Assembly (NCBI GenBank): GCA_963727445.1
Contig: CAVSGI010000009.1
Coordinates: 288,001-352,000 of the forward strand
Direction of reading: 5' to 3'
Length of the DNA: 64,000 nt
Origin: an uncultured delta proteobacterium
GTDB taxonomy: Bacteria; Myxococcota_A; Polyangia; Polyangiales; B10-G4
Part shown: piece after piece, positions 1 to 64,000 of the stretch
How positions within the stretch are numbered: position 1 is the first letter of the stretch
Layout: every line of letters starts with the position of its first letter
Notes under the pieces: model-generated
The model's database searches: none
What the model was told of the DNA's origin: nothing
The model's input: only the letters and a program-made list of their open reading frames with translations
Translations under genes and position numbers: made by a program

Positions 1-276
1 AGCAAGGCCGGCGTCCTCGACGAACGCTACTTCGAGCTGCACGAGCGCGTCCTGCGCTCGAAGCTGCGCGCGCTCGTGCAGAAGCTCCCCGAGGAAGGCT
101 ACCTCTGCGGCGACTTCACCTTCGCCGACATCGTTGCAGGCTACAGCTTCCGACTCGCGGCGGGGATCGACCTCGCCCCGTGGGCCGACGTCGAAGCCTA
201 TCTCCGCCGCCTCGCGGCCCGTCCTGCCGCGCAGAAGGCCCGCTTCTTCCAGAGCATCGAGGCGCGCCTCGGCTGA
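1..276 (+). CDS. Glutathione S-transferase family protein, C-terminal part (5' truncated by window edge)
   Basis: Frame 1 is open from base 1; YLCGD-FTFADI and PxVxAYLxRLxARPA match the GST C-terminal domain pattern. Confidence 0.8.
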   Translation, partial: SKAGVLDERYFELHERVLRSKLRALVQKLPEEGYLCGDFTFADIVAGYSFRLAAGIDLAPWADVEAYLRRLAARPAAQKARFFQSIEARLG

Positions 277-277
277 C

Positions 278-425
278 GTGGAGCTCCACGCCCAACGGCC
301 GGGTCGTGAGTACGACGACGCCTTCTGGCACGCCGTCCACGCTCTGTACGACGAAGCTTTTCCCGGACTGCCCGCGGGCATCGCCCGAGCGCGCGCGCTC
401 GGCGTGCGCTGGCGCGACGTGACGT
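278..425 (+). pseudogene. 5' fragment of a gene, possibly a GNAT acetyltransferase, truncated at a 52-bp repeat
   Basis: GTG 1 nt after the GST stop; reads ELHAQRPGREYDDAFWHAVHALYDEAFPGLPAGIARARALGVRWRDVT with coding-like codons, then runs into repeat DNA. Confidence 0.4.
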
Positions 426-520
426 CTGTCCGTCTTGACAGACCGCCCGCCCGAGGCGACCGCTCGCCCGACGCGTCCTGTCCGTCTTGACGGACCGCTC
501 GCCCGAGGCGACCGCTCACC
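426..520. repeat. Tandem dimer with 52-bp period carrying a GTCCGTC-TT-GACGGAC hairpin
   Basis: CTGTCCGTCTTGAC(A/G)GACCGC(C/T)CGCCCGAGGCGACCGCTC starts at 426 and again at 478. Confidence 0.85.
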
Positions 521-629
521 GACGGGCTGAAGCGGGGCGCCTGGCGACAGCCGCGCTCGCCGTGCACACGGCTCGCGGCGGTGCCTTGCCCAACCGCCAA
601 GGAGCAGGGGAGCGAGGAGCACGTCACGG

Positions 630-726
630 CGGAGCGCTACGAAGTGTTCGCGTCGTCGTTCACGTCACCGCCCGTCGAAGGAAGACTTCGCGCGATGCGT
701 CTCCGCCTCGCCGACGTCGCTGGGCT
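630..726 (+). pseudogene. Isolated copy of the 5' end of the WD40 gene at 2773
   Basis: 635-726 aligns ungapped to 2782-2873 with about 6 substitutions; preceded by GAGGAG and ACG in place of a start codon. Confidence 0.8.
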
Positions 727-882
727 CGACGGTCGTGGCCATCTCGGGTAATCGCAGGGCTTCAAGCAGTTCTACCTGATCGTTCAACGCCGATCATCAC
801 GGGCCCGGTGGAAGACAACGCGCCCGGCGGAGAGAGGGTCGAGTGGTACGACACGATCCAGCTCGATCCGTGACCGCGGCGC

Positions 883-906
883 GGGGAGATCGAAACCCGG
901 TTGGCG
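883..906 (+). repeat. Solo copy of the HUH-element terminal (REP-like) motif
   Basis: GGGGAGATCGAAACCCGGTTGGCG, matching the element left end at 3859-3883 and 17279-17305. Confidence 0.85.
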
Positions 907-1362
907 CCCCATGCCGACCAGAGCAACGACGGCGCAAGTCGGCGATCTCGAGCGTTCGCGTCGCGTCGATGAGCGACAGGATCCCGTAGGGCGCGTTCCG
1001 TCGGCGCGTGTTGAGCGCCTTCTGCACACGGATGAGCTGGTGGGAGCGTAGCCCACCGCCCATCCGCCGTCACACCCGGGCCGGTCTCGCAGCGGTCGAC
1101 GCGCTCACTTCGCGCGGGGCTTCATCGCGCAGCGCGTCCAGCACCCGCGTCGCGAAGGTCCAGGTGTCGTGAGGCATGCGCGCCGTCAGGAAGGGCCCGT
1201 CTTGAACGACGAGACGAGGTGGTCCGCATGTGGGCTTCCACGCACGGCCTGCTCACGCTGCATGGACAGCCCAACGACGATGCCCGGGCCCCAGGTGAAC
1301 GCCTTCGGAGCGCCTCGATACGGACGTCGGCGCCGCTCACGCCCGCGGTGTAGCCTCGACGC

Positions 1363-2682
1363 GTGACCACACGAGCCCCGGATAGCGAGCCACTCGGCCC
1401 GGTCGACAACGCGTGGCTACGCATGGAGAGGCCGGAGAACCCGATGGTGATCACCGGCATCCTGACGTTCGGGGAGCGGATCGTACACGAAGATCTTCGG
1501 GCGCTCGTCGTCGGAAGGCTCCTGCGCTTCCGCCGCTTCCGCCAGCGCGTCATGCGACGTGGGCCCCGAGACGTGGGCTACTGGGAGGACGCACCCGACT
1601 TCGACGTCGGAGCGCATGTGGTCGAGGAGGAGCTTCCAGCACCCGCCGATCGGAGCACGGTGTCGCGACGCGTCAGCGAGCTCATGAGTCAGCCACTCTC
1701 CCTCGACGATCCGCCCTGGCGCATCCATCACCTGGTCGGCTTCGACGGGGACAAGAGCCTGCTCGTGTGCCGGCTGCATCATTGCATCGCCGATGGGTTC
1801 GCGCTGATGCACGTGATGATGTCGTTGACCGATGATGATCCGGACGAGAAGACCGAGGGCGTGCCGCCGGGCGGCGCCGCGACCCGCGGCCGTCGCCTCG
1901 GAGACGCCGAGGGGATACCCGCACGCGTTGTCGAGGCGACTTCACGCCTCTTCGCTGGCCTGCGCCATCTCCTGTTCATGACGAACGAGCCTGCGAGCCC
2001 ATTTCGTGCAGAGCTCACCGGTGCCAAGCGCGCTGCCTGGTCGCGCCCGATTCCCCTCGACCGCATCAAGAGGATCGGGCACGCCCACGGTGGCACGGTG
2101 AATGACGTGCTTCTCGCCGCGGCGACCGGCGCCCTTCGGCGCCACGCCATCTCGCGCGGCCATCCGATGACCAACGCGGAGATCCGCGCCATCGTGCCCG
2201 TCGCGCTTCGCGAACGGTCCGAAATGGAAGAGCTCGGGAACTACTTCGGCCTGGTCTTCCTCGAGCTCCCCATCGGCGTCGCCGACCCACGCGGGCGACT
2301 GCTCGCCGTCGAGGAGCGCATCGCGAAGCTCAAGCACTCCGGCGAAGCACTGCTGGCCTATTACATCCTCGCTCTGGCCGGTGTCGCGACCCGGGCGGTC
2401 GAGGACCTCGTCATCCGCATTTTCGGCGCCAAGACCTCCCTGGTCGTCACCAACGTGCCCGGTCCGAAGGCCCATCGCTGGCTCGTCGGCCATCGCATCG
2501 AGACGATCATGTTCTGGGTCCCACAGTCCGCGAAGGTCGGGCTCGGGGTCAGTCTCTTCAGCTACGCCGGCGCGGTGCGGATCGGCGTCGCCACGGACCT
2601 GGCCATCACCGACGACCCCGAGGCGATCGTCCTGGCGTTCGCCGACGAGCTCGACGCGCTCGAAGAGGCGACTCTGTCGTGA
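1363..2682 (+). CDS. Wax ester synthase/diacylglycerol acyltransferase (WS/DGAT)
   Basis: Catalytic HHCIADG motif, GTVNDVLLAA, LGNYFG, VVTNVPGP, SLFSYAG. Confidence 0.93.
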   Translation: MTTRAPDSEPLGPVDNAWLRMERPENPMVITGILTFGERIVHEDLRALVVGRLLRFRRFRQRVMRRGPRDVGYWEDAPDFDVGAHVVEEELPAPADRSTVSRRVSELMSQPLSLDDPPWRIHHLVGFDGDKSLLVCRLHHCIADGFALMHVMMSLTDDDPDEKTEGVPPGGAATRGRRLGDAEGIPARVVEATSRLFAGLRHLLFMTNEPASPFRAELTGAKRAAWSRPIPLDRIKRIGHAHGGTVNDVLLAAATGALRRHAISRGHPMTNAEIRAIVPVALRERSEMEELGNYFGLVFLELPIGVADPRGRLLAVEERIAKLKHSGEALLAYYILALAGVATRAVEDLVIRIFGAKTSLVVTNVPGPKAHRWLVGHRIETIMFWVPQSAKVGLGVSLFSYAGAVRIGVATDLAITDDPEAIVLAFADELDALEEATLS

Positions 2683-2772
2683 TGTGGCGGTCCGTGGGTC
2701 GCGGATGGAGCCCGCCGTTCCGCCGCCGGTCCCTTCCGACGGGACGCGAGGCGGGGGCTGGTCGCGCCCGCG

Positions 2773-3816
2773 GTGACGGATCGCTACGAAGCGTTCGCTT
2801 CGTCGTTGACGTCACGGCCCCTCGAAGGAAGACTTCGCGCGATGCGTCTCCGCCTCGCCGAAGTCGCTGGGCTGTCGGCCCGGCCCAATTCGCTCGCGGC
2901 GTCACCGGATGGTGAGACCATCGCTTGCACCCTCTTCGAGACGAAGAAGCTTCGCATCGGCGAGGCCGACACATTGGCGGAGCGCAAGACGATTCACCTC
3001 GGACAAGCGTTCACGCGCGGCTGCGCGTTTTCGGCGGACTCGAGTGAGGTCGTGGCGGGACAGAAGGAGCTGAAGGTCTTCTCGCTCGCGACATACAAGC
3101 CGGTCCGAAAGCTCGAGGGTCATCGGCACGACGTGACCCACGTCCAGCTCTGCGCCTCGGGGACGTTGGCGATCACCGCGAGCGGAGTCAATGTGGAGAA
3201 GGCCGACTGCTCCGTGCGAACCTGGGACTTCGCGTCGGGCAAAGAGCTGTCCCGCTGGAAGCTCCCGACCGCGGTGGACGGTCTCGCGGTGCGACCCGAC
3301 GGGTCGTTCGCGATCGGCGTGACCGCTGGCGGAGAGATCGTCGGAGGCGTGCCCGGCCAGAAGGAGCCGCTCTGGACGAGCCGGGCGCCTTCGCCCCCCA
3401 AGCGCGCGCACGGGATCCTGGTGTCGGCCGTATTGCCATCCGACCTCGAGACGGCCTGGATCGGCGGCCATCAGGGAGAGCTGTTCGAGGTCTCCGCCGC
3501 CGACGGCTCGATGATGCGTCAGGTCCGCCAGGCCGACCCCTGGTCGCATGTCGCCGCCGCGCTCGTGGATCTTCCGGAGAGTGCATGCTTCCTCGCCGGC
3601 TTTCATCTTCCAGGACACCTCCGAAAGGCCGCCATCGACCAACGGGGGGCCCGCGATGCGCACATCGCGGTGCTCGATCGCGACGGGGTCGAGGTGTGTT
3701 GGGCACCTGTCGAAGCGGGGCTCGTCGTCGCTGTCGCCGCGAGCTCGAACGGCGACGCCATCTTCGCCGCGACCGCGGAACCCGACGCGCTGCGTCGTTA
3801 CGTCGTCGAGCGGTAA
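2773..3816 (+). CDS. WD40/beta-propeller repeat protein
   Basis: LEGHRHDVTHV...DCSVRTWD, AFSADS, AVRPDGS blade motifs. Confidence 0.8.
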   Translation: MTDRYEAFASSLTSRPLEGRLRAMRLRLAEVAGLSARPNSLAASPDGETIACTLFETKKLRIGEADTLAERKTIHLGQAFTRGCAFSADSSEVVAGQKELKVFSLATYKPVRKLEGHRHDVTHVQLCASGTLAITASGVNVEKADCSVRTWDFASGKELSRWKLPTAVDGLAVRPDGSFAIGVTAGGEIVGGVPGQKEPLWTSRAPSPPKRAHGILVSAVLPSDLETAWIGGHQGELFEVSAADGSMMRQVRQADPWSHVAAALVDLPESACFLAGFHLPGHLRKAAIDQRGARDAHIAVLDRDGVEVCWAPVEAGLVVAVAASSNGDAIFAATAEPDALRRYVVER

Positions 3817-4042
3817 CGGGGCCGGGGCCGGGGGAGATCGTAACCATGTTGGGATCGCGGGGGAGATCGTAACCATGTTGGCGCCGAGCCAGGGACGCCA
3901 GCACCACTGAGGGCCGAAAGTCGCGACAAAACCGCCGGTGGCGGCCGCCGGCGGAGTGGCGGACTTTCGCCACATGATCGGCGTAAGTGGTTGAAATGAG
4001 GTCGCCGATTTGTGGCGCCGTTCTGGCAGTGGGCGCGGAGCC

Positions 4043-5041
4043 ATGTCCGCCCTCCGCAAGCCAAAAACCGCCTACGACCGCCACCTGCGCAGCCGACGAC
4101 GTCGGCGCAGCCGTCGTAAGCGCGTCCTGAAGGGCAAGATCTGGACGACGGTCCGCCGGACGACGCGACGTTACTTCCTCTTCCGGCCGGATGAAGAAGG
4201 AAAGGTAGCGGAGATCTTCTGGTACTGCCTCGCAGTCGCGGCGAAGAAGCACGGCATCGCCGTGCATGCCGCGGTGCTGATGTCGACGCACATCCACCTC
4301 GTCTACACCGACGTGCGCGGCGTGCAGCCCGACTTCAAGCGTGACTTCCACCGCACCTTCGCCCAGGGCCTGAAGGCGCTGCTCGGCTGGCCCGAGGAGG
4401 TCTTCAACAAGTACTTGGGCGGTGAGCACGAGCCGCTCACGGCCGACGCGGTCGCGGACGACATCGCCTACCTCATCGCCAATCCGGTCTCGGCCTTCGC
4501 CGTCCGCTACGCGAAGGACTGGCCCGGGGCCCAGACGCTGCCGAGGGACATCGGCCGGCGCGTCATCGAGGTGGCGCGGCCTGACGGCTACTTCGACGCC
4601 AACAATCCCGACTGGCCCGCGAAGGCGACGCTTCGCCTCGAGATGCCGGAGTGCCTCGTGACCATGTACGGAGAGGACGGAGCGCGCGCGAACCTCGCGC
4701 GTCGCGTGCGCGACTACGAGCGCGCGGCGTTCGCCGAGGCGAAGCAAGAGGGGATCGCCTTCAAGGGGGTGCGTCGGTGCATGCGGGTGGCGCGCACGGC
4801 ACGTGCGCGGAGCTGGGAGCTCTTCGGCAAGCTCAATCCTCGCTTCAAGGCCAGCGGTGACCTGGGCGCGGCGCGCGCCGCCATCGAAGAAAACGCGCAG
4901 TTCGACGAGGACTACGAAGCAGCGCTCGCGCGCTGGACCGCGGGCGACCGGCGGGTCGTCTTCCCTCACGGCACGTGGTGGATGCGCGTCCATCACGGGG
5001 TGCGGGTCGCACCCGCCCCGCGACGTCGGCTCTCTTCGTAG
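4043..5041 (+). CDS. HUH Y1 tyrosine transposase (IS200/RAYT-like) with C-terminal extension
   Basis: VLMSTHIHLV (HUH) and IAYLIANPVSA (catalytic Tyr, RAYT-type YxxxNPV); GGAG before ATG 4043; Arg-rich N-terminus. Confidence 0.88.
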   Translation: MSALRKPKTAYDRHLRSRRRRRSRRKRVLKGKIWTTVRRTTRRYFLFRPDEEGKVAEIFWYCLAVAAKKHGIAVHAAVLMSTHIHLVYTDVRGVQPDFKRDFHRTFAQGLKALLGWPEEVFNKYLGGEHEPLTADAVADDIAYLIANPVSAFAVRYAKDWPGAQTLPRDIGRRVIEVARPDGYFDANNPDWPAKATLRLEMPECLVTMYGEDGARANLARRVRDYERAAFAEAKQEGIAFKGVRRCMRVARTARARSWELFGKLNPRFKASGDLGAARAAIEENAQFDEDYEAALARWTAGDRRVVFPHGTWWMRVHHGVRVAPAPRRRLSS

Positions 5042-5214
5042 CGCCCTTCACGGCGCCCGGTCGGGCTCCCTGCGTGTCTGCGCCAAGCGCGGACGCGCAG
5101 CGGCGCGTCCGTCGGTCGCGTCCGACGCGACGCATGACGGTGACGGCGGTCGATTCCGCTCGAGGCGTGCGGTGATCCGCGACGCGCGGCGTCATCCCGG
5201 CCTCAGGTCCGACG

Positions 5215-5377
5215 CGCCATCGCTCCTTGCGCCGCTCCGCCCACCATCTGGGCTCGTCACTCCTCCGCCAACCTGGTCACGATCTCCCCCCCATCTCCCC
5301 CCGCCATCGCTCCTTGCGCCGCTCCGCCCACCATCTGGGCTCGTCACTCCTCCGCCAACCTGGTCACGATCTCCCCC
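5215..5377. repeat. Direct duplication (87-bp period) of the element right end
   Basis: CGCCATCGCTCCTTGCG...CACGATCTCCCCC at 5215-5290 and 5302-5377. Confidence 0.92.
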
Positions 5378-5449
5378 GAGGGTAGAATGCTGTCGATTCC
5401 GCGTATACCGGCCCGAGACCCCGGCCCGAGACCGAGAATGCCGATTCAA

Positions 5450-6409
5450 ATGAGCTTCCTTCAACGCACGGCGCTGCTCTCGTCGACCATCGTGATCATC
5501 AGCGCGACGCTCGGCTGTGGCTCACGCCGGGGCGTCGTCAGCGACACGGGGGTCGCTCGCGACGCCTCGATGGATGGCGCCATCGGTGACGGTACGGTGG
5601 GCGACAGCGCATCGAGCGATGGCGCGGCGGACACCACGGTGGGTGACGGGTCCCTCGACAGCGAAACGCCGGGCGACGGGGGCGCGCCCTACATCGGTGA
5701 AGAGTGCTATCCCGACGACGCCTGCTGGAGCGGGTGTGGTGAGGACGCGCCGGTGCGCGACTGCGCGGCGGCCTGTCCGGCGGCCGGTCGGCAATGCTGG
5801 GAGGGTTGTCGTCGAGAGTTCATCTCGCTCGCGGAGTGCACGACGCTCTGTGGGTTCGACGGACCGGGCTCCCAGGCAGGATGCGCCGAGCTGTGCTCGG
5901 AGTATGGCGAGACGCTGGCGAGCTGTCGGTCACTTTGTGGCGACCTCACTAGCAACTGTGGCCAGGCGGCCTGCGTCCAACTCTGCCGAAACGAGGAACT
6001 GACGGCGGCGGAATGCGTCGCGGCGTGTCCCGCCTTCGATACGCCGTTGGGTATCGGCTGGTGCTACACCGCGTGCCTCGGAAACACCCCGGCCGCGGAG
6101 TGTCGCTCACTCTGCGGCGGCGCGGGGACGACCTGCGGAGAGAGCGGGTGCTGGCAGATCTGTGACGACGCCACCCCGCCGGCCAGCTGCGCGAGCACGT
6201 GTGGAGTGACGACGGCGTGCGGGATCGGTCGCTGCTACTTGCACTGTGGAAGAGCGGGGCTCGATTTCTCGGTGTGCCGCGAGACCTGCGGGTACGTGGA
6301 GGGGACTTGCGACTGCCTCTTCAGCGGCTCGGTTCGCGAGACGTGCATGGACGCCTGCCTCGAGGCGGGCGAGACCGGCACTCTCTGCGACATGATTTGC
6401 GCGCCCTGA
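5450..6409 (+). CDS. Cys-rich lipoprotein with about 8 twin-CX3C repeats
   Basis: Signal ending TLGC, Asp/Gly/Ser linker, then repeated CxxxC-x(8-9)-CxxxC units. Confidence 0.8.
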   Translation: MSFLQRTALLSSTIVIISATLGCGSRRGVVSDTGVARDASMDGAIGDGTVGDSASSDGAADTTVGDGSLDSETPGDGGAPYIGEECYPDDACWSGCGEDAPVRDCAAACPAAGRQCWEGCRREFISLAECTTLCGFDGPGSQAGCAELCSEYGETLASCRSLCGDLTSNCGQAACVQLCRNEELTAAECVAACPAFDTPLGIGWCYTACLGNTPAAECRSLCGGAGTTCGESGCWQICDDATPPASCASTCGVTTACGIGRCYLHCGRAGLDFSVCRETCGYVEGTCDCLFSGSVRETCMDACLEAGETGTLCDMICAP

Positions 6410-6886
6410 TTCGAGGATGTGCCGTCCGCCGTCGGTAGCGTGCAGTAGATGCCCATCAGCTCTCCGGCCAGGCGGCCCATCTCTCCCTCGCGCAACCCAC
6501 ACCCGCCAACGAAGCGGCGCAGACAAGAGCATCCCAAGACCGGATCTGCATGGGGATTGGGATGTCCCAAGACCCGATCGCGTCGATGACCACGTAAGGG
6601 CAAATTGGGGGAAGCCTCCCGAGCTCTTCTCGCACGAACGCGCTCGTCGGCCCTGTCGAGGAGCGGAACACGAAATGTGGGTCACCGAGCACTTTGTAGT
6701 GAATCGTAGGCGAGGAGCCGCCGTCCATCCCGGCGTCGTTGGAGAGGCGTGGCGGGTGCATGGGGCATCGGCCGCGAACGACCGGAGCGCGACGCGAGCA
6801 GCGTCGAGGCCACGGCCGGGGTGCACCTTGCGGGAGGAGTGCCCTTTCCAGCGGCGGTTTCCAACACGCATCGAGAGAATCCCGCA

Positions 6887-7162
6887 ATGAAAAAGTACAT
6901 TACCTTTCTCGCCTCCCTTCTCATCACCTTCACCGTCCTCAGCGGCTGCGGAAAGTCCGTCTGCGAAGAGATCGTCGACAAACAGGTCGCGTGCGACACG
7001 ACAGGCCTCGCCAGCGCCTTCCGCGGTGCCGCCGTCTCGGCCTGCGAGCAGTCCGACAACAGCAACGCAGACCTCGAAGCCTGCAACGACTGCCTCGAAG
7101 GCAAGAGCTGCGAGGAGATGAGCGAATGCGACACGGTCTGCGACTTCGGTAGCGGCAGCTGA
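6887..7162 (+). CDS. Small Cys-rich lipoprotein
   Basis: MKKYITFL...VLSGC lipobox; acidic Cys-rich mature part; GC3-rich codons. Confidence 0.8.
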   Translation: MKKYITFLASLLITFTVLSGCGKSVCEEIVDKQVACDTTGLASAFRGAAVSACEQSDNSNADLEACNDCLEGKSCEEMSECDTVCDFGSGS

Positions 7163-7758
7163 GGCGAGGGCGCAGCGCCGATACTCCGCATTTCCTGCAA
7201 CGCGGGGGATGCGACGATCGACTCGGTCGTGAACGCAGCGCCCGACGGGCCCGCAGAGGACACGGGCCCGTCGAAGTGCGCATTCCGGCGCGCCTTTCGA
7301 TCGATCCGATTGCAGAAGCTCGGTCTGCGGCGTCAACGTTGGAAGCAGCTTTGGTGTCGGCCTCGTCGCTTCTGCTATGGCGACGGCCTCGCGTGAGCAC
7401 TCCGAGGACCAAGTCGGTGGCGCCAGTCCGCCTCGCGCTCGCGCTCCCCGAGCCCAACGGAGCCCGCGCTCGACCTGCGGGTCCACGCCATCGCGCGGGC
7501 GGTTCGAATCTCTGGCAGTGGCAGGGTCAGTCCTCGAATCTCGGCCCCAACGACACGCGCGTCGTCGTCGACGACCGCTTCACCCCCGACGGCGAGCTCT
7601 GCCCATGTGGGTGATGCATCGCGACGAAGAGGGCGCCGTCATCCGCGATGGCGAGGTCGAGCGGGAAGAGCCCTTCGGCGGTTCGTGACCAGCAGAGCAG
7701 CCGGCGGCTCCCGCCGAAACCACCCCCCAACCGAACGCGCCGTAGTAGGTTCTTCAGG

Positions 7759-8247
7759 ATGCGAGCCCCCAGCTTCACGCTTCTCGTCTCTGTCATCGCC
7801 GCGTCCCTCCCCCTCGGTTGCACCGCCGACACCACGCCCGGTGGCCCGCCGATGTGCACCGGCGGCGGCTGTACGACCTGCGTAGCGACCGACTGCACCT
7901 GCAGCGGCGGAGGCCGGTGCATGACGGTGTGCGAAGACGGCTGCAACCTGACCTGTTCGGGCTCCGCCGGCTGCTCCGGCGAGTGTGGTAACGACTGCAA
8001 CTTCACCTGCTCCGGCACGGACGAGTGCAACGTCGTCGTCGGTGCGCGCTCCGAGATCACGTGCTCGGGCTCTCACGGGTGCGTGGTCGAGTGCGTCGGC
8101 GGCAACTGCGTGGCTTCGTGCGGCGGGAGCGATGGGTGCGCGATCGTCTGCTCGGACGGTGGCTGCACCATCGATTCGTGCGCCGAGGGCGATGTGCAGG
8201 AGTGCGCCGACGGGACGCTCGTCTGCGCGCGCGCCTGTCCAGAGTGA
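7759..8247 (+). CDS. Cys/Gly-rich repeat lipoprotein
   Basis: PLGC lipobox; repeated CxxxCSGxxGC units. Confidence 0.8.
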   Translation: MRAPSFTLLVSVIAASLPLGCTADTTPGGPPMCTGGGCTTCVATDCTCSGGGRCMTVCEDGCNLTCSGSAGCSGECGNDCNFTCSGTDECNVVVGARSEITCSGSHGCVVECVGGNCVASCGGSDGCAIVCSDGGCTIDSCAEGDVQECADGTLVCARACPE

Positions 8248-8370
8248 GCCTCGAGCGTCCGACGCTCCCACCGGGTCATGCCGTCGATGCGATCGAACCT
8301 TCGTCGAAGAAGGGGACGAGCGGTTACCGCCTCGCCACAGGCGGTGCCTTGGAAGATGCCGAGGCGGAAA

Positions 8371-8590
8371 TCAGTCCCGCGACACGATGGTGCAGGTCTC
8401 CGTCTCGGGGTCGAAAGTGATCACCGCGGTTCCGGCGGCGAGCTCGGCCCGGACGCGCTCGCGCTTGGTTTCGATCGGGACGTCCGTGTGCCCATAGTCG
8501 GTGCCTTCCCGGAGCACGTAGTCGTCGATGACGCTGTCGAGCGCTTCGGGGCTCAGGCGCTCGGGAGGGGATCTCGAAAGGGTCGCTCAT
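8371..8590 (-). CDS. yheU: YheU (UPF0270) family protein with a +1 frameshift near 8567-8570
   Basis: Removing one base of the G4 run gives MSDPFEIPPERLSPEALDSVIDDYVLREGTDYGHTDVPIETKRERVRAELAAGTAVITFDPETETCTIVSRD; LREGTDYG is the family signature. Confidence 0.8.
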
Positions 8591-8722
8591 CGTCCCAGAT
8601 GCTCGTCGAGGAACGGAAGATTGTCGTCCGCCTGTTCTGCCACCGGGAGTTGCGTGGATTGCAGGGAGCTGCGGCCCCCGTTGCTCCGGCGGCATTCCGT
8701 GATTCGCGGCATACCGTGAGCG

Positions 8723-9772
8723 TCACCCACTCGGGTCGAAAGGCTCGGCGCCTTCGATCGCGCGTCGGATCGCCCGCAGAGGTCCCTCACATCGCGAGAG
8801 GCGAAGAAGCTCGACGGGTGAGCCGTGCTCGATCGACGAATCCTCCTCCGTGAACGGAAGGAACGGAGCGCTGAAGCCGAAAATCGTCGTGCATTCGCTC
8901 GGCCGATCCGTCGCAGACGCGGCGAGCGTCGTCGACGCCGCCGCGACGTCGCTGAGGGCGTGGCCGCGAGCACCTCGAGTCCCGTAGCGCTCTGGCTCCA
9001 ACGCGCTTCGCACCGGAGACTGAGTGTCGAACGCTTTCATGTCGATCTCGGAAAGGGTCGAATCGCACGAGCCGTCGAAGCGTGACCGGTACTCGCCATC
9101 CGCCTGCGGGAGTAGCAGGTCGTAGGAGCACGACGCGCCCGATCGCTGGACCACGCCCAGGAGGCTGGCTCGTTTCACCTCGTAGCGGTCTGGTACGCCG
9201 CTGACGACCGACTCCGGGACGTGGATGTGAAAGCGCACCTGCGCAGCTTCCTCCTCTTCCCCGGACGCCGTCACGAAGTTGGCGCCTCCGATGAACGTCC
9301 GACAGCGCACCCCATCGCGCTCCATCGGTCCCACTGAGTACATCTCGGCATGTGTAGCCCTGAGGCCGGGTGTGGAGATCTCCGCGCGCCGTCCGCAGGT
9401 GAGTGCCCCGTCGTCGCGCAGGGGCGCGAGCGTCAACGTCAGGGTCGTGGCATCCGCTTCACGCGCGGTGAACGAGACAAGAGACCGGCCCTCGCAGTCG
9501 GCGCTCGTCGCGACGGAGCGCGGGTCGAGCCTCAATCGGTGCCGCTCCGCCCATCGAGGCCGCGCGATGAGCTCGATCTCGCTCTCTCCACAAGGCGCAG
9601 CTGTGGGTGAGTCGTCTTCGAGCGGCGCGGCCGGGGGGGACGGCACGGTCTCGGACGGCACGGTCTGGGACGGCACGGTCTGGGTCGGCGTCGCTGACGC
9701 GCCATCATCGTCCCCACACGCGACGAGCAACAGAGCGAAGAAACCCCACGCGAGTGCATCGCCGCGATTCAC
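8723..9772 (-). CDS. Hypothetical lipoprotein
   Basis: GTG start, LLVAC lipobox, (Q/E)TVPS x3 linker (15-bp repeats near 9638-9682). Confidence 0.65.
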   Translation of the reverse strand: MNRGDALAWGFFALLLVACGDDDGASATPTQTVPSQTVPSETVPSPPAAPLEDDSPTAAPCGESEIELIARPRWAERHRLRLDPRSVATSADCEGRSLVSFTAREADATTLTLTLAPLRDDGALTCGRRAEISTPGLRATHAEMYSVGPMERDGVRCRTFIGGANFVTASGEEEEAAQVRFHIHVPESVVSGVPDRYEVKRASLLGVVQRSGASCSYDLLLPQADGEYRSRFDGSCDSTLSEIDMKAFDTQSPVRSALEPERYGTRGARGHALSDVAAASTTLAASATDRPSECTTIFGFSAPFLPFTEEDSSIEHGSPVELLRLSRCEGPLRAIRRAIEGAEPFDPSG

Positions 9773-10086
9773 GCCCGGAAGAATAGCAAGCGGCGAGCGG
9801 CTTGGCTCCGGGGGTCTCGGGCCGGCGAGCAGAGCGCTCTTCGGTCCGCGCGCTCCGCTCAACGAGGCGGCCGTCGTGCGTAACGAACTCCACGGCCGCG
9901 CCGTAGCCGGTGCCGTCACTCTTACGCACCTTGGCGAGATGGATGCTCGTGCCGTGAGCATCGACGGCTGTCTCGAGGAAGCGGCGCGTGCGTCGCCAGG
10001 AAGAAAGAAAAAGCCTGAACTTTCCCTCTCCGAGGCGTCCAAACTGTCGTGAAAATCCCAGCGCACCTCGTCGTCAGCCGCGACGC

Positions 10087-11514
10087 TCAGATGGCCCGGA
10101 TGGCCATCGCGAAGGTGATCTCGCGCAGGTTGTTGAGCCCCTTGTTGAGCGTGCCGTCGTTGTCCGAGTCACCGACCGCCCAGGTCTCCCAGGTCAGACC
10201 GTCGTCCCTCTGCTGGCAGGCATTGTTGTTCATCCGATCCTGTTGCTGATCGTCGAGCGCCATCAGGAACGCTTGGCCGTTGACCTCGCTGTAGCCATAG
10301 ATGCGCACCATGTGGCCGCTCGTGACCACCTCGCCATTCGGGGTCTGGGCGAGTCGGTTGAAGGCGAGGACGACGGCGTCGCCGTTCTCGAGATGGTCCC
10401 GTATCCAGGGCACGGTCACCGCGCTGCCCATCGCAGGGCTCACCGGATCCGGTTCCACGATCGAATCCGCGCAGTCATCCGGAAGGTCGTCGAGAACGCC
10501 TTGATGCTCGAGCACGACGTCCTGGTTCAAGTCGGTGTTCTCGAGGTAGGCGTAGAGCCCGTTCATCATGCCACCCTGGTTACTGACGTCGAAACAGTAG
10601 GCGATCGAGCCGCCGTTGCAGGTGTCCGTCGCCGGACGCTGCGAGAGCACATCGAGTATGCCGACGAGGCCGGGACCACCGCCGAGACCACGAATGTTCG
10701 GGTGCGGCACATCGAGGCCGAAGGTGCCTTCCAGGTAGGCGAGCGCATTGGCGTATGCGACCGGTCCACACTGGTTCTGCGCCGAGTTGACGTTCTCCTC
10801 AGCCGGCAGGCTCACCGTATACCAACTCTGGACGCCGAGCTCCGGCTCGATCGGCTCTGGGGCGAGGACCGGCGGCGCCTCCGGGGGCTCGGGGGGCAAC
10901 CCATCGGGGGGCGGCACAGTGATGCCCGACGGTTGAGTCATCTGGGTCGTCGCGACCGCGATGGGCAACAGGCGGGCGCGCTCCCACGTCCTGAGGTCCC
11001 GGCCACTGCTGAGCGGCTCGCTGGTGAAGATGACGAGCAAGTCAGTGGTGCGAAGTCGGCTCTCGGTTCCCAGGTTGAAATAGGTACGGACCGGAGGAAC
11101 GAAGGTCGGATCCGCGGCGCGCAAGCGACGAACTCGCTCCGGCCAGTCGTTGTTCGGTTGCGACTGAATCGGCAGGTTGTGCACGACCCATCCGAGCTCG
11201 TTGCGCGCGCTCAGAAAGCCCCGACTCGCGCCTGTCTGGCGCGCGACCGCGATCGGATCGACCGACAGCGCTCCCCAGGCCGACATGCCGCCCTCCTCGA
11301 CGAAGTCGATCTGCTCGACCGCAAATGCGTCGTCATCGAGGACCACCGAGGTGGACCGGGTCGAATCGTCCCGTGACCGCGAAAGGCTCCCATCGCCGCT
11401 GCGAAGAGCGCCACTCTGGAAGCCAGCCTCCCCCCCGGCGTCCGCCGCGCAGCCCCCCAGTCCAGCCGAGGCCAGCAGAATCGCGAGCACTGAATGAAGA
11501 CGATACCGATGCAT
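10087..11514 (-). CDS. Secreted lipoprotein with C-terminal papain-like (C39-like) cysteine peptidase domain
   Basis: GAGGAG RBS, LGGC lipobox, QNQCGPVAYANALAYL (Gln/Cys) and SGHMVRIYGY (His). Confidence 0.75.
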   Translation of the reverse strand: MHRYRLHSVLAILLASAGLGGCAADAGGEAGFQSGALRSGDGSLSRSRDDSTRSTSVVLDDDAFAVEQIDFVEEGGMSAWGALSVDPIAVARQTGASRGFLSARNELGWVVHNLPIQSQPNNDWPERVRRLRAADPTFVPPVRTYFNLGTESRLRTTDLLVIFTSEPLSSGRDLRTWERARLLPIAVATTQMTQPSGITVPPPDGLPPEPPEAPPVLAPEPIEPELGVQSWYTVSLPAEENVNSAQNQCGPVAYANALAYLEGTFGLDVPHPNIRGLGGGPGLVGILDVLSQRPATDTCNGGSIAYCFDVSNQGGMMNGLYAYLENTDLNQDVVLEHQGVLDDLPDDCADSIVEPDPVSPAMGSAVTVPWIRDHLENGDAVVLAFNRLAQTPNGEVVTSGHMVRIYGYSEVNGQAFLMALDDQQQDRMNNNACQQRDDGLTWETWAVGDSDNDGTLNKGLNNLREITFAMAIRAI

Positions 11515-11607
11515 TTCCGTTTCTCCTCTTGGGGGCCGACTTAGGCCAGGGGGCGGAGGGGGCCGGCCTGAGGCCCCCAGAACCTGGCCAACCCGCATGG
11601 ATGAACA

Positions 11608-11622
11608 GCAACGGGCATGCCG
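11608..11622 (-). promoter_or_regulatory. Putative sigma54 -24/-12 promoter of the cysteine peptidase gene
   Basis: Minus strand CGGCAT-GCCCG-TTGC fits TGGCAC-N5-TTGC, about 95 nt upstream of the ATG. Confidence 0.55.
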
Positions 11623-11811
11623 ACGCGTTCGCAGCGGTACTGACACCACATTGACTCGCGATTCGCGTCGATGAATGCAGCATCGGAATGGACCAGGTGG
11701 ACCACTGAACCAGCTGGTCCACGCGCCGCGAACGTCGCTGCTGAGTAAGAGCCCGGTAAAAGGGGGGAGCTCGAAGGAATCGCGACGAGGGCGCGCTTCG
11801 TACACCTGGTC

Positions 11812-12708
11812 ATGAGGCAATGGTGGGTGATCGGGGCGGTGCTGCTCGCGGCGAGCGTGGCGACACCAGTGGCGGCGCAGCGAGGAAGAGCAGGACGAGC
11901 GGGGCACGCGCCCTTCTACTTCGGCGGTCCGCTCGGGCTGCGTGACGCGACGGAGGAGCAGATCGCGGCGCTGCTTCCGCGCGCGGACTGGGTCGACGAT
12001 GTGGATCGAGTCGAGGCGTACGTCCCCGTGTCGGACGCGGGGACCGGCGTGGTCGTTCTCGAGCGGATCCGCGCGACCCAGGGCTCGGACGTGTTCCTCT
12101 GCATCGATCACGACGGCCGCCATCGCTGCGGTGCCTTCGACGTCGGTCGCGAGGGCTGGGAGCTGATCCGTATCGTCCAGCGTGTCGAGCCCCTCGACGA
12201 CGACACCTACGTCGTCGAGTCGGCGATGCGCATGGACGGCGGCAACGGGGAAGGAAGCGGCGCGTATGGGAGCGCCGAGCTCCATCTCGTCGACGTGGTA
12301 GGGGACGATCTCGCCCGCCGCGGCTGGGTGCCGATCAGCGGGATGGAGTGGATGACGATCAACGCATGCGGCTGGGACGAGCCCTGCTACGTTCGACAGG
12401 TGCGCCGCGCGCACATCCCTTGGTCGGTCACTGCGCCGGGACGCTTACGCCTCGGCGCCGTTCGCGCGGAGCGCGTCGTCGCCGACGGGCTCTTTCGCGC
12501 GTACCGGACGCCTCCCGGGCGTTCCCGCGCCCACGGGCCGAAGCGTCTGCGCGGACGCGCCGCGGCCACCGTGCTCGCCCTCGGCTTCCCCGAAGTCCGT
12601 GCGGGCGAGACGCTCCTTCCCGTCGGCCGCGATCTGCGAGGCTGCTATGACGACGAGGGCACGACCCTGACACGCGTCGGTTGCCGCCAAACGGGGAGCA
12701 GGCCCTAG
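11812..12708 (+). CDS. Hypothetical secreted protein
   Basis: Signal peptide-like N-terminus ending VAA-Q; 298 aa ORF with coding-type codon bias. Confidence 0.65.
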   Translation: MRQWWVIGAVLLAASVATPVAAQRGRAGRAGHAPFYFGGPLGLRDATEEQIAALLPRADWVDDVDRVEAYVPVSDAGTGVVVLERIRATQGSDVFLCIDHDGRHRCGAFDVGREGWELIRIVQRVEPLDDDTYVVESAMRMDGGNGEGSGAYGSAELHLVDVVGDDLARRGWVPISGMEWMTINACGWDEPCYVRQVRRAHIPWSVTAPGRLRLGAVRAERVVADGLFRAYRTPPGRSRAHGPKRLRGRAAATVLALGFPEVRAGETLLPVGRDLRGCYDDEGTTLTRVGCRQTGSRP

Positions 12709-12893
12709 CGCGGACGCAGGTCTGCCACTCCAGTGGCCCTTGCTCCAACGGGTGGCGGCCAGGCGCCTACATCCCAACTATCCTCCCGGCGTCAAGTCGA
12801 GTACTTCGACGTCTCGTCGAGGGCGTGCTGCGCGGCTCTGGCGATTCGGGATCGTCGCGGGTGGCCAGCCACTGGTCCGGGCCGGGCGGCGGC

Positions 12894-13592
12894 TCAAGGC
12901 GTGACGCGGCCGACCGCCGCGTCGCGCGCGGTGTAGAGCGCGTGAAGCGCGTCGGCGACCTTCGCCGGATCGAGCGTCGCTTGTCCGACGTCGAGCGGGG
13001 TGCCCTTGACGATGCCGAGGACGAGGAGCTCACCGACGAAGATGCCCTCCGGCTTCAGCTCGTGGTGGAGGAGGTTGGCGAGCTTGTGCTGCGCGGCTTT
13101 CGCGAGCCCCATGCCCATCGCGCCATAGCGAACGACCATCTCGTTGACCTCGTCCTCATCCAAGGCGAACCCGCCGCCGGTCACCAGGACGGCTGAAGTG
13201 CCCTTCTGCGCGCGCATGTCCTCCAGCGAGGCTTGAAGCGCGGCGACGAGACCGACGACGCCGACGTCGTAGAGCTTGCGCAGGTCCTCCATCGAGGCCG
13301 TGAGGAGATCGCCCGCCACGGGCGCGTAGGCGTTGTAGTGGATCGCGGTGATCGACCCGAGCGTCGCGCGCACATCACCGATCATCTTCTTCACGGCGTC
13401 GGGCTCGCCCAGATCGCAGGCGAAGCCCTTCGAGGCGATGCCCGCGTCGCCGAGATCGCGCGCCCCGGCGGCGACCTTCTCCGCGCTCCGCGCGACCAGC
13501 GCGACCTGGAAACCCTCGCCACCGAACTTGCGCGCCACGGCCTGGGAGATCCCGGGACCGTAGCCGCACACCACGATCGTCTTGGTCGTCAT
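12894..13592 (-). CDS. Short-chain dehydrogenase/reductase
   Basis: IVVCGYGPGIS Rossmann motif, LVARS, HYNA, LVTGGG, LAKAAQ. Confidence 0.9.
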   Translation of the reverse strand: MTTKTIVVCGYGPGISQAVARKFGGEGFQVALVARSAEKVAAGARDLGDAGIASKGFACDLGEPDAVKKMIGDVRATLGSITAIHYNAYAPVAGDLLTASMEDLRKLYDVGVVGLVAALQASLEDMRAQKGTSAVLVTGGGFALDEDEVNEMVVRYGAMGMGLAKAAQHKLANLLHHELKPEGIFVGELLVLGIVKGTPLDVGQATLDPAKVADALHALYTARDAAVGRVTP

Positions 13593-13613
13593 GATGCGGT
13601 GTTCTACCACAGC

Positions 13614-13793
13614 GCGGACGTGGCTCGCGCCCAGTGCCAGAACGGCGCCGCAAATCGCCGACCTGGTTTCAAGCGCCCTTCACGGCGCCCGGCGTCATTC
13701 CGGCCTCAGGTGCGACTCGCCATCGCTCCTTGCGCCGCGCAGCCCACCATCTGGGCTCGTCACTCCTCCGCCAACCTGGTCACGATCTCCCCC
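13614..13793. mobile_element. Rearranged non-autonomous derivative of the HUH element
   Basis: 13614-13672 resembles the reverse complement of 3991-4050; 13672-13692 matches 5040-5060; 13693-13793 matches ~5190-5290 including the terminal motif. Confidence 0.88.
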
Positions 13794-13845
13794 GCGCCCG
13801 ACTCGACGAAAGCGCGCGAAGCGCGCCATCATCGGCGGGTCGGCC

Positions 13846-14825
13846 ATGTCCAACTTCTTCGAGCTCTCGACGCGCGTCCTTTCGTGCGACCACTGCGGTG
13901 CCCCGGTGGAGGTGCCGATCGAAGGCGGCCAGGTGTCCTGTCGCTACTGCAACGCGACGGTGATCGTGACGGCGCGGCCGGTGATCCAGCCGCGCGCCGC
14001 CACGTCCGCAGACGTGAGTGTGGTGGCGGAAGGGACGCGGCTCGCGAAGCTGCGAGAGCAGAATCCCAACGCGGAGATCCCGCCGCTTCACCTCCTCCGA
14101 CTCTGCTCCGGCCTGCTGCTCGAGACGGACAAGCGCCCGCGCGCCCTCGAGCTCTTTCAGGCCGCGCGAAAGAAGCTCGCGGAGGGCGACGACGCGGAGG
14201 CGGAGCGAGACCTCTACTTCCTGGCCATCCTCTTTTCGAACTACTACCGGAAGGAAGGCGACTACCTGCGCCTCCGCGCCTTCCTCGAGTCCGCCCTCGA
14301 AGCGGCCCCCGCTCCGAGGATCTCAACGCCGACACCGACTACCGAGCGAGCCGGGCGTTTCTCGCGATCGTGCGGGGCGACTTCGCGGACGTCCTCGAGA
14401 CCCTGGGCGAGAAGTACGGCGACGTTCCGATCGCCGGTGACAGCACTGCCATGTGCTCCCTCTACCGGGCGCACGCCCTCGAGATGACGAAGGGGGCCGA
14501 CGCGGCGGCGGGTGAGCTCGTCCGGATGGCGGAGCGCTCCCAAGCCGACTGGTTCGCGACGAAGCGGGCGCGAAAGAACAACGAGAAGACCGGCCTGGTC
14601 CTGTGTCCGGAGAGCTACGCGATCGCCCACAAGAGGCTCCCGTGGTCGAAGACCAGCCCCTACGCGACCCCGCTCAGCTACGCTGCCGTCCTGGCCATGG
14701 CGCTCGGGATCATGGCCCTCCTGGGAGCGTCGACGACCGCTTTGGCCGTCGTCGGAGGCTTGGGTGGTGTCTTGGTGCTCATCATCGCGCGGAAGTGGAT
14801 CGCGATGGGACGCGACAGCGAGTAG
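13846..14825 (+). CDS. Zn-ribbon / TPR-like / C-terminal TM protein, frameshifted near 14305-14315
   Basis: CDHCGAP...CRYC zinc ribbon; coding sense continues in another frame to two hydrophobic helices and TAG at 14825. Confidence 0.6.
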
Positions 14826-14877
14826 CGCCCGGCGCGCTCAGCTCCGGCATCCCCCGCGCGGCTTCGGCCTTCACCCC

Positions 14878-14981
14878 GACGACGGTCCGCCGGACAACGC
14901 GACGGTACGTCCTCTTCCGGCCGGATAGAGAAGGAAAGGTAGCGGAGATCTTCTGGTATTGCCTCGCCGTCGCGGCGAAGA
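14878..14981 (+). pseudogene. 104-bp fragment of the HUH transposase 5' coding region
   Basis: Ungapped match to 4144-4247 with about 7 substitutions (TTVRRTTRRYVLFRPDREGKVAEIFWYCLAVAAK). Confidence 0.9.
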
Positions 14982-14999
14982 TGCTACCGAGAGAAGAGT

Positions 15000-16052
15000 A
15001 TGAGGAATTCACGACGACGCTGGCCGGCGACCGCGCACCTCGCTGTGCGTGTCGCACTCGCATCGGCGGTGTCGATGCCCGTGACCGCCTGGGCATGTGC
15101 CCTCGTGGCCCTGCCGAACGAAGCCGTGCAGGTCGATGGGGAAGAGGTGCTGATTCTCTGGGACGCCGACAGCGGCAAGGAGCATCTGATTCGGCACATC
15201 GGCTTTCGTGGAGACGCGACGCACTTCGGGTTCCTCGTGCCGACGCCGGGGGAGCCGGAGGTGGCCGAGGTGGAGGGCGACCCCTTCGGCGTGCTCTTCG
15301 ATCTCTACTACCGCCCTCCACCGCCGCCGCCACTGTCGCGGACGCGTTCGCGTCAGAGCTCGATGGAGCTCGCATCGCCGTGGGACTCCAACGTCGAGGT
15401 CGTGGCCGAGCATCACGTGGCGGGGCAGACGGCGACCGTGCTCCGCGCGGCAGACGCGAGCGCCCTCGACGACTGGCTCGCCGAAAACGGCTACCCGTCG
15501 GGGCCAGCGCTCGAAGCGTACGTCCGGCCCTACGTCGCCCGTGGATGGATGATCACCGCCTTCAAGTACGACAAAGAACAGCCCCAGGTCGACAGCCCGA
15601 CCATCAGCCTGAGCTTCGACACCGACACCCCGTTCTTTCCCTACGCTGAACCTATCGGGCACCGCCCGGCGCGCCCCTTCCGCCTCAGCGTCGTCGCGCC
15701 CACACCGATGCGCGCACACCTCTCGCGCGCATCTGCTCGCGGCGCGCGGTGGCGCGCCCGCATCGGCTATCGCAACGAGCTCATCGAGCAGCAACGCGTA
15801 CGCCTCCTCGACGAGGCGGGGGTCACCCTGCCGGAAGGCACACTGCATCTGACCACCTGGGACGAGCCACGGAGCCGCCGCGGTCGGCGTGACCTCTACT
15901 TCGCGGTGCAGCGTAGGGCGCACCCGATCCGCGGCAGGATCCGGACGCGCATCGTTGCGCCGCGGCCGCGGGCACGCGCGCCCGTCGGGGAGCCCTTCCG
16001 GCAACCTTTCCGAGGGGTGCGGTCGCATCGACGCAGCGGGGGAGAGTCGTAG
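15000..16052 (+). CDS. DUF2330-like secreted protein
   Basis: AWAC signal end, EEVLILWD...EHLIR, FGFLVPTP, LDDWLAENGY, PYVARGW. Confidence 0.75.
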   Translation: MRNSRRRWPATAHLAVRVALASAVSMPVTAWACALVALPNEAVQVDGEEVLILWDADSGKEHLIRHIGFRGDATHFGFLVPTPGEPEVAEVEGDPFGVLFDLYYRPPPPPPLSRTRSRQSSMELASPWDSNVEVVAEHHVAGQTATVLRAADASALDDWLAENGYPSGPALEAYVRPYVARGWMITAFKYDKEQPQVDSPTISLSFDTDTPFFPYAEPIGHRPARPFRLSVVAPTPMRAHLSRASARGARWRARIGYRNELIEQQRVRLLDEAGVTLPEGTLHLTTWDEPRSRRGRRDLYFAVQRRAHPIRGRIRTRIVAPRPRARAPVGEPFRQPFRGVRSHRRSGGES

Positions 16053-16195
16053 GCGACGTGGATGGCGCGATCGACCGCCCCCAGCAGCGCAGTGCTAGCG
16101 CGTGCAGCAAGGCGCGGGTGGAACAAGAACATCTTGGCGATCCGAACGGTTGGGGGACGAGCTCCGTCCCCCTGTGGCGGCCGAACGAACCAGGC

Positions 16196-17227
16196 TCAGA
16201 GGCCGTCGGGCGTACAGGTGAGCACCATTCGCCCGTCGACCGGGTTCGTGGTCTCCATCGGATAGGTGTTCGGCACGAGGTCGCAGCTGGGGTCGGTGTC
16301 GTCGACCCGACGAAGGCAGAGGCCGTCGCTGGTGCCGGAGCTCGTCGCCGCGCAGAAGGTGCCCGGCCGGCCAGCCCGGTCGGGGCAATATTGGGTGCAC
16401 GGCTCGGTGCAGAAGAAGCTGGGGTGACAGAAGGCGTCGCTCTCGGGCGTTCCGTCGCCGCAGTCCTCGTCGACCGCGCACGAGTCGCCGATGAAGCCGC
16501 GGGGCACGACGCGCGGCGGCCGCGGGCCGATGGAGTCGCCGAAGACGATCTCGGCATCGGGAGCGTAGAGGGCCGCTTCGACACCCACGTCGACCTCGTC
16601 ACCATTCGCGTCGAGCTCCACTTCCTGCTGAATCGACACCGGGGTCGAGGCGAAATCCTTGACCGCGTAGAAGAGCTCGACGATGTCGGGCTTCTCCATG
16701 CGCATGCAGCCGTGAGAGACGTAGCCGCGCCGGAGCGGATGGGTGATCGGGCCGTGAAGGCCGTAGGTGTTGGCACCGGCCGCATTGCGAATGTTCAGAC
16801 GCAGGAAGGGCAGGCCCTCGAAATACGACGGCTCCCAGCGAGCCGGCACGTAGTACCAGCCATCGTTCGTATCCGGACTCGTCAGGTAGTGGCCGGTAGG
16901 CGTGATGCTGTAGCCGCTCGATCCGAGCTTGCCGACGCCGGTGGGATAGACGCGGCTGAAGCCCGTCTGTCGATCGAAGAGGTGGACCGTCTGCTTGCTG
17001 AGCGAGACGATGATCTCGGGCGCGACGAGGCCGGCGGGAGGCGGGATCTCGTAGGGAAGAGGTCGATCCTCTTTGTCCTCGAGGGAGTAGCGTTCCTGGT
17101 CCCCCTGAACACCCTCGTCGTAGCCATCGGGCGGCCCGTCGAGCTGCTCCGCGGCACAGCCCACGAGCGGCGCGAGCAAGAAAAGCGAGTACGAGATACG
17201 CAAAGCACCGAGACGACCACCCATCAT
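16196..17227 (-). CDS. L,D-transpeptidase (YkuD) family lipoprotein with Cys-rich C-terminus
   Basis: YPTGVG, TPTG, YGLHG...VSHGCMRM catalytic motif; LVGC lipobox. Confidence 0.9.
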   Translation of the reverse strand: MMGGRLGALRISYSLFLLAPLVGCAAEQLDGPPDGYDEGVQGDQERYSLEDKEDRPLPYEIPPPAGLVAPEIIVSLSKQTVHLFDRQTGFSRVYPTGVGKLGSSGYSITPTGHYLTSPDTNDGWYYVPARWEPSYFEGLPFLRLNIRNAAGANTYGLHGPITHPLRRGYVSHGCMRMEKPDIVELFYAVKDFASTPVSIQQEVELDANGDEVDVGVEAALYAPDAEIVFGDSIGPRPPRVVPRGFIGDSCAVDEDCGDGTPESDAFCHPSFFCTEPCTQYCPDRAGRPGTFCAATSSGTSDGLCLRRVDDTDPSCDLVPNTYPMETTNPVDGRMVLTCTPDGL

Positions 17228-17278
17228 GGGTTCCTTTATAGCAAGAGCCCCAATCCAGGCGAATTCGGATGGGGCGCC

Positions 17279-18742
17279 GGGGAGATGATCGTAACCCGGT
17301 TGGCGCCGAGCCAGGGACGCCAGCACCACTGAGGGCCGAAAGTCGCGACAAAACCGCCGGTGGCGGCCGCCGGCGGAGTGGCGGACTTTCGCCACATGAT
17401 CGGCGTAAGTGGTTGAAATGAGGTCGCCGATTTGTGGCGCCGTTCTGGCAGTGGGCGCGGAGCCATGTCCGCCCTCCGCAAGCCAAAAACCGCCTACGAC
17501 CGCCACCTGCGCAGCCGACGACGTCGGCGCAGCCGTCGTAAGCGCGTCCTGAAGGGCAAGATCTGGACGACGGTCCGCCGGACGACGCGACGTTACTTCC
17601 TCTTCCGGCCGGATGAAGAAGGAAAGGTAGCGGAGATCTTCTGGTACTGCCTCGCAGTCGCGGCGAAGAAGCACGGCATCGCCGTGCATGCCGCGGTGCT
17701 GATGTCGACGCACATCCACCTCGTCTACACCGACGTGCGCGGCGTGCAGCCCGACTTCAAGCGTGACTTCCACCGCACCTTCGCCCAGGGCCTGAAGGCG
17801 CTGCTCGGCTGGCCCGAGGAGGTCTTCAACAAGTACTTGGGCGGTGAGCACGAGCCGCTCACGGCCGACGCGGTCGCGGACGACATCGCCTACCTCATCG
17901 CCAATCCGGTCTCGGCCTTCGCCGTCCGCTACGCGAAGGACTGGCCCGGGGCCCAGACGCTGCCGAGGGACATCGGCCGGCGCGTCATCGAGGTGGCGCG
18001 GCCTGACGGCTACTTCGACGCCAACAATCCCGACTGGCCCGCGAAGGCGACGCTTCGCCTCGAGATGCCGGAGTGCCTCGTGACCATGTACGGAGAGGAC
18101 GGAGCGCGCGCGAACCTCGCGCGTCGCGTGCGCGACTACGAGCGCGCGGCGTTCGCCGAGGCGAAGCAAGAGGGGATCGCCTTCAAGGGGGTGCGTCGGT
18201 GCATGCGGGTGGCGCGCACGGCACGTGCGCGGAGCTGGGAGCTCTTCGGCAAGCTCAATCCTCGCTTCAAGGCCAGCGGTGACCTGGGCGCGGCGCGCGC
18301 CGCCATCGAAGAAAACGCGCAGTTCGACGAGGACTACGAAGCAGCGCTCGCGCGCTGGACCGCGGGCGACCGGCGGGTCGTCTTCCCTCACGGCACGTGG
18401 TGGATGCGCGTCCATCACGGGGTGCGGGTCGCACCCGCCCCGCGACGTCGCCTCTCTTCGTAGCGCCCTTCACGGCGCCCGGTCGGGCTCCCTGCGTGTC
18501 TGCGCCGAGCGCGGACACGCAGCGGCGCGTCCGTCGGTCGCGTCCGACGCGACGCATGACGGTGACGGCGGTCGATTCCGCTCGAGGCGTGCGGTGATCC
18601 GCGACGCGCGGCGTCATTCCGGCCTCAGATCCGACGCGCCATCGCTCCTTGCGCCGCTCCGCCCACCATCTGGGCTCATCACTCCTCCGCCAACCTGGTC
18701 ACGATCTCCCCCCGCCTCCGCCAACCTGGTCACGATCTCCCC
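17279..18742 (+). mobile_element. HUH/Y1 (RAYT-like) transposase element, copy 2
   Basis: Left motif variant GGGGAGATGATCGTAACCCGGTTGGCG; right motif twice (18688-18713, 18719-18742) plus partial CACGATCTC at 18751. Confidence 0.9.
17465..18463 (+). CDS. HUH Y1 tyrosine transposase, protein identical to copy 1
   Basis: Translations of 4010..5041 and 17432..18463 are the same in the ORF track. Confidence 0.88.
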   Translation: MSALRKPKTAYDRHLRSRRRRRSRRKRVLKGKIWTTVRRTTRRYFLFRPDEEGKVAEIFWYCLAVAAKKHGIAVHAAVLMSTHIHLVYTDVRGVQPDFKRDFHRTFAQGLKALLGWPEEVFNKYLGGEHEPLTADAVADDIAYLIANPVSAFAVRYAKDWPGAQTLPRDIGRRVIEVARPDGYFDANNPDWPAKATLRLEMPECLVTMYGEDGARANLARRVRDYERAAFAEAKQEGIAFKGVRRCMRVARTARARSWELFGKLNPRFKASGDLGAARAAIEENAQFDEDYEAALARWTAGDRRVVFPHGTWWMRVHHGVRVAPAPRRRLSS

Positions 18743-18766
18743 TCCGCCCGCACGATCTCGCGCCGT

Positions 18767-19225
18767 CTACTCAACGTCCCAAGACGTCCGACGGCTCGGG
18801 TCGATCGACTCCCAATCTTCGCGCGCCTGCTTCCGATCCTCTTCCTTGCGTAGCAGGGTGCGGCCCAGCGCTTGGATCAGCGGCCGGACCTCGGCCCACA
18901 TCGGATCGTCCCAGCTGATGAGCACGCCTGGATCGCGGCGCTTCGGCCGGAGCGAGAGCATCGCGCGAAAATCGTCGCCGCGAATATAGGACGCCGAGAC
19001 CGAGACCAGTTGCGAGCTGGCATCCGGCGACCAGTAGAGCGCCGCCATCCACATGTCGTCGAAGGACTTCAGCTCGGCGACCGCCGGGTGGGGCAGACCG
19101 TACTTGGAGAGCTGCGCGCAGACCTCCTCATACCAGGCATGCACGCGCTCCCGTATCCGGTCCGGCGCCCCTTCCGCGACCACCAGCGCTGTCTCCACTG
19201 CGCTCACCTCGATAGAGGATGCCAC
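18767..19225 (-). CDS. Hypothetical protein
   Basis: 152 aa ORF with protein-like composition; GAGG upstream. Confidence 0.55.
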   Translation of the reverse strand: MASSIEVSAVETALVVAEGAPDRIRERVHAWYEEVCAQLSKYGLPHPAVAELKSFDDMWMAALYWSPDASSQLVSVSASYIRGDDFRAMLSLRPKRRDPGVLISWDDPMWAEVRPLIQALGRTLLRKEEDRKQAREDWESIDPSRRTSWDVE

Positions 19226-19343
19226 GACCCACCGCCTCGGTGGTCGGTCTTGGATTCAATGATTTCGAGTATTTGTATGGAACTGTCCACGAGTGGGGGC
19301 ACATCCCGGGCGCTTCGGCTGCGTATTCGTTAGGCTACATGAG

Positions 19344-20015
19344 ATGAGCGCGGAGCCGAAACGTACGGGGGTCCACTGGGGCTTGCCCATTCCGGTGCGC
19401 GTGCTCGCCGTCGGCGATCGTGATCTCCTCGATGTTCTCGAGAGGAAATTCACGCCCATCTGTCGCTTCGACAAGGCGCACTCCATTCGTCAGGCGAACA
19501 TGCGGATGGGCTTGGCGAGCACGCCCTTCGACGCCTTCGTGATTCAGCTCGAATTGCCGGATGGGGACGGCCTCGATTGGTATCGCAGCCTTCGTGACGG
19601 GGGCGAGGTGGCTCGCTCGATGATCGTGTCGGAGCCTTTTGTGGTCGACGTGGAGGCGCGCGCCGCAGCTGCGGGGGCGTGCTTCCTCGAGAGGAGACCT
19701 GGATCGGATTGGGAAGGCGGCCTGCTTCGGTGCTTCCTCGAGCGCGTCGCGACCGAGCACATCCTCCGCCAGCTCATCCGACGCTACGCCTCCGAACGCA
19801 ACTTGTCGGACCGAGAGTCGGAGTTCCTGGAAGCGGCCTTGTGGATGAAGTGCGAGGACATCTCCCAGTTGCCAGGCGAAGACGGCGACGCGGTTAAGTC
19901 GAGGATCGAAGCCATCACCGACAAGACCGGTCTTCCGAGTGTGGAGTCGGCAATCGTGGCTGCGCTTGTGCGGGGGATCCTCGAGTCTCTCTCCGGCTCC
20001 GGCTTCGACCGCTGA
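19344..20015 (+). CDS. Atypical response regulator (receiver-like plus LuxR-like HTH)
   Basis: VRVLAVGD, FDAFVIQLELPDGDGLD, C-terminal LSDRESEFL...KSRIEAITDKTG. Confidence 0.7.
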   Translation: MSAEPKRTGVHWGLPIPVRVLAVGDRDLLDVLERKFTPICRFDKAHSIRQANMRMGLASTPFDAFVIQLELPDGDGLDWYRSLRDGGEVARSMIVSEPFVVDVEARAAAAGACFLERRPGSDWEGGLLRCFLERVATEHILRQLIRRYASERNLSDRESEFLEAALWMKCEDISQLPGEDGDAVKSRIEAITDKTGLPSVESAIVAALVRGILESLSGSGFDR

Positions 20016-20262
20016 TCACCGCCGAGGCCGCGACCACGGCTGCGCCGAAGAGCGCAGCGCCGGCCAGCGGCGTGCCGAGGACGCGAAGGCCCACGAAGAG
20101 GAGCGCCAGGGCGGTGCCGGGTGGGCGCGCGCCGGTCCCCGCGCCGAGGAGCACCCCCGCCATCCCCTCGTCCACCATCCACCCGGCCAGGTGGTCGTGC
20201 AGGAAGACTCCGGCCCCGACGATGGCGCAGACGAGGGCAGGCGCGAGCAAGCGGCGTCTCAT
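19915..20262 (-). CDS. Small membrane protein
   Basis: ATGA overlap with the upstream gene; hydrophobic helices; 3' end overlaps the convergent regulator. Confidence 0.6.
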   Translation of the reverse strand: MRRRLLAPALVCAIVGAGVFLHDHLAGWMVDEGMAGVLLGAGTGARPPGTALALLFVGLRVLGTPLAGAALFGAAVVAASAVISGRSRSRRETRGSPAQAQPRLPTPHSEDRSCR

Positions 20263-21389
20263 CGCTCACCTCCTTTCGGTGTGGTGATCATGGCGAAGAG
20301 AATCGCGTCGCCGATCGGTCCACCCATCGCGAAGGTCCGCACCCCGCGATGGTCGATGGGCGCCCCGGCGAGCGCGGCGGTGGCGTAGAGCGCGGCGAAG
20401 GTCTCCTCGTCCGCGTTGGCGCGCGCGGCGCCCAGCGCGAAGCCGGTGGCGGAAGGGCTGAGCCCGAAGAACACGGGGCCCGAATCGACGTCGGATTCGA
20501 AGCTCCCGCCGTGCATCTGCTCCCGCATCGCGGCGAAACCGAAGCCCCGGCGCAAGAGGTGGGTGTGCATCGCATCGTAGAGCTCTCTCGAGAGCTGCGG
20601 GTCGGCGTAGCTCAGGAAGAAGGACGCGAACGCCGTACCGGAGCCGCGCGCTCTATCGACGGCTGCGCCGCGTCGGTTGACGGCTTGATAGAGAAGGCCG
20701 GTTTCGGGATCGCGGTAGTGCTCGCGCAGGAGCGCGGCATAGCGGGACACGATGTCGCCGTGGTCTTCTCCCGTCGCCCGATCGTGTACGCCGAGCGCCG
20801 CGATCGCTGCGGCGTTGTCGACCGGGTAGGTCTCTGCCGGGTAGGTCTCGAGCAGCCCGCTCTCGCTCTGGCGCATGAGGCGCGACAGGTGGGCGACGAT
20901 CCGGCCCTCGAGGTCCGCGTGCGGGGAGTCGGGGTCGAGCTCGACCAGGAGCGCCAGGGCCAAGCCGTAGTAGCCGAGAAACGCCACGTGGGCCCGGCGC
21001 GTACCGATGTCGGCGAGTGGATATCGGCCCCACGCCGCCCGATCGAAGGCGCGCACCTCGCGCCGCTTCACGGCAGAGAGCGCCGACTCCATCCGGCGCA
21101 CGGCGACCTCGCGATATTCCGGATGGGCCCGCGCGACGTTGGCGTGACCGATGGCGCTCATCACATAGGTGCCGAAGAGCCACTCTCCGTCGAATCGCTG
21201 GACGCCCGTCGAGAAATCGCCCTCGCCAAGCGGCTCCTCGGTCCAGCGGGCCACGCCGTCCGCGTGTGCGCGCGCGAGCGAGAGATCGTCGTCGTAGAGC
21301 GGCCCCGCATCTCTTCGAAAGACCAGACCGGGTGCCAGCAGGCCACCCACGAGGAGGGCGGCGGCGAAGGTCGCATGGGTTGTCGTCAC
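20259..21389 (-). CDS. Linalool dehydratase/isomerase-like (alpha/alpha) barrel protein
   Basis: GLLETYPAETYPVDN, ARGSG, DVDSGPV, IGDAILFAM motifs recalled from this family; N-terminal anchor. Confidence 0.6.
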   Translation of the reverse strand: MTTTHATFAAALLVGGLLAPGLVFRRDAGPLYDDDLSLARAHADGVARWTEEPLGEGDFSTGVQRFDGEWLFGTYVMSAIGHANVARAHPEYREVAVRRMESALSAVKRREVRAFDRAAWGRYPLADIGTRRAHVAFLGYYGLALALLVELDPDSPHADLEGRIVAHLSRLMRQSESGLLETYPAETYPVDNAAAIAALGVHDRATGEDHGDIVSRYAALLREHYRDPETGLLYQAVNRRGAAVDRARGSGTAFASFFLSYADPQLSRELYDAMHTHLLRRGFGFAAMREQMHGGSFESDVDSGPVFFGLSPSATGFALGAARANADEETFAALYATAALAGAPIDHRGVRTFAMGGPIGDAILFAMITTPKGGER

Positions 21390-21470
21390 CCGCTCACGAT
21401 GAGGCGCGCCTGCCGTCGCGCGAGCGGGTGGCGGGTCGAGCGGTCGCCAAGCGGCGTCGAGCGGTCGGCG

Positions 21471-22970
21471 TCAGCCGGGGATGGTGTCCGGATCGCTGTC
21501 GACCACTTCCTGGTCCGCCTCGAGCTCTTCTTCCTCGCGCCGCCGGATCCACATCGTTCCGAAGACGCCGAGGAGGATCAGCACCGCCAGCGCGAGCACC
21601 ATTCGCTTCAGAGGCCAGCCTTCTTCCGCGGGTCCGTCGCCGTTCGCAGCCACGATGAAAGCGAGGGCCCCCGCGTGTTCCGGATCGTGGAGGAGCACCT
21701 GCTGGTAGGCGCCGAGATCCGCGACGCCGCTGGCGAGCCGCGACTCCGCCTCGATGAACTGCAGCTCGGCGCGCCAGCTCTCCGCGCTCGCGTGCGTCGG
21801 CGACAGACGCACCGCGCGGCGATAGAAGCGCCGAGCCTCGGCCACGTCGCCCGCCGTCAGTGCGCGCGCGCCGAGCGCCGCGTATCCGGGCGCCAGCTGC
21901 GCTCGCTGGGGCAGGTCGGGCGCGGCGATCAGCACCGCGTCGAACTTCGTGCGCATGGTGTCGAGATCGCCGTCGGCGAGCGCCGCGAGGCCAGCGTCGA
22001 GCTCGCGCCGCACCGGCGCGAGGCGCTGCGCGTCGTGCGCGGCGTACAGCATCGAGGCCGTCGCCTCCCAACCGAGGCTCTGATCGGCGTGCTCGCCCGT
22101 CAGGTTCCGGTAGACGCGGCGCAGCTGCCAGATCGCGTTTCGTCCGTAGCGCTCCGTCGCCCAGCGCGCGGCGTTGCGCACCTGGGCGCGCTCGTGCACC
22201 ACGCACCCCACGACCGCGCGCATCGCGTCCATATCGCGCTTGGTTCCGTACGCGCGGATGATCTCGGCGAGCAGCCGCATGTCGTGGGTCTGGATGGCAC
22301 GTCCGGGCTCGGGGCTACCGAGCTCGCGGATCCCCCAGCGGGCGAAGCGTCGAACGCCCGGATCGCCGTGATCGTCGAGGATCAGGAGCATGGGCAGGGC
22401 CCTCTCGCCGAGCCGCCACACCATGCGCCGGAACTCCCAGCGCCACGCCTGCGGATCGGTCGCGATGATCTCGCCGAGCACCGGCGCCGCCTCGATGGTC
22501 GCCATGTCCACCAGCGAACGCGCGAGAAGACGTCGCTCCACCAGCGCCACGGTCATCGCCTCGCGATCCTCGCCGAGCACGGTCGGCAGGCCCGGGATGA
22601 CGTCGACGTCTTCGTCGGCGCGCAGGCTCCCCACCGCGTGGCGAAAGCGGTTGATCGTGCGATACGCCTCCTCCGTGTCGAAGCGCGGCCGGGCGAGAGT
22701 CTCGACGCGCCGGCGGATCGCGGGCAGCGCCTCCTCTTCGAGCGTGGAGAGCGCGTCGCACGCAGCCTGCCGCGCGGCCGGATCGTCGCTCGCCAGATCC
22801 GCGGCCCACCCCTCGAGCTCCTCGAGGGTCGTGCCGTATTCGTCCGCCTCCGCCGCGGTCTGTTGTGCCCGCGCCGTGCCCGTGCCCATCGCGAGCGACA
22901 GGACGAGCGCGACCCCGATCGTCAGGTGACGATGCGGAACGCTGCGAACTCTCCCGTATAGCTGCGCCAT
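21471..22970 (-). CDS. Secreted/membrane-anchored HEAT plus TPR repeat protein (start uncertain)
   Basis: Signal-like segment, LASDDPAARQAAC and DPGVRRFARW HEAT-like repeats, TPR-like C-terminal half, C-terminal TM. Confidence 0.7.
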   Translation of the reverse strand: MAQLYGRVRSVPHRHLTIGVALVLSLAMGTGTARAQQTAAEADEYGTTLEELEGWAADLASDDPAARQAACDALSTLEEEALPAIRRRVETLARPRFDTEEAYRTINRFRHAVGSLRADEDVDVIPGLPTVLGEDREAMTVALVERRLLARSLVDMATIEAAPVLGEIIATDPQAWRWEFRRMVWRLGERALPMLLILDDHGDPGVRRFARWGIRELGSPEPGRAIQTHDMRLLAEIIRAYGTKRDMDAMRAVVGCVVHERAQVRNAARWATERYGRNAIWQLRRVYRNLTGEHADQSLGWEATASMLYAAHDAQRLAPVRRELDAGLAALADGDLDTMRTKFDAVLIAAPDLPQRAQLAPGYAALGARALTAGDVAEARRFYRRAVRLSPTHASAESWRAELQFIEAESRLASGVADLGAYQQVLLHDPEHAGALAFIVAANGDGPAEEGWPLKRMVLALAVLILLGVFGTMWIRRREEEELEADQEVVDSDPDTIPG

Positions 22971-23200
22971 TTGGTCTCGACCTTGTCCACGCGGGCGGTC
23001 GTCGGCCCTTGCTGGGCCCAGTTGAGGAAGTCCTTCACGTCGTCCTCCTCACCTTCGACGACCATCTCCACCGAGCCGTCCGGGCGGTTCTTCACCCAGC
23101 CGGTGAGGCCGTGCTCTCGCGCTTCCCGTTGAGCCGTGGCGCGGTAGTACACTCCCTGTACCCGTCCCCGGACGACCAACTGGATTCGCTTCTGGCCCAT
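22922..23200 (-). CDS. acyP: Acylphosphatase
   Basis: GRVQGVYYR and GWVKNRPDGSVE signatures. Confidence 0.95.
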   Translation of the reverse strand: MGQKRIQLVVRGRVQGVYYRATAQREAREHGLTGWVKNRPDGSVEMVVEGEEDDVKDFLNWAQQGPTTARVDKVETKWRSYTGEFAAFRIVT

Positions 23201-23421
23201 GCCTCTTCTCCCTCGTTAGCCGAGACCCGGCGGATGGCCAAAAAACCGGCAAACCCCGGGCACTTGCCTCGATCGGCCGGAGGATAGCGCACCTTGGCGG
23301 GGGCGGGCACCAGGAGCCCTTGCGGGGGAGGGTCCGATCCGCTAGATAGCCCGACCCCCTCTCAATGGTCTGGGCGCCTTTCGCCCCCAGGATCCCAGGA
23401 CGGAGGGACCGAGGTATCCCG

Positions 23422-23706
23422 ATGAAGCCCGAAATTCACCCCGAGTACAACGCCGCCACCATCACCTGTGCCTGCGGCGCCAGCTACGAGACCCGCTCGA
23501 CGGCAGGCTCCTTCAACGTCGACATCTGCGCGGCGTGCCATCCCTTCTACACCGGCCGCCAGAAGATCATGGACACCGCTGGCCGCGTCGAGCGCTTCAA
23601 GAAGAAGTACGCCAAGGCGAACAAGGCGAAGGAAGAGAAGGCCGCCAAGGCTGCTGCCGCCGAAGCCGCCGCTGCCGAAGCCGCCGCCGAGAAGACGGAC
23701 GCCTGA
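23422..23706 (+). CDS. rpmE: 50S ribosomal protein L31 (Zn-binding type) with Ala/Lys/Glu-rich tail
   Basis: [29 protein letters not shown]. Confidence 0.97.
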
Positions 23707-23823
23707 GGCTCACGGGGGATGCTGCGAAATGACGCAGCGAGTACGTGCAGGCGTCCTCCGCTATCCCCAAATGCATCGGGCCAGAGCCGTCGGCTCTGAT
23801 CCTCTACCCTGACGTGGCGCCGC

Positions 23824-24918
23824 GTGCTTCCGTTCGACAAGCTGGACGAGCTGGCCGCCCGCCATCGCGAGGTGGAGGAGCGGCTCTGCCGTCCGGACGT
23901 CGCCGCCGACGCCAAGAAGTACACGGCGCTGATGAAGGAGCGCGCGGAGCTCGGCGATCTGGTCGAGGCTTACGCGCGCTACCGCGACGTCGACAAGCGC
24001 CTGGCCGAGGATCGGGAGGCGCTCTCCGATCCGGAGCTCAAGGAGATGGTGCAGGAGGAGATCCCCGAGCTCGAAAAGGAGCTCGGGGAGATCGAGAAGC
24101 GCCTTCAGTTGCTCCTTCTGCCGAAGGACCCGGCCGACGAGCGCAACACGCTGCTCGAGATCCGCGCCGGTGCGGGTGGTGAAGAGGCTGCCCTTTTCGC
24201 AGCGGATCTGCTGCGGATGTACATGCGCTTCGCCGAATCGCAGGGCTGGAAGGTCGAGATCCTGTCGACCAGCGAAGCGTCGGCCGGGGGGCTCAAGGAA
24301 GTGGTGGCGCTCATCGAGGGCGACCGCGTCTTCTCCCGCCTTCGCTTCGAGGGCGGCGTGCACCGCGTACAGCGCGTGCCGGTGACCGAGTCCCAGGGAC
24401 GCATCCACACTTCGACCGCGACGGTGGCGGTGCTCCCCGAGGCCGAGGACGTCGACGTCACCATCGACGACAAGGACCTGCGGGTCGACACCTACCGCGC
24501 CTCCGGCGCCGGCGGCCAGCACGTCAACCGGACCGACTCGGCGGTGCGCCTCACCCACCTGCCGACGGGGCTCGTCGTCCAGTGCCAGGACGAGCGCTCT
24601 CAGATCAAGAACCGCAGCAAGGCGATGAAGATCCTCATGGCCCGCCTCCTCGACAAGGAGCGCGAGGCGCAGGCCCAGGCCGAATCCGCCGAGCGGCGCA
24701 ACATGGTGGGCACGGGCGATCGCTCCGAGAAGATCCGCACCTACAACTACCCGCAGAACCGCGTCACCGATCACCGCATCAACCTGACGGTGCACAAGCT
24801 CGACTCGGTCATCGAAGGCGAGCTCGGCGAGATCATCGACGCCCTCCGCGGCCACCACCAGGCCGAGCTCCTGCGCCACCTCGGGATGGATCCCGACGAG
24901 CGCCCCGACCCCAACTAA
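23824..24918 (+). CDS. prfA: Peptide chain release factor 1
   Basis: GAGGQHVN, RF1-type PVT motif (QRVPVTE), RSEKIRTYNYPQ. Confidence 0.97.
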   Translation: MLPFDKLDELAARHREVEERLCRPDVAADAKKYTALMKERAELGDLVEAYARYRDVDKRLAEDREALSDPELKEMVQEEIPELEKELGEIEKRLQLLLLPKDPADERNTLLEIRAGAGGEEAALFAADLLRMYMRFAESQGWKVEILSTSEASAGGLKEVVALIEGDRVFSRLRFEGGVHRVQRVPVTESQGRIHTSTATVAVLPEAEDVDVTIDDKDLRVDTYRASGAGGQHVNRTDSAVRLTHLPTGLVVQCQDERSQIKNRSKAMKILMARLLDKEREAQAQAESAERRNMVGTGDRSEKIRTYNYPQNRVTDHRINLTVHKLDSVIEGELGEIIDALRGHHQAELLRHLGMDPDERPDPN

Positions 24919-25799
24919 CCGAGCACGCGCGCGGGATCGAGCGCTGCTGCCAGCGTCTCGATTGTGCGCGAGGCGCCGGTCGCGCGCGCGCCGGCCACCT
25001 CCGTCACGTCCTCGAGGTGCTTGCCGCCGCGCTCCTCGGCGATCCGCCGCGCCACCGCGGCGCGAACACGGCGCATGCGCTCCGGGCCGTCGAGGCGGAT
25101 GGCCAGCCGGGCCCCTTCGCCGTCCATGACGCGGATCTCGCTCCCCACGGATCGCACCCCGCGGCCGCGCATCCACGCGAGCGCCGCCGCCGCTTCGTCG
25201 GGCGCGTCGAAGCGGAAAGCGAGGATCGTCTCGGCGGTCAGAGCGCGCGCCACGAGATGGGCCGAGGTGATCACGCCCAGGCGCCCGCGCGCGCCCACGA
25301 AGGCGCCGATCAGGTCCGGGCCCACCGCTCGGCGCGGCGCGGGACGGATGTGGAGAAGGCGTCCGTCCGGGAGCACCGCCGACAGGCCGGCGACCAGCTG
25401 GTCCACCGGGTCGGCGTCGCGATCCCGCGCCCCAGGCGCACCTTCGGCGAGCCACGCACCCACCGACTGCTCCGCCGCCTGATGCATGCCGAGGGTGAGC
25501 TGCCGTTCTCCGAGCGCCCCCTCGACGTCCGCCAGGGACGCGCCTGCCTCCACGTGCACCAGGAGCGATGCGTCGTCGTAAGCCAAGAGATCCGCCATGC
25601 GTCTGAGATCGATGGTCACCGCGCCGTCGCGCGGCGGCGCGCCCGGTGGGGACATCGGCGCGCCGAGTCGGTTGGCGATCGCGAGAGCGTCCGCGAGCTC
25701 GGCCTCACTCCGCGGCAAGAGCGCCGCGCGCCCCTGCGCTTCTTGAACGGCGCCGGGCATCGCCTCGCGCAGCGCTTCGATCAGCTGATCACGCGCCAT
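24915..25799 (-). CDS. FAD-binding oxidoreductase (GlcE-like, short)
   Basis: VHVEAG, AVGPDLIGAFVGARGRLGVIT, terminal LDPARVL. Confidence 0.8.
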   Translation of the reverse strand: MARDQLIEALREAMPGAVQEAQGRAALLPRSEAELADALAIANRLGAPMSPPGAPPRDGAVTIDLRRMADLLAYDDASLLVHVEAGASLADVEGALGERQLTLGMHQAAEQSVGAWLAEGAPGARDRDADPVDQLVAGLSAVLPDGRLLHIRPAPRRAVGPDLIGAFVGARGRLGVITSAHLVARALTAETILAFRFDAPDEAAAALAWMRGRGVRSVGSEIRVMDGEGARLAIRLDGPERMRRVRAAVARRIAEERGGKHLEDVTEVAGARATGASRTIETLAAALDPARVLG

Positions 25800-27396
25800 G
25801 GTTGCCTCGCTGCGCGACGCTCGGCGACGCGGCGCCGATGAGCGCGCCCGGGTTCAGGATGCCGGCCGGATCGAATTCGTCCTTCAGCGTGCGCACCACG
25901 TCGATCGCTACGCCCTGTTCGGCGCGCATCGCTGGCGCCTTGCTCCGCCCGACGCCGTGGTGGTGCGAGAGCGTGCCCCCCGCCGCCACCACCGCTTCGA
26001 GCGCGTCCTTCCACGTCTTGTCGTAGGTCGCGAGCGCCGCGTCCTCGTCGGGCGCCGAGCCCGCGAAGCTGAAATAGATCGACGCGCCGTCGGGATAGGC
26101 GTGGCTGAAGTGCGCCATCACGAAGACGTGCGGGCTCAGCGCGGCCCGCACCGCGTGGTACATCGGCAGCAGGCGCGACCAGGTCGACGCCACCTCCATC
26201 GTGTCCACGAAGGCGCCCCAGGCGTAGAGCGGCGACTGCCGGTAGCTGACGCTGTGGCGGTGGGCGAGCCAGCGTCTGGCGGGTGCTTCGCCGGTGTCGC
26301 GCGCGCCTTCACCGCGCGCGATCTCCGCCGCGAGGGCGAGCTCGGCGTCCGCGAGGTCGGGGTGATCCTCCCAGACCAGCACCATGAGCGCGCCGCCCAG
26401 GGCGCGGTCGGGCAGGGCGTCGATGATGCGATTGAGCGCTTTGGGGCGCCGCAGCGCGCGATTGAGCATCCGCGCCCCCAGGCCCGGCCGGTACGGCCCG
26501 GCCTTTTCGAGCTCCTCCTCCTCGTCCGCCTCCTGCACCGACTCGTCGGCAGGCCCTTTCACGCCGCCACGCCGCGCGAGCATCGTGTCGAAGGGATCGT
26601 AGAGACGCGCCACCGCCGGGCGCAGGCCCGCCTGGAAGATCTTCCGCATGCCGTCGAGGCCCGCTTCCGTGCTCTCGAAGACGAAGGACGCGAAGCGGCG
26701 CGAGGCGGGGGCCGGGGAGATGCGCACCGTGGCCTCGGTGATGATGGCGAGGATCCCTTCGCTGCCCACGACGAGCGGGATCAGCGCCGGCTCGATGCCG
26801 GCGTCGAGGTCGGCCTCGCGGATCTGCCCACCGCCATCGACACAGCGCAGCCCCACCACCATGTCCTCGATCTTCCCGTAACGCCCCGAGCACTGGCCGG
26901 CCGAACGCGCCGCGAGCCAACCGCCGAGGGTCGAGCAATGGATCGACGAGGGAAAGTGGCCGAGGGTGTATCCGCGCGCCGCGAGACCGTCCTCGAGATG
27001 CTGTCCGATGATCCCCGCCTCGATCCGCGCCGTCAGTCGCTCCTCGTCCACGGAGAGGAAGCGCCGCATCCGCTTGAGGTCGATGAGGATCGTCTCCTCG
27101 GTCGGCAGCACGCCGCCGCACACGCCCGAGCCCGCGCCGTAGGGCACGATGGGGATCTTGCGCTCGCGGGCGTAGCCAATGATGTCGACGATCTCTTCGG
27201 TGGTCTCGGGCCAGGCGATCATCGCCGGCGGGGAGGGCGCCGCCACGCCGCTGCGCGTGACGATCTGCTGGCGCGGCCAGAGGTCGCGCGCGTACGCCAC
27301 ACGATCCGCTTCGCCAGCCGACACCCGCCCCCCCACGAGCGCGGAAACGTCGGACAAGACTCCGGACGAGCTCACGCTCGCGTTATACAGGATCAC
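25789..27396 (-). CDS. Alkyl-dihydroxyacetonephosphate synthase-like FAD oxidoreductase
   Basis: TLGHFPSSIHCSTLGGWLAARSAGQCSGRYGKIEDM, AHFSHAY, SHHHGVG, DPAGILNPG. Confidence 0.85.
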   Translation of the reverse strand: MILYNASVSSSGVLSDVSALVGGRVSAGEADRVAYARDLWPRQQIVTRSGVAAPSPPAMIAWPETTEEIVDIIGYARERKIPIVPYGAGSGVCGGVLPTEETILIDLKRMRRFLSVDEERLTARIEAGIIGQHLEDGLAARGYTLGHFPSSIHCSTLGGWLAARSAGQCSGRYGKIEDMVVGLRCVDGGGQIREADLDAGIEPALIPLVVGSEGILAIITEATVRISPAPASRRFASFVFESTEAGLDGMRKIFQAGLRPAVARLYDPFDTMLARRGGVKGPADESVQEADEEEELEKAGPYRPGLGARMLNRALRRPKALNRIIDALPDRALGGALMVLVWEDHPDLADAELALAAEIARGEGARDTGEAPARRWLAHRHSVSYRQSPLYAWGAFVDTMEVASTWSRLLPMYHAVRAALSPHVFVMAHFSHAYPDGASIYFSFAGSAPDEDAALATYDKTWKDALEAVVAAGGTLSHHHGVGRSKAPAMRAEQGVAIDVVRTLKDEFDPAGILNPGALIGAASPSVAQRGNHGA

Positions 27397-27836
27397 CCCG
27401 GGTCGTGGCGTGGACGCGGAGAGGTCTCCTTGCTTTCGTCCGGCTCGAGCGCGCGGGCGCGGCGCTCGACGAGGTCCGAAAGGGCGACGAAGGGGATGCG
27501 CACCGGGCAGACGCGTTCGAGCTCCTCGAGGTCACCGCGCCTCAAGCTCGCGAGGTAGCGTTTCGCGGCGCCATGGTCCTCCACCCGCCGCGCATAGGCC
27601 CTGACCAGCTCGCTCGGGCCCCGGAAGATGGGGCGTGCCGCCTGATCGTACGCGTCGAAAGCCACGTCGCAGGCGCCGCAGGCCGTGCAGCGCCGGACGG
27701 CCGAGAGGACGGCGAGGTCCGCGGTTTCGAGAGCGGCCTTCGAGGTTTGCTCGGCGGGCGCCTGGGCGGCGCTTTGCTCCACCTCCTGGCCCGCGAGGCG
27801 GCGCAGGGCCGCCTTGAAACGGTCGACCAGGCTCAA
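27393..27836 (-). CDS. Small 4Fe-4S-binding protein
   Basis: CTACGAC and distal VCPVRIP; stop overlaps the next start. Confidence 0.65.
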   Translation of the reverse strand: MSLVDRFKAALRRLAGQEVEQSAAQAPAEQTSKAALETADLAVLSAVRRCTACGACDVAFDAYDQAARPIFRGPSELVRAYARRVEDHGAAKRYLASLRRGDLEELERVCPVRIPFVALSDLVERRARALEPDESKETSPRPRHDPG

Positions 27837-27902
27837 GGGCCCGTGTCCTTGACGTGGGGGCCCCTGCCCCTACATTTGCTCGACCTGACTTCGCCGAATC
27901 CC

Positions 27903-28568
27903 ATGGCTGAGGATCCCAAAAACCCCACGGTGAACGCCGCGTCCCTCGAGCGGTACTCGGAGGCGGAGCTCCCCACTGAGTACGGCATCTTCCGTGTCTT
28001 CGTCTACCGCGAGGGCGACAAGGAGCACGCTGCCATCGTCCACGGCGACATCGACGGCGCCCCCGACGTCCTGTGCCGGGTTCACAGCGAGTGCCTCACG
28101 GGCGAGGTGCTTCACTCCCTGAAGTGCGACTGCCGCGAGCAGCTCGACCTCGCCATGCGTCGCATCGCCGAGGCCAAGAAGGGCGTCGTGGTCTACCTCC
28201 GCCAGGAGGGTCGGGGCATCGGCCTCGGCAACAAGATTCGCGCGTATGCGCTGCAGGCCCAGGGCGCTGACACCGTGGACGCCAACACCATGCTCGGCTT
28301 CCCCCCCGATCTCCGGCGCTATGACGTCGCGGCGCGCATCCTCGAAGATCTCCGCGTGCGCTCCATCGCCCTGATGACGAACAACCCCGAGAAGGTGGAC
28401 GCGCTGATCGCCGACGGTGTCAACGTCACCCGCCGGGTCAACCACCACGTCGACCCCACGGCCGAGAGCCGCGGCTACCTCGAGACCAAGCGCTCCCGCC
28501 TCGGCCATCACCTCGACCATCTCGGCGACGGCGAGCGTCACGACCTGGCCGAGCTCGACGCCGAGTAG
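27903..28568 (+). CDS. ribA: GTP cyclohydrolase II
   Basis: RVHSECLTG, CDC, QEGRGIGLGNK, MTNNPEK. Confidence 0.96.
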   Translation: MAEDPKNPTVNAASLERYSEAELPTEYGIFRVFVYREGDKEHAAIVHGDIDGAPDVLCRVHSECLTGEVLHSLKCDCREQLDLAMRRIAEAKKGVVVYLRQEGRGIGLGNKIRAYALQAQGADTVDANTMLGFPPDLRRYDVAARILEDLRVRSIALMTNNPEKVDALIADGVNVTRRVNHHVDPTAESRGYLETKRSRLGHHLDHLGDGERHDLAELDAE

Positions 28569-29551
28569 ACGACCACGTCGTCGCCCTCGACGCGCACCTC
28601 GAAGGTCGGGTTCGATCGTCCGCTGCCCACCTCCGTCAGCACGTCGCCGGTGCGCACGTCGATCTTCCAGCCGTGACCCGGGCAGATCACGACGTGCTCC
28701 TCGATGCGTCCGGTGCAGAGGCTCTGTCCGCTGTGGGGGCAGGCGTCCTCCATGGCGAAGTACTGCCCGGACACGTTGGTGACGAGGATGTCGTAGGGTG
28801 GGTGGGTCAGGCGCGTCAACTCGCCCGGGGCGAGGGCGCTTCGCGGGACGCGACCGAGCTCCTTCAAATTCACCGGTCCATCGGCCTTGGCGCGCTGGAT
28901 CTCGGCCAACAGATCGCTCAGCGCGCTCGTCACCCGCTCGATCCGCTGGTGGACGTCGAGCGCCTCGAGGATCGCCTGACGGTCGCGCGCATCCGCGACC
29001 AGGCGATCGGCGATGGCGTCGGCTACCTGACCCGGGTTCGCGCTTTCATCGAGCCCGAGAGAGAAATCGGGATGCGTTTTCTGGACGACCGCGCTGATCG
29101 CCGATGCGCAGCTCAACAGGCCCGAGACGTCCGGTCCGCGGGCCGCCCCTTCGTCGGGGAGCATCGTGGCCCGGGCGCGGCGATAGGACCGGCCCTCCAT
29201 CGGGAGCTCCTCCAGGCGCGCCCGTCCGAGGCCCACCAGAACCACGTTGTGACGCCCGTCGTCGAGCGCCTCGTGCCAGACGATCCGCCCCACACCGCTC
29301 ACCGGCGCGATCGGCGGCTGACCCTGGTACTGCGCTTCGTGCCCCGGCAGGAGCAGCGTCACCGCCATCGCCTTGGGACCCTTCGTCGTGCAGTCGATGA
29401 TCATCTCGCGATAGCGCGGCTCGAAGAGATGCAGCGGCAGCGCGCTCCCGGGAAAGAAGACCATCTTCGGTAAAGGGAAGACGGGCAGCGCGCTCAGCTC
29501 CTCTGTCGAGAGCGGAGGCAGCTCCTCCGCGGAGGGGACGTCGAGGAACAT
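28538..29551 (-). CDS. Lon substrate-binding domain protein read in-frame into a Rieske [2Fe-2S] ferredoxin (possibly two genes)
   Basis: LPVFPL...LHLFEPRY (LON N-domain); CPHSG...CPGHGW (Rieske); junction GPVN-LKE near 28865. Confidence 0.85.
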   Translation of the reverse strand: MFLDVPSAEELPPLSTEELSALPVFPLPKMVFFPGSALPLHLFEPRYREMIIDCTTKGPKAMAVTLLLPGHEAQYQGQPPIAPVSGVGRIVWHEALDDGRHNVVLVGLGRARLEELPMEGRSYRRARATMLPDEGAARGPDVSGLLSCASAISAVVQKTHPDFSLGLDESANPGQVADAIADRLVADARDRQAILEALDVHQRIERVTSALSDLLAEIQRAKADGPVNLKELGRVPRSALAPGELTRLTHPPYDILVTNVSGQYFAMEDACPHSGQSLCTGRIEEHVVICPGHGWKIDVRTGDVLTEVGSGRSNPTFEVRVEGDDVVVYSASSSARS

Positions 29552-29555
29552 CGCT

Positions 29556-30074
29556 TCAGCCCCAGAGGAGCTTGACCGCGCGAGGCAGGTCCGCCCGTTC
29601 CAGCATCTCGCAACCGCCACAAGAACGGGGGAAGGCCGGCGTGGCGCAGGACTGACACTCACGAATCACCGACACCGTGGAGGCGAGCTCTTCGCGCAGG
29701 CGCCGGAGCTTGGTGATCTTCTGCTGCATCTCGTCGATCTGCCGGCCGAGAATCGCGGACATCTGCTCGCTCGCTTCCTCGGCGCTCGTACAGGTCTCCT
29801 TGAGAGCGAAGAGCTCCTTGATGTCGCACAGGGAGAGGCAGGCCTCGCGCAGATCGAGGATCAGTTGCAGCTTGAGGAGCTCGTCCTCGTCGAACATCCG
29901 GTGCCCACCGTCGGTGCGCGTGGTGGGGCGCAGCAGGCCGGCTTCCTCGTAGAAGCGCACCGTCCGTAGGGTGCTCCCCGTCAGACGGGCCATGTCCCCG
30001 GTCGTCAAGAGGGAGGGCTCCGCCTCGGACTCCTCCGAGCGATGCTCTTGCTCCGCTTCCGCGCCTCGGGTCAC
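29556..30074 (-). CDS. MerR family transcriptional regulator
   Basis: TTGDMARLTG...TVRFYEEAGLL...TDGGHRMF; Cys-rich C-terminus. Confidence 0.92.
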   Translation of the reverse strand: MTRGAEAEQEHRSEESEAEPSLLTTGDMARLTGSTLRTVRFYEEAGLLRPTTRTDGGHRMFDEDELLKLQLILDLREACLSLCDIKELFALKETCTSAEEASEQMSAILGRQIDEMQQKITKLRRLREELASTVSVIRECQSCATPAFPRSCGGCEMLERADLPRAVKLLWG

Positions 30075-30218
30075 GTGAAAAATCCCTTTAGATCCCGTTC
30101 AATTGCTAAGGGAGTGCGGTGCCTCCGTCAAGGGGACGCAACCAAACGGAGGACGAAACGATAAGTGCGTATCACCTCGCCGCGGCTTCGGCCCGGCCCT
30201 TTCGCCAGGAGATCCGCC

Positions 30219-30650
30219 ATGACCACCTTCCGATTCACCCAGCCCGTTCCCGTCGTCAGCAGCGCCACCACCCGCGTGGAGGTCAGCGGTGCGCGGGCCA
30301 CGGCCCCCGGCACGGGGCGTCGTTTCGAGGACGCTCTGACCGTGGGCGCCGGGGTCCTTCTGGACGGCGTCGAGACGGTCTCGGCCGCGGTGCCCGGTGG
30401 CGCCGTCGCCTCGGCCGCCGTGCGTGGCGCCCGTTCAGCGGTCGGGACCGCGACCGCGGGGACCACCACCCCGACCGGCGGTCCCGCCGCCATGGGCACC
30501 AACATTCAGGCGTCCATGATGCAGGACAACATGGCCTTCCTCCAGCTGCAGCAGCAGATGCAGTCCGAAAATCAGCGCTTCACCACCCTGTCCAACGTGC
30601 TCAAGGCCCGTCACGAGACGGCGAAGAACAGCATCAACAACATCCGCTGA
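30219..30650 (+). CDS. Small protein with T3SS needle/rod (SctF-like) C-terminal helix
   Basis: AGGAG RBS; C-terminus FLQLQQQMQSENQRFTTLSNVLKARHETAKNSINNIR. Confidence 0.7.
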   Translation: MTTFRFTQPVPVVSSATTRVEVSGARATAPGTGRRFEDALTVGAGVLLDGVETVSAAVPGGAVASAAVRGARSAVGTATAGTTTPTGGPAAMGTNIQASMMQDNMAFLQLQQQMQSENQRFTTLSNVLKARHETAKNSINNIR

Positions 30651-30733
30651 CCCCCGGGTTGAGCGTCGCGGGCGCGCGCGTGCGGGCGCCTTGCGGCGGC
30701 GTTCCCGATTTGGATACCCTCCGGAGGCCTTCG

Positions 30734-31099
30734 ATGAGCTCACCCATCAAACCACCGGGCAAACCGCCCGGCGTCCCCCCTGCCTCGGAGTCCGCCGGCG
30801 GACCTTCGAAGGCGAGCTTCGATGCGGCGCTCGAGCGCACCGCGGAGGCGAAGAACACCGATCAGGCTGGGCAGGTCGTCTCGAGCGAGGCGATCGCGGC
30901 CCTGGCCAAAGACCTCGCGGCCGGCAAGATCGACCCGGCCAAGGCCATCAATCAGCTCGTCGCCCGAGCGCTCGATGGACCGACAGCGTCTGCGCTTCCT
31001 CCCGCTCGCCGCGCGGAGCTCGAGGCGCACCTTCGCCGAGCCCTCTCGGACGACCCCACCCTCGCGGCGCTCACCCAGGACCTCGAACGTGGTGGCTGA
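30734..31099 (+). CDS. Hypothetical helical protein with disordered Pro/Gly N-terminus
   Basis: GGAGG RBS before ATG 30734; stop overlaps the start of the next gene. Confidence 0.75.
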   Translation: MSSPIKPPGKPPGVPPASESAGGPSKASFDAALERTAEAKNTDQAGQVVSSEAIAALAKDLAAGKIDPAKAINQLVARALDGPTASALPPARRAELEAHLRRALSDDPTLAALTQDLERGG

Positions 31100-32390
31100 A
31101 AGACGCGCACTGCTCATCCTTTCGCTTTCCTTGCTCGCGGCCCTGGCTCCCGAGGCGGCCTCCGCCCAGGAGCCGGTGCGCGTCTACATCATCGCCATCC
31201 CGGCCGACGCCGAGCTCGAGCCCGTCGCTGCGCGGGTAGGTGCCGCGGCCCGCGCCTCCCTCCGCCAGCTCCCGGGCGTCGACTGGGCCGGCGCCGACCG
31301 CAGCTTTCTCGGCTACACCGACTACGTCTACGAGCGCCTGGCGAGCGCACGAGAGAAGCTCGAGTTGGGGCGTCAGCAATATCTCAACCTCGAGCTCGCC
31401 GAGGCCATCGAGACGCTGACTGGCGCCGTCGAGGACTTCGACGCGTCCGCGGCCGCTCTCGAGGACCCCTCGGATCTCGGTGAAGCGCTCCTCTTCCTCG
31501 GTGCCTCTCAGGTCTTCGAAGGACACAACCGGGCCGCACGGCACACCTTCGCGCGCCTGCACATCCAGATGCCCTACCTGGAGCCCGACCCGAACCTCTT
31601 CAATCCGGACATCATCGAGGAGTACGAGCGCGCCGCGCCTCGTGACGCTCAGAACCCGCAGGGCAGCATCACCATCGAGAGCGAGCCCGCTGGCGCCATC
31701 GCTTACGTCGACTACGTGGCGCGCGGACGCACGCCTTTGACGATCGACTCCCTGGCGGCGGGCTCCCACGTGGTTCGCGTCACCCGTCCGGGGGCGACGC
31801 CCTTCGTCCAGGAAGTGACCCTGCGCCGCCGCGGCTCCGAGACCGTCAACGCCTTCCTCGAAGACGCGACGCCCGGGCTGGCCGAGTCCGTTCAGGGCCT
31901 CCGCAACCACGGCCTCGAGACCATCGAAGAGGGGGACGCGCTGTCGCAGATCGCCGCTTCGCTGGAGCTCGACAAGCTCGGCATCATCCAGGTCTCCCGC
32001 GGCGACAACGACACGCAGGTGCAGCTGCGATTCATGATGTTCGACGTTCCCACCGGCGATCACTCTCCGGCGTTGGTCGGCCCGGTGCCCATCGCGTTCG
32101 GCTCCCTCGAATCGGGCGTCCGTCAACTCATCTCCCAGGGCCTCGAGGTGTCACTGGCCGAGGTGGTGGAGGCTGCGGACGACGAGCAGATCCCCGCGCG
32201 CAGCGGCGGCTTCACGCACCGCGAGGAGGAGTCGGAGGGGCCCGCCTTCTACGAGACGTGGTGGTTTTGGACCATCGTCGGGGTGTTGGTCGTCGGCGGA
32301 GTCACCGCGGGCATCGTCGCCGCCGCCTCTGGAGGCGGCGGACAAGACCTGGGTCAGGACCCGGGTGGACAGGTCATCCTATCCTTCTGA
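31089..32390 (+). CDS. PEGA domain protein (signal peptide, C-terminal TM)
   Basis: ITIESEPAGAIAYVD...GRTPL...GSHVVRVTRPG; FYETWWFW-TM tail. Confidence 0.85.
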   Translation: MVAERRALLILSLSLLAALAPEAASAQEPVRVYIIAIPADAELEPVAARVGAAARASLRQLPGVDWAGADRSFLGYTDYVYERLASAREKLELGRQQYLNLELAEAIETLTGAVEDFDASAAALEDPSDLGEALLFLGASQVFEGHNRAARHTFARLHIQMPYLEPDPNLFNPDIIEEYERAAPRDAQNPQGSITIESEPAGAIAYVDYVARGRTPLTIDSLAAGSHVVRVTRPGATPFVQEVTLRRRGSETVNAFLEDATPGLAESVQGLRNHGLETIEEGDALSQIAASLELDKLGIIQVSRGDNDTQVQLRFMMFDVPTGDHSPALVGPVPIAFGSLESGVRQLISQGLEVSLAEVVEAADDEQIPARSGGFTHREEESEGPAFYETWWFWTIVGVLVVGGVTAGIVAAASGGGGQDLGQDPGGQVILSF

Positions 32391-32398
32391 GCTCATCC

Positions 32399-33649
32399 GT
32401 GCGCCTACCGACCATCCTCACCACGCTGACGTTTCTCTTCACCGCCGCCACTGCGACGGCGCAGCCGCAGGAGAAGGTGAAGGTCGCGGTGGTGCTCATC
32501 CCGGAGCAGGGGGCGGGCCTCGCAGAGCAGACCATCGTTTCGATGGGCATCCGCCGTGGTCTGCGCGGGGATCGGCGACTCGACGACGAGCATCCCGCCG
32601 ACATCCTGATCCGGGACCGGCCCGAGGAGCTCTTCGAGGCCGAGGCCGCACCGGACGAGATCGCGGAGATGCTGAAGAACGGCCAGGCGCGTGGTGCAGA
32701 GGAGCGGGCGCGGGCGGTGCTCCAGGTCTTCGAGGACAACCTCCCCTACGTGAAGCGCTCGGTGCTCGCCGACGCCTACACCCTGCTCGGCGCCGCGCAG
32801 TGCATGCAGCGGGAGCGCGGCGCCTGCGAGGAGTCCTTCCGGCGCGTGGTGGTCTTCCGCGAGCACTTCTTCTACGACCCGGAGCGCTACCCCCAGCAGT
32901 TCGCCGACGTCTTCAACAACATCCAGATGGATCTCACCGACCGCGGCGTCCGTGGGTCGATCGAGATCATCACCTACCCCGAAGGGGCCGAGGTCTTCGT
33001 CGACGGCCACAGCTACGGGCCCTCGCCGACCGTCGCCGAGGGGCTGCTCGTCGGCGATCACTACGTCACCGTCAAAGCCATTGGCTACGAGAAGCGCATC
33101 GTCCGCGCCACGGTCGAGGAGAGCTTCCAGGGCACGGTCGATCTCGCCCTCGACACGAGCGACGAGTCGCTCCTGATCACCCAGGCGATGGAGGTGATCC
33201 CGGACGAGCTCGGGGAGGAGCGCGCGGGCGACGCCATCAGCAGCATCGGGACCAACCTCTTCGTGCAGCAGACGGTGGTCGGCACGATCCGACCCGACGG
33301 CGAGGGCGCCGTCATGGCGCACCTCTATCTCTACGACCTACGCACCAAGTTCCTCCTCGCCGAACAAGAGGCGCGGATCAGCCTCGACGAGGAAGAGGGT
33401 TCGCTCCAGGCGCAGGATCTGGTGCGCAACCTCTACGACGGCGTGGACCTGTCGGGACGCATCGAAGCGCCCGACGAGGGGCCCGATTTCGGCGAGTCGA
33501 CACCGATCTGGAAGCGGTGGTGGTTCTGGACCGGCGCCGCCGCCGTGGTCATCGCCGCCGTGGTGATCGGCGTGGTCATCGCCAACAGCGGAGGTGAGTC
33601 CCTCCCCGCGGGCTTCTACCAGTCGAACGCCTCGATCCAGGCGCCGTGA
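32399..33649 (+). CDS. PEGA domain protein
   Basis: IEIITYPEGAEVFVDG...GDHYVTVKAIGY; PIWKRWWFW-TM tail. Confidence 0.85.
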   Translation: MRLPTILTTLTFLFTAATATAQPQEKVKVAVVLIPEQGAGLAEQTIVSMGIRRGLRGDRRLDDEHPADILIRDRPEELFEAEAAPDEIAEMLKNGQARGAEERARAVLQVFEDNLPYVKRSVLADAYTLLGAAQCMQRERGACEESFRRVVVFREHFFYDPERYPQQFADVFNNIQMDLTDRGVRGSIEIITYPEGAEVFVDGHSYGPSPTVAEGLLVGDHYVTVKAIGYEKRIVRATVEESFQGTVDLALDTSDESLLITQAMEVIPDELGEERAGDAISSIGTNLFVQQTVVGTIRPDGEGAVMAHLYLYDLRTKFLLAEQEARISLDEEEGSLQAQDLVRNLYDGVDLSGRIEAPDEGPDFGESTPIWKRWWFWTGAAAVVIAAVVIGVVIANSGGESLPAGFYQSNASIQAP

Positions 33650-34737
33650 GGATCCTGATCCTCGGGCTCCCGCTCCTCGTCGCCTGCGGGGAGGGCGGTG
33701 GAGCGCCCCCGGTCCCCGCCGCCGAGCCTCCGCCCCTTCCCCGCGACACCGCGTCGGCGGAAAGAGCGCCGGTGGTCCTCCCCCAGGGGCCCACGCGCCC
33801 TCCCGAGCTCGGCCCACGCGGCCCGCGCATTCACCCCGCCGCACGAGACGACCTGGACTATCGCGGCGACGAGATGGTGGAGGTGATGCGCCTCGTCTAC
33901 CGCGTGACCTTTCGCGTGCCGCGGATGCTCGGAGACGTTCCGCCGACCATGGCGACCCCGACCACCGAGCTTCACCTGGACGTCTCCGCCGACCGGCTGC
34001 GGGCTCGCTTCTCGGGGCCGGGGTGGCCGGTCGTGCCGGGTTCCGAGGTGCGTCTGCGGCGCGACCTGGGCGGCGTCTACGTCTTCGATGGGGACGGTGG
34101 TCGATCCGCGGGGCCGGGCATGCTCGCGCAGTGGTTTCAGGGGGGACCGGTCACGAATCGCCAGACGCCCTGGGTCGGCATCCAGCGCGCGCCGAGCGCC
34201 GAGGAGAACGCGCCGGGAGACCTGATCTGCGCGCTCATCGCGGAGTGGTCGGGGCATCGGCGAAGCGACCTCGAGCGACGCTGCGGCGAGGGAGGCGCAC
34301 CGCTGTCGTTCCGCATCGGCGCCTGGAAGGCGGAGCGCACCGCCGAGGTTCCAGGCGAGCTTCCGCGTCACGAGCTGCGCGCCGACCATCACGACGCTCC
34401 CCCGCAGCTCCCCTTCGCGTCGAGCCGGGCCTTCATGGAGGACTCGGTGCTCGCGCAGATCCCGTTCGCGCATCACCGGCGCTCGCGCGACGATCGTCCG
34501 CCGGCGGACGCCACGCTCAACGTCGAGAACCAGGGGCCGACGCGGGTGGTGGTGACGGTAGGCGGCATTCCCGTGGGCTGGGTCGACCGCGGCGCCACGG
34601 GTCGCTTCGAAGGCTTCGTGCCGGGTGAATACACCGTGGCCGCCATGCGGCCCCTCGGCCACCTCGCCCTGCACCCGCGCTCGCGCCCGATCCCCGGCGA
34701 GGTGCGCGTCAGGCCTCCGCGACGGGCTGAGGAGTGA
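33646..34737 (+). CDS. Hypothetical lipoprotein
   Basis: LVAC lipobox; GTGA overlap with the upstream gene. Confidence 0.7.
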   Translation: MRILILGLPLLVACGEGGGAPPVPAAEPPPLPRDTASAERAPVVLPQGPTRPPELGPRGPRIHPAARDDLDYRGDEMVEVMRLVYRVTFRVPRMLGDVPPTMATPTTELHLDVSADRLRARFSGPGWPVVPGSEVRLRRDLGGVYVFDGDGGRSAGPGMLAQWFQGGPVTNRQTPWVGIQRAPSAEENAPGDLICALIAEWSGHRRSDLERRCGEGGAPLSFRIGAWKAERTAEVPGELPRHELRADHHDAPPQLPFASSRAFMEDSVLAQIPFAHHRRSRDDRPPADATLNVENQGPTRVVVTVGGIPVGWVDRGATGRFEGFVPGEYTVAAMRPLGHLALHPRSRPIPGEVRVRPPRRAEE

Positions 34738-35244
34738 TCAGCGTCCGAGCTGGACGAGCTTTTCGTGCACGAGCTCGAGGACCTCGAAGCGCACCGAGAA
34801 GGTGTAGTAGTCGTCCTCGCGGACGTCGCCCATGGTCTCGAGGGCAGACTCGATGGCTTCTCGGTGGGCATCGGGGATCGACATCTGGGCGCCGCCTTCA
34901 CTTCCGTCGGTCGCGCACTCGAGGGCGGCTCCGATCGGGTTGAAGGAGAGGGGCCCGGGGTGGAGCGTGAGCCGCCAGTCGGCGTAGTCGTCCCCGCCCG
35001 CGTGCCAGGCGCCCTGGCCGAGGTGCCGCCGGACGACCTCGCCGAAATAGGCCCCGGCCGCCGGGATCACCAGACCGAGGACCTCGTCTTCGGCCTCGAT
35101 GGCCTCGCGGAGGTAGTGGTCCAGCAGCGGCAGGGTGTCCTGGGTGTAGTCGAGGGGCGTGTCCTGAGCGGCGGCCACGAAGCGCACGCAGCTCTCCGCG
35201 AGGTCGACGACCACCTGGGGGACGGCATTTTCCGATTCGTTCAT
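34738..35244 (-). CDS. Conserved-looking hypothetical protein
   Basis: LDYTQDTLPLLDHYL, AGAYFGEVVRR, FNPIG motifs. Confidence 0.75.
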   Translation of the reverse strand: MNESENAVPQVVVDLAESCVRFVAAAQDTPLDYTQDTLPLLDHYLREAIEAEDEVLGLVIPAAGAYFGEVVRRHLGQGAWHAGGDDYADWRLTLHPGPLSFNPIGAALECATDGSEGGAQMSIPDAHREAIESALETMGDVREDDYYTFSVRFEVLELVHEKLVQLGR

Positions 35245-35295
35245 GGGCCGGGGGTATTACGATAGCCGCCCGTTCTGTGCTACTCGATTGGGCCC

Positions 35296-37971
35296 ATGGC
35301 GTCGCCTGAGCAGACCTATCGAGGGCCGGTCGGCAAGACCCGCCGCGAGAGCGTGCACGTCACCATCCCCGGTGGGCACGTGCGCTCGGTGGAGGTCTAC
35401 GTCGCCGTGGACGTTCAGGCCGACCCGAAGCTCAAGGACGCCGCCCTCGCGGGCGCGCTCCATCGTTTCGAAGGGGGCGAGGAGCTCGCCATCCCCTTCG
35501 TCTACCACGACCCGGCCGCGCGGAAGCTCGCGCTGGTCATCCCGGAGACCCTTCGCCATCGCGAGCTCCTCGAGCGGGCGCGCTTCTTCGAGCGCCTCGC
35601 GGAGGACACCGAGCACGAGATCCCGACCTACGTTCGGGCCGCCACCGTCGTGATCGGGCCCAAGGAGCTCGCGGAGTATCTGGAAGCCGAAGGGGAAGCG
35701 AGCGCGGACGCTGCGCGACACCAGCGGGACTTCGACGCGCGCGATCGCGAGCTCGCGGCGCGCGAAGCAGCGATCGCCACGCGGGAAGCGGCGCTCCAGA
35801 AGAAGGACGAGAAGCTCTTCGAGCGCGAAGCGCGACTGAAGACGCGCGCCGAGGAGGTGACGCGTCAAGAGGACGAGGTGCGGAGCGCCACCGAGATCGT
35901 CGAGGCGCGACAGCGCGAGATCGATCTCTCGGAAGAGGAGCTCGTGCGTCGTCTCGCCGAGGTGCGCGCACGCGAGGAGCGGGTCCGCGCAGGCGGGGGC
36001 GCGAAGCAGCCGGCGGCCAGTCCGGTGGCGACCGAGGCTGCACCGGCCGAGGCGGTGGAGGCGGAAGAGATCGAAGAGATCGAGCCGCTCTCCACCTCCG
36101 AGATCGAGCCCATGGCCGTGGAGCCCACCAAGGTGCGCAGCGCCGAGGACGTGGAGCTCGCGGCCTCGGTGGAGGAGCTCGGTGAAGAGGTCGAGGAGAT
36201 CATCGACGAGGACGACGTCGAGGAGCTCGACGAGTCGGACATGATCCAGGAGGTCACGGGGGTCACCTCGAACCCCGCCTCGCCGTCCGACGTACCGTCG
36301 GCGGTGGACCAGTCCGGCAGCCATCCCCGCGCGGCCGTCCCGCCCCCCGAGGGCTTCCTCGGCGACCGCACCCTCGAGATGGCGGCGAAGTTCGACGACG
36401 CCGTCTGGCTCTTCGCCCGCCTCGAAGAGGGGCACGAGTCGGCGTATCGCCAGGGCGGCGACCTCCTGGTGCAGCTGGTGGTGGTGCAGGGCTATCCGGT
36501 CGTGCTCCTGGCGCTGGTCGAGATGGAAGCCGAGGGGCGTCCTTTCGTGCGGCGCGTGGCCCTCGACCCCCACGACTCCACGGATCGCGCCATCCTCGAG
36601 GCGCTTCGCTCCGATTTCGAAGCCACCGTCGCGCTCTTCGGGCCCAGCGGTCGCTTCGAGAGAACGGTGGAGGTCGCCGCGCCGCGGCGGGTCAACGTCG
36701 CCATGATCCTCGAGCGCGTCGCCCGCTCGCCCCGGTCGGAAGCGCGCACCGACGCAGCCACGGCGAAGGAACGGGCGCTCGCCGCGCCGCCGCCGGTGGC
36801 GGAGAGCGAGCATCCTTTCGTCGCGGAACCCGAGACCGCGCGCTCCGCGGCCGACGCCGCCAACGCGCTCGCGCGACTCGTCGCCTGGTCGACGCCGCAG
36901 CGACTCGACCGCGTGCTCCTCGCGCTCTCGGTGCCGCGCGACGTCGTCGATGCCGCGATGCGAAAGATCCTCACCGACGCGGTCGACCGCGGCCTCGCGC
37001 TCACGCCCGAGCTCACGACCCGCGCGCTCGCGGTGGGCGTCGCGCCGGATCTGCCGACCCTGATCAAGCGACAGATCGAGCGCTTCCGCGAGACCACCGC
37101 CGACGATGAAGCCGGCGGCCTGTCACCCTCGGACGTGGCGGACAACTGGGAGGCGCTCCTCGAAGCGGCCGGCGAGAGCGACATCCCGGTCGACGGCGTG
37201 ACCCACGAGCGCGCCTGGAACGCGATCCGCCGTGTGCGCGGCGAGGGAAGCAGCGGCACCGGCCAGCACGACCTGGCGCAGGTCGATCCCGAAAAGCTCC
37301 CCGAGATGGGCAAGCTCGAGTTGGTGATGCTCCTCGATCATCCGAAGCTCCGGCACAACGCCGCTCTGGAGCTGGCCAAGCGCTCGGACCCCGAGATGCT
37401 GGAGACGCTCTACAAGGCTGTCCGCAAGATGCCGCGGGGCGAGGTGGTGAAGGTGGTGCCCAAGATCGTGGGCTATGGCGAGGTCGCCGGCGATGCCCTC
37501 ATCGATGGGCTCTCGGCGCGGAAGACCTTCGTCCGGCAGGCCTCGGCGCTCGGGCTCGGTGAGCTCAAGCTTCGCCGGGCGGTGGTCCCGCTGGCCCACG
37601 CCCTCTTGGCGGAGGACAGCGACGTCTGGCCGGAGCTGGCCCGGGTGCTGGGGAGCTTCGGCAGCTCTGCGTTCCGTCAGGTCACCCGCTCCCTCAAGGA
37701 CCCGAAGGGGCAGGATGAGCGGCTGAAAGTGACGTTGGCTCATCTTTCCAACCATGGATGCGAGTCCAAGGTCGAGGCGCTCACCCGCGATTCCGACAAG
37801 GGGACGGCCGTGATCGCCCTCGAGGCGATGACGTTACGTCATGATTTGAAGCGCCTGGAGGATTCTCTTCGCAGCGGCAAGGAATATGAGGGCGAAGATG
37901 CCGTCCTCAAATTCTCGAACCGTTTCTATCGGGAGCTTCAGGGGGACGATCCGCCCGGAGTTCCGTCCTAA
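35296..37971 (+). CDS. Large protein: CpXC-like N-domain, coiled coil, acidic linker, C-terminal HEAT repeats
   Basis: FVYHDP motif, ERE/ARE heptad region, Glu-rich linker, FVRQASALGLGEL HEAT-like repeats. Confidence 0.8.
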   Translation: MASPEQTYRGPVGKTRRESVHVTIPGGHVRSVEVYVAVDVQADPKLKDAALAGALHRFEGGEELAIPFVYHDPAARKLALVIPETLRHRELLERARFFERLAEDTEHEIPTYVRAATVVIGPKELAEYLEAEGEASADAARHQRDFDARDRELAAREAAIATREAALQKKDEKLFEREARLKTRAEEVTRQEDEVRSATEIVEARQREIDLSEEELVRRLAEVRAREERVRAGGGAKQPAASPVATEAAPAEAVEAEEIEEIEPLSTSEIEPMAVEPTKVRSAEDVELAASVEELGEEVEEIIDEDDVEELDESDMIQEVTGVTSNPASPSDVPSAVDQSGSHPRAAVPPPEGFLGDRTLEMAAKFDDAVWLFARLEEGHESAYRQGGDLLVQLVVVQGYPVVLLALVEMEAEGRPFVRRVALDPHDSTDRAILEALRSDFEATVALFGPSGRFERTVEVAAPRRVNVAMILERVARSPRSEARTDAATAKERALAAPPPVAESEHPFVAEPETARSAADAANALARLVAWSTPQRLDRVLLALSVPRDVVDAAMRKILTDAVDRGLALTPELTTRALAVGVAPDLPTLIKRQIERFRETTADDEAGGLSPSDVADNWEALLEAAGESDIPVDGVTHERAWNAIRRVRGEGSSGTGQHDLAQVDPEKLPEMGKLELVMLLDHPKLRHNAALELAKRSDPEMLETLYKAVRKMPRGEVVKVVPKIVGYGEVAGDALIDGLSARKTFVRQASALGLGELKLRRAVVPLAHALLAEDSDVWPELARVLGSFGSSAFRQVTRSLKDPKGQDERLKVTLAHLSNHGCESKVEALTRDSDKGTAVIALEAMTLRHDLKRLEDSLRSGKEYEGEDAVLKFSNRFYRELQGDDPPGVPS

Positions 37972-38092
37972 TCCGCGGTATCGGACGCTTTACGGCGCTT
38001 CCAAAAGTATCGTATCGTAAGCCGTTTGGACGTCCCAGAAGGGATTTACATCCCACCCCCTGGGTTCTACAAAGCAGGGACGGCCCGACCCA

Positions 38093-38830
38093 ATGCGACT
38101 CGGAGTTTTCAGCGACGTTCACGCCAACATCGAGGCGCTCTCGGCCGTCATGGAGGCGTACAAGTCCGAGAGCATCGATCGGTTCTACTGCATCGGTGAC
38201 GTCGTCGGGTACGGCGCGAGTCCGAACGAGTGCTGCGACATCATCCGCGAACGCGCGGAGGTGACCATCCTCGGCAACCACGACGCCGCCGTCGCCGGTC
38301 GCATGGACTACTCGTACTATTACGAGGCCGCGCGCCAGGCTCTGGACCGGCACGCGTCGCTGCTGACGAAGCAGAACATGGAGTGGCTCAAGAGCCTTCC
38401 GTACAAGACGGTGATCGACGACTCCGGGGTGCAGCTCTGCCACGGCTCGCCGCTGCGCCTCGAGGAGTTCGAGTACATCTTCGCGCCGGAGCAGGCGCGG
38501 GAGTGCCTCGCGATCTGGGATCAGCTCGCCGACCTCACGCTCATCGGCCACTCGCATCTGTGCAAGGTCTTCGCCCTCAAGCCCGGCGAGGTCGAGGAGC
38601 TCCCGCCGAAGGACTTCCAGATGCGCAAGGGCTACAAGTACATCGCCAGCGTCGGCTCCGTCGGTCAGCCGCGCGACTACGACAACCGCGCCAGCTACAC
38701 GACCTTCGACACCGACACGCGCGAGTTCTCCTTCAAGCGCGTCGAGTACGACATCGAAGCGGCGGCCACGAAGATCTTCGAGGAGAACCTCGAGCGAAAC
38801 TTCGGGCACCGGCTCTTCATCGGGGTCTAG
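38093..38830 (+). CDS. Calcineurin-like metallophosphoesterase
   Basis: SDVHAN, GDVVGYG, GNHD, CHGSP, GHSH, GSVGQPRD. Confidence 0.95.
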   Translation: MRLGVFSDVHANIEALSAVMEAYKSESIDRFYCIGDVVGYGASPNECCDIIRERAEVTILGNHDAAVAGRMDYSYYYEAARQALDRHASLLTKQNMEWLKSLPYKTVIDDSGVQLCHGSPLRLEEFEYIFAPEQARECLAIWDQLADLTLIGHSHLCKVFALKPGEVEELPPKDFQMRKGYKYIASVGSVGQPRDYDNRASYTTFDTDTREFSFKRVEYDIEAAATKIFEENLERNFGHRLFIGV

Positions 38831-38885
38831 GGCGAGCCGCCCGCGGTCGCTCGCAGCAGCCTGAGCGAGTGGTACCCTGCCCACC

Positions 38886-40757
38886 ATGCGCCCCTGGGCT
38901 CCCCGCTCCGCGCTCACACTCCTCCTCCTCTGGGCGGGCTGCTCTTGCTCTTGCGCGAGCTGTGGCTCGACGACCACGCCAGAGCAGACGGTGCGAGCCC
39001 CGATTGGGCCGGAGACCGCGCTCGAGGATGATCGGGCGCACGCGCTCGAGCAGCGCCATCGGCTCGCGTGCGGGACGAATCATGCGTGCGCGCTCGATGC
39101 CGATGGGAAGGTGAGGTGTTGGGGCGATGCGGCGCTCGCGCTCGGCGCTCCCGAGGGGTCGTTCGTCACGCTCGCGGCTGGGCGATTCACGACCTGTGGG
39201 CTCCGCGCGGACCAGAGCGTGGCGTGCTGGGGGCCTCCGGGTGGCGCGGGGACCGAGGCACCCGAGACGGATCTCGTGTCGATCACCGCGGGCGACGAAG
39301 GGGCCTGCGGCCTCGGGGCCGACATGGTCGCCGTGTGCTGGCAGTACCCCGGCGGCTCATCGGTCGAAGGCGCTCCCTCCGAGCGCCTCCGCACACTCGA
39401 GACGTGGGGCGAGACGACATGCGCGCTGCGGCCCGACGGTACGCCAGTGTGCTGGGGGTTCGATCCCACACAGGGCGACTTCCCTTCGAACGAGCGGTTT
39501 CGCGCAATCGCCGTGGGGTGGTTGAAGCTCTGCGGCTCGAGTGATGACGGCGTGATGCGATGCTGGGGAGAGGGGCCGCGGGAGCCGTTCGGCGACGAGC
39601 CCATGACGCACATCGCCGGGCACTCTGGCGGCGGGGTGTGCGGTCTGACGCGCGCCGGCGCCCACGCGCGGTGCTTCGGCTTCGACGAGCGGGTCGAGAT
39701 GCCGGCGCGCGTGGATGGACCGTTCGAGGATGTCGTCGTGGGCCAATACTACGCCTGTGGGCTGGAGTCCGATGGATCGCTGCGCTGTTGGGGGAGCGCG
39801 CCCGGTGCCACGCCGGAGGGCTCGTTCGAGGAGGTCGTTGCGTGCGACGGGAGCGTCTGCGGTCGTCGCGCTGACGGGACGGTCGAGTGCGCCGGCAGCC
39901 CATACTACGGCCAGGCGCACCCACCAGAGGGCACGTTCGAAGCGGTCGCCTCCGGACGCGACCGCTCGTGCGCGTTGCGCAGCCCCGATCGGAGCGTCGC
40001 CTGCTGGGGCGGTCCCCCGTCGCTGCCGTTCGAGCCACCCGACGGGGCTTTCGCGTCGCTCGAGCTCGGCGATGGGTGGGCGTGTGGCCTGCGTGATGAC
40101 GGCCGCGCGGAGTGCTGGGGCAACATGCGCAATCGCACCGACGCGCCCTCGGACCCGGACGCGCGGTTCGCGCACCTCGACGTCGGCGGCGGAATGGCAT
40201 GCGGGATCACTCGCGAGCACACGGCCCGTTGCTGGGGGGAGAACTCCACCGACCTGCCCATCGGCTCGCTCACAGACGTGGCCGAAGTCGAGACGAGCGC
40301 GTCCTTCGTGATGGTGCGTCACCTCGACGACCACCTGACGTGCTTCACGATGCAGCTCCCGAACGGGGGCGGCGGCGGCTCGCCTGCGATGCACTGGGCA
40401 CCCGCGGCGTGCCCCGTGACCTCCGCGCGCGAGATCGTTGCGACTGACGCGCTGACCTGCTGGCTCACGGATCACCGCGGCCTCGAGTGCCGCTTCCAAG
40501 GCCCGGACGGCACGATGAGCGAGCCGCGGCGGGTCGCGGCTTCGGAGGTCCGTGACATCGTCGCCACCTACGACGTCGTCTGCGCGCGATTTCCCGACGA
40601 CCACACCGAGTGTTGGGGCAACAACGGCTGGGCTGAGACCGAGGTCCCCAGGGGTGCGCGCTTTACCGCCGTCGCCCCCGGGTACCATCACGCGTGCGCG
40701 CTGGATCCCGAGGCCCACCTCGTCTGCTGGGGGAGCTACGCGGGCACGCTCCTCTAG
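38886..40757 (+). CDS. RCC1/BLIP-II-like repeat secreted protein
   Basis: Many G-xx-H/T-A/T-C-A/G-L-xx-DG-xxx-CWG repeats. Confidence 0.88.
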   Translation: MRPWAPRSALTLLLLWAGCSCSCASCGSTTTPEQTVRAPIGPETALEDDRAHALEQRHRLACGTNHACALDADGKVRCWGDAALALGAPEGSFVTLAAGRFTTCGLRADQSVACWGPPGGAGTEAPETDLVSITAGDEGACGLGADMVAVCWQYPGGSSVEGAPSERLRTLETWGETTCALRPDGTPVCWGFDPTQGDFPSNERFRAIAVGWLKLCGSSDDGVMRCWGEGPREPFGDEPMTHIAGHSGGGVCGLTRAGAHARCFGFDERVEMPARVDGPFEDVVVGQYYACGLESDGSLRCWGSAPGATPEGSFEEVVACDGSVCGRRADGTVECAGSPYYGQAHPPEGTFEAVASGRDRSCALRSPDRSVACWGGPPSLPFEPPDGAFASLELGDGWACGLRDDGRAECWGNMRNRTDAPSDPDARFAHLDVGGGMACGITREHTARCWGENSTDLPIGSLTDVAEVETSASFVMVRHLDDHLTCFTMQLPNGGGGGSPAMHWAPAACPVTSAREIVATDALTCWLTDHRGLECRFQGPDGTMSEPRRVAASEVRDIVATYDVVCARFPDDHTECWGNNGWAETEVPRGARFTAVAPGYHHACALDPEAHLVCWGSYAGTLL

Positions 40758-40847
40758 CGCTCGCGTACCGGGGTGGTTTGTGTGATCGGGAGCGACGAGC
40801 TCGACGTCCTCACCGATCGTCGCCGCTCGACTCGGAGTCCCTCACGG

Positions 40848-42074
40848 TCAGTCCACCTGCGTGAACCTCACCAGCCCCAGCCACGGGCTCTGTCCATCGG
40901 CGAGGCTCGTCAGACCGGGCGTCTGCATCTGGCCGACGGCACTGATGCGTGGGGCGAGGGGCGCCGGGAGGCGGCGGGCGATGGCGCGGCGGGTGCCGAT
41001 GTCGGCGGCGATGCCCAGGGCCTTGAGGTGAACGCCGAGGGGGCTGAGGCGCCGGCCGAGGTCCTCTTCGTCGGCGCAGCTCAGGACGGCGACGTTTCGG
41101 TGGCCGGGGCTGAGGCGCAGCGGCGCGTCGCCTTCGAAGCACACCGCGTAGCCGTCGCCTTCGAAGAGATCGCCGCGGGTCGCGCCGACGCCGCGCCACT
41201 GGAGCTGCTGGGCGCCGCGATCCATCGGCAACGGGCCGCGCGGTAGCTCGGTGCGCAGGCGCTCGAGGGCCTCCGCGATCGCCTCGGCCAGCGCACGGGC
41301 GTCCTCGGTCTTCGCGTCGGTCCACACCGCGTGGGGCGACAGACAGCCGCGCTGGTCGTAGGCGGCGACGTCGAGGGCGATCTGCGACGCGACCTCGTCG
41401 ATGTCGGTGCGGCCGCCGGCGAAGGGCACGTAGATGGCGCCGAGGCCGTGGCCGTGGGGCACGAAGGTCGTCGTGGCCGGGAGCCGTGCGCGGATCTCGG
41501 CGAGGGTGGCGTCACTGCCGTAGGCGGCGACCATGTCGGCCTGGGCAAAGAGCGCATCCTCGAGCTTCACGTTGCCGCCCTCGAAGGTCAGGACCTCGAC
41601 GCTCGCCGCCACCTCTGGCGCGCGCAGCTCGATGGCGCGGCGCAGAAGCCGGGGGAAGACGTCGTCGCGTGAGGATGCCTTCGCGATCACTGGGACGCGC
41701 GCCAGGAGCGGCACGAGCATGGCGCGGAGCGAGGCGGTGAAGACGTTGCCCGAAAGGACGAGGGCCGCGAGGCGCGCTCGGGAGATGGTGGCGCCGTTCG
41801 GTGGCGTGAGTGAACGGGAGAGCGAGTGGAGCGCGCCGCGGGTCACGCCGCCGACAGCCGTCTCGAGCGCCCAGTCCACCATCTCTGCCGAGAGCCCGGT
41901 GCTCTGGACGAGGAGCCCGCGCGCCTCCGCGCCCGTCTCCGTTTCGCGATCGGCCAGCAAATCGGCCGCGTCCGCCAGGCGCGCGATCAGATCTTCCTCG
42001 TCCATCGCGCGGAGCACGCCCGCGGTCGCCGCGGTCTCGGCGGCGCGCCGCCGGATCCCTTCCATCTGACTCAT
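40848..42074 (-). CDS. Acyl-CoA reductase, LuxC-like
   Basis: LSGNVF, KASSRD, AYGSDATL, AAYDQRGCLSPH (catalytic Cys). Confidence 0.88.
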   Translation of the reverse strand: MSQMEGIRRRAAETAATAGVLRAMDEEDLIARLADAADLLADRETETGAEARGLLVQSTGLSAEMVDWALETAVGGVTRGALHSLSRSLTPPNGATISRARLAALVLSGNVFTASLRAMLVPLLARVPVIAKASSRDDVFPRLLRRAIELRAPEVAASVEVLTFEGGNVKLEDALFAQADMVAAYGSDATLAEIRARLPATTTFVPHGHGLGAIYVPFAGGRTDIDEVASQIALDVAAYDQRGCLSPHAVWTDAKTEDARALAEAIAEALERLRTELPRGPLPMDRGAQQLQWRGVGATRGDLFEGDGYAVCFEGDAPLRLSPGHRNVAVLSCADEEDLGRRLSPLGVHLKALGIAADIGTRRAIARRLPAPLAPRISAVGQMQTPGLTSLADGQSPWLGLVRFTQVD

Positions 42075-43159
42075 CGGGCTCCCCTGCTCAGCGCCGCGTC
42101 CATGGCGAGGCCACAGCCCCGCGGGACCGCGTCCTCGGCGCGGCCGAGCAGCTCGATCCCGCCATCCACCGCGCGCGCGAGATCCGCGGTCTGGATCGCC
42201 GCGACCGTGTCCACGTTGGCGACGTCGTCGATGCGAAGGATGCCGACCTCGCCTTCGGCAACCGCCGCGAGCGACTCCGGGTCCACGGGTGTGGCGCGCA
42301 TCCAGCCCGGCACCCAGTAGCGCCGCGGTTGTCGCGGCGCGAGCAGCGTCGTCTCGTACATCTGGCTCGACAGCTCGGTCATTCCGTATTCGCTCACGAC
42401 GAAGCTCTCCGCGACGCCATAGCGCTCCGCGAGGAGGCGGCGCATCGCCACCGGCGCCACCTCGCGGGTGCGGCCCTTGAAGCCGCCGGTCTGCATGATC
42501 CGGCTTCCGTCCGGAAGCGCGAAGCGCGTCTGTCCGAGAGCGTCCTCGAGGTGCACGAACGCGAAGCTGGTGCCGAGGAGGGCGACCGGGATGGCGTCGT
42601 TTCGCGCATCGCGGAGCGCGGCCCCGAGGGCCTCCACGTCGAGGGCGTCGGGGCTGGCCACCCATGCCGAGCGCCCATCGCCGAACCATTCGTCGAAGCG
42701 ACCCAGCATGTAGGAGAGCGAGGACGCGGGCAGGGCGTGGGGCGGCGGCGCGACGAAGACCAGGCGCATTCGCGCGACGCCCGCGAAGAGCGCGTGGGCC
42801 GCGGCGGCGCGCGCGGCCCGGTCGTAGAGCGCGAGCTCGCGGAAGTGGTGTGCGCCACGCGCGCCGTGGGTCGTGCCGGAGGTCAGAAAGGTGCGAGCGG
42901 TGGCGCCTTCCGGAAACGAAGCGACCCGCGCAAAACGAAAGACGTCGGTCGGAAGCGCCGGGACCTGGTCGATGCTCTCCATCCGCCCGCCCCCGACGCG
43001 GCTCTGCACGAGGCGGCCGTAGGGCATCACGGCCTCGGCCTGCGCGAGCGCGATCGACAGCAGGAGCGCGTCACGCGCTTCGTCGTCCCGACTTCCGTCG
43101 GCGAGGCGATCGATCAGCGCAGCGGCGCGCGCGCGAAGCGCTTCGAGCGTCGCGCTCAC
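42071..43159 (-). CDS. Acyl-protein synthetase, LuxE-like
   Basis: PALPTDVFR, FLTSGTT, QTGGFKGR, SEYGMTELSSQMY, IQTADL, LLGR...PRGC. Confidence 0.9.
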   Translation of the reverse strand: MSATLEALRARAAALIDRLADGSRDDEARDALLLSIALAQAEAVMPYGRLVQSRVGGGRMESIDQVPALPTDVFRFARVASFPEGATARTFLTSGTTHGARGAHHFRELALYDRAARAAAAHALFAGVARMRLVFVAPPPHALPASSLSYMLGRFDEWFGDGRSAWVASPDALDVEALGAALRDARNDAIPVALLGTSFAFVHLEDALGQTRFALPDGSRIMQTGGFKGRTREVAPVAMRRLLAERYGVAESFVVSEYGMTELSSQMYETTLLAPRQPRRYWVPGWMRATPVDPESLAAVAEGEVGILRIDDVANVDTVAAIQTADLARAVDGGIELLGRAEDAVPRGCGLAMDAALSRGAR

Positions 43160-44490
43160 CCTGCGGCCTCGTTCGCGAGCACCGCTTCGAGCGCCTCCAC
43201 GAAGGGGTCGAGGAGCGCTTCGTCGATGATCAGAGGTGGGACGATCTGCAAGACCCGCGCGTCTCGCCCCGCCGGGAGCGCGAGGTAGCCGCGCTCGAGC
43301 AGCCGTCGCACCACGCGGAGGCAGAGCTCGCCGGACTCGAGCACCACGCCCGCGGCGAGGCCCAGCCCGCGCACCTCGCGCACCGGGGCGAGCGCCGACA
43401 GCGCATCGAGTCGTGCCCGAAAGCGCGCGCCCACTTCCCGTGCGCGCGCCGGCAGGTCCTCTTCCTCGATCACGTCGAGGGACGCGTGGGCGGCGGCGCA
43501 TCCGAGTGGATTGCCGAAGAAGGTGCCGGTGTGGATCGCCGCCCCGTCGGGATCGCCCCAAGCGGCCATCACCTCGGCGCGCCCCAGGAGCGCGCTCACC
43601 GGCAGGCCACCGCCGAGCGCTTTGCCCACGCACAAGAGGTCCGGCGTCGCTCCGTCGGCGACCGATCGAAAGAGCGCGCCCGTGCGCCCGAAGCCCGTGA
43701 AGATCTCGTCGACCACCAACAGGGCGCCGCGTTCGTGCGCGAGCGCTTCGAGCCCCGAAAGGAAACCGGCGGGTGGCACCACCACCCCACCCCGCCCGAG
43801 CATCGGCTCGACGAGGATGGCCCCCGCCCCCTCGGCTGGCCACGCGTCGGCGACGGCGCGCAGGGCCTCTTCGACAGCGACCGTCGCGCGTGGGTAGGGC
43901 ACGAAGGTCACGTGGGGGTTGAGCTGCGCCGCGAAGGGCGCCCGGAACGCTTCCGAGAAACCGCAGGCCGCCAGTGGCCCGTGGGAGAGCCCGTGATAGC
44001 CGCCTTCGAAAGCGACGATCCCCGGGCGGCCAGTGGCGAGCATCGCGGTCTTGATCGCCGCCTCCACCGCGTCCGCGCCGCCGAGGCCGAGCACTACCCG
44101 CGCGTCTCGCCAGGGTGCGAGCGCAGCGAGGCGCGCGAGGAGCGCGATCTTCACATCCGAGGGATGAAGATCGCCGAGGGCATGGATCAGCCTCCCCGCC
44201 TGCGCCTGCACCGCGGCCACCACCCGCGGGTGCGCGTGGCCGACCGCGGCGACGCCGAAACCGGCCGTCATGTCCACGTACCGATTGCCGTCGGCGTCGA
44301 CGACGTTGGCGCCCCTGGCCTCGGCCCAAACGATGGGATCGTGCGGGGCGCCAGCTCTCTCCCTCCGCCGCGCCCGCCGCGTAGTGAAGGAAGGGCACTC
44401 GGTGCGCGCGAGCGTCTCCACCAGCGCTTGGGCGCGCGGGCCGGGGAGCGGGGCCCGGACCGAGGGGGGAAGCTGACCGAGCGTCGTCAC
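43156..44490 (-). CDS. Class III PLP-dependent aminotransferase
   Basis: DADGNRYVD, GYHG, LVVDEIFTGFGRTG, PDLLCVGKALGGG, TGTFFGNP. Confidence 0.93.
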   Translation of the reverse strand: MTTLGQLPPSVRAPLPGPRAQALVETLARTECPSFTTRRARRRERAGAPHDPIVWAEARGANVVDADGNRYVDMTAGFGVAAVGHAHPRVVAAVQAQAGRLIHALGDLHPSDVKIALLARLAALAPWRDARVVLGLGGADAVEAAIKTAMLATGRPGIVAFEGGYHGLSHGPLAACGFSEAFRAPFAAQLNPHVTFVPYPRATVAVEEALRAVADAWPAEGAGAILVEPMLGRGGVVVPPAGFLSGLEALAHERGALLVVDEIFTGFGRTGALFRSVADGATPDLLCVGKALGGGLPVSALLGRAEVMAAWGDPDGAAIHTGTFFGNPLGCAAAHASLDVIEEEDLPARAREVGARFRARLDALSALAPVREVRGLGLAAGVVLESGELCLRVVRRLLERGYLALPAGRDARVLQIVPPLIIDEALLDPFVEALEAVLANEAAG

Positions 44491-44536
44491 TGCCGGGGTT
44501 GTAGGAAGTCGCGCGGCGATGAGCAAACGCCCGGGG

Positions 44537-45466
44537 CTACCTCTTCCAGGGATAGAAGAGCATCGCCTCGGAGCGCACCGTCCGCATCACGGCGGCGTCG
44601 TCGAGGAGCAGGACGTCCAGGGCGGCGCCCTGACCATCCCCCGCCTCCCGGAGCCGCTGGACGATCTCGTTGACCCGCTGGCGGAACGCGGTGTCGACCT
44701 TCAGCCCCACGGTCGGCATGGGGGCGCCGGGGCCACGGGCGATCGCGCAGAGCGCCGCCCACTCCACTTCGGGATACCCCCGGAGCACGTTGGCGAGGGA
44801 AGCGAGGAGCTCGTCGCTCGGCTTCTCCTTGAGCTTGTGTACCGCGACGCTCGAGCCACTGCCGAAGGTGGTGACGGCCGCGGGCGCGTCGTCGGCGCTC
44901 GCCTGGACCGCCGCACCGGCCGCTGCGGCCTCTCTCGCCATCTCCGTCGCGTCCGCGCGCCGGGCGGCGCTCACCGCGGGCACCTTCTGCGCGGTGTTGG
45001 CTTTCACCGCCTGCATCATCGTCGACGAGATGCGCCCCACGGCAGCGTAGGGCCCCGACGACTCGCGGCGGGCGGCCGGCGAGAGCAGCGGCTCCATCTC
45101 CTCGCGATCGATGTCGAGGGAGTGACTCGAGGAGATGTCGATCACCACGAAATGCAGGTTCTGACCGACCGCGTGATTGAGCGCGCCGCGGGCGCCGATC
45201 TCCTTGAAGGTCGGTTGGCCGTTTGGGTCGACCCAGCCGAACTGGGCGGCGGCACGGTCGAGCTCCTCTCGCGTGGAGAAGATCGGCAGCGCCGTCTGGC
45301 CATCGGCATTGGTGAGGGTGCGGAAATTCGAGTCGTCCGCCCCTCCCCAGGTGGGGACGTAAACCGTCCTTTGCGCCAGGGCGACGAGAGCATCGACCTT
45401 CGCCTGACCGCCTTTTTGGGCGTCAGTGAGGAGGCGGTGAAAGGGGGAGAGGGTGGAGTCTGTCAC
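44537..45466 (-). CDS. SseB family protein (N- and C-terminal SseB-like domains)
   Basis: VYVPT, ALPIFSTREEL, VVIDI; C-terminal YPEVEWAAL...LDVLLL...FY. Confidence 0.7.
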   Translation of the reverse strand: MTDSTLSPFHRLLTDAQKGGQAKVDALVALAQRTVYVPTWGGADDSNFRTLTNADGQTALPIFSTREELDRAAAQFGWVDPNGQPTFKEIGARGALNHAVGQNLHFVVIDISSSHSLDIDREEMEPLLSPAARRESSGPYAAVGRISSTMMQAVKANTAQKVPAVSAARRADATEMAREAAAAGAAVQASADDAPAAVTTFGSGSSVAVHKLKEKPSDELLASLANVLRGYPEVEWAALCAIARGPGAPMPTVGLKVDTAFRQRVNEIVQRLREAGDGQGAALDVLLLDDAAVMRTVRSEAMLFYPWKR

Positions 45467-45560
45467 ACCGAAACAGATGATAACCGGGCGGATGTCACGG
45501 CTTGCAAGTTCGAGACAGGAACGGAGCAACTGAGCGCGGCCCGCGCCGATAAGCGCCGCG

Positions 45561-47168
45561 ATGGTCGCACCCTCTCTCCGCCTCCTCGCCACACTCCTGC
45601 TCGTGAGCGCTGCCCTCGGCTGCGCCCAGTCGGCCAGTTGCCCCGTCGGGACCGCATCCGACGAGGGCGGGCGCTGTTCGGCGGCCCCCGATGCCGCGCT
45701 CGACGATGACGCTGGCGTCGGCTCGCCGGAGCCCGAGCCGCCGGGCAGGCTGATCGTCCGAGTGCCCACTGATGTGACGTGGATCATCGCCGGCGACACC
45801 GCCGAGGTGGCGCTTCGTGCCTCGACCGCGCCCAGCTACTACGGGCCCATCACCATCATGCTCGAGGGATTGCCCGAAGGCGTCGCCCTCGCACCGGACG
45901 AGGACTTCGCGGGCCCCACCTTCGCGCTTCGAGCGGTCTCCGATGCGCCTGTCGGCGTGCGCGCGGAGGTGATGGTGCGCGCCTTCGTCACGGAGCGACC
46001 GGAGATCGCCGGCGAGGCGACTTTCACTTTGGGGGTGCGGGGCCGACGTGGTGAGCTCGACGAGAGCTTCGACGCCGATGGGATCCGCACCGACGTTCCT
46101 CTCGACGGAAGCCGTGACACGGTCACCCAGATCGCAAGGGCCGCAGAGGGAACTTTGATCGTCGGCGGCAACGGGCAGGCCGACGGACGTCAGATCGGCT
46201 TCGTCTCGTGGTACGCCCCGGATGGCTCCTCCGCGGGCGTCACCCAGCAGGTCGACATCCTCGGTGCGCGCAACACGCGAGTCCGGGGGGTGTTGCCCAT
46301 GGAGGACGGCCTGCTCGTCTCGGTGGAGGCCGACAGCGAGTACGTCCTGCGCTACGACGAGGACGGCCGCGTCGACCGCGGGTTCGTCACCGACCCGACG
46401 GTCGCCCGCCCGAGCGTGCTACACGGCGGCGCGCTCCATCGGCACGGCGACGGGTTCATCGTGAGCTTCAACGAACAGCTCGAGCGCTACCACGCCGACG
46501 GCACGCTCGACCGCGACTTCGGCGCGGAGGGCATCATCCCCGTCAGCGGTGCGCTCGTTCCACGGATGGCGTTCTTCTCGGACCGGTCCTTCGTGTGGGC
46601 GTCCACCTCGTACACCGCCGGTAAGGTGTTCATGCGTCTCGACGCGCATGGCGGGCGCCGCATCTCCTTCGGCACCCGCGGTGTGGTCGAGCTCTCCGGC
46701 ATCCGCTCGCTCTTCGGCATCGTGGCCCTCGAGGATGGGGCGATGATCTTCGCCGGCGACACCCTCGCCGTCTCCGCGGCGGATTTCCGGGGGGGCCTCA
46801 CCAAGATCACCCCGCGTGGCGAGATCGACAGCGCCTTCGGCGCGGGCGGCGAGCGTCTCATCGACGACGGCACCGGTGCTGCGCTCGCCCTCTACGGGAT
46901 CGCGGCGCACGACGACACGATCTACGGCTGGGGCACCCGCTACGTGGATGGCGCGCCCCTTCGAGGATTCGTCGTGGCCTACACGAGCGCTGGCACCCTC
47001 GACACGACCTTCGACCACGGCGGCTTCGTCGACCTCGGAGAGGGCGTTCTGCCGCGGGACGGCTTCGTCGACGAAGTGAGCGGGCGGTTGGTCCTCGCGT
47101 GCGACCGATCGTCGTCCTCCGATCCGGGCGCGCTGCACATGATCGCCGTCATCCGCCTCTGGCTCTGA
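45561..47168 (+). CDS. Lipoprotein with delta-60-like beta-propeller repeats
   Basis: ALGC lipobox; repeated G-x-LDxxFG-xx-G (LDESFDADG, LDRDFGAEG, IDSAFGAGG, LDTTFDHGG). Confidence 0.8.
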   Translation: MVAPSLRLLATLLLVSAALGCAQSASCPVGTASDEGGRCSAAPDAALDDDAGVGSPEPEPPGRLIVRVPTDVTWIIAGDTAEVALRASTAPSYYGPITIMLEGLPEGVALAPDEDFAGPTFALRAVSDAPVGVRAEVMVRAFVTERPEIAGEATFTLGVRGRRGELDESFDADGIRTDVPLDGSRDTVTQIARAAEGTLIVGGNGQADGRQIGFVSWYAPDGSSAGVTQQVDILGARNTRVRGVLPMEDGLLVSVEADSEYVLRYDEDGRVDRGFVTDPTVARPSVLHGGALHRHGDGFIVSFNEQLERYHADGTLDRDFGAEGIIPVSGALVPRMAFFSDRSFVWASTSYTAGKVFMRLDAHGGRRISFGTRGVVELSGIRSLFGIVALEDGAMIFAGDTLAVSAADFRGGLTKITPRGEIDSAFGAGGERLIDDGTGAALALYGIAAHDDTIYGWGTRYVDGAPLRGFVVAYTSAGTLDTTFDHGGFVDLGEGVLPRDGFVDEVSGRLVLACDRSSSSDPGALHMIAVIRLWL

Positions 47169-47169
47169 C

Positions 47170-48573
47170 TCAGGGCGCGGCGAGGACGGCGATCTCCTCG
47201 GCGGAGAGATCGCGGGCGTAGATGCGGACGTCGTCGAGATCACCGGCGAAGTAGCTCGTGGTGGAGCCGTTGTCGTCGGCGCCCACGAGCGCGTCGCTCG
47301 AATCGAAGGAGGGCGTCACGCTCTCCGGGCTGATCGCCACCATCGCGCCGTTCAGGTAGAGGAGGAGCCGCCGACCGACGGGCTCCCAGACCCCAGCCAC
47401 GTGCGCCCACTCGCCGGCCGTCACGGCGAGCTCGGCGGTGGCCGTCGCTTCGCCGCCCATCGCGTCCACCGTGAGGCTCAGCTCGCCTTCGCCGTCGCCG
47501 TCCGTGTCCACGAAGCCCAGCTCCCAGCTGTTGCGGAAGGAGCCGGCGAAGGGCTTGGAGAGGAAGACCATGGTGCGGGTGACGGGGAGGGTGGGCAGTT
47601 GCACCCAAGCAGCGAGGGTGAAACCCGAGGCGGTCACCAGCGCCGGGTCGTTGGGGATGTCGATGTAGTTCTGAGCGCCGTCGAAGCCGAAGGCATTTCC
47701 GCGGACGCCCGTGATGCCAGTCGTCGGACATCGCCGTCCGGTGCAGGTCGCGCTCGGTGTCATGGACGCCGCGTTGAGCTGCACGCCGTCGATGCTCCCG
47801 CTCTCGTCCATCGGCAGACGAAGGACGAGGGTCGGCTCGCGATCAGGATCCCACGGCATCGCCGTGTCCGCCGGAGCGGCGTCGGGCATCGCGGAGTCCA
47901 TCATCCCGCCGTCGGGCATGGGCGGGCGCGGCGCGCGGCAGCCTTCGTCGGGATCGCAGAGCTCGCCGCTGGTGCACGCGCTCGAATCGCCATAGCTCAT
48001 GCACGCGCCGCCCTCGCACACGGCGGTCGCGCACGACGCCGCCGACGCGCATTCGCTGTCGTCGTTGCACGCCGGCACCGGGCAGTGCTCGAGGCTGCCA
48101 GGTCGACAGCGCGGGTCGACGCATCGCCCCCCGAAGCACTCCGTGAGCTCGGGCGCGCCTCCGCCGGGACACGACACGCTGCGACAGCTCCGGGTCAGCA
48201 CGACGCGTACGCCGAGCGCTTCCTGCGCGAGCTGAAAGCGAACGATCCGATTGATGAAGACCACGCCGTCAGCGTCGCGGAGCTCCACCACCACTTGATA
48301 GGGCCCGTAGCTCAGCGGCCCGACTTCGGCGATGCGCAGGCCCGTACGGAAGGCGGCCTCGTCGGTCGGGCCGGCCGCCGTGTCGCGCGCTTCGGTGGCG
48401 AGGGCGCTCTCGGGCCGCGACTGCGAAGCCAGGGTGACGCGCACCGAGTGCATCTCCTCGCCCGGGATGAAGTCGGTCTGCACCTCCACGAAGACGCTGC
48501 CCGTCTGACCTTTCGGCTCGCAGGCGGGCGCCAGGACGAGGAGCAGAACCGGGAGAAGCGAGGCGAAGCGCAT
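47170..48573 (-). CDS. Lipoprotein with Cys-rich region and C-terminal LamG/ConA-like domain
   Basis: APAC lipobox; FTLAAWV, WAHVAGVW, LYLNG, FAGDLDDVRIYARDLS. Confidence 0.88.
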   Translation of the reverse strand: MRFASLLPVLLLVLAPACEPKGQTGSVFVEVQTDFIPGEEMHSVRVTLASQSRPESALATEARDTAAGPTDEAAFRTGLRIAEVGPLSYGPYQVVVELRDADGVVFINRIVRFQLAQEALGVRVVLTRSCRSVSCPGGGAPELTECFGGRCVDPRCRPGSLEHCPVPACNDDSECASAASCATAVCEGGACMSYGDSSACTSGELCDPDEGCRAPRPPMPDGGMMDSAMPDAAPADTAMPWDPDREPTLVLRLPMDESGSIDGVQLNAASMTPSATCTGRRCPTTGITGVRGNAFGFDGAQNYIDIPNDPALVTASGFTLAAWVQLPTLPVTRTMVFLSKPFAGSFRNSWELGFVDTDGDGEGELSLTVDAMGGEATATAELAVTAGEWAHVAGVWEPVGRRLLLYLNGAMVAISPESVTPSFDSSDALVGADDNGSTTSYFAGDLDDVRIYARDLSAEEIAVLAAP

Positions 48574-48632
48574 GCCCGAATGCAGCTTGCGCGACCCCCA
48601 CACGCGGGGTCAAACGGCCGGCGCGTCCATCC

Positions 48633-48660
48633 TTGACAGCACCGGGTCAAAGGCTATCTT
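48633..48660 (+). promoter_or_regulatory. Sigma70-type promoter of tRNA-Phe
   Basis: TTGACA-N16-TATCTT ending 13 nt before the tRNA. Confidence 0.75.
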
Positions 48661-48673
48661 CCGCCGCCTACCC

Positions 48674-48746
48674 GCCCAGATAGCTCAGTTGGTAGAGCAT
48701 TCGACTGAAAATCGAAGTGTCGGCGGTTCAATTCCGTCTCTGGGCA
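48674..48746 (+). tRNA. tRNA-Phe(GAA); CCA not encoded
   Basis: Acceptor GCCCAGA/TCTGGGC, D arm GCTCAGTTGGTAGAGC, anticodon arm TTCGA-CTGAAAA-TCGAA, T loop GTTCAAT. Confidence 0.97.
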
Positions 48747-48752
48747 CCGAAG

Positions 48753-48779
48753 AAGCCCCGCCACCCGGCGGGGCTTTTT
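48753..48779 (+). terminator. Rho-independent terminator
   Basis: AAGCCCCGCC-ACCC-GGCGGGGCTT followed by a T run. Confidence 0.9.
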
Positions 48780-48785
48780 GCTCCG

Positions 48786-50213
48786 TCAGCTGCGGCGGTG
48801 TCGTCGTCCGATGAAGACGACGGCGAGGAGCAGCGGCGCGAAGCCCGCCGCGCCCGGCCCGCCCGCGGCGCTGCAGCCACCGACGACACCGCCTGCGCCC
48901 GGATGTCCGGGCCCGGGGTCGGGGCTCGTCGGATCGGAGCCAGGCCCGGGGTCGGTGCCGGGGTCGGTGCCGGGGTCGGTGCCGCTACCCATGAACCTGT
49001 CGTCGACCGTCACGACAATCTCCATGTCGGGCGGCGCAGCGCCCACCTCACTGAAGTAGCCGACGCCCTCCTCGACGATGTTGAACGCCTGGCGGTACTC
49101 GCCGGTGATCGCCGGCGCGCGTATGGTGAAGCCGAAGCGCCCGACCTCCCCGGGACCGATCGCCGTCTCCACCGACGCGGCGCGACTCGGCGACGTCCAA
49201 TCGGGTCCGTAGAGCGCGCTGTCGCCGTCCATCGGAAGCACGGTGCCGAGGAAGGTGAAGCCAGGCGTCCAGGTCTCGGTGCCGGTGTTGCGCAGCTCGA
49301 AGTAACCGTACTGCTCTTCGCCCGGTCCGAGATCGAAGGGCGCGCCCGCGCGCGGAAAGCTCTGACCGACGAACTCGGCCGCGTACGTGGTGCCGGTGGG
49401 CGTGCCGCCGGTGCCGCCGGTGCCGCCGCTCCCGCCGGAGCCGCCCGAGCCCGAACCCGAGCCGCCGGTGCCGCCGCTGCCGCCGCTCGTGTCTCCCCAG
49501 AACGACGCGCCCATCTCGTCGTAGACGTTCACGGCATAGCTGCGGTAGCGCGAGAGGCGCGAGCTCCAGCACGACGCGGTCGTGGAGCAGCCGTTGTAGT
49601 AGCGCGTGACGGTCTTGGCCCAGTCGTCGACGGCGGTGCTGTCGCTGCGGTCGACGCTGTTCATCCAGGCGATGGCCTCGGAGGCGTTCGAGACGCCGGA
49701 GACGAACTCGGAGCGGATGACCATGTCGATCACGAAGTCGACGGCGGCGTCGGTGTTGCCGGAGATGGTGAGGATGCGCTCGCCTTCGCGGGCGAGGGTG
49801 TCGTCGTAGGTGCCGGCGTCGAACTGGAACATCCCCAGGCCGCCCTGGTGCAGGGAGCAGGCGCCGTCGCCCGCGCCGGCCACGATGGGCCCGCCGCCGC
49901 AGTCGGGAGAGGTCGGTCCCTGGCAGGACCAGGTGAGCTCCGACCAGCAGTGGCTCATGTTGGTCTCGGCGTCGGCGATGCCGGCGAGGAGCCAGCCCTG
50001 GGTCATGCCCCGGGCGGCGGCCGCGTCCCGGATGTCGCCGGCGCGCGTGCGGCGCTCGGCGGCGCTCAGGGCCTCGGCGGACGCCCCGACCTCACCCTCG
50101 CCATCGACCTGGCCGAGGCAGCCCGAGAGGGCCACGAGGAGCCCCACGGCCGCCAGGGCGCAGCTGCTGAGTGGGGGGCGCGTTGGGGAGGGGGCGGGGA
50201 ACGACGACCGCAT
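48786..50213 (-). CDS. Surface protein: lysozyme-like N-domain, Gly/Ser linker, NBR1-like Ig domain, MYXO-CTERM sorting signal
   Basis: GIADAET...GLGMFQFD; LRNTGTETW...IGPGEVGRFGF; GGCSAAGG-hydrophobic-RRHRRS tail. Confidence 0.75.
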   Translation of the reverse strand: MRSSFPAPSPTRPPLSSCALAAVGLLVALSGCLGQVDGEGEVGASAEALSAAERRTRAGDIRDAAAARGMTQGWLLAGIADAETNMSHCWSELTWSCQGPTSPDCGGGPIVAGAGDGACSLHQGGLGMFQFDAGTYDDTLAREGERILTISGNTDAAVDFVIDMVIRSEFVSGVSNASEAIAWMNSVDRSDSTAVDDWAKTVTRYYNGCSTTASCWSSRLSRYRSYAVNVYDEMGASFWGDTSGGSGGTGGSGSGSGGSGGSGGTGGTGGTPTGTTYAAEFVGQSFPRAGAPFDLGPGEEQYGYFELRNTGTETWTPGFTFLGTVLPMDGDSALYGPDWTSPSRAASVETAIGPGEVGRFGFTIRAPAITGEYRQAFNIVEEGVGYFSEVGAAPPDMEIVVTVDDRFMGSGTDPGTDPGTDPGPGSDPTSPDPGPGHPGAGGVVGGCSAAGGPGAAGFAPLLLAVVFIGRRHRRS

Positions 50214-50228
50214 TGGGGGGAACATAGG

Positions 50229-50243
50229 GCAAGGGCCATGCCG
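50229..50243 (-). promoter_or_regulatory. Putative sigma54 promoter
   Basis: Minus strand CGGCAT-GGCCC-TTGC just upstream of the MYXO-CTERM gene; palindrome CACTGA-G-TCAGTG at 50273-50285. Confidence 0.5.
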
Positions 50244-50329
50244 GCCGTCAGCACCGAATTCTTCTACGATGTCACTGAGTCAGTGGTCATTGGAGTAACC
50301 ATCAACCAGGGTTTGATGGCCCCAGTGGC

Positions 50330-50881
50330 TTAGTACATGCGCCAGGGCCCGTTGCCCGAGGGGTTCCAGCTCATGTGCTGGGTGCCGACGAAGCTGTCGT
50401 CGTGACGCTCCTCGTGGAGGTCGGCGCCGGGGGTCGGGGGCGGCGGCCGTTCGCTCTCGGGGACGTCGGAGTGACGCCTCGGCCGGGCCACCAGCACCGA
50501 GCAGGTCGCGTGGTGAATGAGGTGGGTCGCGACCGAGCCGAGGCTCTTCAGGCCCTTTTCGTCCTTGGTGCCGACGATGAGCAGATCGGCGTGATAGTCG
50601 GCGGCGAGCTGCTCGAGGGCGACGCCCGGATCGCCGAAGCGGACGTGGATGGAGATGTTGGCCGCGGTCAGCCCCAGCACCTCCATCCCGACGTTGGCGA
50701 TCCGCTCCCAGAGCTGGTGGCTCGCCGCGCTGAACTCGGCGTCGAGCTCGCCCGTCTTCTTGCTCTCGTCGAGCACGTGACAGATGTGGAGGTGAGCGTT
50801 CGATCCGCGCCGCAGCGCCTCCAGAATCGCGAGACGGCCCGGCGCACCGAAGTCGTCTCCGACGACGATCTGAATGGTCAT
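50330..50881 (-). CDS. Universal stress protein family
   Basis: IVVGDDF, LHICHV, GDP, ADLLIVGT...LGSVATHLIHHATCSVLVAR. Confidence 0.9.
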   Translation of the reverse strand: MTIQIVVGDDFGAPGRLAILEALRRGSNAHLHICHVLDESKKTGELDAEFSAASHQLWERIANVGMEVLGLTAANISIHVRFGDPGVALEQLAADYHADLLIVGTKDEKGLKSLGSVATHLIHHATCSVLVARPRRHSDVPESERPPPPTPGADLHEERHDDSFVGTQHMSWNPSGNGPWRMY

Positions 50882-51047
50882 GGGCGAAGAGTACACCAGG
50901 GCAGCGCGGGGGTGTCATCCCGTCTTGATGCCAGGGACGGCGTTCGGTCTCTCGGTCTTGCGAAGTCGGAGGTGCTGCATACGAGAGCAATGCGCGAGGG
51001 CGGGGCGGGGACCGGGCATGCTGGGGACGGCGCATGAGCTCCTCGTT

Positions 51048-51463
51048 CACGCGGACCGAGGTTCGACTCATCGCCCGTTGCCTGCGAGAGCGGTCCGCCC
51101 ACGCGGACCGAGGTTCGACTCATCGCCCGTTGCCTGCGAGAGCGGTCCGCCCACGCGGACCGAGGTCCGACTCATCGCCCGTTGCCTGCGAGAGCGGTCC
51201 GCCCGCGCGGACCGAGGTTCGACTCATCGCCCGTTGCCTGCGAGAGCGGTCCGCCCACGCGGACCGAGGTTCGACTCATCGCCCGTTGCCTGCGAGAGCG
51301 GTCCGCCCAAGCGGACCGAGGTCCGACTCATCGCCCGTTGCCTGCGAGAGCGGTCCGCCCGCGCGGACCGAGGTTCGACTCATCGCCCGTTGCCTGCGAG
51401 AGCGGTCCGCCCACGCGGACCGAGGTTCGACTCATCGCCCGTTGCCTGCGAGAGCGGTCCGCC
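51048..51463. repeat. Tandem array of 8 x 52-bp hairpin-forming units (no spacers)
   Basis: Unit CACGCGGACCGAGGTTCGACTCATCGCCCGTTGCCTGCGAGAGCGGTCCGCC starting at 51048, 51100, 51152, 51204, 51256, 51308, 51360, 51412. Confidence 0.97.
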
Positions 51464-51717
51464 CCCGAGAGCGCGCTCGCGGACCACGTGCTCGTCGCCA
51501 TCGCGGCGGAGATGAACCTCTCCGAGACCGCGTTCCTCTGGCGCGAGGGCGAAAGCCACCGACTGCGCTGGTTCACGCCGGCGGTCGAGGCCGCCCCTCC
51601 CTCGCCGGCCGGCAGCTCTCCGCCCGAGGTGGCACGGTTCAGGTCCGCGTCGCGGGGGAGCGCGTGAAGCTGGGAGGTGGTGCGGTCACGGTGTTGGAAG
51701 GCGTGTTGCGGATCTAG
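51464..51717 (+). pseudogene. PhzF family pseudogene (start lost, large internal deletion)
   Basis: IAAEMNLSETAFL...LRWFTPAVE joined near 51590, out of frame, to the C-terminal RQLSARGG...RVKLGGGAVTVLEGVLRI*. Confidence 0.85.
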
Positions 51718-51778
51718 ACGCGGTCACCCTTCGCCGGAAGTGTCGCAGCCGTCCGCGAAAGGGCGGAGGATTCATCCC

Positions 51779-52761
51779 TCACATGAAAAGGCAGACGCGT
51801 GGCGAAGCGCCCGTGTCGCAGCTTGTGCCGGGACAGTCGTCATCGCTGAGGCAGAACACCGTGCAGCGATTGGTCGTAGAGCCGAACATACGACAGACGC
51901 CATCGTTGACGCTGTCGCGCCCACACATCGCGTCGCCGGCGGCGTCGAGGGTCATGCAGTCGAGGTTGCGGAGAAGTCCGTCTGCGCTTCACAGGTCGAT
52001 CGGGCCAAGGTGCAGAACGTCGACTCCATCCCATCCACGCTGGTCGTCATGTCCGCCGAGACATAGGGCGGCAGCGTCGTGCAATCGCCCCCCGGCGCGC
52101 CCATGCCCGAGGCGTCCTGGCGCCATGCGCAGTGGTTGCCGACGTCGACGGGGTCGGCGGCGGTGGTGGTCGGGTCGTCGTAGGTCCAGGGGATGCAGAG
52201 CATGCCCATCATGCATTCTTCGTCAGCGACGCAGTCGCCGCACGCACCGACGGACGCGGCGGTGTAGCTACGGCAGCTGTTCATGGGAAGGTCACAGCCC
52301 TCCATGGCGCCGCAGGTGCTGTTGTCGACGCACTCCACACAACTGCCCGTGCTGTCCCCGCTCAGCGCGCACACTTCGGTTCCCGTCCGTCCCATGCAGG
52401 CCGCGTCCGCATCGCACGGGCCACAGGTGCCGGCGGTGGTGTCGCACTGTGGCGCGTCGAGCTCCGTGCAGTCGGAATCCATCAAGCACGCGACGCAGTC
52501 GCCGGTCGTCTCGTTGCAATAGGGCGTCGGCGCCGTGCACTCCATCCCGCAGGGCCCGGCGTCCACGGCCGTGTCGGCGTCGGCGCCTGCGTCCCCGGGA
52601 GCGTCGCTGCCCGAATCCACCGGCCCCGCGTCGACGCGGACGCAGCTGTCGCCTTCGAGGACGAAGCCCGGCCCGCAGAGGGGCTCTTCGTCGGGGCAGC
52701 CCGAGAGGAGCACGAGGAGGAGAGAAGAGGCGAGAGTGAGAATGGGTCGATGGGTGATCAG
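51779..52761 (-). CDS. Cys-rich lipoprotein, frameshifted near 51970, start possibly CTG
   Basis: LSGC lipobox, CVACLxDSDC repeats; Cys-rich reading continues in another frame to TGA at 51779. Confidence 0.7.
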
Positions 52762-53768
52762 AAAGTCCCCGTGAGATGAAGCGCTGCGCCGGCGGCTTCA
52801 CCGTCGCTGTCGGTCAAAGGTTGCACGATTAGAACTACACCACCCGCGGCGAGCAGGGCTACGGACACGACGGTGAGTGCGATGGCTGCGGCGCCGAAGT
52901 GGATCTGCTGGCCCGGCTCTCCACCACCCGCGGCTGGGGGCTGAGTCACCTCGCCGGAGCGCGCGGCGGCTTGGATCGGACCCACGCCGAGAGTCACGAG
53001 GCCTCCCAAAATCAGCGCGCCGCCGACGACGACGTCCAGCAAGGGAAAGTGGGAGTCGTGCGTGGCTGGGTTCGATCCCACACCTTCGCCTGCGCCTCCT
53101 TCCCCATCCCCGAGATCCGCGTCGAGCGTGACGGCCTCTTCTTCCAGCTCGACGTCCCACGACTCGCTCCGTCCATGCAGGCGCACCTCCACCTCGTGCT
53201 GCCCCGCTTCGAAGGTGCCGACGAATGGGGTCACGCCGACCTCGGTGCCGTCCAACATCACCAGCGCGCCTTCGGGCTCGCTGCCCACCCGGAGCTCGAC
53301 GCCACCGCCCATCGTGCGACGGCGCGCCGCCGCCACCACCGCGTTCGTCGCCGCGCTGGCCACGCCGGCGTCGCCCACGTCTGCGTCCGCTTCGTGGGTC
53401 TCGCCGGTCGGCTCGACCAGGGTCACGGCGACCGAGGCGGCGCGCCCGTCATCCCCGGGCCAGACGGCGACCACCAACACGGCGTCGATGCCCGATTCGC
53501 GCGCCAGGCGGGCGGCGCAGTCGACCTCGAGACAGTCGGCCAGCGCTTCTTCACCGTCCGGCAGCCGATGCATCAGCGCGCCGACCGGCTCGAACTGCGC
53601 GCTCGGGCCGAGCACGCGCGCGCTCTGCACTGCGGTGAAGGCGGCCATCCGCTCGGACGAGTCGACGCGCGAGTCCCGCTCGACGGGGAGCACGGTGAAG
53701 ACCTGCGCCTCTGCGCCGAGAGGCGAGAGCAGCGCGAGCACGAAGGCCGTCGTGACGAGCATCCTCAA
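52758..53768 (-). CDS. PEGA domain protein
   Basis: VGSEPEGALVMLDG...GVTPF...GQHEVEV; TM C-terminus ending LTGTF. Confidence 0.85.
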   Translation of the reverse strand: MRMLVTTAFVLALLSPLGAEAQVFTVLPVERDSRVDSSERMAAFTAVQSARVLGPSAQFEPVGALMHRLPDGEEALADCLEVDCAARLARESGIDAVLVVAVWPGDDGRAASVAVTLVEPTGETHEADADVGDAGVASAATNAVVAAARRRTMGGGVELRVGSEPEGALVMLDGTEVGVTPFVGTFEAGQHEVEVRLHGRSESWDVELEEEAVTLDADLGDGEGGAGEGVGSNPATHDSHFPLLDVVVGGALILGGLVTLGVGPIQAAARSGEVTQPPAAGGGEPGQQIHFGAAAIALTVVSVALLAAGGVVLIVQPLTDSDGEAAGAALHLTGTF

Positions 53769-55552
53769 AGCGTTCCTCCGATGATGAGACCCGCGCCGTT
53801 CGGACCCACGGACGGCAACACGCTCAGGTCATTCGGTCGCGCATCCTCACCCGAATCGAAGATCAGCGCCACAATCGGGAGGGCGAGCAGAGGAACGCTC
53901 ATCGTCAGGACGAGCGGGGCCAGCGGCACGGTGCGATTCCGCTCGGAGCACATCGGATCCGCGCATTTGCCTTCTTGGGTCCAGAGTCCGATCCCGACCG
54001 CCGCCGCCGCGACGCCCACGCCGCCGATCACCCAGTGCCACCACTCGGGGCCACCGTCACCCACGAGGAAGGGAAGGGCCGCGGTGGTGAGGACGGCGCC
54101 GCCGACCCCGAGGAGCGCGACGGGCGCCACCATCTCGTCCCGGCGATCGAGGCGGAGCTGGTAGTCGGGATCGGTCGGCTGCGCGACGTTCACCAGTCCG
54201 TCGCGATGAAACCACTCCCCCTGCAGGCCCCAGCCGACGCCGTAGCTCACGACGCCCACGCCGCCGAGCACCCAGCCGAGCCAGGCGAGGTCGTTCGTCG
54301 CTTCCGGCGCTCCATCGTCGCTCGGCGGCGGCTCGATGTCGCGGCCCATCGCCGAGGTGGCCTGGCGCGGGGCTGGCGGCGACCAGGCGGCGATCTCGAT
54401 GTCCTCGTCGTGGGTCGCGTCCACCGATCGCCGCTGGAGCAGCGCCACCATTCCGCGCTGCACCGAGGACGGCGAAGCGCCAGAGGCGCTCATGGCGATC
54501 TTCGCTGAGGCGAGGACCCGGGGCGGCTCCCCCACGCGGATCCAATCGACCCGCGCGACCTCCGGGTCCTCGGCGCTGACCAGGAGAAGGTCGGTCGCGC
54601 CGAGGATCTCCGCGACCGCCACGCCGTCCGCCATCCGGTGCGCGTACTCGGCCTGGGCGTCCTCGTACTCGAGGCGCACGTCACCCGCGGTGCTGCGAAG
54701 GGTGCGATCGAATCGCGAGTCGATGACCAGCTCGCGCGGCTCGGCCGCGAGGATGAAGCGGTGCACCCGCCCGGGCCGGCCGCTCTCGCACTCGACCTGG
54801 ATGCGGTACTCGCCGGTCGGGAGCTGCTCGCGCGTGAAGGGCGTCGTCCCGAGGCGCCGCCCGTTCATGTAGACATCGCAGCCCGGCGGACGGCTCTCCA
54901 CGTGCAGCGAGCCGTGCGGGCCCGATTCGATGCGCTCCACCGCGCGCTGGTAGAGGCGCCGCACGGCGGGCGGGTGCTCCGAGGCGGACGGCTGCATGTC
55001 GGGCACGAGGCGCGCGCATTCGATCGCCTGATTCAACGCGCCCTCCTCGTCGCCGGCGTCGGACAGAGCGCGCACGAGGTAGAGGCAGGAGTTCAGGACG
55101 CGGCGCGCCGAGCGCGACTCGCGGTTGAGCGCCTCGATCGCGCCCTGGGCGCGCTCGAGGATCGACTCGATGGCGCGGCGCGCCTGCCGGCGCCGCCCGA
55201 AGGCCACGTGCTCGAGGGCGGCTTCGCTCTCGCGCGCGAGGGCGTCGAAGTCGTCCTGCGACGCGGCGGCGGGCTCCGAAGAGTGACGCTGGCGCAGCAG
55301 CTCTGCCATCTGGGCGGCGGAGATGACGGTGAGCTGCGAGGACGCGGCGCGCTCGATCGCCTCAGCGGTTGCGGCGAAGCCAGGCGGCTCGGCCCCGGCG
55401 AGGGTGCGCACCACGACGGCGCGCTCCTGCGCGGCGGCGGACGCTGCCGGCGTGGTGGCCGCGAACGCCACACAGCCGATCGCCAAGAAAGCCCACAGCT
55501 TTTCCAACCGCCTCGTCCTCCCCTTTTGCGGATGCCAGCGGGAAGCTGCCAA
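53765..55552 (-). CDS. PEGA domain protein with multi-TM C-terminus (start uncertain)
   Basis: LHVESRPPGCDVYMNGRRLGTTPF...GEYRIQV. Confidence 0.85.
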   Translation of the reverse strand: MAASRWHPQKGRTRRLEKLWAFLAIGCVAFAATTPAASAAAQERAVVVRTLAGAEPPGFAATAEAIERAASSQLTVISAAQMAELLRQRHSSEPAAASQDDFDALARESEAALEHVAFGRRRQARRAIESILERAQGAIEALNRESRSARRVLNSCLYLVRALSDAGDEEGALNQAIECARLVPDMQPSASEHPPAVRRLYQRAVERIESGPHGSLHVESRPPGCDVYMNGRRLGTTPFTREQLPTGEYRIQVECESGRPGRVHRFILAAEPRELVIDSRFDRTLRSTAGDVRLEYEDAQAEYAHRMADGVAVAEILGATDLLLVSAEDPEVARVDWIRVGEPPRVLASAKIAMSASGASPSSVQRGMVALLQRRSVDATHDEDIEIAAWSPPAPRQATSAMGRDIEPPPSDDGAPEATNDLAWLGWVLGGVGVVSYGVGWGLQGEWFHRDGLVNVAQPTDPDYQLRLDRRDEMVAPVALLGVGGAVLTTAALPFLVGDGGPEWWHWVIGGVGVAAAAVGIGLWTQEGKCADPMCSERNRTVPLAPLVLTMSVPLLALPIVALIFDSGEDARPNDLSVLPSVGPNGAGLIIGGTL

Positions 55553-55683
55553 AGGGCCCGACCCGTTTCAACCATTGTCGTGACGAGGCGTGACGAGTTG
55601 CGCTCTTCGGGGGCCACCCTCCGGGGTGACAGACGGGTGTTCAGGTATTGGCGCCCCGGTCCCTGTCGGTAATCTCGCCCGTC

Positions 55684-57228
55684 ATGCGGCTCGCTTCAGG
55701 CTTCGTGCTCCTATCCCTCTTCGCCATGGCCTGCGGCGACGAGAGCTGTCCAGAAGGCACCGTCGACTTCGGGGAAGGCTGCGTCCCAGTGGACGCCTCG
55801 GTGGACAGTGGAGACGCGACGGCCGACGCAGGCGACTCCGGCGTCTTCGACGGGTGCGCGATGAACCCCGAGGAGTGCAACGGCCTCGACGACGACTGCG
55901 ACGGAATGCTCGACGAGGGACTCGACGCGAACGCGTACTACACCGACGCGGACGGAGACACGTTCGGCGACGACACGACGATGGTGACGGCCTGCGCCGC
56001 CCCGCCCATGCTCGTCGAATCCGGCGGCGACTGCGACGACACGAACGACGCGATCCATCCCGACGCGACGGAGACATGCGACGACGTCGATCAGGATTGC
56101 GACGGCGCGGTGGATGAAGGGCTGCTGGGGCCGGTGGGGGCGCCGGTGTCGTTGGGGGCGATCGCCCTCGTGCCCGGAAGCGACAACGATGTTGACATCG
56201 CGCCTACCTCGACGGGCTATGCGATGGTCTCTGTCTCCGCATCGAACACGATCGTCCTCCAATCCCTGGACAGCCATGGGATGAGAGTCTCGGGTTCGGC
56301 AGTGACGGTAGACGATGTCGGAACCGACCTGCGCGATCCAACGGTCGTTATCCAAAGCCCCGGCGGGATCGAATCCGCCGTGGTTGGCTGGCAAGCCGAC
56401 GTGGCTGCCTACGCAGCCTCTGTCGCTCTCGACGGGAGCAGCAGCACGAGCCGTCAACGGGTGGCGGACTCGGGGAGCTTCCCGGCCCTTGTCTCCTCAG
56501 GGGAAGCGGTTGTGATGGCGTACTACGTTCCGGGTTTGGCCGTAGCTGCTCGCGCAATCAACCCGGCTTCGGGTGCCGCGCTCGGGGCCGAATCCCATCT
56601 GCACGACTTCGCCGTGGATCCATCCTTCCTGCTCATAGGAAAGTTCTACGCCGGGACGGCCTTTCCGTCGGCGTTGCTCATGGGTTTTGCCGAAGCGCCG
56701 TCGGACGGCGTGCCGTATGCCGGCTATTTGAGCGCTCACACGACGGATGGCAGCCCAACGCGTATCGGTGACGTCGTCTCCGTCGCTCCCGAGCCCGGCC
56801 GGCAGGTCGGATACGTTCTTCCTGCGGCGACCGCCGACGGTCGAGCAGCAGTGCTGGCGGCAAGTGCGGACGCCTCCGGTATTTCCGTATCGGTCGCCGA
56901 AGTCACCGTCTCGGACAGTACGTCTCCAGTCGTCGGCACATTCCACGATATTGGGCCTGGCCCCCAGCCATATGCAGTCGCATCTGCGGGTCGGAACCTC
57001 CACGTGCTGTTTCATCGCCGGAGCGCTTTTGACCTGGCGTACGGCGAGGTAGCGATCGATGGTTCGTTGGGTACCAGCCGTACCACGCTTGCTGTGCCTA
57101 CTGGTGACTTCTTGTCGTCGACGGCGATCGCCATGCGAACCGAGACTGAAGGCGCGCTCCTCTACGCCGTCGTGCCGACGGGCGGCACCAACGCCGACCT
57201 GTACTTCCAACGCATCGCCTGCGAATAG
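55684..57228 (+). CDS. Lipoprotein with MopE-like metal-binding repeats and beta-rich C-terminal domain
   Basis: AMAC lipobox; PEECNGLDDDCDG, YTDADGDTFGD, GDCDD...IHPDATETCDDVDQDCDG. Confidence 0.85.
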   Translation: MRLASGFVLLSLFAMACGDESCPEGTVDFGEGCVPVDASVDSGDATADAGDSGVFDGCAMNPEECNGLDDDCDGMLDEGLDANAYYTDADGDTFGDDTTMVTACAAPPMLVESGGDCDDTNDAIHPDATETCDDVDQDCDGAVDEGLLGPVGAPVSLGAIALVPGSDNDVDIAPTSTGYAMVSVSASNTIVLQSLDSHGMRVSGSAVTVDDVGTDLRDPTVVIQSPGGIESAVVGWQADVAAYAASVALDGSSSTSRQRVADSGSFPALVSSGEAVVMAYYVPGLAVAARAINPASGAALGAESHLHDFAVDPSFLLIGKFYAGTAFPSALLMGFAEAPSDGVPYAGYLSAHTTDGSPTRIGDVVSVAPEPGRQVGYVLPAATADGRAAVLAASADASGISVSVAEVTVSDSTSPVVGTFHDIGPGPQPYAVASAGRNLHVLFHRRSAFDLAYGEVAIDGSLGTSRTTLAVPTGDFLSSTAIAMRTETEGALLYAVVPTGGTNADLYFQRIACE

Positions 57229-57349
57229 CCGCCCGCCTGGGCGTGCCAGCCTGGCGATCGTTTCTGCGGACTGTCGTCCGCACAGGGTGCCTTTTCCTCA
57301 TTCGCATGGGGTCCTCGACTGAGGCCCATCACTTGCAAAGTAGCCGCAT

Positions 57350-58127
57350 ATGCGCGCCGCCTCCGTCCTGGTCGCCCTCCTCTTCGTCGCCGGATGCGCC
57401 CCGGGCACGGTCGAAGGGCTCCCCAATGCGAACGGCTACTCGGACGCGGCGCCCGACTACGTCGACGACGCCGGCACCTTCGACGACGCGGGCGTCCTGC
57501 CCCCGGACGGATTCGACGATTCGTTCATCGCCGACGGGCCCGAAGCGAGCGAGCTCGTCGCCGAGGAGGAGCCCGCCGACGCGCCGGTCGAGCGGCCGCG
57601 CGGCCTGGTGCCCTTCGACGGGTACCGCCTTCCCTTTCGCTGCGGCAAGACCGTCCGCGTGAGCCAGGGAAACAACACCGAGTTCAGCCACCAGGGCCGC
57701 TCGCGCTGGGCCTACGACTTCGCGGTCGCGCGCGGGACGGTGATCCGCGCGATGGCGCCCGGGCGCGTCATCGACGTGCACGGCAGCACGGGCCCCGGCA
57801 ATCCCTGCTACGACGGCGGCGGTCCCGAGTGCGCCGCGGAAGCGAACTACGTGCGCATCCGCCACTCGGACGGAAAAGGTGAGCGCCTACTGGCATCTGA
57901 ACCGGACGCTGGTGTCGCGCGGCGACCGGGTGGCGATGGGCGACCGCATCGGTAAGTCGGGGAACACCGGCTATTCGACCGGGCCTCACGTTCACGTCGA
58001 CCGCGAGGACAACTGCTCCAGCATCGGCTGTCAGACCCGGCGCCTCCGCTTCCTCGACGTCGGCGGGGACCACATGCCGGACACGGGCGATCGCGTCACC
58101 AGCGGGAACTGTCCCGGGATGCTCTGA
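57350..58127 (+). CDS. M23 family metallopeptidase lipoprotein, +1 frameshift at the A run near 57874-57877
   Basis: SHQGRSRWAYDF (H...D), NYVRIRH, then in the shifted frame YWHL...GKSGNTGYSTGPHVH. Confidence 0.88.
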
Positions 58128-58137
58128 AGCGCGCGCT

Positions 58138-59457
58138 TCAGCGCGGCGCGAGATCGCTCCGCACGACCGTCGCCTCCGTCGCCTCCGCCGGGTTGAGCGT
58201 TCCGGTGAGCGCCGGGCTCGAGGCGCCGACAATCAACAACACCCCGCTGCCGCCGCCGCCCCCGCCGCCGTTGTTGGGGTGCGGCATGCCGGGTCCACCC
58301 GTCGCGTCCGCGCCGCCCCCGCCGGCGCCTCCCGCACCGCCCATGGCCCCCGCGGCGCCCCCGGCCGCGGCCGTTCCGCACGCACATCCGGGTGAGCCGT
58401 CCTCACCCGCGATGCCGAAGGAGCCGCCGCCCCCACCGCCCCCGCCCGCTGCGAGCGTGCCGCTGACGTCCACCGTTGGGGCCGCCGCGACGATCATCCC
58501 CCCGGCGCCGCCGCCACCACCGCCGCCGCAGGCCGGTGACGCCCGGCCTCCGTCGCCGCCCGTGTTCACGACGCCGCTGACGGTGACACGCCCATGCGAC
58601 GCCAGCAGCACTGCGCCGCCGCCTCCGCCGCCGTTGCCGCCCCGCCCGCTCGGACAGACCGCGAGGTCCGGGCCCCAGCCGGCGCCGCCGCCGCTTCCCC
58701 CGCAGAGGGCCGAGAAGCTCGCCACCATCGCGCCGGGGCTCCCAGAAGCGGCCGATCCCGCGGCGCCACCCTGTCCACCCATGCCGCCGTTCCCCGCGCC
58801 GCCGGCGCCCGAGTCGCAGCACGAGCCGCTGACCTGGCCCATGCCGCCGCCGCCGGGCCCGAAGCCGCCGCTCATCCCAATCCCACCCCGGTAGCCACCT
58901 GGCCCGCTCGTCTCCGCGGCGGCGCTCGCGTCGAGGACGCCCGAAGCCGAGACCTCGACGACGTCCAGCCCGACGAGCCCGAGCGCGCGAGCGCCCGTCA
59001 CGCGCACCGTCCCCTCGACGATGATCTGCTCCGCGAGGAAGAAGCCGATGCCCTGACAGCTCTCGGCCGTGCCCACGCGCTCGAAGACGAAGTCGCCGGT
59101 CGTGCCCGTCACGCTCCCCGACTCGGTGTCGAGGGTCGCACCTTCGGCGAGCGTGAAAACGGAGCCAGGGGCCGGGGTGGGTAGCGTCGTGGGGACGAAG
59201 GGCAGGTCGTAGAGCACCCTGGGCGTGCCGCCATCGTCCGGAGGCGAGCCGTCCACCGCCGAGCCGTCAATCGTCCTGTCGGCGTCGGCTCGCGAGGCGT
59301 CGCGCACGTCGCTATCCGTCCGGGTCGCGCCATCCGGATCTCCCGAGCCGGTGTCGTGCCGAGACGCGATCGCCGACGAGTCCACGGAACAGGCGCCGAG
59401 GCACGCGACCAATGACGCGCGCGCCACGAGACAGAGCGCTCTGTTCGGCGGGACCAT
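58138..59457 (-). CDS. Glycine-rich lipoprotein
   Basis: LGAC lipobox; GGSGGG, GGGGGGAVLL, GGGAGGMIV repeats. Confidence 0.75.
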   Translation of the reverse strand: MVPPNRALCLVARASLVACLGACSVDSSAIASRHDTGSGDPDGATRTDSDVRDASRADADRTIDGSAVDGSPPDDGGTPRVLYDLPFVPTTLPTPAPGSVFTLAEGATLDTESGSVTGTTGDFVFERVGTAESCQGIGFFLAEQIIVEGTVRVTGARALGLVGLDVVEVSASGVLDASAAAETSGPGGYRGGIGMSGGFGPGGGGMGQVSGSCCDSGAGGAGNGGMGGQGGAAGSAASGSPGAMVASFSALCGGSGGGAGWGPDLAVCPSGRGGNGGGGGGAVLLASHGRVTVSGVVNTGGDGGRASPACGGGGGGGAGGMIVAAAPTVDVSGTLAAGGGGGGGGSFGIAGEDGSPGCACGTAAAGGAAGAMGGAGGAGGGGADATGGPGMPHPNNGGGGGGGSGVLLIVGASSPALTGTLNPAEATEATVVRSDLAPR

Positions 59458-59517
59458 GTAGTGCTCTCAGCGTACCGCACTTCGCGCCCGCTCACTCGGC
59501 GTGGCGCGCGCGGCGCC

Positions 59518-60183
59518 TCAGAACGTGCCGCTCGCGGTGAGCCCCGCGGCGCTGCTTCCGATCATCGGGTCGACACGTATCGTCGTGGTCTCGCTCAGCT
59601 GGACTTCGTTCACCGTGCGACGGGCGAAGGTCAGCCCCGCGATGAGCATGGTGAGGCCACCGGCCTCGAGAAGGCCGGCGCCGATCAGGAAGCCGACCTC
59701 GAGGTCGGAGCTCGCGAAGGGCAGCTGGAGCCACGGCCCGACCACCGGAATGACCGACATCGCCAAGAACGTGTCGGTGTTGTCGACCCCCGCCACCGCG
59801 CGCAGGCTCGAGTAGAGGAGCGAGCCGATCAGGTTCGCGCCGTAGCCGACGGCGAGGCTCACCGCGCCCGGGATCACCAGCGCGCGATTGGCGCGGGTGC
59901 GCGCGACCTCGGGTGGCTGGTAGTCGGGCGGCGTCTCGCCGGTGGGATCCGTGAGCTGTGTCGGCGGTGGCGTCGCGAGCTGAACACTGCTGGCCGTCGC
60001 AGTGGACTCGGGCGCGGTGGGGACCGCCGTGTGGGTGACGTCGTAGCCGTTGGGCACGATCACCACGACGCCACCATTCGCATTCGGCGCTTGCGTCTGC
60101 GCCACCGCGCTCGTCGCGCTCAGCAGCAAGGTCGTCATCCCCATCAGCACCATCGTCATCCGTGTCATCGTCATCGCCTCCAT
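59518..60183 (-). CDS. Hypothetical secreted/membrane protein
   Basis: Signal peptide, IPVVGPW motif, hydrophobic helices, terminal ASGTF. Confidence 0.7.
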   Translation of the reverse strand: MEAMTMTRMTMVLMGMTTLLLSATSAVAQTQAPNANGGVVVIVPNGYDVTHTAVPTAPESTATASSVQLATPPPTQLTDPTGETPPDYQPPEVARTRANRALVIPGAVSLAVGYGANLIGSLLYSSLRAVAGVDNTDTFLAMSVIPVVGPWLQLPFASSDLEVGFLIGAGLLEAGGLTMLIAGLTFARRTVNEVQLSETTTIRVDPMIGSSAAGLTASGTF

Positions 60184-60197
60184 CTGCAGTGGCTCAG

Positions 60198-60213
60198 TGC
60201 AGCGGGCGTGCCG
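60198..60213 (-). promoter_or_regulatory. Putative sigma54 promoter
   Basis: Minus strand CGGCAC-GCCCG-CTGCA upstream of the 59518 gene. Confidence 0.45.
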
Positions 60214-60342
60214 GGCTGTGCCCCGACTCACGGCACAGCCGAAAGACGACGGATCTCCAGTGGTTGTCGCGGGCGACCTCCCGCGCCTCACGCTGTGCCA
60301 CTCCGTGCAAGCGTCAAGCGTGGTTCTCGATCCGCGTCGGGC

Positions 60343-62319
60343 TCAGCGCTCCGCGAGGTCGACGGCGTAGACGAAGCTCGCCCGCGGCAGGCGCGCGTAG
60401 CGCTCGGCGATCGCGGCCATCGGCACGGTGTCGCCATCGACGTGCTGCGCCGTCAGCGCCTCGGCTCCCGCGGTGTCGCCCGTCGCCAGGATCTCGACCA
60501 CCTTCTGCATCAGCGCCTGCGCCGCCGCGGGCATGGCCGCGTAGTCGATGTCGAAGGAGCCGACATCGCTGCCATTCGCGGCGCCGCGCGTCGGGTTCCA
60601 GCTCATCGCTCCGGTGCGCAACAGCTCGCCGATCTGGATGGCGGCCAGCTGGCTGTACGCCTTTCGCTGCCCGCTCGGCGTGTACATGCCTCGGCTGATG
60701 TGCCCGAGGGCCCAGGTGATGGAGTCGAGGTACGCCTCGCGCACCGCCTGCTCGTCGACGACACCACGCTCCTTCAACAACGCGAGAAGGTAGAGCGCGC
60801 CGGTCTGCGCCTTCAGCTCTTCGAGCATCGACGCCATCTGACCGCCGAAGATCTCCTCGGAGGACTTGCCCTCGATCCGATACTCCTGCGCCGGGCCCAG
60901 GTTGTGGGTCGCCTCGTGCAGGATGGTGCTCATCAGGCCCGGGTTGGGCGAGGTGGTGAAGGGCGCCATCGCCTCGTTGGTGAGGAGCGCCTCCGCCGCC
61001 GTGCGCCGCCGCGCCGCGCTGTCCGGGTCGGTATAGAGGTTTGTCATGGCCACCGTGCGGCCGCGGCTCTCCTCGGCCACCGGACCCCAGTTCGGGAGGC
61101 TCTGGCCGATGGTCGCGCCGAAGGCTTCGCAATCGTCCCCCGCGTTGACGACGATCTGGATGAAGTCGGGGAGGTGGAAGCTCACCTCCCGCGGCTCATA
61201 AGCCTCGCTCAGGTCCGCGATGCTCTGCTCCATGTCCTGCTGGATGGGTGACAGGCGCTCCTGCCACTGGAGCGACGCGGGGTCGATGAGCGCGAAGGTG
61301 AGGTGAAAGGCCGCCTTGCGGCTGCACGGATCCCAGTACACCTCGTCCGGCGCGACACGGACGTACCAGCGGGAGTTCTCCGCGTTCATTTGCGACCACG
61401 CCTCGTCCGCGGGGTTCCAGTCGTTGGTGGTGAAGGCCTCGGCCGCCGCGCGGAGGTAGTCGCGCAGCGGCTCTTCGTTCGGCGCCTGCTGCAGCGCCGA
61501 GGCCGCCGCGTAGAGCTCGGTGGAGATGGCCTGCATTTCGTCGGAGTAGGCTTCCGTGTAGGGGACCGCCACGAGCTCACCCTCGCGCTCGCGCACCACG
61601 GTGAAGGGCGAAAGAAGAGTCTCGGCGTCCTCGCGCTCGCGGAGGGCTTCGCAGAAGCCTTCCTGATCCTGGAGCTCGGCGGGATAGACGCTCGGCTTCT
61701 GCTTGGGCGCGTGGGGGAGCGCGGTGCATGCCTCGTCCTCCTCGAGCTCCGGCGACAGGCACGCCGGGCCCCAGTTGCGGCGGAGCACGGCGCGGCTCGC
61801 GGGGTCGCGGGCCTCGTGCTCGCGGGTCAGCGCAGTCATGCCGACCTGTCGCGCGTAGAGCTGATCGATGGTGCGCGCGACGGCGAGCATCCGGCCTGCG
61901 AACGCCTGCTCGGCCTCCGACAGCTCGCTGAGGTCGGTCTCCACCAGGCTCACTGCCGCGGAGGAGAGCTCGCGCTGCATGAGCGCGATCCGCGCGTCCG
62001 CCGGCTCACCCGCGTGCTCGATCTCCACCATCTTCCGGTAGGCGTCCTCGAAGTCGGCGGTGAACTGCCCGTTCTCGACCCAGTGTCCGACCGTGTCGTA
62101 GAAGAGGAGGGAGCGCACCTCGTCGGGGTCCACCGCGCCGTTGTCGTTTGCGTCCGCCAGCCAGAAGACCGGGGCGTCGATCATCAACGCCAGCTGATTG
62201 AAGCGGGGACGCTCGAGCTGGTCGAAGGAGATCGCGGCGGAGGTCGTCTGGATCTGAGCGCCGCCGCAGGCGGCCGCAAGGGAGAGGACGAGGAGGGGGA
62301 GAAGAAAAGTCCGAGCCAT
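60343..62319 (-). CDS. Zinc peptidase, M49/DPP III-like (NUDT3-type HEXXH), lipoprotein
   Basis: AAAC lipobox, GQSLPNW, ILHEATHNLGP, LEELKA. Confidence 0.8.
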   Translation of the reverse strand: MARTFLLPLLVLSLAAACGGAQIQTTSAAISFDQLERPRFNQLALMIDAPVFWLADANDNGAVDPDEVRSLLFYDTVGHWVENGQFTADFEDAYRKMVEIEHAGEPADARIALMQRELSSAAVSLVETDLSELSEAEQAFAGRMLAVARTIDQLYARQVGMTALTREHEARDPASRAVLRRNWGPACLSPELEEDEACTALPHAPKQKPSVYPAELQDQEGFCEALREREDAETLLSPFTVVREREGELVAVPYTEAYSDEMQAISTELYAAASALQQAPNEEPLRDYLRAAAEAFTTNDWNPADEAWSQMNAENSRWYVRVAPDEVYWDPCSRKAAFHLTFALIDPASLQWQERLSPIQQDMEQSIADLSEAYEPREVSFHLPDFIQIVVNAGDDCEAFGATIGQSLPNWGPVAEESRGRTVAMTNLYTDPDSAARRRTAAEALLTNEAMAPFTTSPNPGLMSTILHEATHNLGPAQEYRIEGKSSEEIFGGQMASMLEELKAQTGALYLLALLKERGVVDEQAVREAYLDSITWALGHISRGMYTPSGQRKAYSQLAAIQIGELLRTGAMSWNPTRGAANGSDVGSFDIDYAAMPAAAQALMQKVVEILATGDTAGAEALTAQHVDGDTVPMAAIAERYARLPRASFVYAVDLAER

Positions 62320-62388
62320 GGCGGCGAGAAGCTAGCACCCCGGTCGACCGCCATCCACGCCGTTGGGGGAATGTGATACTCCCCAGCC

Positions 62389-63147
62389 GTGGACCGGCCC
62401 GAGCTGAGCGTCATCATGCCCGCGTACAACGAGGGGCGGGGCATTCAGTCGGTGCTCTCCCGCCTCCTCGCGTACTTCGACGAAGAGGGCACCGACGTCG
62501 AAGTGATCGTGGTCGACGACGGCAGCAGCGACGATACGAAGTCCTGGATCGAACGCGCGGCCGAGGCGGACCCACGCATCGTGAGCGCCGGCTTCGCGGT
62601 GAACCAGGGCAAGGGCGCGGCGGTGCGCGAGGGGTTGAGGCGCGCGAGGGGCAGGGTCGTGGCGTTCACCGACGCGGATCTCCCCTACGGCCCGGAGAAG
62701 ATCCTCGAGGGCAAGGCGCTCGTGGATCGGGGCGTCGACTTCGTCGCGGGCGCGCGCGACCTCGCTGAGCTCGACAGCCGGCGTGACTACCCGCTGCCGC
62801 GACGGGTCGCGAGCTTCGTCTTCGGGCGCTTCGTCTCGGCGGTCCTCGGAACCGCGATCGAGGACTCACAGTGCGGGCTCAAGCTCATGCGGCGCGATGT
62901 CGCTGACGCTTTCGCCGAGACCCTCACCATCGATCGCTTCGCTTTCGACGTGGAGATGCTCCTGCTCGCCAGGAGCTGGGGGCTCCGGGTCGAGCGCCTG
63001 CCCGTCAGCATGATCCACATGGCGCCCTCCTCGGTGCAGCTCACCCGCGACGCGCTCGACATGGCGCGTGACGTCGCGCGGTTGGCCGCACGGCGGAGGA
63101 CCGGCCGGCTCCCCGCGCGTCCCCCTCGCCGCGAGGCGGATGGCTGA
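62389..63147 (+). CDS. GT2 glycosyltransferase (polyprenol-phosphate glycosyltransferase-like)
   Basis: SVIMPAYNE, VDDGSSDDT, NQGKGAAVR, FTDADL, DSQCGLK, FAFDVE. Confidence 0.92.
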   Translation: MDRPELSVIMPAYNEGRGIQSVLSRLLAYFDEEGTDVEVIVVDDGSSDDTKSWIERAAEADPRIVSAGFAVNQGKGAAVREGLRRARGRVVAFTDADLPYGPEKILEGKALVDRGVDFVAGARDLAELDSRRDYPLPRRVASFVFGRFVSAVLGTAIEDSQCGLKLMRRDVADAFAETLTIDRFAFDVEMLLLARSWGLRVERLPVSMIHMAPSSVQLTRDALDMARDVARLAARRRTGRLPARPPRREADG

Positions 63148-64000
63148 AGCGTCCAGGCGTTCGGCGGAAAATCTCGCGCTCCTCGAACGCGTGAGCGTCG
63201 TCCCCGAGGGAGGCAGCTCCGGCGACGTCGTCGACGCCGACGAGCTCCAGAGGCGCCTCGGCCTCGCCTCGCTCTACCTCGCCCGGCGCATCCTCGCCGC
63301 GCTCGGCGCCGACCGCCGCGATCGGCTGACCCGCGAGCGTCTGATCGAGCGCATCGAAGCGCTGATGGACGGGACGCCCGAGGACAAGCTCCGCTTCGCC
63401 TTCCGCGTGCACGACGCGAACGGCGATGGCGCCATCGATCACGAAGAGCTCGAGCGCATGCTCTGGATCAGCCTCGCCGAGAACCGCCTCGCCTTCGGCC
63501 CTGAGCAGGTGACCGATCTCTGCGAAGCGGTCTTCGCGCACGCCGACGAGAACGGCGACGGGCTCATCACCTTCGAAGAGTTCGAGAAGTCCATCGGGCT
63601 CTATCCGGGTGTGGTAGAGCACATGACCCTGGGTGACCTCCGCTGGCTGGGTCTCGGCCCGAGCCCTTCGATCACCACCCTGCGCCGTCGTCGCCCGCTG
63701 CCGCGGCTCTCGGCGAACGTCACCTACGCCCTGTTGGTGTTGGTCTGGCTCGCCGTGAACGCCGCCCTCTTCGCCCGGGCGGTGGTCGTCTACCAGGCCG
63801 CGGGCGCCAACATCTACGTGCAGATCGCGCGCGGCTTCGGCGCCACCCTCAACCTGAACGCGGCCCTGATCCTCATCCCGATGATGCGGCGCTTCCTCAC
63901 CTGGCTGGGGCGAACCGAGGTGGGGCGCGTGCTCATCGACGACCACGTCGGCTTCCACCGCCTGGTGGGCAACGCGGCTCTGGTGTTCGGCCTCGCCCAC
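63140..64000 (+). CDS. EF-hand-containing NADPH oxidase / ferric reductase (NOX5-like), 3' truncated by window edge
   Basis: Open from ATG 63140 to the edge; EF-hands DANGDGAIDHEEL and DENGDGLITFEEF, then IARGFGATLNLNAALILIPMMRRFLTWL...FHRLVG...LAH transmembrane heme-domain motifs. Confidence 0.85.
   Translation, partial: MAEASRRSAENLALLERVSVVPEGGSSGDVVDADELQRRLGLASLYLARRILAALGADRRDRLTRERLIERIEALMDGTPEDKLRFAFRVHDANGDGAIDHEELERMLWISLAENRLAFGPEQVTDLCEAVFAHADENGDGLITFEEFEKSIGLYPGVVEHMTLGDLRWLGLGPSPSITTLRRRRPLPRLSANVTYALLVLVWLAVNAALFARAVVVYQAAGANIYVQIARGFGATLNLNAALILIPMMRRFLTWLGRTEVGRVLIDDHVGFHRLVGNAALVFGLAH

Follow-up and report, generated by a model that had tools for sequence, protein, structure and literature searches.

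Class-2 genes are regarded as unable to copy themselves in the cited sections of two studies (10.1101/279083; 10.1101/2021.07.10.451892), and the sections cited here from the description of TIRtrons leave these without a mechanism (PMC3733652). The open question of how RAYT-type enzymes mobilize DNA in vivo is raised by a 64,000-nt stretch of an uncultured delta proteobacterium (GCA_963727445.1, contig CAVSGI010000009.1, positions 288,001-352,000; hereafter the window, to which all coordinates refer). It holds two units of 1,426 bp on the same strand, 13,422 nt apart, which share 99.2% identity over 1,439 nt and encode identical 332-aa proteins (Table 1). Identity ends at the end motifs on both sides and the flanks are unrelated, as the initial annotation had described. 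Our preferred reading, with a probability of roughly 0.6, is that the 1.43-kb unit, terminus to terminus, is a nick-and-join transposase element moved by its enzyme via enzyme-held 5' ends.

Table 1. Coordinates of the two element copies and related features in the window.
Feature	Position	Strand	Remark
Copy 1 core element	3862..5287	+	1,426 bp, spanning left end to innermost right end; terminus 3 nt ahead of GATC
Copy 1 left re-iteration	3833..3861	+	29 nt, with the motif variant of copy 1
Copy 1 left end motif	3862..3883	+	3-nt tag, GATC, N7, GTTGG; inferred nick just before 3862
HUH-Y1 transposase gene	4043..5041	+	332 aa; H83, H85, Y143, N147; C-terminal domain with FPxGxWxM
Copy 1 innermost right end motif	5266..5287	-
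Copy 1 right re-iterations	5288..5374	-	87 nt: long unit + 6-nt unit, from own end
Copy 2 core element	17284..18709	+	1,426 bp
Copy 2 left end motif	17281..17305	+	3-nt duplication preceding GATC
Second transposase gene	17465..18463	+	identical protein
Copy 2 right re-iterations	18710..18760	-	31 nt + degenerate 20-nt unit
Solo left end motif	883..908	+
Rearranged remnant	13611..13794	.	inverted 5'-region piece (87%), 3'-region start, then right end (94%)
Transposase gene fragment	14878..14984	+	92.5%

An AlphaFold model of the protein (pLDDT 87.6) had 4ER8 as its best PDB match (Foldseek E 3.5e-4; Z 12.3, rmsd 3.5, 158 aligned). Residues H83, H85, Y143 and N147, aligned with E. coli RayT, were invariant in 50 homologs. 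The motif YLIANP (Y-x3-NP) and an HUH-Y spacing of 58 fit TnpA-Y1 subclass 2.1, or RAYT Group 1 (about 58-67); some in-genome paralogs carry Y-x3-NA or Y-x3-NG instead. Judged by its modelled fold and these residues, it belongs to the class-2 (RAYT-type) HUH-Y1 enzymes, with single-strand nicking as its predicted activity, and its earlier placement on the RAYT side is thereby borne out. A sequence search of the PDB returned 0 matches, and Pfam gave no Y1_Tnp match for the window protein or for any of 50 family members. The missing match does not mean missing kinship, because Atlas neighbours (score 0.95-0.96) carry Y1_Tnp on 17-58% of their members. The score against NF047646 was 23.6 bits, with a cut-off of 80. 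A C-terminal HTH (Bac_DnaA_C, HTH_23, HTH_28) was found in 0 of the 50 members, the control L084 being positive for both HTH and Y1_Tnp; the AlphaFold model has long helices. The extra C-terminal domain noted earlier is conserved family-wide. The Arg-rich N-terminus is present in a subfamily and is not a class feature: most relatives are ~305 aa long and align from residue 23-31.

Element ends were located by motif search, in place of a noisy inverted-repeat scan. The family end consensus is RRA-GATC-N7-GGTTGG. In the 9.47-Mb genome the inverted motif gave 13 exact and 31 three-mismatch matches, mostly at element ends, and 0 in the reversed genome. Inward-oriented motifs lay upstream in 101 of 121 loci examined and downstream in 97 of 111, at median distances of 186 and 235 nt from fixed residues; the wrong-strand control was high (43/121 upstream, 19/111 downstream) because the motif is partly self-complementary. 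The inverted motif of ~24 bp in the initial annotation is real and far above chance, with its true end 3 nt before GATC and a variable G-run. Its proposed palindromic core ACC-N-GGT folds no better than shuffles, and a REP-like nature of the ends finds no support: they lack a GTAG foot and a hairpin signal, and the genome holds just 37 copies of the motif. Hairpin folding of the ends was discarded: mean dG was -1.81, against -1.88 for shuffled sequences, and pairs were retained in 56-96% of 162 ends. Target sites shared no base beyond a fading purine bias. No target duplication is visible in the window, as stated before, nor in any excess across 47 complete family elements, where the best repeat averaged 1.96 nt, against 1.81 nt for mismatched flank pairs.

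Outside the intact ends lie nested, variably truncated copies of the element's own terminus, which the initial annotation does not mention; nor does it mention the other pieces of the element in the window (883-904, 13611-13794 and 14878-14984). The nested copies were present at 123 of 183 ends, whereas the rate was 22 of 175 at greater distance and 4.9% in shuffles, and they restart at a fixed point 3 nt before GATC. Over 159 units, identity to the own end was 0.98, 0.92 and 0.88 at -1, -2 and -3 and 0.50 at -4; comparison with other ends gave 0.93, 0.40, 0.36 and 0.27. Since identity at -4/-5 is still about 0.5, the nick position may vary. Unit lengths were mostly 8-42 nt (maximum 126), and 77 of 132 outer full motifs matched their own innermost 18-mer exactly (1.7% for other ends). 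Just 35 of 211 units had joints without extra bases. Among 52 linkers of 8-40 nt, 18 carry on with element sequence beyond a mismatch; the flank accounts for 5 in direct orientation (control 2.3%) and for 0 in inverted orientation. Reading the linkers as end copies of very short length was discarded (0.28 vs 0.24 shuffled). At one end all re-iterations share a mutated GATC, so re-iterations can form after insertion. Classical TIRYTs in the same genome, a second Y1 family with unrelated ends, show the same stacked pattern.

The stacked partial copies likely mark the nick site of the enzyme, judging from sequence comparison, and their origin by nick, extension and rejoining is well favoured by these patterns. 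The enzyme would likely nick one strand 3 nt before GATC at each end, and by HUH chemistry this would leave a 5'-phosphotyrosine on the downstream piece and a free 3'-OH on the host flank. Starting from this 3'-OH, a host polymerase would copy varying lengths of the element, in many cases with some additional bases, before the newly made 3'-OH attacks the phosphotyrosine. With every abortive round the intact end would gain one more truncated copy of itself on its outer side. The polarity of the re-iterations fits this HUH chemistry (nick, host 3'-OH extension, rejoining to the enzyme-held 5' end) and not that of a DDE enzyme. A DDE enzyme frees a 3'-OH on the element and would copy the flank, not the element end. 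In productive rounds, copying might run through the element from the nicked ends, and the 5' ends might be attached to 3'-OH ends elsewhere, at nicks, gaps or breaks. Such rounds would leave no target-site duplication, allow intergenic survival, and cause DNA beside an end to be lost or exchanged. We propose this route for full transposition tentatively, at a little under even odds.

A rather improbable alternative is that the unit moves as an excised single-stranded circle, as in IS200- or REPIN-like peel-and-paste, where the same strand is cut twice, the inverted ends form a paired stem, and the re-iterations are a side reaction at resident ends. The closest folds are indeed those of TnpA-REP and IS200 enzymes, which act on single-stranded DNA; TnpA-REP-type enzymes cut both sides of a bound REP (PMC8266576). 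A 92-nt MITE consisting of the two ends was found, and formation of re-iterations after insertion would also suit a side reaction. However, circle junctions did not appear in 271 loci, which also held no clean right-left junction or cointegrate. The ends lack a hairpin signal, targets share no base except the purine bias, and flanking DNA has been lost beside an end. From the same 271 loci, 38 candidate lines for circle junctions were read by eye and set aside as self-complementary GATC artefacts or chance.

Less probable still, and indeed doubtful, is that the gene is of a sedentary RAYT type and does no more than edit or spread its ends, while additional copies arise by host duplication, end-motif recombination or horizontal uptake. 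This would agree with the immobility of class-2 genes held in the literature sections cited above (10.1101/279083; 10.1101/2021.07.10.451892), with codon changes between two copies in the genome that are synonymous in 75 cases and non-synonymous in 32, and with a lack of matches on plasmids and of loci (0) on viral contigs. It would also agree with one orthologous site that is retained across five related species: among 30 loci, 5 were filled and 17 were empty with gaps of 20-84 nt. The contrast of filled with cleanly empty sites also speaks for movement of the unit, but all five filled hosts belong to a single clade, and the site is therefore as much a sign of long persistence as of movement. 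Yet its residents belong to two lineages (single clade rejected, p-AU 4e-6). The empty sites lie in other species (flank identity 76-80%), and base-exact insertion is therefore not readable from them. Further against a sedentary gene, identity stops at the termini in three independent pairs, the window pair and two others in this genome (C13a/C10, 94.6%; C13b/C20a, 88%, both from terminus to terminus), whose flanks have no match; family members thus occur at unrelated sites as whole units. Solo ends are few, and close copies number 7 in one genome, with up to 15 matches in others. In genome G009 the right element end cuts a gene within 1 nt of the predicted terminus; the gene is continuous in 12 of 13 relatives, and its remainder was not found in G009. 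At a second boundary (G090), the DNA that was displaced sits on a different contig, where no element end adjoins it; this is at odds with a simple cointegrate. The two window copies had no empty site in 40 relatives, and a third empty-site query, at another site, returned 2 distant relatives only, with no junction. Taken from these genome comparisons, mobility of the whole unit appears very probable. The claim of an actively mobile unit holds only as recent-to-old movement with its own ends, with the addition that one site also persisted through speciation.

Replication slippage or unequal recombination without the enzyme is a highly improbable source of the re-iterations: G- and A-runs precede many ends and one window end carries a plain 3-nt duplication, but the start is fixed and the stop variable, most joints carry extra bases, the re-iterations are confined to ends, and the second Y1 family repeats the pattern. 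That the second window copy is an assembly duplication is barely credible, despite ~1,150 consecutive identical bases inside the copies and no independent-run contig spanning either, because the ungapped cores differ by 8 substitutions (the left motif holds 2 and the 3' non-coding part 5, and 1 is synonymous), the re-iterations differ at all four ends, the other pairs sit on separate contigs, and neighbouring remnants recur in contigs of independent samples, that at 13611-13794 including its junctions. The 8 differences are concentrated close to the ends, a pattern that could result from conversion or consensus polishing. Contigs from other sequencing runs were short and covered small shares. 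One, 98% identical, begins to match just inside the left motif, with 178 other bases ahead of that point, and one departs from the reference 3 nt past the stop of the upstream gene; each is a single low-depth contig and neither serves as evidence here. Rfam returned 0 matches on 3700-5500.

The nick-and-join element shares with IS200/IS605 elements (IS608, ISDra2) the HUH-Y1 core fold, the lack of target-site duplication and, if mobile as proposed, self-mobility. It is not one of them, as the initial annotation had recognized: N147 is invariant and the motif is Y-x3-NP rather than Y-x3-Q, the protein has 332 aa rather than about 150, the ends are symmetric and inverted in place of different subterminal hairpins, and the unit has no fixed target tetra/pentanucleotide and no tnpB. 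With IS91/ISCR rolling-circle elements it shares an HUH enzyme, the lack of target-site duplication, effects on flanking DNA and, on the proposed route, 3'-OH-primed copying; it differs in that its invariant residues lack Y-x3-Y and its two inverted ends are equivalent, in place of ori and ter. TnpA-Y1 subclass 2.3 differs in its HUH-Y spacing of about 110 (inserted domain), compared with 58, and class 3 in Y-x3-Q and CnGA-footed hairpins, as against the invariant N147 and absent hairpin signal. REPtrons (E. coli RayT/TnpA-REP, groups 2 and 3), in the cited parts of PMC3333891 and PMC8266576, share the 4ER8 fold and the HUH and Y-x3-NP motifs, and for their BIMEs nick-extend-rejoin amplification is proposed (PMC3333891, Fig. 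7B legend). Unlike them, the myxobacterial family has ends without GTAG foot or hairpin, 37 motif copies in the genome and not hundreds, a nick that appears fixed at -3 where REPtrons have CT sites at varying distances, a protein twice as long, and multiple gene copies instead of one.

Closest are the TIRtrons or TIRYTs, Y1 genes bounded by terminal inverted repeats (Di Nocera 2013, PMC3733652, cited in part), mostly of TnpA-Y1 subclass 2.1, which is RAYT Group 1 (Quentin 2018, 10.1101/279083, cited in part). As such an arrangement was named in 2013, the class is not new, and the suggestion of a poorly described class finds no support. In both, terminal inverted repeats with no relation to GTAG REPs enclose a class-2 HUH-Y1 gene, and both have MITE-like derivatives; the genome's own classical TIRYTs have the same stacked ends. 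Of the 8 positions of GGGGWSAS, a motif of only some TIRs, the window ends agree with 7; the family consensus has no G-run. The myxobacterial family differs in its end consensus, in multiplying gene copies with rare MITEs, and in lacking a Y1_Tnp match and the C-terminal HTH (Bac_DnaA_C, HTH_23, HTH_28), which all 20 TIRYTs of subclass 2.1 carry according to the cited part of 10.1101/279083. With no Y1_Tnp or HTH match in 50/50 members, its own ends and presence in 65 of 151 genomes of the order, the lineage looks undescribed. Movement as a unit or a nick site is not reported for TIRtrons in the cited sections of PMC3733652 and 10.1101/279083. For a class-2 gene that moves together with its termini, the family offers comparative evidence. 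The re-iterations indicate on which strand, at which base and with which polarity the predicted cleavage occurs, a testable handle on the mobility of supposedly immobile genes. An unlikely but wider possibility is that TIR-bounded HUH-Y1 elements are autonomous transposons of reversed polarity, with 5' ends on tyrosine joined to host 3'-OH and donor flanks priming the copying, distinct from DDE, IS200 peel-and-paste and IS91 one-ended rolling-circle elements; this lineage and classical TIRtrons would then be the still-mobile ancestral state of sedentary RAYT/REPIN systems, and stacked ends a record of the nick site. A compact enzyme able to join a defined 5' end to available 3'-OH ends would also be attractive as a tool. 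The family profile scored members at 167-565 bits and classical TIRYTs at most at 14 bits, and in a core tree of 25 rows the 20 family rows stood apart from L083/L084 with weak support (87/74).

The two mobile-element copies with identical proteins reported in the initial annotation proved real: copies 1 and 2, 13,422 nt apart, align at 99.2% identity over 1,439 nt, with 8 substitutions setting their cores apart and no difference between their 332-aa proteins. The host genome (G000 assembly, 9.47 Mb, 69% GC; the window is G000:C9:288001-352000) contains 13 exact and 31 three-mismatch matches to the end motif, vs. 0 in the reversed genome. A tblastn search revealed 12 gene-sized homologs and one fragment; the gene-sized homologs comprise copies 1 and 2, three with 80-90% identity, two with 40%, and five with about 30%. 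In this last, distant subfamily the C20 and C12 copies are 97.7% identical over 1,323 nt, and those on C9 and C11 are truncated and adjoin an ATPase-like gene. The duplicated WD40-like gene start lies 157 nt upstream of a solo left end, and is possibly an element-linked local rearrangement. The 52-bp tandem unit has 10 nt (GACCGAGGTT) in common with the family end consensus.

Coordinates of elements and neighbouring features
Feature	Location	Remark
Copy 1	window 3862-5287	1,426-bp core
Copy 2	window 17284-18709	1,426-bp core
Distant subfamily	C20:110410	
Distant subfamily	C12:51868	
Distant subfamily	C9:1401	
Distant subfamily	C11:174290	
Distant subfamily	C17:171594	
Duplicated WD40-like gene start	window 630-726 and 2777-2873	93% copy; gene precedes copy 1
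Solo left end	window 883	
Tandem array	window 51044-51463	~8 copies of 52-bp unit
L083	G000:C9:565690-568929	classical TIRYT
L084	G000:C10:486168-489401	classical TIRYT, Y1_Tnp + HTH
MITE	G000:C5:175033-175128	~92 nt
L271	G002:C34:301800-305400	head-to-tail dimer, 91% identity
104-nt repeat	L171:4780-4883	unrelated; found again in many g9 genomes

A Pfam search of the 332-aa protein did not match Y1_Tnp, and the REP_Tyr_transpos match was weak (23.6 bits vs. a cut-off of 80). Its predicted structure (pLDDT 87.6) best matched E. coli TnpA-REP (4ER8), followed by IS200 enzymes; residues 211-318 formed long helices with no confident structural match. Among 8,000 candidates we found 243 homologs, mostly of ~305 aa and, where named, from Myxococcota or Deltaproteobacteria. 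H83, H85, Y143, and N147, together with the C-terminal Y291, W298, F307, P308, G310, W312, M314, and H318, were invariant in all 50 homologs examined of the 120 listed. A family profile detected members, often several per genome, in 65/151 genomes of the order (a tally including the unpublished genome G122, which supports nothing else reported here) and in 23/121 genomes of the phylum, and scored RayT and the four PF01797-positive proteins of G000 at ≤14 bits. L081 and L082, two short PF01797-positive Y1 proteins, have a PPGTW-like C-terminus similar to the FPxGTWW of the family.

The ends were surveyed in 157 loci (70 from genomes, 80 of 452 from metagenomes, and 7 own loci), with counts taken from loci of >42% identity and enough flank. 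The motif was present upstream in 101/121 loci and downstream in 97/111, at tight distances, vs. 43/121 and 19/111 on the wrong strand. Its consensus is RRA-GATCCGACCGAGGTTGGC, and outside the GATC conservation weakens over a few bases. Since the motif folded no better than shuffles, we treat it as a putative sequence-recognised TIR. The absence of a target duplication, noted initially for two copies, extends to 47 complete family elements.

Whole units appear in unrelated surroundings. Two further pairs of G000 copies align terminus to terminus, C13a/C10 with 94.6% identity (98.9% across the ORF) and C13b/C20a with 88%, and the flanks of neither pair match. In genus g9 both ends were present in 16 of 20 fetched elements (cores 1,318-1,338 nt); 13 of these 16 had no flank in common with another, and three occupied one site. 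At this site (30 loci fetched; 47/55 genomes matched) five loci carry an element, 17 have the neighbouring genes 20-84 nt apart, two have 580-630 nt and no element, and six have no called second flank. The five filled hosts form one clade (425-nt marker), and their elements two lineages (p-AU 4e-6, quick tree), which points to long persistence combined with either a replacement or two insertions. In G009, a gene continuous at 12/13 relatives' loci is interrupted by the element's right end, 1 nt off the predicted terminus, and its missing part was not found in this genome (estimated 100% complete, ~20 contigs). The right flank in G090 likewise begins at the predicted terminus, and the DNA found upstream in its closest relative sits elsewhere without an element end. 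Element boundaries are thus exact, but the two flanks frequently fail to join up again. This pattern is consistent with a deletion upon or following insertion and does not prove the route.

Reading inward, the flank is followed by a short end copy, another end copy, and then the intact end. Such re-iterations occur at 123/183 ends, compared with 22/175 for DNA lying 200-400 nt further out and 4.9% for shuffled sequences. For 162 well-placed ends (21 were dropped because their core was misplaced or not GATC), units of at least 8 nt were present at 81. Identity between a unit and its own end is 0.98, 0.92, and 0.88 for the three bases preceding GATC, and drops to 0.50 at -4. Because these three bases vary among elements (AAA, GAA, GGA, AGA) yet are common to a unit and its own end, every unit starts anew at -3 of that end. 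Outer full motifs were identical to their own innermost 18-mer in 77/132 cases and to others' in 1.7%, and copy 1's private variants recur in its left and right units. Only 35/211 joints lack extra bases; short linkers contain little T (7% vs. 17%). In L173 (G047:C7) the left re-iteration is 192 nt long and extends beyond the start codon, and at the right end GATC has become CATC in every stacked unit. L271 is a dimer of a family element, and its second copy has no left end.

Cleavage by HUH enzymes produces a 5'-phosphotyrosine along with a free 3'-OH, and the latter can serve as a primer for synthesis or attack the adduct (PMC8266576). We infer that an inward-strand nick at -3 would leave a 3'-OH on the host flank, whose extension into the element and rejoining would yield a stacked end copy, with the strand differing between the left and right ends; this would account for the fixed start, variable length, and self-origin of the units. 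The same steps are drawn for BIME amplification (PMC3333891, Fig. 7 legend); here, the fixed site is mappable. As the route by which whole units move, we favour one in which the enzyme-bound 5' ends are joined to host 3'-OH groups and copying starts from the flanks; the main rival is that the unit moves as a single-stranded circle.

Y1 genes between TIRs have been named TIRtrons (Di Nocera 2013, PMC3733652); our element works alike and has their defining architecture. No HTH of the kind seen in subclass 2.1 was detected, and the tests for membership in subclass 2.3, class 3, REPtrons, and IS200 came out negative. Group 1 is credited with the highest duplication rate among RAYTs, 6.2%, by one study (Bertels 2017, PMC5581495) and is described as unable to duplicate by another (2022 preprint, 10.1101/2021.07.10.451892). 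Our literature search, with subscription journals, figures, and ISfinder outside its scope, found only two papers on TIRtrons/TIRYTs and nothing on the lineage or stacked ends, and we provisionally consider the lineage undescribed. The architecture is already known. Within the reach of this search, the unit mobility and base-level nick prediction are new; both can be tested directly.

Classical TIRYTs of the HTH type are also present in G000, and their ends make up MITE families. The 19-nt end of L083 has 154 copies in 54 clusters, with same-orientation repeats in 35 and both orientations, mostly ~95-nt MITEs, in 34. Its ends show stacked truncated copies as in the main family, and a biased 5-mer (CTAAC/TTGAT-like) precedes outer and inner copies. 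No upstream base bias was detected for the L084 end (55 copies in 22 clusters, same-orientation repeats in 10). Since these classical ends stack too, end stacking is not private to the family lineage. The MITE on C5 is made of both ends of the C13b/C20a subfamily.
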